Positions 1 to 64,000 of a stretch of 64,000 bases of DNA are shown here, piece by piece. Numbering within the stretch: position 1 is the stretch's first letter; every line of letters begins with the position of its first letter. The notes under the pieces were generated by a model. That model was not told where the DNA came from. It ran no database searches and worked only from the letters and a program-made list of their open reading frames with translations. The stretch is from Macrostomum lignano (taxonomy: Eukaryota). The stretch spans positions 1-64,000 of the forward strand of contig NIVC01000498.1 in NCBI GenBank assembly GCA_002269645.1. Reading direction: 5' to 3'. The position numbers and the translations under genes were made by a program.

Positions 1-533
1 AGAACCTATTAAGAGCAAAACAAAGAGCATCGCCATTTCATTTAGCGCCGAAGTTTTCTTTCTTCAAACTCAAGGCATGCAGCATCAAAGGCTAGGGTTT
101 TTCGGCCAGAATTGAAAGATTTTCAAATAAGTATTGAATTCAGGATTTCGTAATATCGTCAACCGCTTATAAAACGCGCTTACGAAATGAAAATGACTGA
201 TTTCAAACATACGCAACACAGCCTTGCCTCGCAACTGAGACCTGAAAAATTGACTGCCATACACTCTGGTCATCCTAAGAAATGTATCAACCTCCTTATT
301 AAAAGTGTATATAGCATCCTAACCCTAGGAGACATATACACTTTTTAGAGGTAATACACCTTAGTGTATAAACATCCTTGACTGCTGTACGAATATCCTA
401 AACAATGTATAGGTCTCCTAAAGAACTGTATACCTCTCCTAGCAAAAGTGTACAAACCTCCTTGACAAACTGAAGCTTACTTTTTACCCTTAGAAATTAC
501 CCGAACCCTTACGAAAAGTTTATGGGCATCTAG

Positions 534-1700
534 TCAGGGGCCCCTAAAAAGTTACTAAAATACATACTATCCAGCTGCTAGGTTGCTCTTATGGACAGAT
601 GTAAAACTGGGACCTGCAAAATTGACTGCCATACACTCCAAGGCTTTTATTTCAATGTTGTACAGTGAAAAAAGCAAGAGTAAATAAAATAACATTTTTT
701 TAAAGATTTCCGACAAAATGGAAAGGACATTTGCATGCGCCGATGCATCTTCTTATAGTGGTTTAGATACGCATTAAGTCAGAATTCATTCTCGTCGGCA
801 AAAGCTCCTCAGAAGTTAGTAAACTTCTTACAGCAAGTGATTTTCGATGGAAGAAAGTGTCTACAGATGGCCTTTACGTCAGAAGAGTATGCTGCGCTTG
901 ATTTAAATTAACTACGTAACTGCTGCTACACATTATTTACTGAAACTAGTTACTAGCTTCTGAAACACTAGTCGGCAAGTATATGTGATGGGATTCGTTC
1001 TTAATCAACTTGGTACGAACTCAATCAACCTGTAGCCTGATATAAAGTTTCTCAGGGGCCCCTAAAAAGTTACTAAAATACTTACTATCCAGCTTGTAAG
1101 TTGCTCCTATGGACAGATGTAATGGATAGCGTCAGAAGAGTATGCTGCGCTTGATTTGATTTAACTACGTAACTGCTGCTACACATTAGTTACTAAATTA
1201 GTTACTGAAACACTAGTCGGCAAGTATATGTGATGGAATTCGTTCTTTTTCAACTTGGTACAACCAAAGTCCTTTGGAAATCTTTCACTGAGTATAGAGA
1301 GCGGCCATGCACATTTTCAGAAGGCTGTAGTCTGATATTAAAGTTGCTCAGGGGCCCCTAAAAAGTTACTAAAATACTTACTATCCAGCTTCTAGGTTGC
1401 TCCTATGGACAGATGTAATGGATAGCGTCAGAAGAGTATGCTGCGCTTGATTTGATTTAACTACGTAACTGCTGCTACACATTAGTTACTGAATTTGTTA
1501 CTGAAACACTAGTCGGCAAGTATATGTGATGGAATTCGTTCTTTTTCAACTTGGTACAACCAAAGTCCTTTGGAAATCTTTCACAGAGTATAGAGAGCGG
1601 CCATGCACATTTTCAGAAGGCTGTAGCCTGATATTAAAGTTGCTCAGGGGTCCCTAACCCTTACTAAAATACTTAGTATCCAGCTTCTAGGTTGCTCAGG
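534..1700. repeat. Tandem repeat, ~296-bp unit (about 2.2 adjacent copies plus a diverged upstream copy)
   Basis: Motif tcaggggcccctaaaaagttactaaaatac recurs at ~534, ~1052, ~1348 and ~1644; the last three are spaced 296 bp apart. Confidence 0.85.
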
Positions 1701-2040
1701 CTGCTTATTAGTAGTAGTAGCGTAACTGCGACGTCATTAAAATAATGCAAGACTGCCAACAGAATAACCTTTTCCCTCCTATATTACCTGCTGTTGGTGT
1801 ACAGCGGACATTTTGATGCTACAGGCATATGTTTATTCATTCACTTTCGGACAATGGGCGATGGTAAATCATAGTGATCAGGTAGTTATATTTAAACAGT
1901 TAGTGCAAAATTAGAGCTAAGGAGGGGCGAAGGCCGGATGTACGGATATTGACGATGGATGCAATTACACTATCTGAACTTATTTTTGAGAAAGTGTTTA
2001 TATGCTTATGTAAATGCATACAATGCATAAAATGCAGCTT

Positions 2041-2891
2041 TTAAAATCGGCTTGTTTCAACGTATATCCAGGCCGTGTTGGCCGCGAGTGCCAGCGAAAT
2101 GATGTCGGCGCTTCTTAGCCGTTGAATCTGATTGCGCCCTGAGTAGAAAAAATATTAAGAAAAGAAACCGTCGTTTACATTCTGCGTATACCATGCTACT
2201 ACCAAAGCAAGTAAAGTATAATTAACAAGTGTAGGGCAAAGAATCTAAACTCACCAACTGCTTGGCCATTAACGAATGTGCCATTGCTGCTCAGGTCTTT
2301 TATCACCGTCACGGGAGTGCCGCCAGCGTTATGCTACAAAACAACGGATAACTTGGTTTGATTGACTCATCTTGACTCATCGATTCTCAGGAGTCCCGAC
2401 TGTGAAATAAGACTTACCCTTTTTATCTCCAAATGCCTTCGTGAGTACAGAAGGATATTGGGATCATTTCCTTCCATCAACACTTCGGTACATGATATGT
2501 CCCGACCAATGGTGACGACATTTTCGTCATTCTTCAGAGCTGCGGGGTTACGAATGAATGACACTTCTATGTCTACTTCTCGATGATCTTCCTCGACGTC
2601 CTCGATGTCCGGCACATCACCATCCATACTCACTAGGCCCGAGTATTACCAAATGTCTTTTTACCAAGGTACCAAACGCACAAATGAGCAAAATGACTCA
2701 CCGACGTTTTTAAAAAAATTAGGCAAAGCGAATAGCCACCCATATGTCGGAGTGGTTGAAGCCACAGCTTCACTTGTGGTGCACTGTGGTGCGCTTGTGG
2801 TGCCAACTCCTGGTGCGTCACCTGTGCTGTCTGCAGCTGCCACCATGACGGCTGCGTCGGCCAGCAAATCTAGCGCAGAATTCTGAAGCAT
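2041..2891 (-). CDS. Four-exon FHA-domain-only protein (162 aa), Chk2-type FHA
   Basis: Exons 2891-2702, 2539-2418, 2333-2255 and 2138-2041 joined by GT-AG introns give 489 nt with no internal stop. FHA motifs: YGWLFAL..., VTIGRDISC, YSRRHLEI, IKDLSSNGTFVNG, GRNQIQRLRSADIISLAL. TAA follows the FHA directly, so no kinase domain is attached. Confidence 0.85.
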
Positions 2892-5800
2892 CAGATCTTG
2901 TTACTATGTTACTTGTTACATGTTACTGGATTCGATAAACATGTTCCTGGATTCGATAAAAATGTTACTGGATTTTTGGAAAATGCCCTTTTAGAACAGA
3001 CTGATTTTGGCATATCTTTGAAATTTGCCACTTATAAAATTAAAAAGCAAATTTAAAGCAATCAAGTATACTAAAAATATTTAAATCTTTCCTGGTTACT
3101 CTGGTTTCCTGGTGTTTTGTCTCTTCTAGACCTGAGCAGATCAAAGCACCTTTCTAAAGTAAATGTTAAAAATAAAGTGGATATTAAAAGTAGCTTCTTA
3201 ATCTATCAAATAGTTTACATATTATTAGATATAATGTATATAATGTACATATTAAATACAAAATATTACTCTTTTAATATTAGGTCTGTGTCTCTTTGTT
3301 TGAGCAACAAAGTAAAAACATTAAGGGAAACAAAGCAGCTTAAATTAACATTTGTACAAAAACAACATTATGACAACATTTGCTGACAACATTACACCAA
3401 CATTGTGGCAATGTTTTTGGCGTCTATGGTTCTTTTAAACTGGTCAAGCTTGCCGCAGTCCGTAATTTTAAGTATCCGTGATACTATTGTGAGCTCAAGC
3501 ATGTTCTGTTGCATGTCTGTGCAAAACTTTATTAACTGGACTTGAAGCAGAATGACCCTGACTTCGGCACATTTGGGCATGACATTGCAGTGCACAATGA
3601 CGTCCTAAATACTTGAACAGCAGAAAATGCGACCTCTAGCTGTGCATCGCCTAGACGTAAAACCTGAGTTGTTAGCCACCACTGAGCTGTGGTTGATTTT
3701 TACCTCTGAATATGCGTCTACAGCAGGACTGGGTAAGTATTGGTTCAGTCACTTCAGTCACTCGGTTCAGCGAGTACCAAAAGGTCTAACCCAGGATGTC
3801 CGAGTACTGAGTAACGAGCAGCTAAAAAGGGGACGAGTACCAAGTACTCGCCCAGATCTTTACACAATTTGTATAGCAAAAATGCAATACAATAAGCAAA
3901 ATCAAAAAGTGTACTGAGCTGCGCAGCTTTTTGACTGTAAAAGTTGATTTCCTATACTCGCCAAAACTCGATTATAAAGAAGTATTGAGTACGAAACACA
4001 CCAAGTATCCTGAGTACCGAGAACCAAGTACCGGTATCCCAACTATCGAGAACCGAGTACCGAATACTCGCCCAGCTGCAGGAAACATACGGTTATCCAA
4101 GACAAATTTTCTAAGCTGCTGTTGCTTCCGCCGATGTCATCTTCAGCATCTAGCTTTTTGTGGATGGTCTTGAAAACCGCTGTACGATTGAGCAGAACAG
4201 GGACAGCCAGTTGCGATGGCTCATTGCTAACTGCAGTTTCTGTTTCAGCAGCTGCGATGCCTAGTATCAGATAGACATATCACTTTCGGCAACCCAACTT
4301 GAAACAGCTCGCTTAACACATGCGCTGAATAAATCGCAGTCGAATAATAATGTGACACCAGCATCGTCATCAGAGATGACTTGAAACAATGTAGGTAGCA
4401 TCATAGTCGATACCCTGATAAAGACTTGAACCTAATAAAAAGTGCTCAATGGCAGGTTCTCCAGTCAGCGTAAGGTTGAGGAAGTGTGCAAACAAAAGCA
4501 TGGGCCTCGACAATTTAGCAAAGTTGGGTTTGCCTGCTGACACTTCCCTTGACTATAAAATTTCTTGGTTCTTTAGTATATTCATGTCCGTTTCTAAAGC
4601 AAAGCAACCATATCTTTGTAATTCTTTAACTGCTTCTACCATATTTTCTCCCGATTTTTAGTCATGTAGTTGAGTCAAGTTTTAGTTGAAGGGATTCGTT
4701 TCGGATCTTGACCTTTGATGACTGATATACTTTGTCTTGTGACTTCTAGGTGATAGTCCGCACGTTAAGTAGTATTTGTTCTCGCTATATGCTAATTCCA
4801 AAGACATTTAAACCCACCGGCCGCTCGCTCCAACTCCCCTACTGGACCAAAAAAGTTTGTCACTTTTAGTTTTTGAGTTGGTTGCTATGGGGTTGTGACA
4901 GTTGGAATTTCGTTGTAAACAAAAACACTCTAAACAAGTCTAAAAGTTTTCTTAGATAAGCACAACACTCAGCTACTAGAACAGGGAGTAATAGAAAAGT
5001 GACTCAGAATGGTCCTCACCTATAGTTCTCGTAAAGAAAAATGACGGGTCTCAACGACTGTGTATTGACTACGAGTCAGTCACTTAACTAATCAAGCCAT
5101 ACAGCTTCCCTTTATCACTGATTGAGGAACCCTTTGATAGCCTCGTCGGTTTAACTGTCTTCTCGAGCCTGGATGTGACATTTTAAAATGCTTCATTTTT
5201 CCCGAAACCGCTCGTCCAGTGCAATTTATTAATTAAACAGGGTCCTGATCAGACTTCAATCCAGCCTTTATTTCTGTTAATGGACGCTTGTTTCGGCTTG
5301 CGGGACATCATTCGCCTCACCATTGTCGCCTGTGAAAATGAATCAAACGGTTTTCCATCAGAATACGCAGAACCAAGCCGCCGGCAAAGTTTTGGCTAGC
5401 AGGCAAGTGTGCAGAACCTGGCCGCCCACAAAGCTCTAGGTGGCTAACATATGAATGGCGACGCTCCGCAACAGCTGAAACGGAGCTGGTAGCTGTATCT
5501 GGAATCAAGCTGAGTTTAGCGGCAGTTTCACCGCTGACGTCCGGAGTCGTGCCAGCTAATAGTTAGTCATTTTCGTTAGCTGTCACAATGAAGTGCAAAT
5601 GTGGTACACTATTAAGCAGGGCCATTAGTTATTTCTTACTAAGGCTGATTTTGCTGATTTCCTTGAACACGCCGAACAATATCTGACCAATTCGTCCACT
5701 CTCCTTTCGGTTTATCATAGTTCCATTCGCCTTCACTATCAGACTCTTCTAAAAATATTTTTCAACAAATTTGTCAGATAGCAATAGATTGACAGTTTTT

Positions 5801-6365
5801 GTTAAAGGAGATCGCTTGTAAGTGCAATTATCAAATAAGTACAGTCAGAAACCGGCCCTGGACTACAGTGGCTCGTATATTACTTTCGTTCAGATTTATC
5901 CATTAGCTATTTATAATACGTTAACTTATCAGATCTATTACTTTAGGAGAAACTTATGATAGTGTAATACTTTCTGAAACCCAAAGATTCCGAATCGTAG
6001 TGTTACTAAGTAAATAAAGGATCCCGTTGTTTGTCACATTTTTTACTCACTAATCTTAGCCTGGAGGAGAGTTGATACATTTTTTCGCAGCGTTGCTACT
6101 TTAGAATTCGGTTGTGCTGAAACACACGTAGGAGTTCCTACGAGGTATAATATAATTCGACGTCAAAGTATTCTTCATACCCTTTGATACCAACACCATA
6201 GATCTTATATTCCCTAAATAAGCCACTCAGCGACCACAAGCATGCCCACAGAGTCTTCGTCTTTCTTGAAACTTTTGCGACCACGGAATCAGATCAGTAG
6301 CTTGTGCGCGTATCATGGGTTTTAAAGGCACACGAGTATTTAGCTATTTTAGTATAGTGCGTAAT

Positions 6366-9322
6366 CAGGGTGACCGCGCTCCAGTAACTTTTTTCTTCCC
6401 TGACCAAATTAAATTTTCCCTAACACAATAAAAGTAATAGAAGAAGCTCAGTGATAGTTGTGCACAAAAATTTTATTGCAAGAAACTGTTGCGCATTAAA
6501 AAGTCAGCAATGTTGAGATTTATTTAATTTGAATTGAAGTTGAAACAGCGCATTTATTGGTAATTCGTTTGAATTATAATGAAAAATCAATGCACCGGAA
6601 ACTGACCACAAAAAAACTTAGTGTTTAATAATAAATCACATGACAAATAGCAAGTACTAACTTTAACTATTGTATGTTGCGCACAGTAAAACAAAATTAA
6701 GAGATGTAGCACTGTACTTAAAAATTGAGTTCAATGAGGAATCGTACCTTCAAGTGCTACAATTTCTTTCTCCACCTTCTCCACTTCTTCCTTTTTCTGT
6801 TGTGCAGCACGACGCAGTGCATTTGACTTCACGAGTAGGCTCATGTTTGAATCCGTCTCACATTGGTACACGAGGCTATCCGCATCTTTGGTGAGAACTG
6901 CAACATCAAGCAGGAGCTTCTTTCGCTTCGACTGGAGCTCCAGCACCGTTGCATCCTTCCTTTTCCTTGATTCCTCGTATTTCCGATGAGATGCTTCTGC
7001 TCGCTGCTGCTCCAACATGGCCCTACTCCTGGCAATTCTCACCTCTTTAACATCTCCTCGGTAACTTTCGCGATGATTTCAGCGGCAGTCTTTCCCTTTT
7101 GCCACTCGTACACAAGTCGGAGAGAACGAATGCTCAATCCCTGAAGATTTGGTTCTAAGCACTCTTTGTTGACACTGAAGCCGCGCTCAACAGCAGCATT
7201 CCCATGGAAGGTTGTCAGAACCATTTTCACAATGATCTGCAAATTATTGGTACTCGTTGAATCAGTGAAGAGGGAAGCAAAGAGGACATCAAGTCGGTCT
7301 GACTTATAGTCGAATTGAAACAGCTGAAGTCGATGCTCACGAACTGTATCAGTTCGAAACTGGGTGAACTCGGACTTTGCAGCGTCAGCTTCCTGTGCAG
7401 TGATGCGTCCCTTAGTGTAGGCTTCCAGGACAAGTGCATCAAAATCCGCTTGAGCCGGTGATGAGGATGGTGGGTCACTATCCAATTCTGCCACCAGCAC
7501 AGAAGGCTGCAAGCAACGAGATCCACGAACAAATGGATAGTTTAGTACGCATCTCTTCAGAAGATGCTTTGCTGTAGCGGTAACAAATGACTTGACATCC
7601 TTTCGAAAGCCAAGAATCTGGAGCCCGCTGACACCAGACTTCTGCAGGAGTGCCTGGGCAGCTGTACCAACATTAGTTAAACCAGCAGGCAGAAAATTGG
7701 CCTCGTCCTCGAAAACACCAGCTTGGTGAATAGCAAACTGTGATACAGTTTACAACAGCTTCAGAGCGGGAGGCTTCAAGACTGTATGAAACAGGCTTAC
7801 AAACAGTGCATGCACTCGGTCTGCCATGAAGGGCAGCATTGGTGACTCAGTTTGAAATTCTGTCAAAAAGTCGTTGAAAGGCTTGGTAATAAATAAAAAA
7901 ATGCAAACCTCGCCGCTTGCAATGGCCTTTTCGTGCAAGACTGCAGGAGCTCAAAGTGGCGGTTGCCACTGACATGTGCTTTCATTGCCTTATTCTGTGA
8001 AGTAGTTTGTACATAGGTACATAAGTCGGGCCAAATGGCAAGTGCACGCTCAGCAACAGTGACATTTTCTAGCCAACGACAGGCACAGAACTTGAGAGGG
8101 AACACACGTGTACCTGTGTCCTCAATGAAGTCTTTGCGACGTGCAGGCGCATCTTTGAACAGGTAGTACAAGGAGCTCAAAAGAGCTTCAATGTCCCAAC
8201 CACTGGCTAAGACACCCTGATTAAATTCTCTGTGGACTCGATGTAGAGAGCAGGATCCGCAGTGAATGATCTTTGCATCCGTAGTACTACTACTAGCAAC
8301 ATAGGCATCCAGTAGCTTGTGAAAGGCCCAGTTGACATTAGGTCCCTCCATGCCCACTTGCAATAGCTTGCTGACAGAGATGCCATTTAAAGATGCTAGG
8401 AAAGACTCCAAGAGATTTGCTGCAGTGCATGAAAGAAGAAATTGAGAAACGAAGTAAAATGTCTTTACTGGAGGCTCAGTTGAGTCTTCTTCCTCAGTCC
8501 AGACACGAACATAATGTCCATTTGCGATTGCTGCATGATTTTGTTTAAACTCTCGTCAAAGCTAACAGAAAAGAACCGTTGGTTATTCAAAATAGTTGTT
8601 AGCTGCTCCTTTAGGAATGGTGCCAATCCGAAGTAGATCATGTATCGGACTTTGTCGTAGCCAAGGGACATTTCCTTTGCAATGGCACTGTCAGTAAACA
8701 TGGCTTTGAATCGATCAGTAATTCCAGCTGCTGAGCGAAATGAAAAGTGCTCGTCTACCATGTAAAAAACCCATAGTAGCTCAGCTTGCTCAGCACTGTT
8801 CTTTAAACCTTTTAGTACTTCGTCATTTGTAGCAGCAACTGCAGCAACAGTACCGCCACTAGTAGTGCTGCCCGATGGCATACAGAATGCTCGAATACTT
8901 GATGTTGTTGCGACGGCACTCATCCGATTTAGATGAGTTTTTCCTTTAGCATGGGAAGTTAAGGCCATCTTTCCCATATTGGAAAGTTCGACTTTTTTCG
9001 CAGCTTTTGCAGTAAGCTGCATTTCGATTGCCCGAGTAGGAAGTCACCCAGGAGAATTCCTCTTCCCACTTTTTGTCATAGTAAGTTGTTTTTTGAAGTG
9101 GATAAAAAAAGATAAAAAATAACAATACATGGAACAAAGAAAAATGATTTACTATTCTAGCTACTTCGTGCTATCGATTAGCCTCTTTCTTGTCTCACAA
9201 TTTTTTTCTCCAATTTTCTAATTGACTTTCAAATTTTCCCTGACTTCCTAAGAATTTTCCTAACTTTCCCTGACTTTCCAGAGCACATTTTTCCCTGACT
9301 TTCCCTGACCGCGGTCACCCTG
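6366..9322 (-). mobile_element. hAT-like DNA transposon, 2957 bp, 13-bp TIR, 5-bp TSD
   Basis: TIR cagggtgaccgcg at 6366-6378 and its reverse complement at 9310-9322; TSD gtaat at 6361-6365 and 9323-9327; ttccctgac subterminal repeats near the right end. Confidence 0.9.
6731..9137 (-). pseudogene. Frameshifted hAT-like transposase
   Basis: Consecutive minus-strand ORFs carry a BED-like Zn finger (CKSC...HAKGKTH), FSVSFDESLN, GMEGPNVNW, CSLHRVH (CxxH), RWLEN and AAVERGFS. Confidence 0.8.
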
Positions 9323-9503
9323 GTAATGTTTCCTTACATTCTTGAGAAGCGGCTTCGGGGTCGCTTAACGCATCAATCCACGTCTGGGCAGCAGAGTCAC
9401 TCTTAGGGAAGTTGTGCAGCGAGATGTTGACTCCATCACTTATTGATGAAGACAATTTATACGTGCCGTAACCCCAAACACAGCAGCTCCTCGAATCCAG
9501 CAC
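9323..9503 (-). pseudogene. THAP zinc-finger N-terminus, interrupted by the hAT-like element
   Basis: RSCCVWGYG...SLHNFPKSDSAAQTWIDAL resembles the THAP C-x-x-x-x-C...FP...W pattern. The frame continues on the far side of the insertion (~6360 downward) with RRLCGHA after one TAG. Confidence 0.6.
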
Positions 9504-9769
9504 TCATTCTTCAATTTGTTTAATAGCAAAGCGCAAGGACGCGAGGACTGGTTGACTTTGTGTCTGTTGCAAATACTTTTGCAACCGCGGCAAAAATATG
9601 TTTATGTCCGTTTAGCTAGTGACCTCAGACTTGTCTCAAACGCTTTCGGCTTAATTAAATGTTTCTTGCACTTTGCGTGGTCTGTCATTTCTTATTGAAT
9701 TCATTGAGAGTGGCCTATCTAGGGAATATAAAATCTATGGGTACTACACCCTTATGAGAGCTTTTTAGC

Positions 9770-10720
9770 CAGAGCGCGTTGGCATAGGCACCTAACGGGA
9801 GCACTTTGGCGAGTGCACTTTGGCAACAGTAACTAACGGGAGCACTTTAGCGAGAGCACTCTGGCGACGGCATCTAATATGAGCATTTTGGCAAGAGCAC
9901 CTTAGCCTGCGCATTTTGGCGAATGTAGTTTAATCGTGTCAGTTTTAATAATACGGCTATTTTAATAATACTCATGCTTTAATAGTCTTGCCGGCTTAAT
10001 ACTACTATAATTTTAAACCTGTGATAGATTTTCCTATTAGATTGTACACCATAGACAGCCGGTTATAATTGGGAGCATTTAGGCAACAGCACTTTGGCGA
10101 TAGCAAATTGGCAAGAGCACTTTATCACACCACCTTTGGCAAGAGCGCGTTTACATATGTACCTAACGGGAGTAATTTTGCAACATCACCTAACGTACGT
10201 GTATTAGTATCGTTTTAGTAATAGTGTTGTTTTAATAATAGTGTCGTTTTAATAGAAGCGTTGTTTTAATGGTTGTGTCATTTTAATAATAGTGTCGTTT
10301 TAATAGTAGCGTCGTTTTATAAGTATAAGTCGAAGCTTTCTTTTGGAGTACCGCGGTTCACGGCTTATATTTGTCTCTAGCGAGCGCATGCAGACACTTG
10401 CTCATTGCGCTACTGTATTATTCAGCTCTTAAGGAAATAAAAGGTCCTACCCTAGACAATAGACATGCAGAGTAACTAAAGTCCGCTTAATGTTTTGTCT
10501 ATACACAACAATATTAGTGCAGTTTTAATAGTGTCTTTTTAATAATAGTGTCGTTTTAATAGTGTCGTCTTAATAAAATTGTCGTTTTATTAGTATTGTT
10601 TTAATTAAACTGTCCTTTTTTATTAGTGTCGCTTTAATATTAGTGTCGAAAATTAGTGTCGGTTTAATATTAGTGTCGAAAGTGTGTAAAATAGCATTGT
10701 TTTAGCAATAGTGTCTTTTA
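9770..10720. repeat. Degenerate short-unit repeat field (gagcactttggc and tagtgtcgttttaataa motifs)
   Basis: Many imperfect copies of gagcac(t)ttggc at 9770-10190 and of tagtgtcgttttaata at 10200-10720. Confidence 0.65.
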
Positions 10721-11339
10721 AATAATACTTTGTGATATTAAGATGTGACTTTTAAATAATATCTATGTAGTATAACTATATATTCTAAAGAGAAAAAATA
10801 CCTTCTTTATCAAAGTACACACAGCCAACAAGACCATAGTCTACATGTAAGCACCCACATTCAACTAAACAAGTTACGATAACAACGTGTCTATGGTCTT
10901 TTATATAAGACTGGGTTTGTAACTTGAAGGACACGTAGAGATGTATTCTTCACGCAAGCAACTGTGAACAAGCATATTGAAGCTTAAGAATTTTATAAAC
11001 CTTTTTACAGCAAGTCTAACTGACTCAGCTTAAAAACGGCCGAATCCAACGATGTCGCCTGTCCAGTCTGTCGCTTGATGGTCTCAAGAGCAAAAAGAAC
11101 AAGAGCTGTCTGTGGTAGTGGCTGCTAGCTAGAGCTAGCGTTGTTGCACTTTACCCAATCTTATCCTTTTTATGTCTATGGTAGCAACCAGCTATACGTT
11201 CTTAAGCTTTCGTTCTCAGCCTCTCAGATACATCATGTTATACCATGATACCTATAACATGATACCTCATGTTATAATTTCCTGTGCTTGAATAAACTCT
11301 GCCGACAGCTTCGTTCAAACTACGACAATGGAAATCTGG

Positions 11340-12079
11340 ATCTTGCTGACACGGTTCATGCATTAACCTGGATCAAGGCATTTAAAGCCTTGGCTCGAAC
11401 CAAGAAGTGAGAAGATAAAGAAACTGATCGACAAATCACGGACAACTTTTTAGCGCTCTGTGGACTAGCAGCTCTCGAAAAAGTTACTCATCTTGTCGCA
11501 CCGAAAGAAGTGGAAGCACACACCTTTGCGGAGCTGGAGACTGCCATTACGAACTTTCTGCAACCCCAAAAGCACCTTGTCGTTGCTGAGAGAACTAAAT
11601 TCTTCACGCTACGTCAAGCTGCCGATGAGCCCATTACGGAGTTCCTTTCTCGCTTAAGGAAGGGGGCCATGCACTGCGAGTTCGATGCTCTAAAAACCTG
11701 CACCAGCCCGGAGGAGGAAATGGTACGTCTGATGCTCATCTCTGGCCTGCGGAACCCAGAAGATCAACGACGCATTCTGGGAGCAATGCAAACGAAAGAC
11801 TTGAAGATCACCGAAATCGTGGATATAGTCAGGACTATCGAACAAGTGACGAAGTTCGTAGACAGCAGGGATCTTCGAAACGCTGACACAGAGCCTACCC
11901 AAGAAGGACACTCCATCAACTTCGCAGGGAAGGGAGATCGGCAGCATCGAGGCGGTAGCGTGACCATGACCCATGAACGGCACATAGGCGACTGCAAGTT
12001 TTGTGGCAGATCTCACCCAGCTGGCAAATGCCCGGCTTACGGCAAGACATTCAACAGATGCAACAAAGCTAGCTCTTGA
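11340..12079 (+). pseudogene. Gypsy gag with Cys/His knuckles
   Basis: VVAERTKFF...QAADEPITEFLSRLR and CKFCGRSH...CPAYGKTFNRC; one in-frame TGA upstream of the called ORF. Confidence 0.85.
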
Positions 12080-12099
12080 TCTTGAGCCTAGCAGTACCT

Positions 12100-13281
12100 T
12101 TTGGGCGGTAAACTGCGTTGCGTTTGAATCCCCAGCCATCGATCCACACAGAATAATATCCGAAATGGAGTCAGACAGACTCCTTCAACGAATAGTTCGC
12201 CGCATTCGGTCTGGTGACTGGCGAGACTGCACACAAGCAGAGGCAGCCTTTAAGAAAGTCGCGGAATGCCTGACCCTAGAGAATGGCCTGATCTACATGC
12301 GCCGCCGAGCATTCATTCCACCAAGGCTCAGACGAGAGGCCTTCGACGCAGTGCATGACACTCATACGGGTTCCAACGCAGCGCACAAGTTGCTTGCACA
12401 GACCTGTTGGTGGCCCGGTATGCAGAAGGACGTGGAGCAATTCGTTCATCAATGCAGGCATGCACTCAGTTAAGACCTCGTCTACAAAAAACTCAGGACA
12501 CTTGGCCACCTGCCACCGCTCCATTTCAAAGAGTGCACATGGACTGGGCTTTTGTACCAGCCGTTGGCAACATTCTCATCGTGGTTGATGCGTACTCGGG
12601 CTGGATAGAAGCTTTCCCCACAAAGGACAGATCAGCAGACAGTGTCATCAACTCGCTGCGAACGGTTTTTACTCGCTTTGGTGTTCCGGAGCTGGTTGTT
12701 TCGGACAACGCAGCGGAGTTCACCTCGGCTCCACTATTGGCCTGGTTGGAAAAGAACGGTGCTCGTAAGATGGAGAGCCCTCTATATTCCCCTCAATCTA
12801 ATGGTGCAGCTGAGCGAACCGTCCAGACTGTCAGGAAGGCCCTGCAGGCATGGACCCAGCGTCTAACACATGGCAGCTTTATCGCTTTTTTGCAGAGGGC
12901 TCTGCTACATCATCGCAATTCTTCAACTTCACGCGGACGAACCCCTGCCGAGCTCGTGCTAGGACGGCGACTTCGGGTTCCGGTGGTCTCCACCTTCCAG
13001 CAGGGCGACCCGGTGCAGTTCAAGGGTGCGACACCACCAGCTCTCGAGCTGAGTTCCTGATGTCGCAAGGGCGCAATACCTCCTGGCTGCTGACGGGCGC
13101 CAAACTACACCTGGCTTCAAACAATCAATTCGGCTCGCTGGCTCCTGCCTCTGAAGCCGATGAGGAAGAAGAGGAAGTTCACCAACAACCACAAACTAAT
13201 ATGCCGGAGATTCCCCCAGAGATCGCTCCGACAAGAAGAAGCACTAGGGTGAGGAATCCCCCAAATCGCCTTGTGCCATAG
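12100..13281 (+). pseudogene. Gypsy integrase (Zn-binding domain plus rve core), frameshifted
   Basis: HDTHTG...CWWPGMQKDVEQFVHQC; FQRVHMDWA, VSDNAAEF, YSPQSNGAAERTVQT; split over ORFs 12003, 12407 and 12850. Confidence 0.9.
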
Positions 13282-14449
13282 GCTCAGACTGAGTAAGCCG
13301 TGATCGCGTTATTTCACTGACTGCGAAGTTTACTAGCTAGTTCTTAAAGTTTGCTTGTTTGACTGTCTTGCGGACGTCGTTATCCATCGTCTTCCGTTGC
13401 AGATGGGGACATGTGGTAGTGGCTGCTAGCTAGAGCTAGCGTTGTTGCACTTTACCCAATCTTATCCTTTTTATGTCTATGGTAGCAACCAGCTATACGT
13501 TCTTAAGCTTTCGTTCTCAGCCTCTCATTTATGTTATAATTTCCTATGCTTGAATAAACTCTGCCGACAGCTTCGTTCAAACTACGACACTGTCAGCGTG
13601 GAAAACCGATTGTATCACCGTCATCGGTAGAAGCGGCTGATCTAGCCTCAGCGGCAGACAGTCCATCAGATGCAGACCGATTGTCGTCCAACAACACACT
13701 ATCGACTTTTTTCAGGGATTCATAGCTTAAAGGTCCTCCAACTCAGAAAAGCGCCAGGCGTAAGAAAGCGGACAGAAGCTGAATCGTGCATTTAATAGAA
13801 TTGTCAGCAAGTTGTCGGCAAGGCGAAGAACTTGTTCGTAAGCACAGTGCAAATTGTCCGCCATCTTGTGCGCTGGACCTAGAAACTATTTAAAGCACTT
13901 CCATTCAGTGACGAACCTGCCCAGTCCGATCGCTCAAAGAAGCGTCAAGCAGTTAGTTTGCTGCAATTGTACACACGAATTAACGAAAAGTCTAATTTGT
14001 TCCTGGCTGAAGTCAGAAGACTCTCGTAGTTGTTCATCTATGCGCTGCTATGGACGCGAGCCGAAATCGCGCGCTACGAGCTACGATGATCATCCTCTAC
14101 GAGTGCTGCGAGTGCTAAGGGCGAACGGAATCAAGCAAATTATGAAGGATCATATACTACTAACCTATTTCCTTCAGAAGAGCCAGTTTTTTATTATCTT
14201 CGCGTAAAATTAGCAGTGAGTCTAATATATCTTTTTATACACTGTTGCTTATACACTGCCTACAATCACCAGCAGAATACGCAAAAGGAGGCCTTTTAAA
14301 CACGAGTGACGAGACGAACGTAAATGGTAACAAATTTTCTGCAGCTATTTAGCTTTTCCTGGTGATATCAGTGAATTTTTTTAGTCACGTACATAACATG
14401 TTCAGCTTCTCCGCTCATAGTCACCTTCCAGCGTCAAGTACTAACAATG

Positions 14450-15900
14450 CAGATTAGCTATGAACTGTATTGGCGTGTTTTGCACCATGCATTTGCATTT
14501 AAAATACTAAAGATTTTTCTATTGCTCATTGGCAGGTCTTTCTGGTATCTCAAATGGCTTTGAGTTGATCCAACCTGAGCCGTTTTGGTGCATGATCCGA
14601 TTGACCACCGACAGGGCAATTTAGCCAGTGCATAGAGTACTTTTCGTACTAAGGACGGCCAGAACCGCCACGGGGAGTCGTTATAGAAAAACTTCTTAAT
14701 GGCATAATGATCAGAAAATAATAGAAAATTCAATTACGGACGACAAACTTACTAAAAGCATAAGACAACAATGTACCAACTTTTTATGAAGGAGAGGAAC
14801 GGGCAAAGTACTGTCGGCATTGCTCGAAGACATTTGCTAAAATAATAATTGTGTGACATTTTTCAGACATGAGCTCCAATAAACAAATTAAAAAACAATT
14901 TATCAATAGGAAAATAAGAAAATAAAGATAATTTTATCAATACGTAGATTATGTAGGCCCGACTTTTTTACTTCGCCGACAGAATTTTTTGTTTCATAAA
15001 CGTACATTTTCACGTTGGAAAGCCGAAAACAAAGTTCCGCGTCAGCATGTACAGACAGCATCAGCATGTACAGATTCGCATGTTAGCATCCTGCTGTATA
15101 ATTGTAGCAATCCTGAGCTCTGGACTCTACACAAGACGGACTGGCAAGCATGAAAAAAACAGTCACTGAGCTGAGCGTGTGCAAATCCTCCGCTCAAAGC
15201 TCCAATGGCAGCAGCTTTAAAAATTAACATTATTCTAGGAGTATTCAACTGAAACAGCAGCCTCTTTAGTTCCTTAAATTGGCGGTCATGTATTCTACGG
15301 CTCTAATTTGGCAGCAAGGAAAAAGCAATTGGAAGCACTTTCCCAAGTACCTTTCCATGCATTGAGTACACATGTGCAGAAGGTTCAGGTGCTGTCCTTA
15401 AAGTACTGTCAACGAAAAGCTCTGCTGCTCGTTAAAGTAACTGGATTAGCCTGTGTTGCATAGGCGACAATACTATCGTTACCCGGTCCAGTATCTATGA
15501 TCAGGAACTCCTCGCCATTTTCAAGCAGGGTGTTTCTTAGCCCTGAAAAGTCCGATCTCAAATTCTCTGAGATGGTAACAGCAGATTCATTTAACATGTC
15601 AGCAGTGGCAGCAGCAACGACCTATCTAGTCGATTCTGCAGTACCGGTTGCTCTATCCCTGACTCAGCAAAGCCTCCGAAGTCTCTTTTCGAATGATTTG
15701 GGAGCATGACTGTTCCGCTATGAGCTGAATGAGCGCACCATTAGTCACTCGAATCTGACCACGACAATACAACCGCTCATTAACCACAAGTCCAAGATGA
15801 CTGCCCAGGCTCCTGCAGATCCCTCTCTTTAGCATACTATGTAACAGCCTTTGTGCTTCAGCTTTGTACGGCCTCTCTGAGTTAGCAGCTCCATCAACAA
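14450..15900 (-). pseudogene. Degenerate Mutator (MULE) transposase
   Basis: EEFLIIDTG...FVDSTLRTAP...VYSMHG...LPIAFSLLPN and CFFHACQSV...VQSSGL match the MULE DGTF...QLYTIH...LLPNK and CxFH pattern; several stops and frameshifts. Confidence 0.8.
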
Positions 15901-16779
15901 ATTGGCCTTTATGTGCTGGCAGTAATATACTAGTATATTACTTATCTGTACATGGAGATATTAATTTCAATGCTGATTCACTTATAGCAAAAACTATTTT
16001 AGTCTTCTTAATTAGTTTACGATGAAAATAGAAAAAAATTTAAAATGTGTTTTTACAAAAATTCAACAATTAGACTTTATTGACAGTCGTCCCGTTTACT
16101 ATAGCATACTTGTAACCCACATCAAAGTATGTAAATTTTAAAGCAATGCTAAAACGCTTCAGTAAAAGTGCACATTTTAATACACAATGCTATAATTCAC
16201 ATCAGCCTGACATTGGACATCAAATAACTGTGAACCATCGGCTAGATCCTACTGTAAAAATACATGTAAATGTTTTGGCATTATCCACCAACGCACAGAA
16301 AGGAAGCAGAAAACTAAATACATGTACAGAATGGAAAAAACCTTAACTACACGTAAAACTGCCTACTCGCATAACTGCGCATATCCGCTAATGCCCATCT
16401 AAAAAGGCCTTCATTAAGTTTCAGCTTGATTGTTTGATTCAGTTAGCAAAGTGTTTCTCTGCTAACAGTAATATCTTGTGCTCTTAGCAGTTGATAAATC
16501 CACCATTCCTTCAAAAATTGAGTACGGGTCTACGAAAGATGCCAGAAAAGTGTATGTAGCAGTTGTGCATGTAGCTAAGTGGGCGATGGTGGGAAGAAGT
16601 GAAAAAGTGAAAACCGAAGCGCATACATGTACAGTAGTAGGACGTACACGCACGGTAATTTTTTTCAACTCATTTTTACGAAAGGACAACGCTTTAAAAC
16701 GTACATGTATTCTGTACACTAATAGACACTTCGCCACTGCTACGCCTGACAGAAGAATCAGCAAAAAAACTGCAAACGG

Positions 16780-17010
16780 TGGTCACGGCGCCGTCGGTCA
16801 TAGAAATGCCGCTATTGCGGCCACCGCCGCCGCTAGTCACGGAACTGTTGCCGCCGGCCATTGAAATACCGCTATTGCGTCCGCCGCCGGTCATGGAAAT
16901 GCCGCTGTTGTGGCCACCGCCGCCGGTCATGTAAATGCTGTTATTGGGGCCAACGCCGCTGCCGCCGGTCACGGAACTGTTGCCATGGAAAAGGCGCTAT
17001 TTCGGCCGCT
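16780..17010. repeat. GC-rich imperfect ~33-39-bp repeats (Gly/Ser-rich if read on the minus strand)
   Basis: Recurrent ggcggc(ggc)cgcaatagcggcatttccatgacc on the minus strand; ORF 16694-16972 reads MTGGG...NSGISMTGGG. Confidence 0.6.
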
Positions 17011-17729
17011 GTCGCCGCCGCTATCGCTGGTCACGAGTAGGCCGTCATCTCGGTCACTGCTGCTTATGGTTGCTATAGTTTCCATTTGTTCCACTGGGGT
17101 GCGCAGTAAATACAATTTCATGGCGACTTTCTCAAATGTCTATCAGCTGCTTTGAAGTAAGCTTTTTGGCGTGTGGTCCTTTGGAATGCCAACGCGCTGC
17201 CTCTACGATCTCTTTCCAACTTCGAATCTTGGATTGGTCTTCGTTACTACAAAATTTTTTATGCTATTGTAGCCCGCAAACATGCGGCAACACAAATACA
17301 TATTGTGTATCTTGGCTCGCATGCCCAGCTGCTTGAGTCACACACATCGACTCGTAGCGTTCCTCGCTAGACAGCACCTCTTTCAAACAACTGTCAGAAC
17401 GGAGGCGTGGTGGTAGCAAATTTTCTCTTTAGAGCAGTTCAGCGCAACCACTTGGCTATACTCTTGAACCTACCCCTTAAATTTCCAGGGTGTCGCCCAC
17501 GGTCCAGTCATTCACCCGAGCCGAGCTGTTTTGCCCAGAATCTGTAGGACACATAGGATGTTGAGTCGTCGACCAGCGTTATTTTGGCCAAGTTGACGGG
17601 GGGTTCTTTTTTTCAGGAATTCCTTAGGTGGTTCGATGCTCTCGATTACACCTCCGAGGTCAACCTTTCTGTTTAAGCAGCGAGAAAGTGCACAGTAAAC
17701 TGCATCGGTAATGAAAAATTCGATGTATT

Positions 17730-18130
17730 TTATAACACTTTTTCATGGCAACGGCAGACATGGCAACGGCAGACAGGTTGCCGTTTTTTATAAACCACAC
17801 TGGCTGATTGAGGCTCGCTCTTTTGGGTCGCCATGAATATCGTTTTCTTGTCTACTGGCGAAGTTATCTCGAACTCGTTGTCAGTGCAATTGTAGGTCGG
17901 ATTCGCAGACTTCACCCAACCGCCAAACGATCGTACAGCAGTTGAATCTTGGAACATGTGGTGATTTTTCAAGTCGCGACCAAAAACGCTGATCCGAACT
18001 TCCTCTGCTCACCAAAACGAAGGAAAACACTTAGGCGTTTCATTTGGCGTTGGTGTAACTTGAGCTCCTTTACTCGTGACATCAGGCCGATTACAGCACC
18101 ATCCATCAAGCCGGGTACAAGAGCTGCAGT
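17730..18130 (-). pseudogene. RPA70-like OB-fold gene copy 1 (frameshifted)
   Basis: AALVPGLMDGAVIGLMSRVKELK and KNHHMFQDST...KSANPTYNCTDNEFEIT are nearly collinear with the copy at 45326. Confidence 0.8.
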
Positions 18131-18669
18131 AGGCAGGCAGTATCCGGCAGAAGCTAAGCAGAATGTCAGCAGTTCGAGTCTGCATTGAAGCAAAGAATTT
18201 ATCTTTGTAACCTGTGACAATAATGATTGTATCCTATGCAGATTCATGGAGATGGTAAACATTTAAATTTAAAGATACTTTTGCTGGGAGCTGCGTTAGT
18301 CTTCTAGAGGGTAATACCCTTTGCAAAGAGTATTACTAATCTGGGTGAGCAGTGCTAATCTGACGTACAATGGAGTAATAAATATGCTAGAGGATTGCAA
18401 ATCAAATTTGAACTGCAAATCGCAAACATTTCAAATGCTTTCGATTATTGAGTAGCATATGGAGATCAGTGGCCATCTGCTCGCAGATTTTGCGGAACAG
18501 TGCTGGTGAACCATTGCTAAACTGCTGGTAAAGCATTGCTAAAGTGATGGTGAACCACTCTAATTTTTTTATAAATGCTACTTTAAACAGAAGAAAACTC
18601 AAGGCAAGAAAAAGCAAAAAAAAATCACCATGTCAACCATAAAAGAAGCGGTCTGTCGAGCATGAAATA

Positions 18670-19500
18670 CTCAATGGGAATTGCTAAGATGTCAGGGCTG
18701 GTATGGGAAATTGCTTTGATGTCAAGGCTCATAGGAGAATTTCTATGATCTCTAGGCTTAGGGGGGAATTGCTATAATGATGTGATTCTGGGGAGAATTG
18801 CTTGGGTTCAAAGTTTCATTTGTGAAATTGCTGAGTTATAAAGGAGTGCTGAAATGCTGTGACTCGGCTGCAGGTTAAGGTTATGGTTAGAGCTCAATTA
18901 TAGAGCGATCGTCGTGTCAGTCAATAATGATTCATCGAGGAATTGCTAAGATTAAAGGCTCTTGGGGCGAATTACTTCAATGATTTGGCTCTTCGGGGAA
19001 TTGCTCACAGGTCAAGGCTTTCGGTGAAATTTAGATTTCAAAGTTTATGAGGAAGTTACTTTATTGCTGAGGCTCAAGGCTCCTGGGGCAAATTGCTAAC
19101 ATACCAAGGCTCACTTATGAGTCAGGGTTACGGGCTTACGGTCAGTTTGGCTCAATCATGGAATAGAATAACCGCTCTGTCAACCATTAATCAGACTTGC
19201 TAAGATGGGAATTGCTAAGATATCAAGGCTCATGGGGGGATCACTGAGTCTACAAGGCTCATAAAGAAATTGCTGAGAAATCAAGGCTCACCAGGGGATT
19301 GCTGAATTCTGGAGGAGGGGAGTTGGGTTGCTGGGATGTCAAGGCTTACTGGACTGGGAGAATTGCGTAGATGTCAAGGCTCGACTTTAATTGCTGCGAT
19401 ATTGATGCTTACTGAGGGAATTTCCGAGATGTCAAGGGTCGAGTTTAATTGCTGCGATATTGATGCTTACTAAGGGAATTTCTAAGATTGATGTAACCAC
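18670..19500. repeat. Degenerate ~30-bp tandem repeat (gggaattgctaagatgtcaaggctc)
   Basis: Motif ggaattgct...tcaaggctc recurs many times with variable spacers. Confidence 0.65.
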
Positions 19501-20718
19501 GCTCTGGTCGCGGGATAGGGCAGGGGAACTTTTTCGAAAGTGCCTCCTATCGCCGTGCACCCCCTGCACAGAGCTGTTGAGACTCGGCCAGGTCTTCGAC
19601 CAGGCCTGGAGACTCCCGCTCTGCTGCACCCCCTGCTGCCTTGGCTCCGTCTCCCCTGCCGCCACACTTGCCTTTCCGGAGCTCCCCCTCCCTCTTTGTA
19701 CTTCCCCCTCTACCCTATCTCCTCTGCGCTCCGCCCTATTCTTCGTGTACTTTTCCTGTCTCCCCTCTTTTTGCCCCTTTTCGCACTATTTTCCTGCGCT
19801 GTCCCCCCTTTCTCTGCGTCTACTTACAGTATTTTGTGCGCTCACCGTCACCCCATCCCTTCTTAAACTCCCAAACGGTGACGCAAGTTGTGTGACCCCT
19901 TCTTCCCCTCGATGACTCATCGATAACTCATCCCCCTCCCTTGCGCAACCTTTTCTCATGCTATTGTTCTCCTCCCCAAATTTCTCATACGACACCCACC
20001 CCACCTCCGCTTCTATTGTTCTCGTTTTTTATTCTTTTGTCCTCTTTACCCCCACCAATTATCACATTTTCTCCGATTTTCTCTTTCTATTGTTCTCGTT
20101 TTCGCACCTAATTATCACCTTTTCTCCAATGTTTGCTTTTATATTGTTCTCGATTCTCCCCAATTATCCCCGAATTCCAATTCCTTTGTTCTCGACCCCA
20201 GCCCCATTGTTCTCAATGTTTGCTTGCGCAACACTTTCTCGGCCTCCCGCTGCGCCAATTATCCCCCACCCCACCTCCGGATTGCGCAATTCTCCCATTT
20301 CTCATGTTGCTATGCCGTTTTCGTGCTTCTCATCATGACTCATTCTGACGTCATTCTGCCGGCAGCCAATCAGAAAGAGAGAGTCATGGAAACGACCTTG
20401 GAGCGGCGGCTGGGAAGGCTATATAAGGAAGCGGTTTTCGGCATGAGAATCCTCAGATGGGTTCCTTCTCGTCCTACTGTGGACTTGCTGTCAGACCTTG
20501 ATCTGACCAGGTTCGTCTATAGGACGAACCTCTTCCGGTCCGCGGTCTGATACCGCCAAGTTACCTTTGCTCCTCAAGTGAGCTCGCCTATCGGCCAGCG
20601 GTCTGATACCGCCCAGCATCATCAGCATCGCCTGATCTACATCAGCGCCTCGTCGCTTCAGTGCATCGCCGCTTCACTGTCTGCCTATCTACAGCCTACA
20701 GCCGTCCCGGTCACTCCA

Positions 20719-20721
<3 letters not shown>

Positions 20722-20790
<69 letters not shown>
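20722..20790. repeat. (TC)n microsatellite
   Basis: Uninterrupted tc run of ~68 bp. Confidence 0.95.
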
Positions 20791-20795
<5 letters not shown>

Positions 20796-23700
20796 AGCTG
20801 CCGGTAAGTCCTCATTACTAATTTGTGCTCTATTGCCTTTGCTTATCCGGGATTTGCCTATTTTTCCATTGCTTGATTAGAGGGCTGAGCCAATTGTGAT
20901 ACCGTATCTCTTGCTGTATTTTACTCAATAGTGAAGCCGCCTAATTGCCTGACTATTTGCCTAAGGGCCTAATTATTAACTATTAACTAACCTCATCATT
21001 CACTCTTTCACCACCATTTCACTCATGGCTTGCTAAGCCTTTCTCCCGGGGTGGCGAAGCATAAGGAAGTTTGGGTAAGCTAATGGCCTCTCCCCGTGCA
21101 AAGCCCGCCTGTGAGTGCGTGCTGTGAGGTCGTGTAGTACGCGCAGTAGAGGGATTAGCGAGTCTTGGCACAGAACGGCAGTAGGAAGGTTACAACCCCA
21201 TGCTAACGCGTCCCTTCGCCCTGAGCAATCTAAACTATAGACAGTACATGTTCACCTCATACTACTCTCAGTAATCAAAGTCGCAAGTCAGCCTCGCTCA
21301 CAGTCACAAAGGATCCCCTGCTAAGAAATCCTCCAGATTGAGCCCTGAGTTCCCGAACATGCCCCAAGCAGAGTCCCTGTACTCGGCTGCATGTGTCTCC
21401 CCTGTTAGCCTAAATCTCCTGGTAACCATCCCAGGCGGGGCTCTAGCCTCGTGAGGTCTGGTAGTAAGATCCAGGTGCGCCAGGTCACATAGAGTGGTGG
21501 CAGCCACTCGGTCATACTATGACCGAGTGACCAACTATTGCACCTTGGCTACAGGTGGGGTCCATGTGGGTCCTTGGCCCTCTGGTCACGAAGCGCTACC
21601 AAAGCTATCAATTATGTGGGCGGGACAGTCTGATGTTGGAGGTCCGTCAGGTCATTGCCCGGTCATAGGCAGCCTACGGTCATTGCCCCCACTAGTCATG
21701 CGTTCGTCTCTCTACGGAGCGGACAGGCGACAAAGGCGGTTACATCGAAATGGTGGCAGCGGTGGGATCTGGTGCAAACAGCGCTGCATTTCGGACTGGT
21801 GGTTTAGATGTGACAAGCACACCTGTGGCATCCCTCAGAATGGTGGCCGAAGCGCAAAGAGTGCCATGTCTAAATCCATCAATTATAAAAATCGCCGAGC
21901 GTCATTCTCTTCTTCCATGTCGTGAGGCAACAAAAACCCAAAAATATTAATGTAATGTTTCAAACTTTTTCGGGCTGCGAATTCGTTCAATTCGTTCAAG
22001 TTCAAAATTCATTCATTCGCAGAAAGCCCGTGATTCAATTTAAAATTAAGTTTGCCGATCAGTTTCAGCGCTAGAAAGTGTGAAGTGGTAGACGAGCGGA
22101 TTTGATTTCAATCAGAATAGCTACCTGGTAACGGAGTGTGTGAAGAACTGCGAAAGTGAGTTTTCCGGACTCACTTTCTATTTTACGGTAATATGCTTTA
22201 TTTCCCCTCCCTTTCTTTCTCTCGCCTAGCCTACAGCGGAACTGTGTGAGTGTTGAGGTGGACAGCCAGCCAGGTACGGAAGCCTCATCACGCAAGCACA
22301 GGGAAGCTGGAAGCGAAGCATTTTTTTTTCATTGTCCTACCTCTTTCTTTTACTCGGGGGAGTGTAACAGTCGCTCTCCCTGATCGCTCAGTTAATCCTA
22401 GAAATGCGTAGAGACCGGAGCGTGTTTTGTTTGTCCATTAGAATGAACAGCTATCAAGGGCTATGGAGAATTCGCTATATATGCAAAGTAAGGGAAGCAG
22501 TAGACATGGCCTTGGAAACATTGGGGGATATCAAAGTCTCGCAGGAATGGGAATAGCGGTGTGATTGTATCTGTGGGATATCAGTGTGTCACCTCCTATG
22601 GAATACCTGCGATCAGCCCGGACCTGGATTCTGCGGTAACCTCTGGTGCCTTCATGGCTGGGATTCGATCCCAACATATCTGCTGACTCTCCCCACTACA
22701 TTGCAGACCCGGTAGTAACTGCTTTGGTTGCATTTGGGCTGGTGTAGTGGCTAGAAATAGTAGATCCCATAGTTTCCTATTGGTAGTGGAGTTCAGTGAG
22801 TATTGGAATGGTGTACTGGAAGTCTGGTGGTCCCCAGTGATCTCGTAATTTTTCCTGCTGCATTCTCCTTAAATAATTTCTTCCCCCTGCCGTCAGTCTG
22901 ATCGGGGAGGTGGGTGTGCCAATCAGCCCGACCCGGTAGAACGGCGCTCCTGCCCGACTTGTCAGCCTGGTCCAGGAAGGCGCTATTGCGCCACTCTTCC
23001 CCTTTTGGCCACTGCAGCCCACTAAGTGCTTAGACGCAGGGCTGCATACAGTCCTCTAATTTAAGGCCCCGGTACATAGAGTGCCACCCCAGTGCCCCGC
23101 AAGGTCAATAAGACGTTGACGTCTCCGGCAACTTGGAATAACCTAGATGGAGGTACCGCTGTCTCCTGGTAGAACCGGGCGTTCAAGTACAGTAAAGTGG
23201 AGAGGCTGACAACTGTAAGACTTTCTCCGCCATCAGATAAAGGTCCCAAGTATGCTATTTCGAGCTGCAGCAAAGGTGGAGTATCGGAGGGACAAGCATT
23301 TCAGGAAGATACTCATTTAGATCTGTTTATCTTAGGAAAGCGGGCGAGGGTTTCAGGCTTGTAATCCGCCTAACCTGAAAACTTCGGGGACAGTTTAGTC
23401 TGGACTCCCGCTGCGCGCCTTCGCTCTGAACAGAAAGAGGAGATTTTGGTTTTTGTGGATTCTGCTAGACGTAGGGGAGTTGGATTCCCGCCTTTTGTGA
23501 AGCCGCGTGTACAAGATTGGTAGTCCTGAGAGTAGAAGCCCCTCTGGGCGCTGACGGTTTTCCGGTTGTGCAAGGGCAATAAAGTGGGAGGATCTTCATG
23601 GAAATTGCTCCCGCCACTTGGGTTTTTGGGTCCAGGCGCCAACGCTTCTTCGTAGTGGCTTTCTTAAGGAAATGGGGTCCGGCGTGCAACCCTAGGGGAG

Positions 23701-24118
23701 AATTTGTACAGGTGCCGTAAGTCCGTTTACGGTCGGCATTTGGGTTCCTTAGCATGGCCGCAAAATGAAGGTCAAGTCTCTCTGAATAGCTAATTTTTCC
23801 CTGTCAGGATGTGCCATAGACAATTGGTAGTGGTAGCCGCAGTTTTGAGTTTGTGTGCTTTGCCGAGTGAAGCCGTTAGGACTGCCTAGATGGAATTATG
23901 TGGAGCCACCCGTTTTTCAATTTATTCTCTTCGACGCCGCAAGTGTGAGAGTTTTGTCTGTATTTGTGTGTGTGTGTGTGTCAGTGTGTTTTTGGTCAAC
24001 TTTTTCGGGTGTTTACCTGTAGTTGCCCCGGTTTTCTTTTCTTTCCCGGTAGTGGGTACTCCCCCAGATATCCGGCATTCACACGTCACGGGCGCGTGGA
24101 GATAGGGTCGTAGAAGCT

Positions 24119-25330
24119 GTGTGCGCAGACGCCCCTGGTCAACCACCTTCGGCCGCTGACACCCCAGCAGTTGCCGCCCCCGCAGCCGCAATGGCCGCAG
24201 CCGCTGGTAACCAGGTCCCTCAGCCTCCAGAAGCAGTAGTAGTTAAGGAACCAGATGAAGGAGTAGCAGCTCCCGCTCCCAATCAGGGTGATGCAGCAGC
24301 CGCCGCTGCTCTCCCGGCCGCAGCCCAGAATTCTCCTTAGACAGTCCCGCAGCTAGGAGATTTAGTTGCTGCTATAGCCAATGCGTTTAACCAGCTAAAC
24401 ATGGGCCAAGAAGCTCAGAGGCCGAAGATCTACGAAGAGAAGTTCTCTCCCGGCGAACACTGTTTTGTGCAATAGGTAGAGAGGATGATCTACAAGCTGG
24501 ACGCAGAGAGAAGTGTAGGAGACCAGGCTAGGAAGCAGGTACTTATCTCCCACCTTCCAGGTGAATTTTAGAACCTAGCCTTAGGTTTAGACGGGCAATT
24601 GTCATTTGAGCAGTTCGTAGCAAGATTAGGAGGACAGTTAGGCGAGGCCAACACTGACCTGGCTAAGAGAAATAAGCTGAAGAATCTGAGCCAGAAACCA
24701 GGCCAATCACATAGTGCTTTTGCCGCTATGATCAGATCTCAGATAACGGCCATGTTTCCTCAGATTCAGGGTGAGCAGAGAGAACAAGAGATCGTGTATA
24801 CCTATTTGGAACACGCCAAGCTCCCTCGCCAGGTCAGAAAAGATCTGTTGAGCCGTCGCTGGCAGACAATCGAGCAGGTTCTAGAACAGCAGCAAGCCCT
24901 GTTAGAGGCCGCCGACTTGGCTGGGAAATGGGACAGTAGTGGCCCACCCAAGTCTGAGTCCCGCGCTGAAGTCCGTCTGCAACCTCAGCAGCCGCCCAGG
25001 CCCCCTCGCAAGTGGTTCAGGATGGTGAACCAGGAATCTGACGAGACGAAGGAGGACGGTGACGGCCTATCAGAGATGCAGGAGAGGTTGGGCGCGCTAG
25101 AGCAAACGCAAAAGGATCTGCGAAATCAGCTGGTGCAGCTCAATAAAACCATAAGAGTGACAGCAGAGTCTGTTGCCCAGCTGCCCCAGCAGATGAGGCC
25201 TCCTCGCCCCGCCACTCCCAACAGGAACTGGAGGCAGGGACAGGGCGGTTCTAATAGCAATAGGAACTGGCGCCAATCCCAGCCCCCGCCGCTTGCAATT
25301 CAGGAGGCGCCCACGCCGCAGGCGCCGGAT
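24119..25330 (+). pseudogene. Retrotransposon gag-like ORF with premature stops
   Basis: SFEQFVARL...KLKNLSQKPGQSHSAFAAMIRSQITAMFP resembles a Gypsy capsid C-terminal motif, followed by a coiled-coil and a P/Q/R-rich tail; stops at ~24337, ~24474 and ~24568. Confidence 0.6.
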
Positions 25331-25339
25331 GTGCGGCAG

Positions 25340-26549
25340 CAGCAATTGCAGTTTCGTGCGTCACCCGATCGCCATATGAGGGCATCGACCTGGCTGTGCA
25401 GAATCTGCAGAGCATGATGACGTCAATGGGCGGTCTCAGTCTGCAAGAGTACGGACTGCCTGCCGCCTCCGCTATGCCGAAAGTCGGGCCGCTGCAGTTT
25501 GACACGGTCGAGCAGGCGGAGATCACCGAGATGCGACTGCTGCTTCCGGTGGTGAAAAATGGTACCCGTGCCAACCATATCCTGGCGTGTGTGAGCAAGT
25601 CCCCGCTATGGTCTTTGTTCCGGAGGCACCGCCTTTCCAAGAACATCCGGCTGCAGAGCTTTGCAGATGCTGAGCTGTACCGTCGCTACATGCAGCTGCT
25701 CATGCAGGTAAGCTTTGTTCTTGTTCCTTCTAAAAGCAGAACACCTGTGCAGCTTGTGACTCTCGTAAATTTTCCTGCCCATCCACACAGATCGGCTCTG
25801 GGTCGGCTGATCAGTCGGACGACACCGTCTGCCTTCCTGCCGAGATTGTCATTCCGGCGGAGGCGTCGCTGTCCGAGCTGATCCAGTTTGTGTACCCTTC
25901 GTTCGAGGCGTCAGCGGAGCGCGACGGCTACTTTGCCAGCCGAGCAATCCTGGCGCCCTACAACGATGCGGTTGACGCGATCAACAACGAGTGCCTGGCA
26001 ATGTTTCCAGGCCAACTGCACGAGTATCGCTCAGTGGACAGCGTGGCTGACGAGGAAGCAGCAACGCATTTTCCTCCGGAGCTGCTGAATCAGCTGGATG
26101 CTCCAAACTTTCCTACTCACCTGCTCAAGCTCAAGGTGGGCATGCCGCTGGTTCTGCTGCGGAATCTGAATCCACCATGGCTGTGCAACGGCACCCGGCT
26201 GACTATCCTGGAGCTGGGCGTGAACGTGCTGCGCTGCAAAGTCGCTGCCGGCCAGTTCACTGGAGATGAGATCCTGCTGCCGAGGATTCCGCTGGAGCCC
26301 AACAATGCTGACCTGCCAGTCTGCTTCAAGCGGCTGCAGTTCCCAGTCAAGCCGAGCTTCTGCCTGACGATTCACAAGTCGCAGGGCCAGTCACTCGACA
26401 CCGTGGGCATCGACCTGGCTGTCGGCTGCTTTGCTCACGGCCAGCTGTACACGGCGCTTTCCCGGGCCAAGAACGTCGACAGCGTGCGCGTCCGAATCTT
26501 CGGTGAGAGAACGAAGAATGTCGTGTACCCTGAGGTGCTGACTGACTGA
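25340..26549 (+). pseudogene. Helitron PIF1-like helicase, C-terminal part, internally deleted, with one intron
   Basis: SLQEYGLP; LLPVVKNGTRA...SPLW...LSKNIRL; phase-0 GT-AG intron 25708-25790 restores the frame; RAILAPYN, LRNLNPPWLCNGTRL, RLQFPV, TIHKSQGQSL, HGQLYTALSR. The Walker A/B region is missing. Confidence 0.9.
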
Positions 26550-27275
26550 ATCTGGGAATGCCAAAGCCGTCACAAGTACAGCCAACTGATATGTAAATGG
26601 TGTTTAACACCAAGGGCCCACGGAAAGCATATCAGTTTAAATCCTGTTACAGTGGCACCATTATCATTCAAAATTTGGAAAGCACCATAGTTTTAGAAAT
26701 TTTAGACTGATAATTAGCAGCCAATAGCTGAAGCAGATATAAAAAAGCTAGATAAAATAATAATGAGCTCTATAGTTAAATTCAGGCACAAACAGCAGCT
26801 TATCCTTAAAGCTAATACGAGCTGAGCACATTGTTGCTACACTTGCAAGTAGTGGCTTGATTAAAAAAATCTTTTTTACTTCAAATAATCAAATTTGTGC
26901 TTAGCGAACAAACTAAACTATAAACTGAAGCAATTCAGCTGTAAGAAAAGAATATTAACTACGAAGTTCTTTATTCTAGTTCCATTAAAGTGCACTCACA
27001 AATAAAAGTGCGAATTATAGTATACTTTAAATTTGAGCTCATGATTTCAAAGTTCAAAGTTTGAAAGATTAAAAGTTTAGACGTCTAGAAGCATTTCGTC
27101 GTCATCATCCTGAGCCGGCTGGACAGGCTGCCGCTGCTGCGGAGCCGGCTGCTGCTGCTGCTGCTGCGGAGCCGACTGGTACTGGTTCTGCTGCTGCTGC
27201 TGCTGCTGCGGAGCCGACTGGTACTGGTTCTGCTGCTGCTGCTGCTGCTGCGGAGCCGACTGGTACTGGTTCTGC

Positions 27276-30200
27276 TTCTTTTTCTTTTCTTTTTCTTTTT
27301 CTTCAGGGCTCCTCCGTATCCGGCTCTGCCGATCTAGAGGGGGGCAGGCGCCCCATGCTGCGAAGTAGGCCGATGATGGCCTCCGGGGACTCCATCAAGT
27401 CCTCGGAGGCGAGCCCGTGGACTGCCCGGTAGCGGTCGCCACAGGGGCAGTCGTGTAGGATGTGGCGCACCGTGTCCTCCGCGCCGCAATCGGGACAGGC
27501 AGCGGAGTCCGCGATGCCAAGCCTGTGGCGGGTGCTGAAGTTAATCATACTGGCGCCAGCGCGGAGCTGGTTTATCAGCACGTGGAGGCGGCGTGGGAGG
27601 TGGGCCGGTGGTGGTTTGGCCGGTGCCGCGTAGTCGGCGTCCATGGCCCGGCGGCGGCGGCGGAGGGCTGTCCTAGCCGCTTGTAGCTGGAGCGGCACGT
27701 GTTGTTGGTCGAGGGCGGCCGCTTCCGATGCCGCTTTGTCGGCCTCCTCGTTGCCCCCCAGACCGCAGTGGGCTGGGACCCAACGGAAGGTGACCGTGCG
27801 GTTACCGGTCGTGAGAGGGAGAAGAAGGTCCCAACAGTCCGACGCCACGCTGTCAGTTTGGGCCAGAGGGCCGGCACTCAGGGCCTGGACCGCGCTCAGG
27901 CTGTCGGTAGCGATGGTGACAGACGGGGGGGCATCGTTGGAGAGAAGGAGCCTAAGGGCCTCGCGGATGGCGACCAGCTCCGCCGTAAAGCTGCTGCACC
28001 AGGCTCCGGCGGGTACGCAGTGGCGGGTACGCAGTGGCGGGTGCCAGGAACCTCCCATTGAGCGATGGCCGCTCCCCCGCCGTTCCGCGAGCCTTCGCCG
28101 ACGGACCCGTCGGTCCAAATGACGCACGGGCTGGCGGCCAGATCGGCGACGGCGGGGCTGACGCGCTCCAGCTTCTCGAGCGCCGTCATCTGGCGGGAGA
28201 CCAGGGCGGTGAGAGAGGTGTCGAACTCAACCGTCTCCGCCCCTTCGGCATCCCAGGGTGGCGGGCCAAGGTGGCGAGCCGCGCGTGGGAGACGGTCGAG
28301 CTCGCAGCCGCTGCAGAGCTCCTCGGCGGATCTACGCCAGCAGCCCCTGTGGGGGCGGTTGGCATCCAAGGCCGCTCCGGGTTGGCGGCTACGCTCTTCG
28401 CCGACGTCGCCTGCCCCGTCGACCCGGTGCGCGTCAGGCGCCGTTCTGGCCTGAGCTGCGTAAGTACGGTTCTTTAGGCGAGGTCGCGTGGTCTTGGTGG
28501 CGATGGTGTGGGCGGGAGTGTCCGCCTGTAGCCGCGCCATACGCTCGCGCAGCATGCTGGCGCGCTCCAACGCGACATGACTGACCGGGGGGAGCTCTGC
28601 GATACTGAGAAGTCGGTCGGTGTGGGTGGTTTGGACGCACCCTGTGATGAGCCGCGCACAGGCGTTTTGTTGTCGTTCAATCATGAGTCGGGTGCTCGGG
28701 CTGCTCCCGCCAGCCAGATTCCGCTGCCGTAGTCGGCCACTGAGCGCACGGTGGCGGTGTAGACCGCTCGAAGGGTGTCTTGAGTTGCGCCCAGTTGGCG
28801 GTGAGCAATGGCCTGAAGGGGTCGTCTGCGGGCGGCCATGCGGCGGCGAATGTCTTTGGCGTGTTCGGCAAAGCCGAGATGGTCGTCGAGTTTCACCCCA
28901 AGGAAGACTGGGTGGGGCTCAAAGGCCAGTTGTTTGTTGCCGATGCTGACATTGAGCCGAGCCTTGCCTCTATTTTCCGCTGGGCTGAGGCTGAAAATGC
29001 TGTAGCTGCATTTGCCTGGGCTCAGCAGCACTTTCCAGCGCTCGCACCAACGTTGGACCGCGTCGAGAGCCGGTTGAAGTTTGCTCGCGCAGTTGGCTAG
29101 CTTGCGGTCCAGGGCCAGCAGGGCGCTGTCATCGGCGTAGAGGCTGGTCTCGACCTCCGGGGCGGCTTCCGCGATGGCCTTTGGCAGGTCGTTCACGTAA
29201 ACCAGCCAGAGGAGCGGGGCGATGACGCTCCCTTGGGGCAGTCCCTCGCGAAACACTCGCTCCTTACTGGTGGCGCTGCCGAAGCGGACCTTTGCGCGTC
29301 TGTCATTGATGAAACTGTTAATCCATCTGAGAAAGCAGACGGGGACGCCGAGTTCGCGCAGCTTACAGATGAGGGCCTTGCGCCAGACCCTGTCGTAGGC
29401 CCTCGAGAAGTCAAGCAGGCAGAGCACTGCTCGTTGAGCCTGCGGGTCCTCTAGTCCGTCGAAGATTGCCTGGGCGATGCGAGCGATCTGCTCTTCGCAC
29501 GATCGGCCCTGGCGGAATCCAGCCTGCACCGAGCTGAGCATCCCGCGGTCTTCGAGGTCGTGGCGCAGGCGGAGGTAAACCATTTTTTCGGCGACTTTGG
29601 CTATGCAGCTAGTCAGGGCCACTGGGCGATAGCTGCCGGGGTCATCCGCGCGTTTTCCGCGTTTGGGTATCGGGATGATGATGGCCCGGCGCCACTGATG
29701 CGTTTGTTAATGAGATTCAGGAGCCTGTTCTCGCTGCGGGCCGGGAGGCGTTTGAGCATCTCGTTTGTCACCTCGTCCGGGCCTGGGCTCTTTCTGGACT
29801 TAAGGGAGCGGATGGCGGAGCGGAGTTCGGTGATGTTGAACTCCTTGCACAGGCCTGATCTGGCGGTTGACGTGTGTGCGCTACATACTGTGCGCATGGC
29901 GGCGAAGGCGTCGCGGTTGATGCTGCGGTCGTCTTTGTGTCGTTTGATGCGGGAGACCTCCGCGTAGATAGCGCAAAATGCGTTAGCTTTGTCGCGGTCA
30001 GTTGTGAGCGCCTTCCCCGGTCTGCCGCGGGCCTCGTCGGCAGGTAGCACCAGCGCGCAGTTGCTAGGCGGAGGTGGCGGGTCTCCTCTCATCGCTCTGG
30101 TCAGCGCAAAGAGGTCGCTGTTGACGTTCAGCTCGGCGACGCGCTGGTTCCAGAAGTTGGCTTTCTCCGCTTTGATGGTCGCGTCTGCCACGCGTCTGGC

Positions 30201-32140
30201 CGTGTGGTACGCGCTGAGGTCTTCCGGTGTTTTGGAGCGCTCCGCTTGCTTTCTGGCGCTGCTGCAGTTCCTGCAGGCCTCGGTGCACGCATCCGTCCAG
30301 AAGGGTTTGCCTCGCCTCTGTCGACATCCACGCGGAATGGAGCCGGCGGCCGCCGTGAGAATCGATTGACAGAGACGCTGGTGGTCGGCGTCAATCCGCG
30401 AGCCAGAGGTGGCTGAGGACGGTTTCAGATGGTCTTCTGCGCGGTCGAGCTCGGCCTTGAAGGACGTCCAGTCGGCTTTGGCGAAGCACCATTTCGCTCT
30501 ATGTTGTTGCTTGGCGGTCGTTTTGGCCTTAGTAAGGGTGAAAACGATGGGCAGGTGGTCGCTGCCGAGGTCTTCAATAGTGCGCCAGGATGTCTTGAGG
30601 GCTGTGGCTAGGCCACTGGTGCACCAGGTGGTATCCGGGCAGCTGAGTCCGCCGGTCGCCGGGTTGGTACGGGTGTGCGTGGCGTCCCGGTTGCAGAGGT
30701 GTAGGCTTTTGCGAAGCGCCCATTCCTCGATGCTGGCGCCCCGATCGTCGTCGGGCTGGTGGTGGTCCCAGCTCCCGTGTCCATTAAAATCACCCGCTAC
30801 GATGGATTTGTTGGCAGTTGGGATGTCGTCCCATTTTGGTTGCCAAAGCTCTTGGCGTTGGTTGCTATCTGGGGGGGCGTAGACCGACACGAGCTTGATG
30901 GCACCGGCCCCCGGGATAGCGATAGTGCAAGCGGTGAGGTCGAGCTGAGCGTGGTCGTTGCTCCATGGTTCGTTGAAGGCGATGTCCTTGCGGACCAGGA
31001 TCATAACGCCTCCGCGGCCGGTAGCGCACTGGATTTTTTTGTGGATTTTTTTTGGGTTATGGCTGCTGTCCGGCCGGGCGTCGACAACGGTCGGTCTTGG
31101 CGCCGGGGTGTCTGCAGGGCGGTTGGTCGTGCGCTCCTGCTCCTGCGTCTGTTGTTGGTTGGACCTGGCGGATTCTTGGCAACATGGGCCGTGGAAGTCG
31201 GCTCTGTAGGCTTTCGTGCTGGGGAGTTGGCTGCATTTGAGGTGCAGCCACTCCTTGCAGCCTTGGCACTGGACACTATATCCCCGGCCGGTCGGGCGGG
31301 AGCAAACAGGGCATTGCCAGGTAGAGGAGGAGCGAGCGCTAGCACTGGCGCCTTGGATTGCTTTAGTTGCTGCCGGTTTCGACTGTTCGGGGCTTGCCGA
31401 GGGGTCCGGGGTGCGGTCCGGTGGAGCGGAACGAGGCTCAGGCCATGGGCGGTTCCGTTCGCTACAGGCAGTTCGTCCGCTGCGGCAACCGGGGCACCAT
31501 CTTGCCTTCTCCTCCGGCCATCTGAGGCGGCATCTCGGGCGAGGTGGGAGGCGCCCGCCGTCTGCCGAGAGCGGGTTGTTGTTCGTAGCGGCAGCCCCAT
31601 GGGCCGTGGTGGTCGCGGCGATGGTCGGTTGGTCGAGGAGGACCTCAGAATCGGCTTTCGGCAGTCCGTCCTTGCGCGCTGCCACACTGTACCCGTGCGG
31701 CGGTTGGAAGGTGGCGCCAGGGCGGAGTTTAGTCTCTTGGAGAAGGACCGCGCAGGGGCGCAGCTGGGCTAATCTCTCGGCTAGCTCCGTGCGACGGGCC
31801 TGCAATCCATTACAGTTGAATTGAAGGACCTGGAGCTCTGGGCCGGGTTTGGAGCTGCGCCTGTGCTGTCTCCTACTCCGCCTGGGGTGGGGGTTGGGCG
31901 CGTCGTGGACCGCGTCTCCTCCCCTCAGCCGCAGGACCGTATTGATATTTCCGTCCATTTCTGCCTCATCGTGTCTGGCAGTGGGGACGTGGGCTGGGCC
32001 AAGATGTTGATAGTTGCAGCATCCCTGATGGTTGCGACACTTAGTCACCCGCGTGCAGCGGGCGTCCAGGGGCCCCTCGTGGAGGAGGTCGCTTGCCACA
32101 GGAAGGTGATGGCCTTCCTGCACCATGATCGTCTGGTCCC
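27276..32140 (-). mobile_element. LINE D: Ingi/I-group-like non-LTR retrotransposon (leader-VLRLRGG-APE[PHD insert]-RT-RNase H)
   Basis: APE (LQFNCNG, LLQETKL, GDFNGH, SDHLP), RT (GLPQGS, YADD), RNase H (WVPAHCGLGGNEEAD), C-terminal CPDC...H...C; (GAAAAA)n tail; 11-bp TSD actggttctgc at 27265-27275 and 32141-32151; several frameshifts. Confidence 0.92.
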
Positions 32141-32388
32141 ACTGGTTCTGCTGCTGCTGCTGCTGCTGCGGAGCCGACTGGTACTGGTTCTGCTGCTGCT
32201 GCTGCTGCGGAGCCGACTGGTACTGGTTCTGCTGCTGCTGCTGCTGCTGCGGAGCCGACTGGTACTGGTTCTGCTGCTGCTGCTGCTGCTGCGGAGCCGA
32301 CTGGTACTGGTTCTGCTGCTGCTGCTGCTGCTGCGGAGCCGACTGGTACTGGTTCTGCTGCTGCGGAGCCGACTGGTACTGGTTCTGC

Positions 32389-35300
32389 TTCTTCTTCTTC
32401 TTCTTCTACGCAGCCCCCGCGTCGCCGCTGTCCGGCGGCTGGGGGGGAGGGCGACCTGCAGGCCGCCCCATCATCCTCAGATACCGGCAGATTCCGCCCG
32501 CGTCGTTGAGGTCGAGAGGGTGAGCAAGGCGGGCGAGTCTCCGCGTGGACACTGCTGCAGGAGGTGCTCTTCTGTGTCTTCGTCTCCGCAGTCCGGACAG
32601 AGCGGAGTCTCGGTAAGGCCGATACGGTAGCGGGTGGCCGCGCAGGCTGTGCTGCAGCCGGCCCTCAATTGGCAAACCGCCACCGTCTCGCCACGAGTCA
32701 GGCCGCCGTAGCGCTTCCAGGGCGAGCTACGGTTCAAGAGCTTGAGATCGAGGTGTCGCCTGGCTCGTTTGATGGCAGCCCTGGCGGCTTCGAAGGCGAT
32801 GGGCTGGTCCTGCGTCAGGTCCGAAGCCCGGTTCGCCGCCTTGTCGGCTCTTTCGTTGCCATCGACGCCGACGTGGGCCGGCACCCAGGTAATGCGGACC
32901 GGGCGAGCTTCTTGACTGAGCAGGCTCCACACCAGCTGTCCCATGGGCTCGCGTTGGTCAGCTGGCCCGCGCTGCAGGGTGAGGATGCCCGCCATGCTGT
33001 CCGTGAGAATGTCGATGCTGCCCCCGTGTGGTTGCTGGAGCTGTAGGCAGCGGCGGATGCCTAGAGCTATAGCCGCTAGCTCCGCCGTCGTGCTGCTGCA
33101 GACGGAGCCAGCGGCTGTCGTGTGTACTTCGCCCACAGGAGGGTGTGCAGGACGGCCGCGCCACGGCCGTCCCGGCAGCCGTCCGTGGCGCTGCCGTCAG
33201 TCCAGATGACGATATCGTGTTGAGGTCTGGATTCCAGGGCGTTGATGGCTCTCTCCCGTCTGATGCTGTCCGGCACTTTGCGGCCGCAGGTGACCTGCAG
33301 GCTGGTGTCGAAGCTGACTTCGCTGGGTGACTGCCATGGCGGCTCGGGCATCGGGAAGGGGGCGCGCCTCCCCGCTGGCTCGAGGGCGTTGATGCCGAGC
33401 TCCAGTGCGGCGCGCCTCCAGCAACCACGGAAAGGCCTGCGGTAGTCGCTCTCCAGCAGGACCCGGTCATCCACCGGGTGTTGCTCCGTAGCCACGCCTC
33501 GTGAGCACGGGATTTCAGGCGGGGCGGCAGGGTCTAGCGGCAGTCTGGTGCACCGGGACCTCCCGGGCAGCCTCAGAGCCCGTTCCCGCAAGGTCGCCGC
33601 TCTCTCCAGGATCAGGTGTCCGATGGGCGGCAGGTCTGCGGCCGCGAGGAGCGCCCTGACGTTCGTGGGCTTAATGCACCCCGAGATGATCCTGGCGCAG
33701 CAGAACTGTTGCCGTTCGATGAGAAGCCTGCTGCTCGGCGCCGCAAAGGCACCCCAGATTCCGCACGCGTAGTCGGCAATAGCACGCACGGTGGCGACGT
33801 AGGCAGTGCGGAGGACGTGGAAGGAGGCGCCGCCGCTACGAGTCGCCAGGGCGGCGAGGGGCCGTCGGCGGACTGCCATGCGGCGGCGGATATCCGCCAC
33901 ATGATGTTGGAACGTTAGCTGGCCATCAAGTTTGACGCCGAGGAAAGTCGGGTGGAGCTCAAACTGCAGAGGCTCGCCGCAGATGCTGAGGTGCGGGCGA
34001 ACTTTCCCATTGGTCTCGTTGGGTGCCAACGAAAAGGTCGTGAAACAGCACTTGTTGGGGCTAAGTTCGACCTTCCACCGGCGGCACCATTCAGCGGCTG
34101 CGTCAAGGGCCGGTTGAAGATTGATTGCGCAGCGCTGAAGAGTGGTGGCTGAGCAGAGGATGGCCGAGTCATCTGCGTAGAGGCTGACTGCTGATTGAGG
34201 GGCTGCCCGCGAGATGGCTTCCGGTAGGTCGTTAATGTAGCAGTTCCAAAGCGTAGGTGCGAGGACGCTGCCCTGTGGCAGTCCTTCCCTGAAGCAGCGC
34301 TCGCGGCTGGTGGCAGCGTTCCACTTCACCGCTGCCCTGCGTTGGCAGAGGAAACCGCGGACCCATCTGATGATGCGGCGGTTGATCCCCATGCGGAGCA
34401 TCTTGGCATAAAGCGCTGCTCTCCAAACCCTGTCGTAGGCGCGACAGAAGTCTAACAGGGCAAGAATGCTGCGGATGGGAGGCTGCGATTCGAGGCCGTC
34501 GAAAATATCCTGACATATCCTGGCTATCTGCTCGTCGCAGCCGCGGTGTCGGCGGAAGCCAGCCTGGCAGGGCGTCAGGAGGTTCTTGGTTTCTAGCGTC
34601 CAGTTGAGTCTGGCTAGCACCATACGTTCGGCGCACTTGGCGACGCAGCTCGTAAGCGCGACCGGTCGATAGCTGCTCGGGAGTTTTGGGACCTTCCCCT
34701 TTTTTGGCACTGGGATGATGACCGCTCGGCGCCAGCTGTTCGGCGTGGAGCCGTCTTTCCAGCTGCGGTTGATGAGGTGCAGCAGGCGTTCGTCGATCTC
34801 CGCTGGTAGGTGCTTAAGCATTTCGTTGCTGACGCCATCCGGGCCGGCCGCCTTACCGGACTTCAATTTACGGAGCGCGGTGCGGAGTTCGCCCAGCGTG
34901 AAGTCGGCCGCGGTCGGGTCTTGGGCCTCCTCTTCGGACTGCCGGAGGCCGCTGTTGGCTTCGTAGCGGATGGCTGCGTCATTCGCCCGTCGTTCAACCC
35001 TGCTAACCTCGGCATAAAGCTGGCAGAAGAGATTTGTCTTTTCTTTATCGGAGTTGCAGGTGCGCGCCGGGCGACTGCCGGAGGCCGGTCTGCTAATTGC
35101 CGCAGGGTCGCGTCCCGTGGGCGCTTCGCCGCGCATAGATCTGAGCAGCTTAAAAAGGTCAGAGTTGGCATCGAGCGCTTCCGCGCGCTGTTCGAGGTGA
35201 TCGCGGCGCTCTTTTCTAATGACCTTGGCGGCTTGGTGACGGGCTCTGTTGAAGGCTGTAATGGCCTCTTGGGTCTGAAGTTCCTCAGCTTGGGACCGGG

Positions 35301-36965
35301 CAGCTTGGGTTTCCGCGCAAGCATTTGAGCAGGCTTCGGACCAGAATGGGGCCCGACGTCCCGCCGTGCTGCCTCTCGGGATGCTCTTATGTGCTGCCTT
35401 CAGGATCATGCTGCTGAGCGCTTCGGCCTCCTGGTCAATGGTCATGGCGTTCGCCGCTGACCCAGTAGGGTTGGGCTGTTGGGCGCAATGGTTGGCCTGG
35501 AGTTCCGACTTGTAGGTTGTCCAGTTCGCTTTGCGATAGTTCCAGCGGGGGGGGCCTCGTTTATGCACTGGACGGGGCGCCGCGGCGTTGAACAGGATCG
35601 GGAGGTGGTCGCTACCGCAGTCTGGTCCAGTCCTCCAGCTGCGTGTGACCGTTTCGGCCAAGGAGCCGGAAACGCAGGTAATGTCCGGGGTTGACCGTTT
35701 GCCGGTGGCGGGGCTAGTCCTGGTATGAGCATTGCTGTTGCAGATAGCCAGCCCATTTCTGGTTGCCCATTCCTCGACGCGCTGTCCTCGCTGGTCCTCT
35801 TCCATGTGGTAATCCCAAGCGCCGTGGGCGTTGAAGTCGCCTCCGATAATAGTGCGATTATTGGTCGGGATGCGCTCCAGTGGGTTGTCCTCGGTGTTTT
35901 CGCCGGCAGATCTTTGGGCGCTGACTGGCGGTATGTATATCGAGACCACCAACAGGTCCGGTTGATGAGGCAAACTGAGCCTACACGCTGCGATGTCGCT
36001 TCCGTCGGTGGCCGGCCCCCTCTTGACCGTGCTGTAGCAGATGTTGGAGCTCACTAGTATCATCGCGCCCCCGCGGCCTGTGATTCTGTTTGCGTTCTTA
36101 GGGTGGATCTGGCTGGGCTGTGGCGCCGTGACCTCTGGCTCGTCGTCGGTCTGGGTGAGTGGTTGGCCTGGGTCGGTGCCGCGTCTGAGGCATCGGCGGC
36201 GCCCAGAGCAGCCGCTGCACCAGTTCGTCGGGTTGGCCGGCTCGCGGCGCTTGCAGGTTGGGCCTATGTGTGTCGTCGCTTGCGATGTATTCCCGGTTGC
36301 ACCATCCCGTGCCGGTTCATTGTTATCCGGCGTCGGATCCCGGTTGGTGCAAGCGGTGCGGCGGGATCGGCATCCGGGGCACCACTGTTCTCGGGTGTCC
36401 GGGAGTCGAGTGCGGCAGCGAGCAAGTTTTTTGGGCGGTCCGGCGCTGCCGTGTTGTTGTTGTTGCGTCGGTCGGGCCTCGTCCGCCGGTGCCGTTGATT
36501 GTACCGGGGCGTCCGTGTCCGGGTACGGAGTCCCGTCGCTCCTGGCGGCGACGACGTAGCCGGGTGGTGGGCGGAAGTCGTCAGAGGCCTTGAGCTTCGT
36601 CTCCTGCAGGAGAACGACAGCGGGGCGGTCGATGGTCAGCCGATGGGCCAGCTCCGTGTAGCGGCTACGAATGCCATTGCAGTTCAACTGCAAGAACGGG
36701 AGCTCTGGGCTTGGCTGATCGTCGACGGTCGACTTGCGCTTCTTGCGTCGCGCTCTGGTCGGCCTGCTGTCACTGCCTCCGCGAAGCCGTAGGACACGGT
36801 GGAGGTTGTCCTGGGGTTGCTCGGTCGAAAAGGATGAGGATGATCTGCGATGGTGTGGACCATTAGTCATTCCCGAGCTATCGCTCAGGTCCAGGGGCTC
36901 CCGGGGTCCTGGCCGATTGCTCATGTCGGCCGTTTCCCCTTCTCGGAGGATGTCCACAGGCCCCC
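32389..36965 (-). mobile_element. LINE C: Ingi/I-group-like non-LTR retrotransposon (leader-VLRLRGG-APE-RT-RNase H)
   Basis: ORF 33076-37431 holds APE and RT (GLPQGSVLAP, YADDS); RNase H in ORF 32477-33136; (GAA)n tail; TSD actggttctgc at 32378-32388 and 36966-36976. Confidence 0.93.
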
Positions 36966-37206
36966 ACTGGTTCTGCTGCTGCTGCTGCTGCTGCTGCGGA
37001 GCCGACTGGTACTGGTTCTGCTGCTGCTGCTGCTGCTGCGGAGCCGACTGGTACTGGTTCTGCTGCTGCTGCTGCTGCTGCGGAGCCGACTGGTACTGGT
37101 TCTGCTGCTGCTGCTGCTGCTGCGGAGCCGACTGGTACTGGTTCTGCTGCTGCTGCTGCTGCTGCGGAGCCGACTGGTACTGGTTCTGCTGCTGCTGCTG
37201 CTGCTG

Positions 37207-40200
37207 TTGTTGTTGTTGTTGTTGTTTGCGCTGAAGGCGCGAACATCCTAGTTTGCATCGTTCTCTTTCCACTTGGTGCGGTACCAGGCCCAGTACCGGA
37301 GCGCCACCTCTGGATGCTCGTTGAGGTGGTGCAGCTCCGTGGGCCCGTCCAGCCTTCGCCTGATCTCCGTGGCCGGGCACTGACTGCTCACATGTACGAC
37401 CGTTTCTTCTTCGGTCCCGCACGCCGGGCACATTGCGTCGGTGGTTCTGCCTATCCGCCGGCAGTAGGCCCTCAACTCCAGCGAGTGGCCCGTGCGGAAT
37501 CGAATAAAGCTAACCGCCTCCGCCCTGTTCTTGTAGGCTGGGTGCCTGGCCGTACCGAGGTGGCCATAGGTGTCTTTCGATCTTTCGTGCGACCAGTACC
37601 TGCTGTTCTGGCTGGCCGCCTTCGTCTCGGCTGCCAGTCGTCTGCGGACAACGCTCGCCAGTACTCCGGCCTCCGCCTGCGGCAGTGTCGTCGCGCCGCC
37701 GGCCACTTCGTCCGCGGCCTCGTTGCCTTCCAGACCGCAGTGGGCCGGCGTCCAGCAGAGCGCAATCACTCGTCCGGTCTGGCAGGTCCTCGATAGCAGC
37801 TGGCGGATCTTTGTCGCGATCGGATTGCGGCCTCGGCCCTGCACTGCGAGGAGCCCACTCTTGCTGTCGGAAGCTATTAGCGCAGTTCTCCACGCCGGCT
37901 GCTCGCTGAGCCATTCCACCGCTAGCTCTAGGGCGGTGAGCTCGGCTTGCAGCGAGGAGGCCGGCTGCCCGGCTGCCCTCCGGATGCTGATCTGATCTCC
38001 GACCTGCTCTCCTGTTAGACGCCCGTTCCGATAGATGACCGCACCGCTGCCGCCGCCCTCCCTCCGCACCGATCCGTCCGTGAAGATAGTGATGTCCGGG
38101 TCTGGGCTGGCCTGGTTGATCTTCGCTTGGGCCATCTCAAGGTTTCCGGCGCGCGACTCTTTCCTGGCATCGTCGGTGGATACGAAGAAGCTGATGTTAT
38201 CTCTCCAACTCTGCCACGGGGGGAGGTCCGACATGTCCTCTAGCCTAGCCACCTTGGCTAGACCGGTGTTGGCGAGACCCTTCCTGGCCTGGGCTCTCCA
38301 GCCCAGCCTCTTCAGCCTTTGCCGGGTCTGCTGGGTGCCGAGGCGGTATCTTGGCGAGCTGTGCTCGAGCCTGAGCCATCGGTCCAGTTTTGCGCTCCAT
38401 ATCACCTCGCTCTGCTCCCGGATCGACATCATCCCGCTTTCGCAGCGTAGGGCCTCAACCGGGTGGTGGCGACCGCGCCGGTAATGATGCGTTCCGCGCT
38501 GTGCTGCACCACTTCGAGCTTACGCCAGGCCGCGCAAGTGAGCCACGGCATCCAGGCGCAGGCCCCATACAGCATCTTGCTCCGGATGAGGGCAACGTAG
38601 GTGTTGCGGATCAGCTCGGCCTGCCAGCCCCAAGAGCTGCCTGCGAGGCGCCGCATTAGGTTGAGGCGGTTCCGGCAGCTGTGGATCACATTGTCAGCGT
38701 GCGCTGTGAACCTCAGCTGTCTGTCAAACGTAAGCCCGAGGAACTTGGGCTGCTCAACCCATTGCATCGTCTGCCCTTAAAGCACGACGTTCGTGGCACC
38801 GGCCCTCTGCGGGGTCATCGCCGGGTCACTGGAGAAGAGGGTGAGCGAGCATTTCCCCGTGGCAACCGGTAGCAGCCATGCTTTGCTCCAAGCCTCCAGG
38901 GTGTCAACCGCCTTCTGCTGGGTGGACAAGGCCTCCACTACTCTTCTGCTGCTGGTCCAGGTGGCTAGATCGTCCGCATAGCCGCTCACCTGCAGGTCCG
39001 GGATAGCGTCAAGTTGCCTGAGAAGGTCATCGATGAAGACGATGAAGAGCAGCGGCGAAAGCACGGATCCCTGCGGCAGCCCTTGCCGGAAAAGTTCCCG
39101 CTTGCTGTCCACGTCGCCGACCCGGACGCACGCCAGCCTGTTCGCTAGCCAGCTCTGTATCCATCTGACCGTTTTTGGGCCAATGCCAGCTTTAAGCAGC
39201 TTGATCAGCAGCCCGTCACGCCAAACCTTGTCGAACGCGCGCGCAAAGTCGAACAGCGCCAGAACCGTTAGTTTTCGCTCTTGGAAGGCGTCGTCAATCG
39301 ATTGGGACAGCCGGAGCAGTTGATCCTCCGTGGACCTGCCCCCTCTGAACCCCGCTTGCGCTTCGCTGAGACCGCCGGTGGACTCCAGAACATGCTTGAT
39401 TCGGTTCGCAAGCACCCGTTCCATCCACTTACCTAAGCTGGAGGTTAGGCTAACCGGGCGGTAGGATCCTATGTCCTTGGCGGGCTTTCCGCTCTTAAGA
39501 AGAGGTATGATGCGGGCCGTGCGCCAGTTCTGCGGCGTGAAGCCGCAGTCATACAACCGGTTAAACAGCTTCAGGACCTCTTGGAGCGCTTCACGGGGGA
39601 GCGCCTTCAGCAGCTTCGGGTGCAGTCCGTCCATTCCGGCGGCTCTGTTGGCGTCCATGCTTTGCAGCGCTGCTAGCAGCTCGTCCATGGTCATGGCTTG
39701 ACAGTCCTCGGTGGTGGGGGTAGCGGCGCTTTGTCTCAGCCGGGCGTTAATTTCTCTGCGTGCCCATCTGTGACTGGCCCTAACGGTGGTGGCGCTGACC
39801 TTGGCGTATACCTTCGCAATGATGTTGGCCTTGGCTCTGTTCGACTTGTACCTTTTGCCTTCGTACTCCAGGATCTGGTCCCCGCTTTGGGGGGGCGTCG
39901 CGCCGTTCAGTTGCTTCAGCAGCGACCACATCTTGTCCGCCGTCGCATTGCTATCCAGCTTGTCCCTCCATCGATCCCTCTTATTCTCCTGCTGTTTCTG
40001 CTTGATCTGCCGGTCCAGGTGCTTCCAGTCCTCAGACTCGATACCCTCACTCATTCTGATGTTGTCTCTCTCCGCCGTCAGGAGCTGGACTTCCTCGTCG
40101 ATGAACTCAGCGTTCCTGGTTTTCCTGGCCACCATGCCCACAGCCTTGCGGGCCGCCTTCACCAGGCACGTTCGCAGCTGTTCCTCATGCTCCGAGTTGC

Positions 40201-42620
40201 TGAGAGCCATAAGGTTCGCGCTCTTTAGGTGCTCTCTGACCAGACGCTGGTACAGCGGCCAGTCCGCCTTCTTCCAGTTCCAGCGCATGATCTTCCTGGT
40301 GCTGGGGACCGGGTCTGCGTTCTCTGCCCTGCGGCTGATGATGATCGGCAGGTGGTCGGAGCTTAACCTGTTAGCTGTCCGCCATTCCCACTGGTCTAGC
40401 TCCGCTTGCGGGACTATGGTCACGTCCGGCGAAGACCTGTGTTCACCGTCCCAGCTGGTTCGGGTGGTGGATCCATCGTTCAGCGCCGTTAACATCTGCT
40501 CGTCCATCCAGTCGGCGAGCTCCTCGCCTCGCCTGTCTCTGGGGAGTTGTTGTCCCACAGCTCATGGTGTGCGTTCCAGTCGCCGGCCAAGAGCAGGTTC
40601 TCGCCGCCTGGGATTTGCGCCAGCTCGGCTGCTGCCATGTAGCACGTGGCTTGGGGCGGGATGTAGATGTTGATCAGCAGCAGTTGTTCTAGACCTTGCC
40701 CGCTGTTTGCTTCAAAGTATAGCCTGACGCCTAGCATTTCTAGCGGCGAGTTGGTCACTGGCGCCTGTATCCTTTCGAACCGCAGCCCGTGTCTGATGAT
40801 GGTCACCAGGCCTCCCCCTCTCGCGCTGTGGTGTTGCCTGTGCCGGTTGCGGTCCGCACGTAGCACCGTGTAGCCTGGCCAGGCTAGCAGCTCGTCCTCG
40901 GCCTTCAGCTTGCTCTCTTGCAGCATAATGACATCGGCATCTTGCTGCCTCACGAGCTCTTTGAGTTCCGGCTCCTTGGCCTTGAAGTGGTCACAGTTCC
41001 ATTGTATGATGGTGATCTTGCTGGTCTTCGGCTCTCCGCTGCACCCTGCCGGCCTCTGTTGTCCGTCCGCTATCTGTGCCTGACCAGCGGCGGGTGGTGG
41101 GGGTGGGAGCGCTGTGCCTTTTGGCATGGCTGCGGCCTCGTGGGCGCATTCGTTGCATGTCCAGCCCCGGTGTTTCAGACTTTCGATTTGCCTCCGGGTG
41201 TAGGTCCTGTGGCAGCAGGACCAGTGAACCTTCTTGCCGCAGTTCTTGCACTCAGCCCCTTGTCCTCTTCTCCTGAATCTCTTGCATTCCGCACACCGGC
41301 CTGCCCTCTCAGCGGCGAGCGGTCTCTCCGAACTGTTCCGGGCTAGGCTGGGCCGTTGGGGTGGTTCTGTCTCCCCGGTGTTATCGGCTGTTCTGCTTCT
41401 GTTGTTGGCGGCGCAGGGCTGGCATATCCAGCTAGCTCCTTCGTCAGGTCTCCAGCGCGAGATGGTCGTGCAGGCGCGATGGAAGACACGGTGACATTGT
41501 GCGCACGGGGTGCCGCTGTGGCCGGCCCTGATCTTGCGATCGCACTTGCCGCAATAGCTCTGCTCTGCCTCTGCGGGGCCACCTGGTCGAGCGTCGGGGT
41601 TCCGCCGGATTTTTTAGTTTTAGGATTGGGTGGCGGATTCTCCCGGCTGTCCTCGACTTCGGTGAGTCTCCTCCCCACCGGCGAGTTGATGGTACTGGTT
41701 TGCTCCTCTCCGAGCCTCTCCAGGCCGCTCCTATTCGCTGTCACGTCCTCGTCAGCCCTCGGTATTTCGATGCTAACTTCCGCAGCTCCTGCTGTCCGGC
41801 CTTCCATCCCGTCCAAGGCGGCCGTGGCCATCTTCACCGCTTGGCGCAACCTCGCAGACATCGCCCCGCTGCACCCCGTACTCCTGTTGAAGGGTCTGAT
41901 GTTGTCCTTCTTGATCCATGACGCCTGCCCAGAGCCAAACCAGCTGACCGGCACGTCATTGCTGCCATGCGCAATGCGGCTGAGTGCCGCTGCCGCGTCA
42001 CACGCTTGCAGGCGCTCGGCCGGCCACCAGGCCCAGCCCCTGAGCTTGGCCCAAATGATGTTGTTCCCGCTTCTCGGGTCTTCCTCTTGCTTGTCCTGAG
42101 TCACGGTAAGCTTGCTCTTCGCGTCACTCGCCGTGCCACGCCCGCCTGGTTGCTTGCCCCACTTGGGCTTGTCCTCTCCTGGCATCCTGCCGGGCGTGCT
42201 GGCGGTTGGCCGGCTTCCTTGGCAGCATGGGCCTGTCCAGTCTCCAGCCTTCTCCGTCGCGTAGAATCTACCTCTGGGCAGGCCGCTGCACTTGAGATGG
42301 AGGTGGTTTCCGCAGTCCTTGCAGCGTGGGCCCCGGCCCGTGGCTCGTTTGCAGCAGAGCCCACATAGGGTGCTCCGAGCCATGGGTGGCCCCGGGTTGC
42401 TCTCAACGTCGCCTGCTCTGAGCAGCAGGGGCCTGCTGTCAACCTTGTAGGGCCTGAAGCCGCTGCCTTTTCCCCTGTCCGTGCCCATACTCCGGTGATG
42501 CGACCTGCTCCTCCGATGCTGGGTGTTCATATCTTGGATGTTCGGCTTCAGTATGCTTCCTTTCGTGCCTAGCCGTCCTCGACTAGGTTCCACAGCACAC
42601 CGCTTGGCGGTATGGAAGCT
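37207..42620 (-). mobile_element. LINE B: Ingi-like non-LTR retrotransposon (2A-PHD-PWWP-PHD-APE-RT-RNase H)
   Basis: GDVESNPGP; PHD-like Cys/His fingers; WAKLRGWAWWPA; APE (IQWNCD, LQESKL, GDWNAHH); RT (GLPQGSVLSP, YADD); RNase H (FTDGS, WTPAHCGLEGNEAAD); (AAC)n tail; inserted in a CAG run; four frameshifts. Confidence 0.93.
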
Positions 42621-42627
42621 GTGCTGC
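42555..42627 (-). ncRNA. Putative HDV-like self-cleaving ribozyme at the 5' end of LINE B
   Basis: Manual fold: P1 GCAGCAC/GUGCUGU (G.U first pair), P2 GCUUCC/GGAAGC, P3 ACC/GGU with loop GCCAAGC, GG after P1, P4 CCUAGUCG/CGGCUAGG, J4/2 CGAA. Confidence 0.6.
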
Positions 42628-43146
42628 TGCTGCTGCTGCTGCTGCTGCTGCGGAGCCGACTGGTACTGGTTCTGCTGCTGCTGCTGCTGCTGCTGCGGAG
42701 CCGACTGGTACTGGTTCTGCTGCTGCTGCTGCTGCTGCGGAGCCGACTGGTACTGGTTCTGCTGCTGCTGCTGCTGCTGCGGAGCCGACTGGTACTGGTT
42801 CTGCTGCTGCTGCTGCTGCTGCGGAGCCGACTGGTACTGGTTCTGCTGCTGCTGCTGCTGCTGCGGAGCCGACTGGTACTGGTTCTGCTGCTGCTGCTGC
42901 TGCTGCGGAGCCGACTGGTACTGGTTCTGCTGCTGCTGCTGCTGCTGCGGAGCCGACTGGTACTGGTTCTGCTGCTGCTGCTGCTGCTGCGGAGCCGACT
43001 GGTACTGGTTCTGCTGCTGCTGCTGCTGCTGCGGAGCCGACTGGTACTGGTTTTGCTGCTGCTGCTGCTGCTGCGGAACCGGCTGGTTCTGATTCTGCTG
43101 CTGCTGCTACCGCTGATGATGCTTGATGCTGCTGCTGCTGCTGCTG

Positions 43147-44305
43147 TTGTTGTTGTTGTTGTTAGTTGGCCCAAACGCGCCCAGGATCCATGCAGAACCT
43201 GGCCAGCGCGACCAAACCATCAGGGTAATCGGACAAGTTGCTGAGGGAGAGCGGAGCTCCAATGAAGCGACGGCGGGCGGCCTCGAGAGCAGGGCACGCT
43301 GTCCAGTGCTCAAGGGTGTCTGGTTCGAGAAAGCACCTTTGGCACGTCGGATCCACCGTGGGGTCCATGAGGGCGCGGAAGGCTCCGAAGAGGCTGGAGT
43401 GGCCGGAGCGCAGCCGGGCAAGAAGGACAGCGTCTTTGCGGTTAGTAATAAGCCGACGTTCCTTTTCGGCGTCGGCGGAGGCATAGGTGAGACGAGATCT
43501 CGCGTGGGTGACCGGCTTGTCAACCAGAGTGCGGCGGATCACCGAGGCGGCAGTGGGAAAACTGATGCTGGGGCGCGGTGCTTCATCGGCGTTGGCGGCA
43601 GCGGAGTTAGCAGCGCGGTCCGCGAGTTCATTGCCCGGAATGCCGACATGACCCGGGACCCACAGGAGAGCGCGGCAGTTGTGCGGGAAGCGGAGGGAAG
43701 AGGCCAGGCGGCTGAAGGGACGCTGAAGGGCGCGCAGAAGAGACTGACTGTCAGAGCAGATGATGGCAGGGCGCGTGGGGTGCGAGCGGAGGTAGTCGAG
43801 GGCTAGGACCAGAGCGCGGAGTTCCTCTTCAAAGGAGCTGGTGTAGCGGCTGCCAGCGGACGTGCGGGCTTCCACGGTCGTCGGGACTGCCGGGTCTCCG
43901 ATGGTGACCACAGCGGCCGCCCCGCCAGCCTCGGAGCCGCCGGCCGCCGAACCATCGCAGTAAATGACGAGCTCAGCCGGGTGAGACCGGATGACGTCGA
44001 GAGCGGCAAGACAGCGCTCCAACGGGGCGTGGTGGCCGGAGGCAAAGGATTGTCAGCTAGGATCGCCGGAAGATGTTGGTCCAGCCAGGGGCATGGGAAG
44101 GCCGGTGTGAGCGGCAGACGCGGCGTGAGATCAATGCCAAGGCCATTGGCAAGCTGAGCCGAGCGGAGTCTCCAGCTACTGCGGGCGAGCCGGTGTTGCA
44201 CGGTGCCCGAGAGGGCGATGGCGCGAGGATGGTCGTTGGGCAGCCTGAGCGCGCGTTCCCTGGCGATGAGGCAAAGGCGGTCGCTGGTGTTCCTGTAGCT
44301 GCCGA
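43147..44305 (-). mobile_element. LINE A: 5'-truncated RNase H-bearing LINE
   Basis: YCDGS...ELRAL...SDSQS...WVPGHVGIPGNELAD, then CQRC...EHWTAC; (AAC)n tail; flanked by a ~76-bp direct duplication of host sequence. Confidence 0.9.
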
Positions 44306-45325
44306 TGCTGCTGCTGCGGAACCGGCTGGTTCTGATTCTGCTGCTGCTGCTACCGCTGATGATGCTTGATGCTGCTGCTGCCGCTGCGCAGTCAGCGCCG
44401 GGCAACGCCGGACTGGATGCGGCCCTGGCACTAAGGTAGCAGTAAACTGTTGAATCAGAGAGAATTAACGTAACTATGAGTACATCAAACAAATAAGCTT
44501 GCAGCTCATAAAACAAATAGGGAAAGGAAATTAAACTTACTATTGTTCCTTGGCCGGCGCCCTCCACGGCGCTGCCCTGAGTTTGAGTTCGTGGTGTAGT
44601 TGTTCACTATCTTCATACTCGTACGAGTATTTGCTGGCCGGTGCTGTTGCTTAGCTCAAGTATTAATGACGAAGAAAACAAATACGAGCATAATCTCAGA
44701 GCTCTTGCCTCTTGGCTTGCCTCATTGCGATCTTTTATAGGGGCGCACGAGCGCAGAATTGAACCGGTGGGCCGGTATTTTTTGTTTGATTCGGTAATTT
44801 ATTTAATTAGTCTTTAATGACTTTGATCCAGCAGGTGCAGCACGTATCAGATTTAAGTTTAAAAGGTGAGCTGCGAGGGAATTGAACACTGAGCTATATT
44901 GATCAGCTTTACAATGAGGCGACCTGCCGCTACTTCTTAAGCCGGTGGGTTTCAGAGCTAATTACGGCCAGGTAAAAACGTAAAGATTGCCAAACTTAAT
45001 TGATCAATTATCAAATTCAATCATGAATAAGTAGAAAAATTGGCTTTTAAATTTAATTGAGCAATTATTAAATTAAATCATGGTCAGGTAGAAATGTTTA
45101 GCTTTCAAACTTAATTGATCTGTTATAAAATTTCAGCCGCTGCCCCACCCCAGCCTAATTACATGTACGAGCTACTCTAGCTGTCTGGTGCAGCTAATAA
45201 AATAAAAGATATTTTATTCGGATGATCTCAAAGTTTGTCTAGCTGCAACTCAAACCGTCTCCCAACCTTTTTTATTTCATTTTTAAACTGCTATTTTCCA
45301 GTATTTTCTGTTCTCTTTGTAACAA

Positions 45326-47405
45326 TGGCAACAGATACTACAACTGCTAAGAGCAAACTGAGCATCGCAGCTCTTGTGCCCGGCCTGATGGACGGTTCTA
45401 TAATCGGCCTGGTGTCCCGAGTGACGCAGCTAAAGAATTATACTAGCGCCAAGGGAAACCGCCAAGTATTTTCATTTGTTTTGGCTGATGGCCAGAATGA
45501 GATTCGAGTGAGCGTTTTCGGTCGCAACTTAAAAAATCACCACGACATGTGCCAAGACTCAACCACTGTAAGAGTGTCTGGCGGTAGGGTGAAGCCTGCA
45601 AATCAGACCTACAACTGCACCGACAATGGCCTTGAAATAACTCTGTCAGTAGACAATAATGCGACCCTCCTGGCGACCCAAGAGATCGTCAATCGGCCAC
45701 CCGCGGTGTATAAAAAAATCGGCGACCTTTCTGCTCTTGCCATGAAGAATTAAGTGTTTAAAAATATTTCAAGGTTTTCATAATTTTTAAATTATTAGAT
45801 ACAGTCTACCGGTGCTAGGGTTTGCAATCCCGGGACTAGGATCAATGTCGGGATTGTCGGGATTTACCCGGATCGATAGTCCCGGGATCACAAATTATCG
45901 GTATTCGGGATTCCGGCATCCGGGATAAAAATCTATGAATCCCGGGATTCTTCGGGATTTAAAACCAATAATGTGCCTAAATTCTAGAGATAGAACGAAT
46001 CCAATATGTTTCCGAACACGAATACCAAATCTAAATACCGAATATTCGGATTCATATTTTTTCGAGTACCAAATCCGAATAACGAATATTTCATCTCTAC
46101 TAAATGCCCTTGACTATCTGTTCCTAATTCTGAGCTGCAGTACGGTTATGAGCAAGAGTATTTGACTAACATTTCCGTTTAACACTATGCAAAATCCTAC
46201 TGCTTTGTTTCCTCTCCTCTTTCTCTTCTTTCTCATCTCTCCTCGCTTCTCTCTTTCCTCTCTTCTTTCTCCTTTCCTCTCTCCTCTGTCTTCTCTCCTA
46301 CTCCTTCCTTCCACTCTGCTCTCTCTGGAATTTTTTTTCTTGTCAGACCTGTCAGTCTCATCCTCTTATTCTCTATTTTTCTTTGATTTAGCACAAACTC
46401 ATATCATTCGTAAACTGAAACCATTTTCCCACGCTATTATTTCTGATCGAACAGTGCAAGTTCTAACGAAATCGGTTTAGCAGTTTTTTTTCAAAAATCG
46501 ATCAGTCACACACACACACGCACAAAAATACAGAAATATTGAAATAAGAAATATTGATTGGACTTGTTGCGGCAGCATGTAGCTATAAAAAATAAAAAAT
46601 AAAAACCAATCTGCAGATTACACAAGAAACCTAGAAAGTTACAATTCAACAAGTACAGCTACACTGTAGCTCATGAAATCATTTGCTATTGATTTAGTAT
46701 TTCTGGCTTAATGTAGTTGGGAATTGATAAATCTCTACTGCGATCATATTCTACTCCAGAATCCAAGGATTAGTCCCAATATATCGAGATGAATTTTTTG
46801 GGATCTCGGGATTACGAATAACTCTGGATTTACCGGGATGGATAATCCCGGCATTATCTTTGGCCGGGAATTCCTAATCCCGATAATCCAAGGGTTTGAC
46901 AGAAGACCAAGATTTTGTAATCCATAACTGGTGCACTTTTGCCCTACTTAAACAGAAAAGTTGACATCCGAGGTGTGATAAAAAAATTCGAACCGTCGAA
47001 GGAAGTTCAGAGAAAAAATGGCCTCCCGTCAACCTGGCCAAAGTAATGCTGGTCGATGACTCGGCATCCTCCGTGTCGTGCACATTCTGGGCAAAAAGTT
47101 CAACTCGAGTGAATAACTGGGCCGTGGGCAACACCCTGGAAATTCAAGGGGCCTAGGTCCAAGAGTACGGCCAAGTCGTTGTGCTGAACTGTTCTGATGC
47201 TGAAATTCGCTACCACCTTGCCAACGATTCCGATCTGACAGAATGGTTTGAAAAGGCGGTGTCCAGCCAGCAACTCTTCGAGTCGGTCCGTGTGGCCCAA
47301 GCAACAGAGCATGCGAGACAATCTGCACATGATGAAATTTTGTTGCAGTTCTCCGACCGATTGTTTGAAGGCTACGAGAACATAAATAAAATTCGAGTTG
47401 ATTAA
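45326..47405 (+). pseudogene. RPA70-like two-OB-fold gene copy 2 (disabled)
   Basis: Exon 1 MATDTTT...VFSFVLADGQNEIRVSVFG...; the donor reads TTAAGT instead of GT; exon 2 from 46956 (KVDIRGVI...MLVDDSASSVSCTFW...) has a frameshift and an in-frame TAG. Confidence 0.85.
45985..46099. mobile_element. hAT-type MITE, 115 bp
   Basis: Ends tagagatagaa and ttcatctcta; flanks ctaaattc and ctaaatgc match at 7 of 8 positions; internal ccgaat(a) motifs. Confidence 0.7.
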
Positions 47406-47688
47406 AATTCGAGTTAATTGATTAAAACTCTTTAAATTAAATTTATTCCGAAGATAACCTTCACTCGTGACTGGCGCGCAGTGTTCACTCAGCCGGGCCT
47501 ACCGATTTCAAAACAAGTTGCTGACCCGTCACAGTTATCTTCAGACAATTGAGGAGCTCAAGCATGAATTCCTATTTGCGTACGTTATAAAATATAACAA
47601 TATTGAAGTAAGGGATGGGGCCGATGGGCAGATGCTTCTGCATAAATTTCCAAATTCTGTTCAGATGAGGTTAGGGTAAGGTTAAGAA

Positions 47689-48100
47689 CGAGGGGTGATC
47701 AAAAGGTTCTGCAAGTGACCTCACAACTCAGTGTTACAGCAGCCGAGGCGTCTAATCAGTGTCACATTCCCTCAAAGTACTTTCCACCATCTTTGCACCG
47801 TTGCATGCGTGTGCACCATGTCTGAAAGCAGTCATGGTACTCTGGAGTTGGTATACCCTGTAGAGCTGAACGTACCGCTTGGGCAGGGTATGCGAGAAAA
47901 CGGCCTCCCAAAAATGACGGGTTTGATCCTCGGGAACAGCCAAAAGTCGCAGAGTGCTAGGTCTAGAGAGTAGGGTGGATGGGGCAGCAGCTGGACCCCC
48001 TGCTGCTCCAGGTACGCCATGGTTGAGGCCGGTCTGTGCGGTGCCGCATTGTCATGGTGCAGCAGGAGTCGAGGTTGCAGAACTTTTTGATCACCCCTCG
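47689..48100 (-). mobile_element. Internally deleted mariner element (412 bp)
   Basis: 26-bp TIR cgaggggtgatcaaaa(g/a)gttctgcaa with one mismatch; TA on the right flank (AA on the left); LHHDNAAPH...LPHPPYSLDLALCDFWLFPRIK is the mariner catalytic C-terminus. Confidence 0.92.
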
Positions 48101-48551
48101 TACAAGAGTCGTTAGAGTTTGATACTAAGTAAGTCATTTTATTATTGTGAATCACTAGCAAGTAATCTTTACTAGGCTTAGATACGCTCGTACATGTCAT
48201 CTTGTGGAATTAACGTCTCAAAAATATACGAGCTATGCGAATTAAATAAACGCTGCAATTATTGAAATATTATACATTGAATTGAAACCTTTTTGAAAGT
48301 CCCAGCTCAAAATTTGAGTTGCGTCTATGGCAAAAACTATCTACTCGGTTGAAGCACCCGTCTCACTGCATCTAGGCCAGTGACTGATACGGAAAAGCAA
48401 TGGCTCAATAATATTATTATGGTATTTCTATTACACTCTATTACTCGTATATTACCGTTATGTTCTTAGGTATTTTAAAGGGTTCTTTTAAACTATTTTC
48501 TAAGTTTTGTTTCTACTTTGTTAAAACTGTTAAACTGAACAGTTAGCAACA

Positions 48552-50077
48552 ATGGCGTCTACAATCACCAAAAAGATTAAGGCTAAAATCTCTGGCCTGA
48601 AACTGGGCTACATGAATACAGCGGTTACTGGCCTTGTAACCGAGTTAAAGGAGATCAGGTCCTACATGAAGAACGATGTTCGAGGCGAAGTTTTTTCATT
48701 CGTCTTGGTGGACGACTCGGCTGAGATAAGAGTCAGCGTTTTCGGCAAGGAACTGTGGTCTATTTGGGAAGTTTGCAATACTTCCGATGCTGTTCGCATA
48801 TCCGGCGGAATGGTAAAGACTTCGGATCCGAGATACAACAGCACAAATAATCCTATGGAGGTGTCTCTTTCAGTTGACTCCAAGGGATCAATATATCGAA
48901 GCAATGAAGTTCCGACTGTTAGTGAACGGGCGTGTAACTATACGGGAATAAGCGACCTTCAAAACGTACGCCTGCAAGAGTGAGTTGCATTGTATCTATC
49001 TACTTGTATGTATTGTATAGACAGAAAGTATACAATATTATTTTATGAACAATAGACATAATAGTATAGAAAATGTGAATCGTGTAGCACTGTAGTGTAT
49101 GTTCGGCTTTTATAAATTATTTTGACTAGATTTGCAATCCATTCTATGCCTTCATTCCTTGATGTTGGCTAGACTAGCAGTCCATTATATTCATTCGGCT
49201 ATTGATGTAGGTAGGATTCAAATAAACTTCAAAAAACGTTTTGAGGTTTTAATAGACTTTTAAAACTGTCCCCTCTTTATTGCCTTTTAATAGAAATGTC
49301 GATGTCCTTGGAGCAATCGACACACTGCAGCCGCCCGAGGAATTCATGACGAAGGCTGGGAAGCGGATAAACGTAGCCAAACTGATTCTTGTTGACCAGT
49401 CCTGTCGTTCTGTCTCCTGCACGTTTTGGGGGTCGTCCTCCGATCAAGCTGTCAATTGGAGTGTCGGCGACATTTTGTCGATACGAGGAGCAAAAGTACA
49501 GGAGTACGCCGGCGCTGTTGTACTTGGATGTACTTGCTCTGAAGTTCGGCGGAACTCGGACGACACCGAGGTTACGACTTTGACTGACTGGTACACGAAT
49601 GCTAAGCAGAGCGATACCGAGTTTCAACCTCTGGGTGCTCCGTGTCCATCAGGCGCGGTTGGCGGCTCTTCTGACCAAAGGGGAAACAACAGGCGAGTTG
49701 TTATGCAACTACCGGTTTCGCACGAATCCTTCCGGGATGTAGACGAAATTGTCTTGGACTTTGGAGAAGGAATAAAGGTGCGCGTGTTCATTGTACATGT
49801 AACTTATTTAATGTTTAGTATCTTTCTGTAGTACAGATCTATGCACTCTAACTTACTACAGTATTGTATATTACTCGGTCAAGAATGTATAAAATTCTGT
49901 TTTAAGCAAACTTGTAAATTTTTATTCATTAATTATACCTTTCTACAGAAGCTATACAGACTGGTGCCGTCTGGTGAGAGCCAACTCGAGTCAACAGGAA
50001 TCGACTGGAGTACGCAGGCTGATGAAAGAAGCAGAATGTCATGCGAAGATTTCTCTGGCAGTTCAAGAAATCAGTGA
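48552..50077 (+). CDS. RPA70-like tandem OB-fold ssDNA-binding protein (346 aa, 3 exons, intact)
   Basis: Exons 48552-48979, 49294-49777 and 49949-50077 give 1041 nt open with GT-AG introns. GEVFSFVLVDDSAEIRVSVFG resembles RPA70 DBD-A; VDVLG...LVDQSCRSVSCTFWG...IRGAKVQEY...LTDWY resembles DBD-B. Confidence 0.85.
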
Positions 50078-50324
50078 GTTATTGAAGCACATGTGTTGAA
50101 AAGCCATCACAAGTAAATTTTAGCATGGAAAAAGAATTGCTACCTTGGCCCTACATGCTAAATTTCCTGCTGCATTGGCATTGGCATGAGTATGAAGTAC
50201 CTTTAGATTGGGTGCGTAAGTCGAAATTGGAGACTGAAATTTAGGATATGGGCAATTTAGGATATATAGGTAAAACTTAATTGTAGTTTTAATACCCCAA
50301 GAGTCTAGTCTAATAACATTCTAA

Positions 50325-50637
50325 GAATTTCTTTCATGGACATTCTGAGAATTTCAGGTAATAGGATTTCTGAGAATTTCAGCTAATGGGATTTGTGAAA
50401 ATGTCAGCTAATGGGATTTCTGAGAATGTCAGCTAATGGGATTTCTGAGAATGTCAGCTAATGGGAGTTCTGAGAATTTCAGCTAATGGGATTTCTGAGA
50501 ATGTCAGCTAATGGGATTTCTGAGAATTTTAGCTAATTGGATTTCTGAGAATGTCAGCTAATGGGATTTCTGAGAATGTCATCTAATGGGATTTCCGAGA
50601 ATTTCAGCTAATGGGAGTTCTGAGAATTTCAGCTATC
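50325..50637. repeat. 25-bp tandem repeat (gagaatgtcagctaatgggatttct), ~12 copies
   Basis: atgtcagcta at 50401, 50426 and 50451. Confidence 0.9.
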
Positions 50638-52508
50638 TTCATTAGAAAATTAAGGATGAGGTGTTACATTATCGGAGGGTGTATTTTTGCCATTGCCAAT
50701 GTTGATAGCAGGCTGGCTGCAGACGTGCTGGGCCTGACAGAGAGTTGGTTGAAATGGACATTTCGCTGCTTTGTATGTCCCTTGTAGATTTCTTCCACTC
50801 TAATACGTGGGCCAATCCAGAAGTTCATGGTAATTACGGGTGCATTTGTGCAGATTAAGGAACAGATTGTGTTATGTATGTCCGTTGGTTAGAGTGTGAA
50901 TTCTATTAATTTGTGAAATTATTGGACTCGTTTTCCAGGCAATATGGAAATTCAATCAATTAATGTTCTGATTGAGGGGTTGAACAGGAGATAGACGTAA
51001 TAGTTCGAAGGTAAAAGCTCAATAAGATTCCTGTCCGAAGCGATAGGAAAATTCTGATTAATATTCTGATTGAGGGGTTGAGCCAGAGAGCCTGGTAGTG
51101 CGGTGATCGAAGCTCAAACTAGCAGCTTTTGGTGGTGGGAGAAAATGTCTGATTGCATGACTTTTTGGAATGGCCCTCGTACATTCAAATGCAGCCAGAG
51201 GGGGTTTGAAGCAGCCTTTGCAAACCCCAGATAGTCTGTTGTGATGGCTTTTAACTCTGCCGAAGCCAGTCCCAAGCCTGGTTGCAAAAAGAGGAGGATT
51301 GCAAACTGTTCTTACATGCTCATTAGTATAATGCCTGAAATTTACATGCCCCAAGTGAATGCCTCTGTCCAGCTGTGCAGACTAAAGCAAGCCAACAAGT
51401 GGTAAGATTGACACCAATGAAAAATTCGTAACAGAATTTGTGCAATGGTACCATCTTGTTGGCGAAGCCTTCTGCAAAAACATCCTAATTCTTATCCTTT
51501 TATGACTTTGCAATTGTGAATATACAGAGTAAATAATTTATGACTTTGAAATTGTAAATATACAGAATAAATAAAACGACTACTTGCAGTTGATTGGGTT
51601 TATGAATTTGCTTTTGTAATTACAGTGCAGAGTTGTTCTTGTTCTTTGTCCGAGTACGCAGAGAAGAGGATTATTTGTTACTAATTAATGGGAGACTGCG
51701 CCCTAACTTGTGACTGTAGCTTAAGCATTTTAAAAAAGCTGCTTCTGTATTAAAAATTTAGAAAATTTTACTGAATATTTATTATCAGGCATTCTAATTT
51801 TTCGTTAGTTAGTTATACATTTAGTATTTTTAGTATATGGACTAGCAATCTAGCGCCCCCCTTCGGGGTGGCCAATAAGCAAGGGACGAATCCTTTAAAA
51901 TGAAAAGAATTCTTAGGGAGGGAGGCTAGTAATCGAATTCTCATTTTAATTCTGGGGCTTGTGTGCTAATAAAACATGCTTGTGTAGAATTTTAAAACTG
52001 ACAATTCATTCATACTTGCCTTCTTTCAAAGCAATAGCGTACTACTTCTGTAGCAGTGCAAGCAGTACGCTCGGCAATGGCTGGAAAAGCAGCTACAGCA
52101 AAAAATATTGTTACCCAAAAGCAACACAGTTGCCTATCATGCAGAGGCATCACTGGCATTAAACAACAATTCCTTCTTCACTTTTAAAAATCACATTATT
52201 CATGTAAAATTGTCACGGACAATGATATTTGCTATGAATCTTTTTTTTCTAAAATTAACAAACCGACAACAAAATATAGCTTTCACAAAGATAACAGAAA
52301 TTCCACCTAAATAGAAAATATTCCCAAGACAGCAAGTATCCCTCCAGATAGCAAGCACCCCCCTCCAAAATTAAGCAACAGCAGATAGCAAGCATCCCTT
52401 AATACACGTAGCAAGCTTCACCCAAGATAGCAAGCAACCTGCAGATTGCAAGAATCCATGAACAGCAAGCATCCCTGGATAGAAACAATCCCATACAAGT
52501 AGCCAAAC

Positions 52509-55500
52509 TTATCAAGTGCAGTAATCCTTGGTTTATCAAGTGCAGTAATCCTTGGTTTGCCAAGTGCAATAATCCTTGGCTTATCAAGAGCAATAATCCT
52601 TTGCTTATCAAGTGCAGTTATCCTTGGTTTATCAAGTGCAGTAATCCTTGGTTTATCGAGTGCAGTAATCCTAGGTTTGCCAAGTGCAATAATCCTTGGC
52701 TTATTAAGAGCAATAATCCTTGGCTTATCAAGATCGATATGTCTTGGTTTATCAAGTGCAGTAATCCTTGGCTTATCAAGCGCAGTAATCCTTGGTTTAT
52801 TACGAGCAATAATCCTTGGTTTATCAAGTGCAGTAATCCTTGGTTTGCCAAGTACAAAAATCCTTAGCTTATTAAGAGCAATAATCCTTGGCTTATTAGG
52901 AGCAGTAATCCTTGGTTTGCCAAGTGCAATAACCTTTAGCTTACTAAGAGCAATAATCCTTGGTTTATCAAGTGCAGTAATCCTTGTTTTATCAAGCGCA
53001 GTAATCCTTGATTTATTAAGAGCAATAATGATTGGTTTATCAAGTGCAGTAATCCTTGGTTTATCAAGCGCAGTAATCCTTGATTTGCCAAGCGCAGTAA
53101 TCCTTGGTTAACAAGTGCAGTAATCCTTGGTTTGCCAAGTGCAATAATCCTTAGCTTATTTAGACCGATAATTCTTGGTTTATCAAGTGCAGTAATTCTT
53201 GGCCTATCAAAAGAAATAATCCTTGGTTTATTAAGAGCAATATTCCTTGGTTTATCAAGTGCAGTAATCCTTGGTTAATCAAGTGCAGTATTCCTTGGCT
53301 TATCAAGCCCAATAATCATTAGCTTATTAAGAGCAATAATCCTTGGCTTATTAAGAGCAGTAATCCTTGGCTTATCAAGCGCAATAATCCTTGGTTTATC
53401 AAGCACAGTAATCCTTGTTTTATTGAGAGCAATTATCCTTAGCTTATTAAGAGCAATAATTCTTGGTTTATCAAGTGCAGTAATCCTTGGTTTATTAAGA
53501 GCAATAATCCTTGCTTTATTAAGTGCAGTAATCCTTGGTTTATCAAGCGCAGTAATCCTTGATTTGCCAAGCGCAGTAGTCCTTGGTTTATCAAGTGCAG
53601 TCATCCTTGGTTTGCCAAGTGCAATAATCCTTAGCTTATTTAGACCGATAATTCTTGGTTTATCAAGTGCAGTAATCCTTGGCTTATTAAACGAAGTAAT
53701 CTTTGGTTTATTAAGAACAATAATCCTTGGTTTATCAAGTGCAGTAATCCTTGGTTAATCAAGTGCAGTATTCCTTGGCTTATCAAGCGCAATAATCCTT
53801 AGCTTATTAAGAGCAATAATCCTTGGCTTATTAAGAGCAGTAATCTTTGGCTTATCAAGCGCAGTAATCCTTGGTTTATTAAGAGCAATAATCCTTGGTT
53901 TATCAAGTGCAGAATCCTTGGTTTACCAAGTGCAATAATCCTTGGCTTATTAAAAGCTATAATCCTAGGCTTATTAAGAGCAATAATCCTTGGTTTATCA
54001 AGTGCAATAATCCTTGGTTTATCAAGCACAATAATCCTTGTTTTATTGAGAGCAATTATCCTTAGCTTATTTAGAGCAATAATTCTTGGTTTACCAAGTG
54101 CAGTAATCCTTGACTTATCAAGCGCAGTAATCCTTGGTTTGCCAAGTGCAATAATCCTTGGCTTATTAGAGCGATAATTCTTGGTTTATCAAGTGCAGTA
54201 ATCCTTGGCTTATTAAACGAAGTAATCTTTGGTTTATTAAGAACAATAATCCTTGGTTTATCAAGTGCAATAATTCTTGGTTTACCAAGTGCAGTAATCC
54301 TTGGCTTATCAAGCGCAGTAATCCTTGGTTTGCCAAGTGCAATAATCCTTGGCTTATTAGAGCGATAATTCTTGGTTTATCAAGTGCAGTAATCCTTGGC
54401 TTATCAAGCGCAGTAATCCTTTGTTTGCCATTTGCAATAATCCTTAGCTTATTTAGAGCGATAATTCTTGGTTTATCAATTGCAGTAATCCTTGGCTTAT
54501 CAAGCGCAGTAATCCTTGGTTTATTAAGAGCAATAATCCCTGGTTTATCAAGTGCAGTAATTCTTGGTTTATCAAGTGCAGTAATCCTTGGTTTGCCAAG
54601 TGCAATAATCCTTGGCTTATTAAAAGCGATAATCCTTGGCTTATTAAGAGCAAGAATCCTTGGTTTATCAAGTGCAATAATTCTTGGTTTATCAAGCGCA
54701 GTAATCCTTGGCCTATAAAGCGAAAAAATCCTTAGCTTATTATGAGAAATATTCCTTGGTTTATCAAGTGCAGTAATTTTTGGTTTATCAAGTGCAGTAA
54801 TTTTTGCTTTATCAAGTGCAGTAATCCTTGGTTTATCAAGTGCAGTAATCCTTGGTTTGCAAAGTACAAAAATCCTTAGCTTATTAAGAGCAATAATCTT
54901 TGGCTTATCAGGAGCAGTAATCCTTGGTTTGCCAAGTGCAATAACCCTTAGCTTATTAAGAGCAATAATCCTTGGTTTATTAAGTGCAGTAATCCTTGGT
55001 TTATCAAGCGCAGTAATCCTTGGTTTATTAGGAGCAATAATTCTTGGTTTATTAAGTGCAGTAATCCTTGGTTTATCAAGTGCAGTGATCCTTGATTTGC
55101 CAAGCGCAGTAATCCTTGGTTTATCAAGTGCAGTAATCCTTGGTTTGCCAAGTGCAATAATCCTTAGCTTATTAAGAGCGATAATTCTTGGTTTATCAAG
55201 TGCAGTAATCCTTGGCCTATCAAACGAAGTAATCCTTGGTTTATTAAGAGCAATAATCCTTGCTTTATCAAGTGCAGTAATCCTTGGTTAATCAAGTGCA
55301 GTGTTCCTTGGCTTATCAAGCGCAGTAATCCTTGGTTTATTAAGAGCAATAATCCTTGGTTTTTCAAGTGCAGTAATCCTTGGTTTGCCAAGTGCAATAA
55401 TCCTTGGCTTATCAAAAGTGATAATCCTTGGCTTATTAAGAGCAATAATCCTTGGTTTATTAAGTGCAGTAATCCTTGGCTTATCAAGCGCAGTAATCCT

Positions 55501-56260
55501 TGGTTTATTAAGAGCAATAATCCCTGGTTTATCAAGTGCAGTAATCCTTGGTTTATCAAGTGCAGTAATCCTTGGTTTGCCAAGTGCAATAATCCTTGGC
55601 TTATTAAAAGCGATAACCCTTAGCTTATTAAGAGCAATAATCCTTGGTTTATTAAGTGCAGTAATCCTTGGTTTATCAAGCGCAGTAATCCTTGGTTTAT
55701 TAAGAGCAATAATTCTTGGTTTATCAAGTGCAGTAATCCTTGGTTTATCAAGTGCAGTAATCCTTGATTTGCCAAGCGCAGTAATCCTTGGTTTATCAAG
55801 TGCAGTAATCCTTGGTTTGCCAAGTGCAATAATCCTTAGCTTATTAAGAGCGATAATTCTTGGTTTATCAAGTGCAGTAATCCTTGGTTTGCCAAGTGCA
55901 ATAATCCTTAGCTTATTAAGAGCGATAATTCTTGGTTTATCAAGTGCAGTAATCCTTGGCCTATCAAACGAAGTAATCCTTGGTTTATTAAGAGCAATAA
56001 TCCTTGCTTTATCAAGTGCAGTAATCCTTGGTTAATCAAGTGCAGTGTTCCTTGGCTTATCAAGCGCAGTAATCCTTGGTTTATTAAGAGCAATAATCCT
56101 TGGTTTTTCAAGTGCAGTAATCCTTGGTTTGCCAAGTGCAATAATCCTTGGCTTATCAAAAGTGATAATCCTTGGCTTATTAAGAGCAATAATCCTTGGT
56201 TTATCAAGTGCAATAATCCGTGGTTTATCAGGTGCAGTAGGTTTATCAAGTGCAGTAATC
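52509..56260. repeat. 24-bp satellite array (ttatcaagtgcagtaatccttggt), ~155 units, with a 744-bp higher-order duplication
   Basis: atcaag at 52511 and 52535; the rare variant tgcagtgttccttggc at ~55297 and ~56041 is 744 bp (31 units) apart. Confidence 0.95.
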
Positions 56261-56325
56261 TAAAGGTTTTTAATTAGTCTTTTAATAAAAGCTTTCAATA
56301 AAAAAATTACTACATTACTACTTTT

Positions 56326-56395
56326 ACACTACTTAGATTCGAACCCTGGTCGCTACATTAGCAGTCCAGTCTATTCAGCTCTAGGCTAGCTCTCA
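56326..56395 (-). other. tRNA-derived remnant (SINE-head-like)
   Basis: A-box-like TAGCCTAGAGCTG, GGACTGCTAAT (resembles the tRNA-Ser GCT anticodon arm) and B-box GGTTCGAATC; no complete cloverleaf. Confidence 0.5.
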
Positions 56396-58024
56396 TTGAA
56401 GTTATAAATGAATTTGTAGCACTTATATAATTCAATACTCACACCAAGTCAATTGAGTAAAAGTTACACAAAGCAGTTATGACATAATCAATTTCTTAGG
56501 CAAGTCAGTACCAGTCTCTATTAAAGTTAGCATTGTGGTTACGCAATATGAATCAAGTATTGTGCTATGCTTCCACATTCAATCTTGTGACGCAATTCAA
56601 TTGAGTGTCAAAATTCAGCCAGTACACAGACAATAAATAAAAAGCCTATTGTGATGCAATCTATTTCAGAATCAGAATTCAACCCGTCAGTTTTTTCTCT
56701 AGCAATCTTACAACGCATTTCAAGTCGAAAGAGCTGCTTGACCTTTGCAAAAAAGCATGTTTTTCGAATATTTAATCCCTTTAATATTGAGAAATTTCTT
56801 AGCCAAGATGCATGTACCGTCCCAGGAAAATTTCTGATCGAACAGTGCAAGTTCGAAGGAAATCGGTCAAGCCATTCAGGAGAAAATCGATTTCGTACAA
56901 GCAAGCAAGCAAGATTTTCATTTTTAGTATATGGATTATGGACATTCAAACATACAAACCTTAGAGATTTAGTATATTTAGATTGTTGGATTACTTTAAA
57001 TGCAGGTTTGGGCGTGTGATCAATCTGGTGGCTGTAGGTTGCAGTGTTTTACTTCAAGTACATTTAGCACGAGCGTAATATGTTTGTTCTATTAGTTTTC
57101 GCCAATGACTGCGCCCCTCTCCACCGGCTGGGGCGCAAATGAAAAAGTTATTCCGACAGTGTACATTGCTAAATACACGGGCGTGTCTCCCCGGCCTGGG
57201 GGAATGGGTAGGCGTAGCTATATGACAGTACAGTCTTGTCAGGTGGCTAGAAAAGTTTGGTTGAGAAATTTTTACCAAGCCTCTTCACTCAGGCACCAAC
57301 GAACTCGAATTTAATCCAAGCACAGTACATGCTACATGTATGCACACTGGAATATGCCGCCTACCCCAATGATCTGGGGTAATGAGTGAGTGAGAGTGGC
57401 CCATTGCCAGAAAAACCTATAATAGCGTCCATATCCATAGAGACCATAGCGAACAAATTTGTAAACAGACAGAAAGCTGGGTTCGTTTTTACATTTTAAA
57501 TATATACATTAATCACACACTCGTGTTTCCGCAGATAAGCCTTAACCTCTTAATCAAGTGGAGTTAAAGATATCGATGATGAATTTAGTCTACGAGTCGC
57601 ACAGTTATATTGCATCAGTTAACCAGAGTGAGTCCATGTATTTCAAAGTTGCATGATATGCAAAATGGGTCAAGCAAAGTCGTAAAATAACTTAAATGAA
57701 AAACTGCTAGAAAACTACAAGTTCCTAGAGTTAAGTTAATGAAATTAAAATTGCATTTTAATTACCCTGTGAGTGAATAAAGATGAAAAGGGTTGGGGCA
57801 CTTGCAAACTGCAAGAAAGAACTGTAGCTAAAAGGAAATTAGGCTGTGCGAAAATATTTGCAATTTGAGTTGCAAAAAAGTACAAAAGTACAAAATCTAA
57901 ATTACGGAAACAATAACTTTAAGCAAGTAGAACCAATTAATGTAAGTCATTTGTACCAGGCAATATCCACTATCAAATAACCACACTGGTTTCAATGACA
58001 ATAACATTCTAATTCCAATTCCAG

Positions 58025-58363
58025 TGCAACGCCAGTGACGCCTCTGTATGATAGGCAACTGTGTTGCCTTTGGGTAACAATATTTTTTGCTGTAGCTGCT
58101 TTTCCAGTCGTTGCAGAGCGTACTGCTTGCACCGCGACACCTGGAGCCCCGCTACAGAAGTAGTACGTTTGCTCTGAAAGAAGGCAAGTTTGGTTGAATT
58201 TGTCAGTTTGAAAATTCTACACAAGCACGTTTTATTGGTACATAAGCCCCAGAATTAAAATGAGAATTTGATTCCTAGCCCCCCCCCCCTAAGAATTATT
58301 TTCATTTTAAAGGATTCGTCCCTTGCTTATTGGCCACCCCGAAGGGGGGCGCTAGATTGCTAG
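58025..58363 (+). mobile_element. Helitron 3' end (hairpin plus CTAG|T), inserted in Gypsy pol
   Basis: Inverted homolog of 51842-52162; ends ggccaccccgaaggggggcgctagattgctag|t. Confidence 0.75.
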
Positions 58364-59420
58364 TTCAACACTGCCAATGCTGAGTGTTTGCCCCTGTCCG
58401 GGTCCAAGAAGTCGAGATAATGCATCGGATTTCACCAGGCCAGACCTATGATACTGTATAGTGAAGTCATACGCCATCAGGAGAATGGCCCAGCGCTGCA
58501 GCCGTGCTGATACTCGTGCTGGTAACTCTTGGTCTGGTCCAAATACATAAGTGAGCGGACGATGGTCGGTTATCAAAGTGAAATGCCTCCCTGCCAGGAA
58601 CCTGTGACACCTTTGTACTGCCCATACATTTGCAAGTGCCTCTCGCTCAATCTGGGAATATTTGCGTTCCGCTTCCGAGAGTAGCTTGCTCACGTACAAG
58701 ACTGGACAATTTTTCTGCATGAGAACTCCACCGATACCTTTCTGTGATGCGTCACATTCTAGCATAGTATGCTTTGCTGGGTCAAAATTGGCTAGGGCCG
58801 ACTCTTCCGTTAGCATGGTCTTCAATTTTTCTAGCGCTGCTTCCTGCTCCGAAGTCCAGACGAAGTCACCTTTCCGATTTAGCACACGAGTCAACGGCTC
58901 TAGCAATTCCAATAGATTACGAATGAACCTGCCACTAAACTTGATGAGACCAATAAGCGACTGCAGCTCAGCCATGTTGGTTGGAGCGGACATCTTCCCT
59001 GAAGCCTCACACCTTCTCCGGATCCGGGCGGATAAGGCCGTCCTCCAGTACGCAGCCTAGGAATCGCACCTTTCGCTGAGAGATTTGGCACTTCCTGTCG
59101 TTTATTTTGAGATTGTGCTGCTGAAGCCTCGCTCTGACCAGCGCTTCCCTTTGTTTCAACTGCTCCTTAGTCTGGCCGCCAATCAGCATGTCATCAATAT
59201 AGGCTACGGCTCCTTCAATTTCCTGCACGACCTGTGTGATATATCTTTGAAATATTCTGGCCGCTGTAGTGATGTTTATGTGATTTACGCTGTAGATGTT
59301 TTCATCCGGCTTTGGCACAACTACTATTGGAGATGCCCAATCCGAAAACTGCACGGGTGTAATCATTCCCTTAGACAACAACTTGTCTATTTCTGCTTTC
59401 AACAGGTCCTTATAGGCGAA
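58364..59420 (-). pseudogene. Gypsy pol fragment (partial RT plus RNase H)
   Basis: WASPIVVVPKP, AYIDDMLIGG, RPDPEKV; LECDASQKGIGGVL, YSQIEREAL, TDHRPL, RLQRWAILL; internal deletion in RT. Confidence 0.92.
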
Positions 59421-59705
59421 TAGTTATAAAAGGAAACAATCTGCTTGTAATTAGACTCAATTTCTCTGCGAGCTATGTTTGTCTGTTAGTTGTCTAAGTG
59501 TAAACTTTGTCGAGAGGCGGAATAGCAAAATCGAAAGCAGTAAATGCCACCAAAGAAGAGGCGAACTCACCGCTGTCATTGGGACCTAATATTAAGTCTT
59601 ATTAATTAATATACTGTAACATCCAAACTTTTGATTATGCAAGATAAACTCAGTATTATTATTAAGCAAACGTTTATCTTCTATCTTCTTCTATCTTCTT
59701 TCTAT

Positions 59706-60220
59706 TCTAAATCTACTAAATCTCTAAGGTTTATATGTTTGAATGAATGAATTAATGAGTGAATTAATGTCCATAGCGCTCTAGAGCTCGCAATTCTTGA
59801 CCGATTTTTTTCAAACTTGCACTATTCGATCAGAAATTCTAGCGAATCAGTACAGTTCTCTTGGCTAAGAGATTGCTCGATGTTAAAGGGATTCAATCTT
59901 CTTTCTAGATCTACTAAATTTCTAAGGTTTGTTTGTTTGAATGAATAAGTGAATGAATGTCCATAACGCTCTAGAGCTCGCAATTCTTGACTGATTTTCT
60001 TCAAGCTTGCACTATTCGATCAGAAATTCTTGCGAATCGGTACAGTTCTCTTAGCTAAGAGATTGCTCGATGCTTAAGGGATTAAATATTCGAAAACATG
60101 ATTTTTTGCTAAGGTCAAGCAGCTCTTTCGACTTAAAATGCATTGCAAGAATGCTAGAGAAAAAACTGACTAGCTGAATTCTGATTCCGAAATAGATTGC
60201 ATCACAACAATTTAAAAACA
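59706..60220 (+). mobile_element. Helitron 5' end, tandemly duplicated (198-bp offset)
   Basis: tcta(a/g)atctactaaat(c/t)tctaaggtt...gaatgaatgaat...gatttt...aacttgcactattcgatcag at 59706 and 59904; same family as the minus-strand copies at ~56650-56982 and ~46430-46520. Confidence 0.7.
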
Positions 60221-60672
60221 GTGTGAAAGTAAAAGACTGAAATAGCGTAATCATATTTTTAACTTTATTAGACCTTTTCTGACTGCCTGCGTAACTGATT
60301 ATGTCATAGCTGCTTCCTACAGTGAGAAGACAGTTAAAATTTCTTGTATCTGCTTCAATGCTAAAGGTATTAAATATTCGAAAAAACGAGTTTTCCCTAT
60401 GCTTTTAATGGGAGGCCAAACCAGGTTGAATTCTTGATTGGCTGAATTTCAATTCCAATTATAATTAATTGCACCACAACTTTTTTCTTTTCACTGGCTG
60501 CACTGTGCAAGGAAAGAAAAAATGCAGTGGCTGCGTGTGTACATTTTGACGCTGGCTGACTGGCGGACTGCATAGACAATTGCTATTTATAGATTTCATT
60601 CAACTGTGCACTGGATCTGCCGAAGTACCAAAGCATATATGGCTGAGCTGATTTTATCGCCCCCGATCAATA

Positions 60673-60750
60673 GGCGGAGTAGCCGCGCTGTAGGCTCTAG
60701 GACTAGGTTTAAGCTAGGCGTAAGGTCAAAGGTTCGAGTCTGCCTCGCTG
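60673..60750 (+). other. tRNA-derived remnant (SINE-head-like)
   Basis: A-box-like TAGCCGCGCTG and B-box GGTTCGAGTC. Confidence 0.45.
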
Positions 60751-61816
60751 GCGGATAATTAAAATTAAATTAATTCATTCATTTGTAACTTGTGCCTCGA
60801 CTAATTGGAACATTTTTTATTAATTTTAATTGAATTTTTTTATTAAGTAGCAATTATTTTTTTGCTACTCGGGACAAGCCACCAAGCAAGAAAGCAGAAC
60901 AGGATAATTTCTATTATATCTAAGTAATAGTGCTCGTGCATAAGGGAGAGAAAAATACGAAAGCTACATACATGGACTATATAATTATCTTGTTACAGGA
61001 TTTATAGGAGCCATTTCTACATGGTACCATTGCAGAGATTACTCTCCCCTCGCTTCGCTGCAAAACTTTTGATTCCACCGACGTCGGTCCACTTTTTGGT
61101 ATATTTAGAATCTTCCCGCTGATCGAAAATCTAAATCTACAGAAGAAAACTGAAATCTAAATATACGAAAAATAATATACCTAATATTCCAAAACGATAT
61201 CTAATCCAATAAACAAGAATACAATTTTAGTAAGGTAGCACAAATTTTATATTGGATATTTCAAAACGCTCAATTAAAATAATTTAAACTAATAAAACAA
61301 TTAATAGTAGTCGGTAAAGTTTTAAAGGCCCATTCAACCTGTCATCAAACGATTCTATTTTGGTGTACATTTATCTCTTCACTGTGTATAGGCCCCAATA
61401 CTGGCTAATTGGAGAAAGCTCTTGCAATCTGGGCCAGTGCCTTTACTCAGCCTACCGTCAGTTGGGGTGGTTGTTGGAGATAAGCACAGGCATGCATACA
61501 TTTCCTGTCCTAAAATAATGCATATTGACTTGGCTAGCTGAATGAATGCTAATGGCCAATCAGAATTGGATTATTCTACCCTATTTGTAGACTACAACTT
61601 ACGCAAATTTGTACACACGGGAGCGCAGTTGTTGTAGAGCTAAAAATCAATAGCTTTATTAAAGTCTGAACTGGGTTCTGTCAAGTGCAGTGCTTCTTCG
61701 AAAATTTTCTCCAGACCCAAGTTTTTAAAAAACTTTCCTATTGATCTTTTTTTATTTGTAAACTATACTGCTAAATTTATTGAATTAGCTATTCTGTTAT
61801 TTTTTCAACGCAATTA

Positions 61817-62390
61817 ATGGTAAAACGCGGTCCTTAAAGCGCTTTGCAGAAAAGTCGCGAGCCGAAACGGCGTCGCCAAGAAGAGACCCCTGAAGTAAGG
61901 GAGCAGCGACTGCAAAAAGAGCTGCTGAGACGCCGGCAGAGAGGGATGCTCGCCGCAGGTCGTCTGAGGCGCCGGCCGAGCGGGATGCGCGTCTTCCGGC
62001 TCAGAAAGAGAGCAACGACCGCCGCAGGTCGTCTGAGGCGCCGGCCGAGTGGGATGCTCGTCTTCAGGCTCAGAAAGAGAGCAACGACCGCCGCAGGTCG
62101 TCTGAGGCGCCGGCCGAGTGGGATGCTCGTCTTCAGGCTCAGAAAGAGGGCAACGACCGCCGCAGGTCGTCTGAGGCGCCGGCCGAGCGGAATGCTCGTC
62201 TTCAGGCTCAGAAAGAGGGCAACGACCGCCGCAGGTCGTCTGAGGCGCCGGCCGAGCGGAATGCTCGTCTTCCGGCTCAGAAAGATAGCAACGACCGCTG
62301 CAGGTCGTCTGAGGCGCCGGCCGAGCGGGATGCTCGTCTTCAGGCTCAGAAAGAGAGAAACGACCGCCGCAGGTCGTCTTAAGCGCCGGC
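61817..62390 (+). pseudogene. STPR-type 23-aa repeat ORF (Helitron N-terminal-like), 69-bp tandem units
   Basis: MVKRGP*SALQKSREPKRRRQEETPEVREQRL, then a frameshift into ~6 copies of SSEAPAERDARLQAQKE(S/R)NDRRR; unit starts at 61981 and 62050. Confidence 0.75.
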
Positions 62391-64000
62391 CTACCTTACC
62401 TTCGTGGCACTCCAACCCCTGTCAAGGAGATCATTGATTATCTGCAGGAGCATCACACCATCATGCCTCACTGCAAGATCCAGGTGGGAGTGCCGAAGGA
62501 GCGTGAGTTTAAGAAGGACAACGCTAAAATCTTCGTGAAACTACCATACGAGATGAGAGCCTATCAGACAGCCACAGAAGCCAACATTGCCCCAGGCATA
62601 TTTCCGTATATTAAAGGTCAAAGCATGACCATGAGCGAGAAAAAGCTATTGCAGACGCTTATCAAGATCACGTCTCCTTTCAAGATCACGAGAAGATAGC
62701 TCACGTGTTCATTAGTGTCGACTTCCGGACCTGGTGCCCCACTTTCCGGGAGTTCGACCAGCTGTTCGATCTGGACTTTGTGTACTACTACACGCATCTA
62801 TTCTCTCCAGACTCAGTATTTCTATTCCAAGACCGATTTCGTCCTCCTCCTGCCTCTGACCAGCCTGGGTCACCTCCCTGCCAAGGTGCCACGGCAAATC
62901 ACCTGTGCCAGCGCTGGTTCGAGGGCCTGCGCCAGAAGGGCTGGACGCTGATTACCACATGCCTCATCTCGCGCGCTGCATTCGACCACGGGACTAGCGC
63001 TTCACTTCTTGGGCAAGGAGACAATCAGGTGATTGTCCTCGCTATCCCGGAGGCCCACAGTGACACTCAGGAGAGTGCGGCAAGCTTTGCAGCAGGATTC
63101 ATCCAGAGGCTGGTGCGTGAAGCCACCATCATGGGTATGGAGGTGAAACCCGAGGAAACCTGGAGCTCGTCAGTGTTGAATGAGCATTCTAAAGGCTACC
63201 ATCTATACGGGTCTGATGTGTCGCGAGAGCTCAAGAAGGCAGCGCACCTCGGGTCAGAGACAAACGACGGGTTGGTCACCCTGTCGAATGAGATCTCCAG
63301 CATCTTCTCCGGGGCTCTACAGGTGGCTAGTGTGGATCCACACCCTGCACCCGCCTACCTGCTGAGTTGTATGCTCGCTAGCCAGGAGCTAGATACGTGC
63401 ACCAACCGCTTGACTGCTAACCAGCTCGCTGCCAGTCTTCTCGTGACACGGGAGCTTGGTGGCCTGCCGACACTTCCGTACTCGGCCTTCTGCTACCGAG
63501 GTGTGTCCGACCCTCTGACATTGGCCTTGTCAGTTGTTCAAACATCCGTCAGAGTCAATGACAGGGTCTTCAGTGAAATATCTAAGCTGGTGTTGTTGCA
63601 GCGTGGGCCAGGAGATTTGAAGATGTTGATCAAGGACCCTTATAGCCTGAACATTCGCGTCCCCATGTCGGCTGAGAACCAGATCCTAGCCCTCCTCAGA
63701 CGAGGCTTGCCGGAGATAGTAACTAATCTAGAGATCGCCAGCCTGTTTGGTAGCGAAGCTGATCAACGAGAGGCTGAGCTAGTCTCGGACCTTTCTGGGC
63801 TCAGCCCTATGAATCCAATTCTGGCGAACAACATCTACAGTCCACCCATCTACAGGACCGTCGTTGTTTTAAAGGCCAGTTCTATCAACCGTGCGTCGGT
63901 CAGCTTTACCTTCTCGTTGACAGCACGCCTCGCTCAAGCTGGAAGACGTGTCGAGTTGTCGCAAACCATCCAGACAATCAGGGAATCATTCGATACGTGA
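62391..64000 (+). other. Endogenous viral element: L protein (RdRp) fragment of a non-segmented negative-strand RNA virus (Mononegavirales/Jingchuvirales type)
   Basis: PKEREFK (pre-motif A), ISVDFRTWC (A), FEGLRQKGWTLIT (B), GQGDNQV (C), KPEETWSS (D), LIKDPYSLNI; one frameshift near 62690; no introns. Confidence 0.92.

What the first reader, a model, noticed from the sequence alone, without database searches (positions are those of the whole stretch)
27077..44740. Array of four different LINEs all targeted to one CAG-rich coding minisatellite
Four distinct RNase H-bearing LINEs (17 kb in total) lie head to tail on one strand, each separated only by units of the same 42-bp repeat, and none is nested in another. 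C and D share the exact 11-bp TSD GCAGAACCAGT in different repeat units; A and B sit in CAG runs. Known: target-specific LINEs exist for rDNA, telomeric repeats, SL-RNA genes and microsatellites. Inferred: a multi-family guild specialised on a protein-coding polyQ-type repeat, which I do not recall being described.
Basis: partly seen in the sequence, partly recalled or inferred. Interest (0 to 1): 0.92.

Follow-up and report, generated by a model that had tools for sequence, protein, structure and literature searches.

The report
Four LINEs stacked in CAG-rich minisatellite
Four different jumping genes (LINE retrotransposons) of a Macrostomum flatworm have all landed, in the same direction, in the CAG runs of one short 42-bp tandem repeat. 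This points to CAG-repeat targeting, a target type I did not find among the microsatellite targets listed in the papers I read, but not yet to a guild dedicated to one protein-coding gene.

Summary
On the minus strand, 27077-44740 holds four distinct APE-RT-RNase H LINEs: A is 5'-truncated, and B, C and D appear full length. They lie head to tail, none is nested, and only units of one 42-bp repeat, (CAG)7-AAC-CAG-TAC-CAG-TCG-GCT-CCG, separate them. C and D share about 58% amino-acid identity in RT and sit at the identical nucleotide position with the same TSD, CAGAACCAGT. A and B carry (CAA)n tails joined in phase to CAG runs. In all four, the tail-target junction falls in or at the edge of a CAG run. 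The window has no other (CAG)>=4 run and no other copy of these LINEs.

A Macrostomum lignano gene model (A0A1I8I0H8) carries a 97.5%-identical C-family fragment next to a D-like copy, and the flanks there read as polyQ and R5S4. That suggests a second locus in CAG context.

More distant relatives with (GAA)n or (GA)n tails sit at diverse sites, seven of eight not microsatellites, so the clade as a whole is not site-specific. The "coding polyQ" status of the repeat is unproven: the Q frame is closed upstream by two stops and has no homologs.

Best reading: LINE families that prefer CAG runs, with the minisatellite acting as a multi-copy landing pad. Side finding: B carries an N-terminal 2A motif, and C and D carry a ubiquitin-tail motif (VLRLRGG) at the equivalent place.

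The parts
44306..44760 (-). 5' part of the gene-like host unit. It has a TATAAAAG box (about 44733-44726), a candidate ATG at 44616, a candidate GTAAGT...CCTTAG intron at 44540-44431, and degenerate first repeat units. The upstream copy of A's 76-bp TSD lies at 44381-44306.
   Evidence: Sequence read; the splice enumeration shows that the frame cannot be fixed; TSD.
43145..44305 (-). LINE A. It is 5'-truncated, retaining the post-RT region and RNase H. The stop codon TAA abuts a (CAA)5 tail, which is joined in phase to (CAG)n.
   Evidence: Pfam RNase_H E=3.2e-12; junctions; exact 76-bp TSD.
42624..43144 (-). Target DNA between A and B. It holds the downstream copy of A's TSD (43138-43063) followed by 11.5 units of the 42-bp repeat.
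   Evidence: TRF (42630-43115, 97% matches).
37205..42623 (-). LINE B, apparently full length. ORF1 (42593-41343) has a 2A motif, LLLRAGDVESNPGP (DVESNPGP at 42410-42387), a PHD-like zinc finger and a PWWP domain. APE is at 41127-40489, RT at 40558-38777 and RNase H at 38432-37248. The 3'UTR is about 25 nt and the tail is (CAA)6. There are at least 2 frameshifts.
   Evidence: Pfam; 2A motif, unique in the six-frame translation of the window; frameshift sites; junctions.
36966..37204 (-). Target DNA between B and C: 5.5 units of the 42-bp repeat, ending in the 5' TSD copy CAGAACCAGT of C (36975-36966).
   Evidence: TRF (100% matches).
32388..36965 (-). LINE C, apparently full length with a single ORF. 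It starts with extra G residues. A 64-aa leader ends in VLRLRGG (RLRGG at 36789-36775). The APE domain is split by an insert carrying two WCxGC motifs, followed by RT and RNase H. The stop codon TAG abuts a (GAA)6 tail. There are 2 frameshifts.
   Evidence: Pfam; ubiquitin-tail match; frameshift near 33130 and a second near the 3' end, seen by comparison with P0093.
32141..32387 (-). Target DNA between C and D: the 3' TSD copy of C (32387-32378), 5.4 repeat units, and the 5' TSD copy of D (32150-32141).
   Evidence: TRF.
27275..32140 (-). LINE D, apparently full length with a single ORF. It starts with GGG. A 75-aa leader ends in VLRLRGG (RLRGG at 31931-31917). The APE domain is split by an insert carrying a PHD finger, followed by RT and RNase H. 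The stop codon TGA abuts a (GAAAAA)n-GAAG tail. There are 3 frameshifts, one caused by a 14-bp tandem duplication at 28008-28042.
   Evidence: Pfam.
27077..27274 (-). 3' end of the host unit: the 3' TSD copy of D (27274-27265), 3 repeat units, a degenerate unit, and stop codons in all three frames. The Q frame ends ...DDDDEMLLDV-TAA at 27079-27077. An AATAAA lies roughly 150 bp downstream.

Best explanation
The locus is a short CAG-rich 42-bp minisatellite in a gene-like unit of a Macrostomum flatworm. The species is M. lignano or a very close relative. Four different families of APE-RT-RNase H LINEs hit it independently by target-primed reverse transcription.

Shown:
- Each element is bounded by a target-site duplication.
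- Each has its own simple-repeat tail: (CAA)n in A and B, (GAA)n-type in C and D.
- Each lies with its sense strand on the CAG strand.
- In every case the tail is followed directly by CAG. For B, C and D the pre-insertion site reads ...CAG|CAG...; A's junction lies at the start of a short CAG run.
- C and D, two separate families, used exactly the same first-strand and second-strand positions: CAG|CAGAACCAGT|ACCAGT.

Inferred:
- The first nick is made in the CTG strand at or near a CTG|CTG step.
- The endonucleases prefer CAG/CTG-run DNA. Their APE domains carry unusual zinc-finger-like or PHD inserts that may contribute to this.
- Short pairing between the RNA 3' end and the nicked strand may add to the preference. 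This could be the terminal AG of (GAA)nG, or a (CAA)n(CAG)n read-through end.
- The minisatellite offers at least 25 copies of the preferred site within 1.3 kb. It therefore acts as a multi-copy landing pad and collects several families.

The copies present are decayed (1-3 frameshifts each). The target preference is most likely for CAG runs and the CAG-AAC edge in general, not for this one gene.
For: - Anatomy, TSDs and tails.
- Domains.
- Four distinct families.
- No other copies of these LINEs in the window, and no other (CAG)>=4 run in the window.
- Second locus: P0093 is UniRef A0A1I8I0H8 from M. lignano. It holds a 5'-truncated C-family copy, 97.5% identical over 203 aa, directly preceded by QQQQQQQ. 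A D-like copy follows it, and the end of that copy reads RRRRR-SSSS, as expected for (GAA)5(CAG)4.
- One copy of the related family E lies inside a (GGA)n/(CAG)6 microsatellite (L005). Another has the TSD CTGAACCAGGA, which matches the window's CAGAACCAGT at 8 of 10 positions (L003).
- The TRAS1 endonuclease is the only solved endonuclease-domain structure that C matches outside its RT region.
- Known microsatellite-targeting APE LINEs behave in the same way (PMC3812793).
Against: - Only one locus was seen as DNA. The second is inferred from a chimeric gene model by back-reading amino acids: R could be CGN, S could be TCN, and Q could be CAA.
- Relatives at 43-69% RT identity are not CAG-specific. 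Their TSDs include AGATCGGGGGTGGC, AATAACGTTCTTTGAA, TAACCGTGA, GCACGATATCCG and about ATGRCATGTATG. They share little more than an AG| junction and often an AAC a few bases in.
- The site used by C and D therefore also fits a weak generic motif, AG|N1-3AACC.
- No endonuclease assay and no genome-wide flank table could be made.
Confidence: 0.6

Rival explanations
1. One reading: a multi-family guild specialised on this particular 42-bp protein-coding (polyQ-type) minisatellite. It would be maintained there in the way R1 and R2 are maintained in rDNA.
For: - Four families lie in one repeat, in the same polarity.
- C and D cut at a position defined by the non-CAG part of the unit, CAGAACCAGT|ACCAGT.
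- The ORFs of all three full-length elements are in the CAG=Gln frame of the repeat.
Against: - A single locus of about 25 units is too small a niche to sustain four families, unless the unit is abundant elsewhere. No such evidence exists: there were no hits in the fetched loci or in JGI metagenome contigs.
- The second M. lignano locus has CAG-type flanks without NQYQSAP units.
- The Q frame is closed by two stops upstream and has no start.
- A search with the Q-frame product found no homolog.
Confidence: 0.12
2. There is no real CAG specificity. The elements have only a very weak nick preference (AG| plus nearby AAC). The cluster would then reflect a structural or chromatin hotspot: CAG/CTG slipped-strand or R-loop-prone DNA supplying nicks, or PHD/PWWP tethering to marked chromatin. 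Tolerance of insertions in an already dead gene would add to it.
For: - Family E, L001, L007 and L009 insert at diverse sites, most of them non-repetitive, with an AG| junction.
- The long and variable TSDs (76 bp for A, roughly 24 bp for B) fit pre-existing staggered breaks.
- B ORF1 has a PWWP domain and D has a PHD finger.
- The window is TE-rich, and the host unit is disrupted anyway.
Against: - The other roughly 47 kb of the window tolerates hAT, Ty3/gypsy-type, Helitron and viral insertions, yet holds none of these LINEs.
- C and D have precise, identical 10-bp TSDs.
- All four insertions have one polarity.
- A second locus with C-type and D-type copies lies next to probable CAG runs.
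Confidence: 0.2
3. The repeat units belong to the elements as UTR, tail or transduced sequence, or the array is an assembly artefact that joins separate loci through the repeat.
For: - The 42-bp arrays are nearly identical to each other, so an assembler could in principle mis-join through them.
- LINEs can carry tandem repeats at their ends.
Against: - Excising C or D plus one TSD restores an intact unit.
- The four unrelated elements have different tails and no shared terminal sequence.
- A's TSD is 76 bp of unique, non-unit sequence.
- The outer flanks run on into unique gene-like ends.
- Relatives lack the unit.
- The arrays are only 130-520 bp long, short enough for long reads to span.
Confidence: 0.04

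Closest known systems
Microsatellite-targeting LINEs: Waldo (ACAY)n and Mino (AC)n; Kibi (TC)n and Koshi (TTC)n; Dong (TAA)n; Togen (TG)n. Targets are as listed in PMC3812793 and PMC4640811. Waldo and Mino in the R1 clade, Kibi and Koshi in the Tx1/L1 group, and Dong in the R4 clade are from my own knowledge; Togen's relation to NeSL is from PMC4640811.
   Same: They insert in a fixed orientation at a defined position of a simple repeat. Their simple-repeat tails relate to the target. Several unrelated lineages use the same class of target.
   Different: The target here is a CAG run and the CAG-AAC edge of a 42-bp minisatellite, which is not among the targets listed in those papers. Four families are seen at one locus. 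Genome-wide specificity has not been shown. The nearest relatives are not site-specific.
TRAS and SART families in Bombyx telomeric (TTAGG)n, and R1/R2 in 28S rDNA (from my own knowledge)
   Same: Several different LINE families share one tandem-repeat niche and form head-to-tail arrays separated by target units, with exact shared junctions.
   Different: Those niches hold hundreds to thousands of target copies and are well documented. Here only about 25 units are seen, at a locus that is not telomeric and not rDNA.
APE-type LINEs with an N-terminal 2A peptide (L1Tc/Ingi, CR1, Rex1, L2, Crack; Odon et al. 2013, PMC3708506)
   Same: B carries a canonical GDVESNPGP in the N-terminal leader. About 40 of the 220 retrieved homologs have 2A at the same place, some followed by a PHD finger, as that paper describes. 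My own knowledge says Ingi is the one 2A-bearing clade with an RNase H domain.
   Different: B's 2A is in ORF1, which the paper reports as a single exception. C and D have VLRLRGG, the ubiquitin C-terminal tail, at the equivalent position instead of 2A. I found no paper describing that.

Membership tests
APE-type non-LTR retrotransposon with RNase H (I group: I, R1, LOA, Tad1, Ingi, Nimb, Outcast) | N-terminal APE endonuclease, then RT, then RNase H in that order on one strand | tested here: met
   Pfam finds Exo_endo_phos / Exo_endo_phos_2, RVT_1 and RNase_H in B, C and D, and RNase_H in the truncated A.
APE-type non-LTR retrotransposon with RNase H (I group: I, R1, LOA, Tad1, Ingi, Nimb, Outcast) | Hallmarks of target-primed reverse transcription: TSDs, a 3' simple-repeat or A-rich tail, and 5' truncation | tested here: met
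   TSDs of 10-12 bp (C, D) and 76 bp (A), and a CAG-run TSD (B). Tails are (CAA)n, (GAA)n and (GAAAAA)n. A is 5'-truncated.
APE-type non-LTR retrotransposon with RNase H (I group: I, R1, LOA, Tad1, Ingi, Nimb, Outcast) | Placement in a named clade by RT phylogeny against reference elements | not tested
   No reference library such as Repbase was at hand. The nearest full-length database relatives are unnamed at 34-38% identity. 2A plus RNase H hints at Ingi-like elements (PMC3708506), but this is only a lead.
Target-sequence-specific LINE (R1, TRAS/SART, Waldo/Mino, Kibi/Koshi type) | Most genomic copies lie at the same target sequence | tested here: inconclusive
   Six insertions at two loci lie in CAG context: four seen as DNA and two inferred from the protein P0093. 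No Macrostomum genome DNA was reachable.
Target-sequence-specific LINE (R1, TRAS/SART, Waldo/Mino, Kibi/Koshi type) | Fixed orientation and identical junctions or TSDs between independent copies | tested here: met
   Four of four are in the same polarity. C and D have identical 5' and 3' junction positions and the same TSD, CAGAACCAGT.
Target-sequence-specific LINE (R1, TRAS/SART, Waldo/Mino, Kibi/Koshi type) | Specificity shared by close relatives, or shown by endonuclease cleavage in vitro | tested here: not met
   Relatives L001-L007 and L009 sit at diverse sites, seven of eight not microsatellites. The cleavage assay is not testable here.
2A-bearing APE LINEs (Odon et al. 2013) | A D(V/I)ExNPGP motif in the N-terminal leader upstream of the APE domain or in ORF1 | tested here: met
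   B has LLLRAGDVESNPGP, the only such motif in the six-frame translation of the window. C and D lack it and have VLRLRGG there instead.
   The Q frame has TGA and TAG stops within 30 codons upstream of the repeat and no ATG. The strongest GT..AG intron puts the candidate ATG in the poly-Ala frame.
   The Q-frame product found no hit at E<=0.001. This was a low-complexity query in a word-based search, and RNA data were not available.

The most novel reading that the evidence does not exclude
These LINEs may be adapted to land in polyQ-coding CAG runs and be expressed through the host gene. The ORFs of B, C and D run open to their very 5' ends and are all in the CAG=Gln frame. Just before the functional domains each carries a "release" module. 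B has a 2A ribosome-skipping peptide. C and D have a ubiquitin-tail mimic (VLRLRGG) that host deubiquitinases could cut. A fusion started at a host ATG could therefore be trimmed to a native LINE protein. Even without host fusion, a ubiquitin-tail cleavage site standing in for 2A in a retrotransposon would be new.
Probability: 0.12. Interest if true: 0.9.

Novelty: new variant of a known kind. Interest (0 to 1): 0.6.

Why it matters
Target-specific LINEs show how selfish elements find safe havens, and they serve as templates for programmable DNA insertion. A CAG-run preference would have three consequences:
- It would add a trinucleotide, potentially coding, repeat to the known targets (rDNA, telomeres, snRNA, tRNA and SL genes, and di-, tri- and tetranucleotide microsatellites).
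- It would show convergence of four families on that target in a flatworm.
- It would link retrotransposition to polyQ/CAG-repeat biology.

The split APE domains with zinc-finger-like or PHD inserts are candidate specificity modules. The VLRLRGG leader suggests a previously undescribed way for a retroelement to borrow host deubiquitinases.

Tried and rejected
- Exact-protein look-ups of a window ORF, of P0001 and of P0093 found no contig. No Macrostomum DNA beyond the window could be read.
- The Q-frame host product found no homolog.
- An exact scan of JGI metagenome contigs for the 42-bp unit gave 0 hits. It also gave 0 hits in the six related loci held at that point, L001-L006; L007-L009 were fetched later and were not scanned for the unit.
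- An Rfam scan of 26.5-45.5 kb found only chance sub-threshold matches in the repeats and no HDV-like ribozyme. This gives no support for ribozyme processing of a host co-transcript.
- Is the leader of C or D a ubiquitin domain? Only the last 12-15 residues resemble ubiquitin. Pfam found no ubiquitin domain. AlphaFold2 on D's 75-aa leader gave pLDDT 37, so the fold question is inconclusive.
- Are the frameshifts assembly errors? The sites are not homopolymer runs, and one is a 14-bp tandem duplication. They are real mutations.
- An enumeration of GT..AG introns could link the candidate ATG to any of the three frames. The coding frame therefore stays open.
- The first homolog search missed RT relatives at around 50% identity. 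A profile of the C, D, B and L001 RT regions recovered them.
- Literature searches for LRLRGG or a ubiquitin-like domain in retrotransposons returned nothing.

Full report
**What is there**

The window has a G+C-rich island (60-66% G+C) between about 27 and 44.4 kb, in a background of roughly 40%. All long ORFs in the island are on the minus strand.

Pfam shows three APE-RT-RNase H LINEs and one 5'-truncated RNase H-bearing fragment. Reading the minus strand from high to low coordinates, the layout is as follows.

- A gene-like start comes first: TATAAAAG, a candidate ATG at 44616, a candidate intron at 44540-44431, and degenerate repeat units.
- Element A is at 44305-43145.
- 521 bp of target DNA follow.
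- Element B is at 42623-37205.
- 239 bp of target DNA follow.
- Element C is at 36965-32388.
- 247 bp of target DNA follow.
- Element D is at 32140-27275.
- The last 198 bp hold target DNA and stop codons, the last at 27077, with an AATAAA further downstream.

The target DNA is one 42-bp unit, (CAG)7 AAC CAG TAC CAG TCG GCT CCG. It is present in arrays of 11.5, 5.5, 5.4 and 3.1 copies at 96-100% identity.

**The four elements are different**

C and D are sister families with 37%, 58% and 41% amino-acid identity in APE, RT and RNase H. B is about 34% identical to C. A is about 32% identical to B or C in RNase H. There is almost no nucleotide similarity between them.

- B has two ORFs. ORF1 carries a 2A motif, a PHD-like finger and a PWWP domain.
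- C and D have a single ORF.
- The APE domains of C and D are split by an insert of roughly 150-230 aa, by my reading of the Pfam coordinates. The insert carries (R/K)WCxGCRxxxxC motifs, and in D a PHD finger. The same motifs occur in the relatives P0014/L001 and L007.
- In A, C and D the stop codon abuts the tail, so there is essentially no 3'UTR.
- Each copy carries real disabling mutations. One is a 14-bp tandem duplication. The sites are not homopolymer runs.

**The junctions**

C and D have identical junctions...CAGCAG CAGAACCAGT|GGG(element)...GAAG|CAGAACCAGT ACCAGT... The TSD is therefore 10 bp, or up to 12 bp counting the ambiguous AG.

A has a (CAA)5 tail and an exact 76-bp TSD that starts in a short CAG run. 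B has a (CAA)6 tail and lies inside a CAG run. In both, the tail continues in phase into (CAG)n.

In all four the tail is followed directly by CAG. For B, C and D the pre-insertion site reads CAG|CAG. I infer that the first-strand nick was made in the CTG strand at or near a CTG|CTG step.

Removing C or D with one TSD copy restores an intact unit. A's TSD is unique non-unit sequence. The repeats are therefore target DNA, not cargo of the elements.

**More than chance**

No other copy of any of the four families occurs elsewhere in the window. Every (CAG)>=4 run of the window lies in this array. The remaining roughly 47 kb tolerates other insertions: a retroviral-type integrase, a Ty3/gypsy-type RT-RNase H, a Pif1/Helitron-type helicase fragment with RPA-like ORFs, and an endogenous Mononegavirales polymerase fragment.

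By my own arithmetic, four independent hits in 1.3 kb of about 48 kb of non-LINE DNA, all in one polarity, is very unlikely under uniform insertion, on the order of 1e-6. That figure is not corrected for how the window was chosen.

**Which organism, and other loci**

The best homolog of C in the first search was a Macrostomum lignano model, P0001, at 52% identity.

The exhaustive representative search then returned P0093, which is UniRef A0A1I8I0H8 from M. lignano. Residues 1640-1842 of P0093 are 97.5% identical to C. The window is therefore from M. lignano or a very close relative.

P0093 is a chimeric gene model with this layout:
- a 5'-truncated C-family copy, directly preceded by QQQQQQQ;
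- a 5'-truncated D-like copy, 61-71% identical to D;
- after the end of that copy's ORF, RRRRR-SSSS, as expected for a (GAA)5 tail followed by (CAG)4;
- then what reads as the start of a DnaJ-type (J-domain) gene.

This is a second locus with C-type and D-type LINEs in tandem in apparent CAG context. It is read from amino acids in a spliced model, so it is suggestive and not proof.

**Relatives seen as DNA**

A profile search recovered relatives with contigs. Their junctions are listed below.

- L001: RT 47-69% identical to C/D, a (GAA)5 tail, TSD AGATCGGGGGTGGC.
- Family E: five copies 95-97% identical to each other, with (GAA)n tails.
  - L003 has TSD CTGAACCAGGA.
  - L002 has TSD AATAACGTTCTTTGAA.
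  - L004 has a TSD of about ATGRCATGTATG.
  - L006 has TSD TAACCGTGA.
  - L005 lies inside a (GGA)n/(CAG)6 microsatellite.
- L007: a (GA)n tail, TSD GCACGATATCCG.
- L009: a (GA)n tail.

None of L001-L006 contains the 42-bp unit; L007-L009 were fetched afterwards and were not scanned for it. The wider clade is therefore not strictly site-specific. The common denominator is an AG| junction, which gives two bases of possible pairing with the tail end, and often an AAC a few bases inside the TSD. L003's TSD matches the window's at 8 of 10 positions.

This cuts both ways. It hints at a shared motif, AG|CWGAACCAG. It also shows that the site used by C and D could be explained by a weak generic preference.

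**Is the repeat coding?**

All three sense frames are open through the repeat, giving QQQQQQQNQYQSAP, SSSSSSRTSTSRLR or AAAAAAAEPVPVGS. Each stops within 30 bp after it.

- The Q frame has two stop codons within 30 codons upstream and no start codon.
- The strongest GT..AG intron joins the candidate ATG to the poly-Ala frame.
- Another acceptor joins it to the Ser/Arg frame.
- A search with the Q-frame product found no homolog.

"Coding polyQ minisatellite" is therefore not established.

**Leader modules (side finding)**

The ORFs of B, C and D are open to the 5' junction, and all are in the CAG=Gln frame. By my estimate the frame agreement alone is weak evidence, with P of about 0.1. C and D also have their own ATG 14 and 5 codons in, and they begin with extra G residues typical of capped full-length copies. 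These points argue for their own transcription start.

- B has a canonical 2A peptide, LLLRAGDVESNPGP, about 70 codons from its 5' end.
- C and D have VLRLRGG, the C-terminal tail of ubiquitin, about 25 residues before the APE domain.
- These are the only RLRGG and D[VI]ExNPGP motifs in the six-frame translation of the whole window.
- They are the two best ubiquitin matches in the window.
- The close relative P0014 has a 2A, MRAGDVERNPGP, at the equivalent position. About 40 of the 220 retrieved homologs carry an N-terminal 2A.

N-terminal 2A in APE LINEs is known (PMC3708506, PMC3894237). I found no paper on an LRLRGG motif in retrotransposons. Only the tail resembles ubiquitin. The fold prediction for the leader was uninformative, with pLDDT 37. 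No HDV-like ribozyme was found.

**Comparison with what is known**

Microsatellite-specific LINEs are established: Waldo, Mino, Kibi, Koshi, Dong (PMC3812793) and Togen (PMC4640811). Multi-family niches are also established, from my own knowledge: R1/R2 in rDNA, and TRAS/SART in telomeric repeats. The present case works like these.

It would be a new target type, CAG runs, in a flatworm, with four families at one locus. The defining genome-wide criterion is untested, and the nearest relatives fail it.

**Verdict**

- Best explanation (confidence about 0.6): several M. lignano LINE families prefer CAG-run DNA, and the 42-bp minisatellite acts as a multi-copy landing pad.
- A guild dedicated to this particular coding repeat is possible but unlikely (about 0.12).
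- A weak-motif or fragile-DNA hotspot remains a serious rival (about 0.2).
- Travelling repeats or an assembly artefact are unlikely (about 0.04).

Noticed in passing
window 62705-64000 (+), with a 69-bp x 6.4 tandem repeat at 61951-62391 just upstream: An open ORF running off the window end matches the Mononegavirales RNA-dependent RNA polymerase (PF00946, E=3.4e-47) and has a GDNQ motif. It is an endogenous viral element, or a fragment of one.
   Followed up: partly
window 36775-36792 (C) and 31917-31934 (D), minus strand; also P0025 (Cydia amplana LINE) at residues about 96-104: VLRLRGG, the C-terminal tail of ubiquitin, is conserved between two LINE families in an otherwise unconserved leader. 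It sits at the place where relatives carry a 2A peptide. A TLRLRGG also occurs in the leader of a moth LINE ORF1. It may be a deubiquitinase cleavage site.
   Followed up: partly
window 42387-42428 (-): A canonical 2A ribosome-skipping motif, LLLRAGDVESNPGP, lies in the N-terminal leader of B ORF1, upstream of a PHD-like finger and a PWWP domain. 2A in ORF1 rather than ORF2 is reported only as a single exception in PMC3708506.
   Followed up: partly
window about 30700-31700 (D) and 35600-36500 (C), minus strand; also L001 and L007: The APE endonuclease domains are split by inserts of roughly 150-230 aa carrying paired (R/K)WCxGCRxxxxC motifs, with a PHD finger in D. This is conserved across the clade. 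The inserts are candidate DNA-binding or chromatin-binding modules.
   Followed up: partly
window 43145-43170, 32388-32410 and 27275-27310 (-): In A, C and D the stop codon directly abuts the simple-repeat tail (TAA-CAA.., TAG-AAG.., TGA-AGA..). These LINEs therefore have essentially no 3'UTR.
   Followed up: no
window 52509-56260: A 24-bp satellite (TTATCAAGTGCAGTAATCCTTGGT) in about 157 copies at 79% identity.
   Followed up: no
window 25890-26549 (+); 45235-45753, 48552-48983 and 49280-49831 (+): A Pif1/Helitron-type helicase C-terminal fragment lies immediately next to the array. Three RPA-like OB-fold ORFs lie on the other side; REPA_OB_2 is matched by the 49280-49831 ORF. Helitrons often carry this combination.
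   Followed up: no
window 12407-13060 (+); 58352-59402 (-); 7039-9022 (-): Other TE remains are present: a retroviral-type integrase (rve), a Ty3/gypsy-type RT-RNase H, and ORFs that look hAT-transposase-like by eye but have no Pfam hit.
   Followed up: no
P0093 (UniRef A0A1I8I0H8, Macrostomum lignano), residues about 1411-2400: This is a chimeric gene model in which two LINE fragments are fused between unrelated host exons. One is from family C (97.5% identical to the window copy) and one is D-like. The flanks read QQQQQQQ and RRRRRSSSS, and what reads as a DnaJ-type gene start follows.
   Followed up: partly
L004 10001-13570 and 15071-17738; L007 40-3108 and 6900-11890: In the unidentified ENA assemblies holding related LINEs, further LINE copies lie within 1.5-4 kb on the same strand. 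Head-to-tail clustering may be common for this clade.
   Followed up: no

What the first reader, a model, noticed from the sequence alone, without database searches (positions are those of the whole stretch)
31917..36795. Ubiquitin C-terminus match VLRLRGG in the leaders of LINEs C and D
C has HRVLRLRGG-SD (36795-36775) and D has NTVLRLRGG-DA (31937-31917), each shortly before the APE domain. Flanking residues differ and so do most codons (GTC CTA CGG CTT CGC GGA GGC vs GTC CTG CGG CTG AGG GGA GGA), so conservation is at the peptide level. Known: VLRLRGG is the exact ubiquitin C-terminus, cut by deubiquitinases after GG. It occupies the same position as the 2A peptide in LINE B. Inferred: a host-DUB cleavage site, without a ubiquitin fold, that frees the retrotransposon protein from its leader. 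A literature check is needed.
Basis: partly seen in the sequence, partly recalled or inferred. Interest (0 to 1): 0.9.

Follow-up and report, generated by a model that had tools for sequence, protein, structure and literature searches.

The report
Ubiquitin-tail motif replacing 2A in LINEs
Two retrotransposon copies carry, just ahead of their endonuclease, a conserved copy of ubiquitin's last 7-11 residues with no ubiquitin fold, at the spot where their closest relatives carry a 2A "self-separating" peptide, so it is probably a site for cutting off the leader, which has not been tested.

Summary
VLRLRGG lies at 36775-36795(-) in LINE C and 31917-31937(-) in LINE D, 27-30 residues before the APE endonuclease. 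About 0.0015 chance hits are expected in the window.

In C the match to ubiquitin extends to NLHRVLRLRGG, 9 of 11 residues. Two further diverged relatives carry the motif at the homologous position: a MetaClust protein and Macrostomum lignano PAA56246/PAA91395. The block is 64-100% identical between lineages, against 16-38% for the leader upstream of it. C and the M. lignano copy differ at 7 of 11 codons, all synonymously.

No ubiquitin fold was found by Pfam, hhalign, a PDB profile search or AlphaFold2. No protease domain was found in the element.

The four carriers form one clade inside a group rich in 2A peptides. Its sister, P0195, has GDVERNPG|P, then an Arg-rich linker, then the APE, which is the same layout.

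The best reading is a short ubiquitin-tail motif that took over the leader-release role of 2A and is probably cut after GG by a host deubiquitinase-type protease. Cleavage is untested, and such enzymes hydrolyse tail-only substrates poorly. I found no prior report. It is a new variant of a known kind, of moderate to high interest.

The parts
36775..36807 (-). LINE C ubiquitin-tail block NLHRVLRLRGG. The core VLRLRGG is at 36775-36795, and the putative scissile bond lies after GG, before Ser.
   Evidence: The block matches ubiquitin residues 66-76 at 9 of 11 positions.
36808..36966 (-). LINE C leader, from the 5' junction (CAGAACCAGT|GGGGGCC) to the block. It is acidic and low in complexity, and its first ATG is at 36924.
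   Evidence: AlphaFold2 gives pLDDT 42-55 with no secondary structure.
36694..36774 (-). LINE C Arg/Lys-rich linker (SDSRPTRARRKKRK...) between the motif and the APE. It looks like a nuclear localisation signal.
35596..36693 (-). LINE C APE endonuclease, from LQLNCNG to SDHLPI. It is split by a Cys-rich insert (WCPGCRS at 36364-36384).
   Evidence: Pfam PF03372/PF14529.
34003..34710 (-). LINE C reverse transcriptase domain.
   Evidence: Pfam RVT_1, E=1.1e-33.
32388..33136 (-). LINE C RNase H and C-terminal zinc knuckle, in a separate ORF after a frame break, followed by the 3' UTR and an (AAG)n tail ending at 32388.
   Evidence: Pfam RNase_H.
31917..31949 (-). LINE D ubiquitin-tail block NINTVLRLRGG. 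The core VLRLRGG is at 31917-31937, and the putative scissile bond lies before Asp.
31950..32140 (-). LINE D leader, from the 5' junction (CAGAACCAGT|GGGACC) to the block. Its first ATG is at 32126.
31827..31916 (-). LINE D Arg-rich linker (…PRRSRRQHRR…).
30546..31826 (-). LINE D APE endonuclease with a Cys-rich insert that includes a PHD finger (31179-31316).
   Evidence: Pfam PF03372, PF14529 and PF00628.
27275..29622 (-). LINE D RT (28999-29619), RNase H (27717-27986) and an A/G-rich 3' tail ending at 27275. The region is broken into several ORFs.
42387..42428 (-).
36976..37206 (-). Block of the 42-bp repeat (CAG)7 AACCAGTACCAGTCGGCTCCG immediately 5' of C, open in frame with C's ORF. Equivalent blocks lie at 32141-32364 (5' of D), 42630-43115 (5' of B) and 27148-27276 (3' of D).

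Best explanation
C and D are single-ORF, APE-type non-LTR retrotransposons. Their layout is leader, APE with a Cys-rich insert, RT, RNase H and a zinc knuckle. The N-terminal leader ends in a short linear motif, (N-L-H-R)-V-(L/M)-R-L-R-G-G, that copies the C-terminal strand and tail of ubiquitin without the ubiquitin fold.

The motif arose once in a flatworm (Macrostomum-type) lineage. It sits at the position where sister lineages carry a 2A/StopGo peptide, directly before an Arg-rich linker and the endonuclease. I infer that it does the same job as 2A, which is to detach whatever was translated upstream from the APE-RT protein so that the enzyme gets a defined N-terminus (Ser, Asp or Asn, followed by the basic NLS-like stretch). 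The upstream material could be a variable leader or host-encoded sequence where the element sits in frame in a coding repeat.

The most likely agent is a host cysteine protease of the deubiquitinase or Ubl-protease type that cuts after Gly-Gly.

Shown here: the motif, its selection, the absence of a fold, the absence of an element-encoded protease domain, the positional swap with 2A, and in-frame insertion into host coding sequence. Inferred: that cleavage happens, which enzyme does it, and that the motif came from a captured ubiquitin 3' end.
For: 1. The motif is present and not a chance match.
2. Four lineages with 59-80% identity in the APE N-terminal segment keep V(L/M)RLRGG: C, D, P0001, and P0048/P0198 from M. 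lignano. The block is 64-100% identical between them, against 16-38% for the upstream leader and 20-40% for the linker.
3. C and the M. lignano copy are identical at 11 of 11 residues while 7 of 11 codons differ synonymously, with no non-synonymous change.
4. The similarity reaches past the four to six tail residues a protease cleft would be expected to need, to LH.V of ubiquitin strand beta-5. Ubiquitin is the only kind of PDB protein the leader profile hits, and only over its last ~22 residues. This suggests descent from a ubiquitin coding sequence.
5. The position equivalent to the buried ubiquitin residue L69 is R, T, S or R, while V70, R72, L73, R74, G75 and G76 are invariant. That fits a fold-less, cleft-binding peptide.
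6. In an APE-domain NJ tree the four carriers are monophyletic and nested among 2A-bearing elements. The 2A-bearing member of the sister pair, P0195, reads MRAGDVERNPG|P-DQVRAEPRATRRGRGRHGRRHRQR...LLQLNCNG, with the same Cys-rich APE insert. P0188 and P0189 are similar. No sequence has both devices: about 29 relatives have 2A and 4 have the ubiquitin tail.
7. The residue after GG is S, D, N or D and never Pro. By my own knowledge, Pro is the one residue that blocks cleavage of ubiquitin fusions.
8. There is a rationale for a release device. The M. lignano copy is inserted in frame in the coding sequence of a C2H2 zinc-finger gene, and the uninterrupted paralogue P0197 shows the empty site. C, D and B are each open in frame with the upstream 42-bp repeat. 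Met positions in the leaders are not conserved.
9. 2A in the N-terminal region of single-ORF LINEs is an established device (PMC3708506 and PMC3894237).
10. Short LRGG peptides can be turned over by deubiquitinases in lysates and cells (PMC7460613 and PMC7477763).
Against: No cleavage data exist. Deubiquitinases rely on the ubiquitin body as an exosite, and LRGG tetrapeptides are 'very poorly hydrolyzed' (PMC7477763). No fold was detected here, so processing might be inefficient or need an unknown adaptor.

Only four lineages are known, all probably from one flatworm group. C and D themselves are broken copies with frame breaks downstream. The AlphaFold2 negative rests on a four-sequence alignment. 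The NJ tree has no support values.

In the window the host gene's reading frame through the repeat is unresolved. The Q frame used by the LINEs has a TAG at the start of the array, and a plausible splice gives the Ser/Arg frame. The repeat is open in all three sense frames, so being in frame with it is weak evidence there.

Cleavage would leave N-terminal Asp or Asn in three of four lineages. These are destabilising residues under the Arg/N-degron rule (my own knowledge), which is either a feature or an argument against cleavage.
Confidence: 0.45

Rival explanations
1. The conserved block is a docking or pseudo-substrate motif that is not cleaved. It could bind a deubiquitinase or another protein that recognises the ubiquitin tail, for example to keep the retrotransposon protein deubiquitinated and stable.
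For: Selection on the peptide is shown, but cleavage is not. Tail-only substrates are poor deubiquitinase substrates, which fits binding better than turnover. Conservation extends to V70 and H68 equivalents, which in ubiquitin are contact residues (structural point from my own knowledge).
Against: This does not explain why the motif sits exactly where sister lineages have a 2A separation device followed by the same Arg-rich linker. Known readers of the free ubiquitin tail, such as ZnF-UBP domains, need a free Gly-Gly carboxylate (my own knowledge).
Confidence: 0.15
2. The block is simply part of a basic N-terminal extension of the APE that acts in nuclear localisation or nucleic-acid binding (RGG-like), and its identity with the ubiquitin tail is coincidental or convergent.
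For: It is immediately followed by an Arg/Lys-rich stretch in all four lineages. It contains R.RGG. AlphaFold2 shows the whole region as disordered.
Against: The invariant residues include hydrophobic V, L/M and L, which is not typical of an NLS or an RGG box, and there is only one RGG. The match to ubiquitin is 7 of 7 and extends to 9 of 11 residues, with about 0.0015 chance hits expected. The basic linker itself is poorly conserved in sequence (20-40%), while the block is conserved at 64-100%. Sister lineages have the same basic linker without the block.
Confidence: 0.2
3. The leader is a highly degenerate but still folded ubiquitin-like domain, so this is an ordinary ubiquitin-fusion precursor.
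For: Leader lengths from the first Met to GG are 50-70 residues, close to ubiquitin's 76. In P0001 the spacing from a conserved Gly (TNG) to the C-terminal Gly is 29 residues, equal to the G47-G76 spacing in ubiquitin (my reading).
Against: No Pfam ubiquitin-family hit appears even at E<=10. hhalign and the PDB profile search align only the last ~11-22 residues. AlphaFold2 predicts no strand or helix before the APE. The leaders are low in complexity, only 16-38% identical, and differ in length by indels. The core position L69 is polar or charged in all four.
Confidence: 0.05
4. The LXGG site is cut by a papain-like or adenain-like protease supplied in trans by another mobile element or virus, or is a neutral relic of a captured ubiquitin 3' end with no present function.
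For: LXGG is the recognition motif of viral papain-like proteases, which double as deubiquitinases (PMC8348309 is listed; PMC4822132 covers adenovirus protease). The window and genome are full of other mobile elements.
Against: No protease domain was found in C, D or their neighbours. A relic without function is contradicted by synonymous-only divergence across lineages. Dependence on an unrelated element is an unstable strategy.
Confidence: 0.07

Closest known systems
2A / StopGo peptides in the N-terminal region of single-ORF APE-type non-LTR retrotransposons (L1Tc, Ingi, CR1, Rex1, L2, Crack; Heras 2006; Odon et al. 2013, PMC3708506; PMC3894237)
   Same: The position is the same: 40-80 residues from the N-terminus and directly or closely upstream of the APE. 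The element type is the same (single ORF, no ORF1). The presumed outcome is the same, namely separating a leader from the APE-RT protein. The nearest relatives of C and D use 2A with the same downstream Arg-rich linker.
   Different: There is no D(V/I)ExNPGP motif. 2A acts co-translationally inside the ribosome with no protease, whereas a ubiquitin tail would need a post-translational or co-translational protease. 2A leaves Pro at the new N-terminus, and here it would be Ser, Asp or Asn.
Natural ubiquitin-fusion precursors (polyubiquitin, Ub-eL40, Ub-eS31, FUBI-eS30), the ubiquitin-fusion technique, and ubiquitin insertions in cytopathic pestivirus polyproteins that are processed by host enzymes (last item from my own knowledge)
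   Same: The P7-P1 sequence VLRLRGG is identical. The P1' residue is not Pro. Host deubiquitinases release the downstream protein.
   Different: All of those carry the complete 76-residue beta-grasp fold, which deubiquitinases use as an exosite. C and D retain only the last 7-11 residues.
LXGG cleavage sites of viral papain-like protease/deubiquitinases (coronavirus PLpro, tymovirus and marafivirus PRO, adenovirus protease)
   Same: A fold-less LXGG motif inside a polyprotein serves as the processing site. These proteases show that a ubiquitin-tail peptide alone can be a good substrate for a suitably adapted enzyme.
   Different: Those proteases are encoded by the same genome. No protease domain was detected in C or D, so a host enzyme would be required.
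Synthetic LRGG peptide reporters of deubiquitinase activity (Z-LRGG-AMC, Ac-LRGG-ACC, beta-hairpin-LRGG cell reporters; PMC7477763, PMC7460613)
   Same: These are tail-only substrates that some deubiquitinases (for example UCH-L3) and viral papain-like proteases do turn over.
   Different: They are artificial and have small leaving groups. Rates are far lower than with whole ubiquitin. In the LINE the leaving group is a protein of more than 1,200 residues.

Membership tests
Ubiquitin / ubiquitin-like domain fusion | A beta-grasp fold of about 76 residues upstream of the Gly-Gly | tested here: not met
   There are no Pfam hits in four leaders at E<=10. hhalign aligns only 20 columns. The PDB profile search hits ubiquitin only over residues ~54-76. 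AlphaFold2 gives a disordered leader with pLDDT 42-55, on a shallow alignment. tblastn with ubiquitin finds nothing else in any frame.
Ubiquitin / ubiquitin-like domain fusion | A C-terminal LRLRGG tail followed by a non-Pro residue | tested here: met
   V(L/M)RLRGG is followed by S, D, N or D in the four lineages.
Ubiquitin / ubiquitin-like domain fusion | Release of the downstream protein by deubiquitinases | not testable with these tools
   This needs a cleavage assay.
2A / StopGo recoding peptide | A C-terminal D(V/I)ExNPG|P motif | tested here: not met
   The motif is absent from the C, D, P0001 and P0048 leaders. C has only a broken DMSNRPGP. LINE B and about 29 relatives have the motif.
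2A / StopGo recoding peptide | [quoted passage not shown] | tested here: met
   The ubiquitin-tail block lies 27-30 residues before the APE start, as does the 2A in P0195, P0188, P0057 and P0081.
Viral-type LXGG polyprotein site | A papain-like or adenain-like protease encoded by the same element | tested here: not met
   Pfam finds only APE, PHD, RT and RNase H in C and D.
APE-type non-LTR retrotransposon (single ORF, RNase H-bearing) | APE, RT and RNase H domains in that order, a 3' simple-repeat tail, and target-site duplication | tested here: met
   The tails are (AAG)n or A/G-rich, and CAGAACCAGT appears on both flanks of C and D.
   No reference Repbase sequences were available. Only an APE NJ tree of database relatives was made.

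The most novel reading that the evidence does not exclude
A flatworm LINE lineage replaced its ribosomal 2A 'skip' with a fold-less mimic of the ubiquitin C-terminus and uses the host's deubiquitinating enzymes as its processing protease. This would let the element be translated as a fusion from whatever lies upstream, including host coding sequence into which it has inserted in frame, and still release an APE-RT protein with a defined N-terminus. In three of four lineages that N-terminus would be Asp or Asn, which are N-degron residues that could set the protein's half-life. It would be the first tail-only, host-deubiquitinase-dependent processing site in a mobile element, and a natural minimal deubiquitinase cleavage tag.
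Probability: 0.4. Interest if true: 0.85.

Novelty: new variant of a known kind. Interest (0 to 1): 0.65.

Why it matters
It would add a second, mechanistically unrelated solution to a problem that single-ORF LINEs are known to solve with 2A. That would strengthen the view that releasing the leader is itself the selected function, which is still debated for 2A.

It would show that a ubiquitin tail without the ubiquitin body can be a biologically used cleavage site for host enzymes. That is relevant to deubiquitinase specificity and offers a compact, genetically encoded cleavage tag.

It also links to how LINEs that land in frame inside host coding repeats can be expressed. The claim is directly testable with a simple reporter and GG mutants.

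Tried and rejected
- A full ubiquitin gene or remnant near the motif in any frame: tblastn found only the two tails.
- A degenerate ubiquitin-like fold: rejected by Pfam at E<=10, hhalign, the PDB profile search and AlphaFold2 (weak because the alignment has only four sequences).
- An element-encoded protease: none found by Pfam.
- More family members: three word-indexed protein searches, one exhaustive profile search of 1.84 billion representatives and one metagenome DNA scan yielded only P0001 and the M. lignano cluster. All other relatives have 2A or nothing.
- A contig for P0001: not on record.
- An HDV-like ribozyme at the precisely defined 5' ends (GGGACC / GGGGGCC), which would bear on how the leader is translated: there were no Rfam hits at E<=1, and the first 135 nt of C, D, L001 and B fold unremarkably (z -1.1 to -1.9). 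This is not excluded, because such ribozymes are hard to detect.
- The 3' junction of the M. lignano copy: the element is truncated in the RT and the host gene does not resume within the locus.
- The host reading frame of the 42-bp repeat gene in the window: unresolved.
- Literature: no paper holds RLRGG together with 'transposable'. The five papers with LRGG and 'retrotranspos' are, judged by title and abstract, irrelevant. The 2A-in-LINE papers never mention ubiquitin. Other queries were empty or irrelevant.
Full report
**Observation.** On the minus strand, LINE C (ORF 33076..37431) reads ...TEQPQDNLHRVLRLRGG|SDSRPTRARRKKRK..., with VLRLRGG at 36775-36795. LINE D (ORF 29613..32126) reads ...EAEMDGNINTVLRLRGG|DAVHDAPNPHPRRSRRQHRR..., with VLRLRGG at 31917-31937. 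The quoted codons are right: four of the seven differ, all synonymously. From six-frame composition, about 0.0015 occurrences of VLRLRGG are expected in the 64-kb window. A motif scan and a tblastn with ubiquitin find only these two. In C the match to ubiquitin runs further: NLHRVLRLRGG against TLHLVLRLRGG, 9 of 11.

**Anatomy.** C and D are APE-type non-LTR retrotransposons with one long ORF. The order is a leader of 50-70 residues counted from the first Met, the ubiquitin-tail block, an Arg/Lys-rich linker of 27-30 residues, the APE endonuclease (PF03372/PF14529), RT (PF00078), RNase H (PF00075) and a C-terminal Cys/His knuckle. The APE is interrupted by a Cys-rich insert, which in D contains a PHD finger (PF00628). 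Both copies have frame breaks downstream, C before RNase H and D in several places. No protease domain is detectable.

**Surroundings.** The region 27.1-44.4 kb is GC-rich. On the minus strand it holds four LINEs head to tail. A is 5'-truncated (3' part 43147-~44290). B (37207-42623) belongs to another family and has a canonical 2A, LLLRAGDVESNPGP, at 42387-42428, followed by a PWWP domain. C spans 32388-36966 and D spans 27275-32140. They are separated by blocks of one 42-bp repeat, (CAG)7 AAC CAG TAC CAG TCG GCT CCG.

**Is it conserved?** Database searches found two more carriers.
- P0001 (MetaClust UPI0007A11279) has ...SENLLSVMRLRGG|NSDISVHRRRPRRRHRR...VQFNCNG.
- The M. lignano cluster P0048/P0198 (PAA56246.1, PAA91395.1; locus L001) has ...DDNANLHRVLRLRGG|DSNVTASPRQTRSSKKRGRG...LQFNCNG.

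The four lineages are well diverged, with 59-80% identity in the first 54 APE residues. Even so, the 11-residue block is 64-100% identical, the leader before it only 16-38%, and the linker after it 20-40%. In the multiple alignments V, R, L, R, G, G are among the few invariant leader columns. C and the M. lignano copy encode the identical 11 residues with 7 of 11 codons different, all synonymous. This is purifying selection on the peptide.

**Is a ubiquitin fold hidden in the leader?** I found no evidence of one.
- Four leaders give no Pfam hit even at E<=10.
- Profile-profile comparison with ubiquitin aligns only the last 20 columns.
- A profile search of all PDB sequences hits nothing but ubiquitin, only over residues ~54-76, and weakly for a single unit (E about 0.65).
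- AlphaFold2 on the four-sequence alignment predicts no secondary structure before the first APE strand, with pLDDT 42-55. This negative is weak because the alignment is shallow.
- The position equivalent to ubiquitin's buried L69 is R, T, S or R, while V70, R72, L73, R74, G75 and G76 are invariant. By my own knowledge of ubiquitin-deubiquitinase complexes, those are the residues that lie on the surface or in a deubiquitinase cleft. That pattern suits an extended peptide, not a folded domain.

**Relation to 2A.** I checked 68 database relatives with a recognisable APE start and 7 metagenome loci. About 29 carry a 2A (D/G-[VI]-E-x-NPGP) upstream of the APE, four carry the ubiquitin tail, and none has both. 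In an NJ tree of the APE domain (214 columns, no support values) the four carriers form one clade, ((P0001,C),(P0198,D)), nested among 2A-bearing elements. The 2A-bearing member of the sister pair, P0195, begins MRAGDVERNPG|P-DQVRAEPRATRRGRGRHGRRHRQRDQATPAPPADLELLQLNCNG and has the same WCxxC insert in its APE. P0188 and P0189 are alike. The layout [release device]-[Arg-rich linker]-[APE] is therefore preserved and only the device differs. Published work places 2A in exactly this N-terminal region of single-ORF LINEs and shows that it is active. It does not mention ubiquitin (PMC3708506 and PMC3894237).

**Why a release device might be needed.**
- The elements have sharply defined 5' ends, CAGAACCAGT|GGGGGCC in C and CAGAACCAGT|GGGACC in D. 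They end in an (AAG)n or A/G-rich tail followed again by CAGAACCAGT. Two different elements therefore sit at the same position of the 42-bp unit with a 10-bp duplication.
- In each of B, C and D the upstream repeat is open in the frame of the LINE ORF, reading QQQQQQQNQYQSAP. This is weak evidence, because the repeat has no stops in any sense frame.
- The array looks like the repetitive coding part of a host gene. Upstream there is a TATA-like box, an ATG and a GT..AG intron (44447-44750). After D there is a ...DDDDEMLLDV-stop followed by AATAAA. The host frame is unresolved.
- The M. lignano locus gives stronger evidence. There the LINE starts (TGG GAC...) directly after ...QQQQQQQSLM of a C2H2 zinc-finger gene and is in frame with it. 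The paralogue P0197 shows the uninterrupted gene continuing ...SLM|QQRSPHECPQCGRGY..., a bona fide C2H2 finger.
- The positions of Met codons in the leaders are not conserved among the four lineages.

Together these points suggest that translation can start at variable places, possibly in host sequence, and that a downstream release site standardises the N-terminus of the enzyme. This is inference.

**Mechanism and its weak point.** The only established biochemical meaning of ...LRLRGG|X inside a polypeptide is hydrolysis after Gly76 by deubiquitinases or Ubl proteases. The residue after GG is never Pro here. However, deubiquitinases gain most of their efficiency from contacts with the ubiquitin body, and LRGG tetrapeptides are 'very poorly hydrolyzed' (PMC7477763). 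Short LRGG reporters are nonetheless turned over in lysates and cells (PMC7460613). Viral papain-like proteases also show that a fold-less LXGG can be a good site for a suitable enzyme (and the title of PMC8348309). I therefore rate three claims separately:
- A selected ubiquitin-tail motif that replaced 2A at the same position: about 0.85.
- That it serves to release the leader: about 0.55.
- That it is cut after GG by a host deubiquitinase-type protease: about 0.4-0.45.

**Rivals.**
- A non-cleaved docking or pseudo-substrate site (0.15).
- A basic NLS or RGG-like extension that resembles ubiquitin only by coincidence (0.2). This is disfavoured by the invariant hydrophobic residues, the 9-of-11 match, and the poor conservation of the basic linker itself.
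- A cryptic folded ubiquitin-like domain (0.05).
- A protease supplied in trans, or a neutral relic (0.07). The relic version is contradicted by the synonymous-only divergence.

**Origin.** The extension of identity into strand beta-5 (L67, H68, V70) goes beyond what a protease cleft would be expected to need (my own knowledge). This suggests descent from a real ubiquitin 3' end, for example an ancestor sitting in frame just after a ubiquitin unit whose 5' flank was carried along. That is speculation. It could be tested by comparing nucleotide sequences with the species' ubiquitin genes and by finding basal members with a whole ubiquitin unit.

**Novelty.** In the searchable library no paper combines RLRGG with transposable elements, and none describes ubiquitin-tail motifs in LINE leaders. 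I know of no such report, though Repbase notes and subscription journals were not searchable. I class it as a new variant of a known kind: a leader-release device of single-ORF LINEs that draws on ubiquitin-fusion processing. The source organism is inferred to be a flatworm close to Macrostomum, from the best hits only.

Noticed in passing
window 26975-44750 (minus strand); repeat blocks at 27148-27276, 32141-32364, 36976-37206 and 42630-43115: The LINE nest sits inside what looks like a host gene whose body is a 42-bp (14-codon) repeat. A TATA-like box, an ATG (~44614) and a GT..AG intron (44447-44549) lie upstream. After LINE D there is ...DDDDEMLLDV-stop (~27078) and AATAAA (~26975). Four LINEs from at least two families are inserted in it, all in the gene's orientation. 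C and D are at the identical position of the repeat unit, with CAGAACCAGT on both flanks, which suggests site-specific insertion. The host reading frame is unresolved.
   Followed up: partly
window 44300-44385 and 43100-43175: The 5'-truncated LINE A is flanked by a direct duplication of at least 58 bp, probably about 75 bp, of the start of the repeat array (…GCAGCAGCAGCATCAAGCATCATCAGCGGTAGCAGCAGCAGCAGAATCAGAACCAGCC…). That is unusually long for a LINE target-site duplication.
   Followed up: partly
L001 1840-2000, and proteins P0048, P0198 and P0197: In M. lignano (NIVC01002647.1) the D-like LINE is inserted in frame in the coding sequence of a polyQ-rich C2H2 zinc-finger gene and is annotated as one fusion protein. 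Paralogue PAA93933.1 (P0197) preserves the empty site, ...QQQQQQSLM|QQRSPHECPQCG.... The LINE copy is truncated in its RT.
   Followed up: yes
window 36082-36440 (C) and 31023-31650 (D; PHD finger at 31179-31316): The APE endonuclease of this clade is split by an insert of 110-230 residues carrying a conserved C-x8-10-WCxGC-x5-C motif. In D and P0198 it also carries a PHD finger. In other LINEs the PHD lies N-terminal to the APE. Relatives P0039, P0047, P0063 and P0195 share the Cys motif.
   Followed up: partly
window 36904-36927 (minus strand): The C leader contains ...ILREGETADMSNRPGP..., which loosely resembles a 2A (LLxxAGDVExNPGP) with an insertion. It may be a decayed 2A upstream of the ubiquitin tail. 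It is not seen in D, P0001 or P0048, and chance cannot be excluded.
   Followed up: no
window 37207-42623 (minus strand): LINE B belongs to a different family. Its order is 2A, a Cys-rich PHD-like segment, a PWWP domain (PF00855, E=1.6e-11), then APE, RT and RNase H in separate ORFs, with a (CAA)n tail. It is inserted in the (CAG)n part of the repeat unit and is also open in frame with the repeat.
   Followed up: partly
window 62705-64000 (+): An ORF of 431 residues that runs off the window end matches the Mononegavirales RNA-dependent RNA polymerase (PF00946, E=3.4e-47, profile positions 616-1015 of 1068). It lies in a locally GC-rich patch and is probably an endogenous viral element fragment.
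   Followed up: no
window 25890-26549 (+): An ORF fragment carries a Pif1 2B domain and a UvrD-like helicase C-terminal domain. It is probably a remnant of a Helitron-type or Pif1-like helicase gene.
   Followed up: no
leaders of C (36808-36966) and D (31950-32140), L001 1921-2130, and P0001: The in-frame Met codons of the leaders are not at homologous positions in the four lineages, and the distance from the element's 5' end to the first ATG is very short (about 14 nt in D). A small (E/D)xPLD motif and an acidic patch just before the ubiquitin-tail block are shared.
   Followed up: partly

What the first reader, a model, noticed from the sequence alone, without database searches (positions are those of the whole stretch)
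32100..42640. All three 5'-intact LINEs open in frame with the polyQ frame of the target
Junction codons: D CAG AAC CAG TGG GAC CAG ACG ATC ATG; C CAG AAC CAG TGG GGG CCT GTG; B CAG CAG CAC AGC TTC CAT ACC. Each is stop-free from the repeat through a ~55-70-codon leader into the enzyme ORF. Inferred: the elements borrow host transcription and translation as C-terminal fusions and are released by the motif ending each leader. Caveat: in this copy exon 1 splices into a frame that shifts to the Ala frame (AAAAAAAEPVPVGS) after ~44370. Reaching the Gln frame needs a 1-nt indel and a TAG to be secondary lesions, and each leader also has its own ATG.
Basis: partly seen in the sequence, partly recalled or inferred. 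Interest (0 to 1): 0.85.

Follow-up and report, generated by a model that had tools for sequence, protein, structure and literature searches.

The report
LINEs inserted in-frame in polyQ repeats
Four different LINE retrotransposons sit in one CAG-rich repeat of a dead gene. The three full-length ones read in phase with the CAG (glutamine) codons from their first base and carry a peptide-release motif, which suggests but does not prove that they are translated from a start codon supplied upstream.

Summary
On the minus strand, LINEs B, C and D are joined to a 42-bp repeat (NQYQSAPQQQQQQQ). Each is stop-free and in phase with the CAG codons from its first base.

The leaders are 78, 64 and 75 codons long. 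B's leader ends in a canonical 2A motif (LLLRAGDVESNPGP). C's and D's end in VLRLRGG, which aligns with the LxRLRAGD part of 2A in sister LINEs and copies only the tail of ubiquitin.

In the window alone the phase match is weak evidence (about 1/3 to 1/27), and the host Gln frame is closed upstream by stop codons. All copies carry frameshifts.

Outside evidence strengthens the case:
- In Macrostomum lignano a D-like LINE sits in the proven coding frame of a polyQ/C2H2 zinc-finger gene.
- An empty-site paralog of that gene exists.
- The RNA-seq-derived annotation gives one host-LINE ORF.
- A further metagenome-run copy is also in CAG phase.

Best reading (about 0.5): these are CAG/polyQ-targeting single-ORF LINEs that rely on upstream-supplied transcription and start codons and shed the upstream peptide. 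Translation as a fusion, and cleavage at LRLRGG, are not shown. I rate it a new variant of known kinds (target-specific LINEs, 2A-bearing LINEs).

The parts
44541..44616 (-). Putative host exon 1 (ATG at 44616, 76 nt, phase 1). A TATAAAAG lies at 44739-44732. The donor is ATA|GTAAGT.
   Evidence: read from sequence, no transcript evidence
44306..44446 (-). Start of host exon 2 (acceptor CAACAG|TTTACT; alternative acceptor 16 nt further on). It holds the first CAG run, an extra G and the TAG (44352-44350) that closes the Gln frame. Positions 44381-44306 are copy 1 of LINE A's 76-bp target-site duplication.
43147..44305 (-). LINE A: 5'-truncated (RNase H plus C-terminal zinc knuckle), stop at 43164-43162, (CAA)5 tail. 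At its junction it is in the AGC (Ser) phase, and it has an internal frameshift.
42624..43138 (-). Target-site duplication copy 2 (43138-43063) followed by 10 full 42-bp units (AACCAGTACCAGTCGGCTCCG(CAG)7-9 = NQYQSAPQ7) upstream of LINE B.
37207..42623 (-). LINE B (5.4 kb): 78-codon leader, 2A motif, PHD-like finger, PWWP, APE, RT, RNase H, stop at 37250-37248, (CAA)n tail. The ORF is broken several times.
42387..42428 (-). 2A/StopGo motif LLLRAGDVESNPG|P at the end of B's leader.
   Evidence: motif as defined in PMC3708506
41814..42062 (-). PWWP domain of LINE B (Pfam E=1.6e-11).
36967..37206 (-). 5.5 units of the 42-bp repeat between B and C. The last 9 bases, CAGAACCAG, are the 5' copy of C's target-site duplication.
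32388..36966 (-). LINE C (4.6 kb): 64-codon leader, APE, RT, RNase H. The ORF is open for 1297 codons from base 1, with one frameshift near 33130. Stop at 32408-32406, (GAA)n tail. The 3' flank CAGAACCAGT is at 32387-32378.
36775..36807 (-). NLHRVLRLRGG at the end of C's leader (ubiquitin-tail-like; aligns with the LxRLRAGD part of 2A).
32142..32387 (-). About 6 units of the 42-bp repeat between C and D. The last 9 bases, CAGAACCAG, are the 5' copy of D's target-site duplication.
27275..32141 (-). LINE D (4.9 kb): 75-codon leader, APE with a PHD finger (31313-31206), RT, RNase H. At least 3 frameshifts (about 29700, 28700, 28020). Stop at 27305-27303, (GAAAAA)n tail. The 3' flank CAGAACCAGT is at 27274-27265.
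31917..31949 (-). NINTVLRLRGG at the end of D's leader.
27077..27274 (-). Last 3 repeat units and the host 3' end. The Gln frame ends QPAPQQRQPVQPAQDDDDEMLLDV, with TAA at 27079-27077. The Ser and Ala frames stop a few codons earlier. An AATAAA lies at 26975-26970.

Best explanation
What it is: a clade of single-ORF LINEs (endonuclease, reverse transcriptase, RNase H, zinc knuckle) that inserts in sense orientation into CAG-rich, usually polyGln-coding, DNA.

Shown:
- Four mutually diverged members sit in one 1.2-kb repeat.
- Two of them (C and D) sit at the identical position, with a 9-10-bp target-site duplication.
- The 5'-complete elements start at a fixed terminus ((T)GGG...). Their ORF is open and in phase 0 from that first base, so CAG triplets upstream are read as Gln in the same frame.
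- The leaders end in a 2A StopGo motif (B) or in VLRLRGG (C, D). VLRLRGG occupies the same place in the alignment and looks like a 2A derivative that lost NPGP and gained a ubiquitin-like tail.

Inferred:
- The elements have no promoter or start codon they can rely on.
- They are transcribed through from the target gene.
- Ribosomes that started upstream read into the leader.
- The upstream Gln-rich peptide is shed by ribosome skipping at 2A, or by a deubiquitinase-type cut after GG. The same enzyme is therefore made whatever lies upstream.

In this window the system is a fossil. The host gene is broken and its Gln frame is closed, and all four LINEs carry frameshifts.
For: - Target preference: every hit of this LINE clade and every (CAG)n run of 4 or more in the 64 kb lies in the one repeat. 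The elements share less than 65% nucleotide identity, so the insertions were independent.
- C and D share both junctions and the flanking CAGAACCAG(T).
- The phase and the open frames are shown. The other two frames of each leader hold 2-3 stops.
- M. lignano L006/L008: a D-like LINE (66-76% nt identity) starts TGGGACC directly after ...CAGCAGTCGCTAATG. It is in the only open frame of a zinc-finger/polyQ exon (0 stops against 9 and 6).
- The empty-site paralog L009 reads ...CTAATG|CAGCAGCGC... and continues into a further C2H2 finger and the stop codon.
- The annotated proteins PAA56246.1 and PAA91395.1 span host plus LINE. That annotation derives from RNA-seq transcript assembly (PMC5730564).
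- L007: another LRLRGG-type copy lies behind Gln-rich CAA/CAG DNA in the same phase.
- Conserved leader residues lie upstream of C's first ATG and upstream of any ATG within the M. lignano element.
- NLxxV[LM]RLRGG is invariant in five leaders that are 28-49% identical, and it aligns with L[IL]RLRAGD of 2A in sister LINEs.
Against: - The host Gln frame in the window has three stops early in exon 2. Exon 1 splices into the Ala/Ser frame or the Gln/Ala frame. Both lesions of the Gln frame predate LINE A, because they are in both copies of its 76-bp duplication.
- B, C and D each have an in-frame ATG 6-32 codons in, in good context.
- The sample is five insertions, two of which share a site.
- L007 has an in-frame TAA two codons before the junction.
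- The M. lignano copy is truncated and passively co-transcribed.
- No ubiquitin fold is detectable in the leaders, so a deubiquitinase cut is speculative.
- 2A-type relatives in metagenome contigs are not in CAG repeats.
- A precise, conserved 5' terminus argues for a defined RNA 5' end, which a simple read-through transcript would not give.
Confidence: 0.5

Rival explanations
1. Own start codon, and the phase is a coincidence. Each LINE is translated from its own first ATG after read-through or internal transcription. The leader is just the N-terminus of the ORF. 2A and its derivative serve an internal purpose, as proposed for other LINEs: dosage control, or separating an N-terminal product. 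The CAG phase follows from a fixed target position plus a small sample.
For: - ATGs sit at codons 6 (D), 15 (C) and 32 (B) with a purine at -3.
- N-terminal 2A is common in LINEs that are not site-specific and that have their own Met (PMC3708506).
- C and D share one junction.
- All three frames of the repeat are open.
Against: - Five of five 5'-complete copies are in CAG phase, including insertions at three different target sequences.
- The M. lignano element has no ATG of its own before the conserved QEGH block, and C's conserved REG lies before its ATG.
- 5' UTRs of 0-15 nt would be poor for scanning initiation.
Confidence: 0.22
2. The start codon comes from the spliced leader. In Macrostomum the trans-spliced leader ends in AUG and acceptors are CAG. 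Any CAG of the tract, or the CAG that abuts the element, could accept the leader. That places AUG in phase with the CAG codons and so with an ORF that starts at base 1, whatever frame the host protein uses. The release motif would then remove a Gln stretch of variable length.
For: - The M. lignano leader is ...TTGCATG. The cis acceptor motif is CAG and the top trans acceptor motif is YTNCAG (PMC8629364).
- C and D abut CAG| exactly, and B abuts (CAG)9|.
- This model explains the phase even where the host Gln frame is closed, and it explains why leaders need no ATG of their own.
- The nearest relatives of these LINEs are in M. lignano.
Against: - The source organism of the window is not identified.
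- No spliced-leader gene is in the window.
- (CAG)n and AACCAG lack the pyrimidine context of the enriched acceptor motif.
- No leader remnant is seen at any junction.
- In L007 the nearest upstream CAGs would run into a TAA.
- No RNA data were available.
Confidence: 0.15
3. The RNA has a defined 5' end, made by an internal promoter or by a self-cleaving ribozyme as in L1Tc and R2. The element is cut free of, or starts independently of, host RNA, and is never a fusion. The CAG phase is then only a by-product of endonuclease target choice.
For: - The 5' terminus (T)GGGACC is identical in the window's D and in M. lignano at different targets.
- G-rich starts resemble capped or ribozyme-generated ends.
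- L1Tc/ingi elements combine a 5' HDV-like ribozyme with an N-terminal 2A (PMC4035085 abstract).
Against: - No HDV-like or other ribozyme family matches at E<=5 over 26500-45000.
- The first 150 nt fold only slightly better than shuffles (z -0.4 to -2.1), and the 5' pairing seen in L006 is absent from D.
- It does not explain the conserved coding sequence upstream of the first ATG.
Confidence: 0.1

Closest known systems
L1Tc / ingi of trypanosomes, and the metazoan 2A-bearing LINEs of Odon et al. 2013 (PMC3708506)
   Same: A single ORF with endonuclease, RT, RNase H and a C-terminal zinc motif. A D(V/I)ExNPGP motif lies near the N-terminus, just before the endonuclease (B here; sister elements). 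Expression occurs in a co-transcription setting.
   Different: Here the elements sit in CAG/polyGln-coding repeats in the codon phase. No Pr77/HDV-like ribozyme was found. Two lineages have replaced NPGP by an LRLRGG tail. The cited papers propose dosage control or domain separation for 2A, not removal of a host peptide.
Microsatellite- and repeat-specific APE-type LINEs (Waldo, Mino, Kibi, Koshi, Dong; PMC3812793)
   Same: Several independent insertions lie in one simple repeat, in one orientation and at fixed positions. The 3' tails are short repeats ((CAA)n, (GAA)n).
   Different: The known targets listed there are ACAY, AC, TC, TTC and TAA. A CAG target inside coding sequence, and a coding-phase relation to it, are not described there. 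The clade is also different, since those are R1- or Tx1-type elements.
R2/R1 rDNA elements
   Same: They depend on host transcription. The ORF is open to, or near, the 5' junction, and the 5' junction is precise.
   Different: R2 is freed from the 28S co-transcript by an HDV-like ribozyme, and its target is non-coding. Here the target is coding-type sequence and the proposed release is at the protein level.
Natural ubiquitin fusion proteins (polyubiquitin, UBA52, RPS27A) processed after LRLRGG
   Same: The sequence (T/N)LHxVLRLRGG is followed directly by the functional protein.
   Different: Only the last 11 or so residues resemble ubiquitin. No beta-grasp domain is detectable. The motif aligns with 2A of sister LINEs, so it probably arose from 2A rather than from a captured ubiquitin gene.

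Membership tests
APE-type non-LTR retrotransposon (LINE) | Endonuclease (Exo_endo_phos) and reverse transcriptase (RVT_1) in one sense ORF, with a 3' tail and target-site duplication | tested here: met
   Pfam hits as strong as E=1e-35 for RVT_1 and 3.8e-17 for the endonuclease, plus RNase H. Tails and 9-10-bp flanking repeats were read.
Target-site-specific LINE | Independent insertions at the same nucleotide position and in the same orientation of a repeated target | tested here: met
   C and D (below 65% nt identity) share the 5' junction CAGAACCAG|T and the 3' junction tail|CAGAACCAGT. A and B both have tail|CAGCAG.
Target-site-specific LINE | Copies restricted to that target genome-wide | tested here: inconclusive
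   In the window, 4 of 4 copies lie in the only CAG-rich repeat. Two outside copies follow Gln-coding CAG/CAA DNA. P0001 is preceded by non-polyQ sequence. The source genome could not be searched.
2A (StopGo)-bearing LINE | D(V/I)ExNPGP in the N-terminal region of the ORF, upstream of the endonuclease | tested here: met
   Met for B only: LLLRAGDVESNPGP at 42428-42387. C and D lack NPGP, so the feature is not met for them.
2A (StopGo)-bearing LINE | Ribosome-skipping activity | not testable with these tools
   This needs a reporter translation assay.
Ubiquitin fusion processed by deubiquitinases | A complete ubiquitin (beta-grasp) domain before the GG | tested here: not met
   No Pfam ubiquitin hit at E<=10. 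BLASTP (15 residues) and hhalign (15 columns, probability 65%) align only the C-terminal stretch ending in VLRLRGG.
Ubiquitin fusion processed by deubiquitinases | A C-terminal LRLRGG directly followed by the cargo protein | tested here: met
   V[LM]RLRGG is invariant in C, D, P0041, P0001 and P0073. Whether it is cleaved cannot be tested here.
L1Tc/ingi-type element | A 5' Pr77 hallmark with an HDV-like ribozyme | tested here: inconclusive
   No Rfam ribozyme match at E<=5 and no conserved 5' fold. Covariance models can miss pseudoknotted HDV-like ribozymes.
   Met in M. lignano. Not met as the sequence stands in this window, because the Gln frame is closed by stops and the exon-1 splices lead to other frames.

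The most novel reading that the evidence does not exclude
A flatworm LINE clade has become an obligate 'exon rider'. It targets CAG tracts because each CAG is both a Gln codon and a splice acceptor. A start codon therefore reaches the element either from the host ORF or from the AUG that ends the trans-spliced leader. The variable polyGln head is then removed by a 2A peptide, which in some lineages has evolved by an Ala-to-Gly change into a ubiquitin-tail cleavage site.
Probability: 0.2. Interest if true: 0.85.

Novelty: new variant of a known kind. Interest (0 to 1): 0.66.

Why it matters
If the phase relation is functional, it would be a LINE strategy not described in the papers I could search. 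That strategy is parasitising coding repeats in frame, taking transcription and translation initiation from the host, and cleaning up the product with a release peptide.

It would also give the widespread but unexplained N-terminal 2A of LINEs a concrete function, namely insulating the enzyme from whatever is translated upstream. And it would show a 2A evolving into a protease-type site.

It further bears on how polyGln genes decay and expand. Here one gene took four insertions and about 16 kb of extra DNA in its repeat.

The claims are directly testable in the transgenic model M. lignano.

Tried and rejected
1. Finding the source genome or uninterrupted paralogs of the 42-bp-repeat gene. Exact-protein look-ups of C's ORF found nothing. 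A metagenome scan for the repeat core found nothing. The host frame in the window therefore stays unresolved.
2. Homology search with the leader profile in the word-indexed database. It gave only two irrelevant hits, and a repeat with the M. lignano leader gave none. The exhaustive representative search was what found P0041 and P0073.
3. Metagenome loci L001-L005 are distant LINEs without informative leaders.
4. The idea that the leader is a captured ubiquitin was rejected. Only the tail matches, and the motif aligns with 2A.
5. An HDV-like ribozyme at the 5' ends got no support.
6. 2A-type relatives L010, L011 and L012 were checked for CAG targets and show none. CAG targeting is therefore not a property of the whole 2A-bearing clade.
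7. P0001's 600-residue in-frame upstream part has no Pfam domain and no DNA on record, so it was not counted as a case.
8. L006 and L008 turned out to be duplicates of one insertion, with the same break in RT. They are counted once.
9. No paper found in the library links LINE 2A or LRLRGG to host fusions.

Full report
**Layout.** Everything relevant is on the minus strand. A putative gene starts with a TATA-like box (44739-44732). Exon 1 runs from the ATG at 44616 to 44541, followed by a 94-nt intron with consensus ends. Exon 2 starts at 44446. It runs into a 42-bp tandem repeat, AACCAGTACCAGTCGGCTCCG(CAG)7, found in four blocks: 43115-42630, 37206-36973, 32389-32141 and 27276-27112. In the Gln frame the gene ends ...QPAPQQRQPVQPAQDDDDEMLLDV, with TAA at 27079-27077 and an AATAAA at 26975.

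**The four LINEs.** Four GC-rich LINEs interrupt the repeat: A 44305-43147, B 42623-37207, C 36966-32388 and D 32141-27275. Pfam finds endonuclease, reverse transcriptase and RNase H in them. B also has a PWWP domain and D a PHD finger. They are mutually unalignable or below 65% identical at DNA level, so these were four separate insertions by four lineages. No other copy of this clade, and no other (CAG)n run of 4 or more, exists in the 64 kb. That argues strongly for target preference.

**Check of the observation.**
- The quoted junction codons are correct.
- The Gln frame of each upstream block continues without a stop into B (to 41343), C (to 33076) and D (to 29613).
- The leaders measure 78, 64 and 75 codons.
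- B's leader ends in LLLRAGDVESNPGP, a textbook 2A. C's and D's end in NLHRVLRLRGG and NINTVLRLRGG.
- C and D share both junctions, CAGAACCAG|TGGG at the 5' end and tail|CAGAACCAGT at the 3' end. That gives a 9-10-bp target-site duplication at one position of the unit.
- A and B have (CAA)n tails joined to CAG runs.
- A is 5'-truncated. It has an exact 76-bp duplication (44381-44306 and 43138-43063), and at its junction it is in the AGC phase.
- All copies are defective. C has one frameshift, D at least three and B several. B's open frame ends before its endonuclease.

**How much is chance.**
- All three sense frames of the repeat are open, so continuity with the repeat is automatic. Only the choice of the Gln phase carries information.
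- C and D share a site, so the window alone gives roughly 1/3 to 1/27.
- The parts of the leaders before their own ATGs are 93, 42 and 15 nt. The other two frames of each leader contain 2-3 stops.

**The host frame.**
- Exon 1 is 76 nt (phase 1). Joined to the stronger acceptor it gives ...DCAAAAAASSIISGSSSSRIRTSRFRSSS, which is Ala then Ser.
- The acceptor 16 nt downstream gives ...TAQRQQQHQASSAVAAAAESEPAGS, which is Gln then Ala.
- The Gln frame of the repeat has three stops early in exon 2, the last being the TAG at 44352-44350.
- The extra G and the TAG are present in both copies of A's duplication, so they are older than A's insertion.
- The real frame of an intact paralog could not be determined. 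The source genome is not in the searchable collections.

**Outside evidence.**
- An exhaustive profile search with the leader plus the endonuclease start (alignment A1) found P0041. This is PAA56246.1 of Macrostomum lignano.
- Its locus L006 shows an exon that encodes a Gln-rich protein with two CX2CX12HX3-4H fingers. That frame has 0 stops in 284 codons against 9 and 6 in the other frames.
- The exon is followed directly by a D-like LINE...CAACAACAGCAGTCGCTAATG|TGGGACCGAACG..., in frame. The LINE is 66-76% identical to D.
- L008 is a duplicate of the same insertion. Its annotated protein (PAA91395.1, 982 aa) runs 680 residues into the LINE.
- A paralog, PAA93933.1 at L009, is the empty site...TCGCTAATG|CAGCAGCGCAGTCCTCATGAGTGCCCGCAGTGC...TAG. 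It continues into a third zinc finger and the stop.
- This proves two things. The element's first base is the T of TGG, and the LINE sits in the true coding frame of that gene.
- The GenBank annotation of this assembly is a genome-guided transcript assembly from RNA-seq (PMC5730564). Host-LINE chimeric transcripts are therefore on record. Any exon insertion would be co-transcribed, though, so this is not evidence of adaptation.
- A further LRLRGG-type copy, from a public sequencing run (L007), follows ...CAACAGCAACTTCAGCAGCAATAACAAC|GGGGACAC. The Gln reading of the flank is again the phase of the LINE ORF, but a TAA sits two codons before the junction.
- Counting the window's three, all five 5'-complete insertions are in CAG phase. 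That is about 0.004, or 0.012 if C and D count once.

**The leaders.**
- Five LRLRGG-type leaders (C, D, P0041, P0001, P0073) are only 28-49% identical, yet they keep N-L-x-x-V-[LM]-R-L-R-G-G and a G in a QEG/REG block.
- That block lies before C's first ATG. The M. lignano element has no ATG of its own before it. This implies translation entering from upstream.
- Pfam finds no ubiquitin domain. BLASTP and profile-profile comparison match only the last 11-15 residues of ubiquitin/NEDD8.
- Aligned with sister LINEs from metagenomes, VLRLRGGD falls on L[IL]RLRAGD of ...AGD[VI]ExNPGP, at the same distance from the basic stretch and the LQFNCNG start of the endonuclease.
- The simplest history is a 2A that lost NPGP while an Ala-to-Gly change produced a ubiquitin-like tail. 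The tail's conservation after the loss of NPGP points to a new function, most plausibly proteolytic release. This last step is inference.

**Mechanism and rivals.**
- The best-supported model is read-through expression with an upstream-supplied start and removal of the upstream peptide. I put this at about 0.5.
- The own-ATG model (0.22) is favoured by the good ATG contexts and by 2A-type relatives that are not in CAG repeats and have their own Met.
- The third model follows from Macrostomum biology. The spliced leader ends in ATG and acceptors are CAG (PMC8629364). A leader spliced to any CAG of the tract, or to the CAG abutting C and D, would start translation in exactly the observed phase, even where the host Gln frame is closed. 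No RNA data or leader gene were available to test it.
- The fourth model is a ribozyme or internal promoter that defines the 5' end. It is suggested by the identical TGGGACC terminus at different targets. Rfam finds no ribozyme, and folding is near background.

**Comparison with known systems.**
- N-terminal 2A in single-ORF LINEs is known (L1Tc/ingi; Odon et al. 2013). The functions proposed there are dosage control and domain separation, not removal of host sequence.
- Repeat-specific LINEs are known for ACAY, AC, TC, TTC and TAA (PMC3812793), not for CAG in coding sequence.
- No paper in the library links LRLRGG or ubiquitin tails to retrotransposons.
- I therefore class this as a new variant of known kinds.

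**Verdict.**
- It remains unproven, and in this particular locus it is contradicted by the present state of the host frame.

Noticed in passing
window 62705-64000 (+), runs off the window end; 69-bp tandem array at 61951-62391: An ORF of more than 431 codons matches the Mononegavirales RNA polymerase (Pfam E=3.4e-47). It is an endogenous fragment like the L gene of a negative-strand RNA virus, sitting next to a 6-copy 69-bp repeat.
   Followed up: no
window 25396-26549 (+) and 49280-49831 (+): Pif1-type helicase pieces (Helitron-like) lie directly 3' of the host gene. A replication-protein-A OB-fold ORF lies further on. The region is dense with transposons.
   Followed up: no
window 12407-13060 (+), 58352-58993 (-): Fragments of LTR retrotransposons: an integrase core and an RT-RNase H.
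   Followed up: no
window 52509-56260: A 24-bp satellite (TTATCAAGTGCAGTAATCCTTGGT) of about 157 copies at 79% match.
   Followed up: no
window 42062-41814 (-) and 31313-31206 (-): LINE B carries a PWWP domain after a PHD-like finger, and LINE D has a PHD finger inside the endonuclease region. These chromatin-reader domains could steer insertion to transcribed gene bodies.
   Followed up: partly
window 44381-44306 and 43138-43063 (-): LINE A is flanked by an exact 76-bp duplication, far longer than the 9-10 bp of C and D. The duplication contains both lesions of the host Gln frame (the extra G and the TAG).
   Followed up: partly
window about 32122-32097 (-); L006 about 1972-1999: A hairpin in D's leader (CAGGAAGG/CCUUCCUG) is kept in the M. 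lignano copy as CAGGAGGG/CCUCCUG. One A-U pair has changed to G-C, and the second change costs an amino-acid replacement. This is a single covarying pair, so it is only anecdotal.
   Followed up: partly
window 27112-43115 (-), repeat blocks versus LINEs: The 42-bp units are 96-100% identical across all four blocks, while the LINEs between them have accumulated frameshifts. This points to concerted evolution of the repeat. Alternatively, some frameshifts may be indel errors of a long-read assembly in GC-rich DNA.
   Followed up: no
L009 919-4182 and L008 5790-8397: Both M. lignano loci have the same upstream neighbour, an IntS14-like gene with a VWA domain. The filled and empty sites are therefore duplicated copies of one region, as expected from this species' partial genome duplication.
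   Followed up: no
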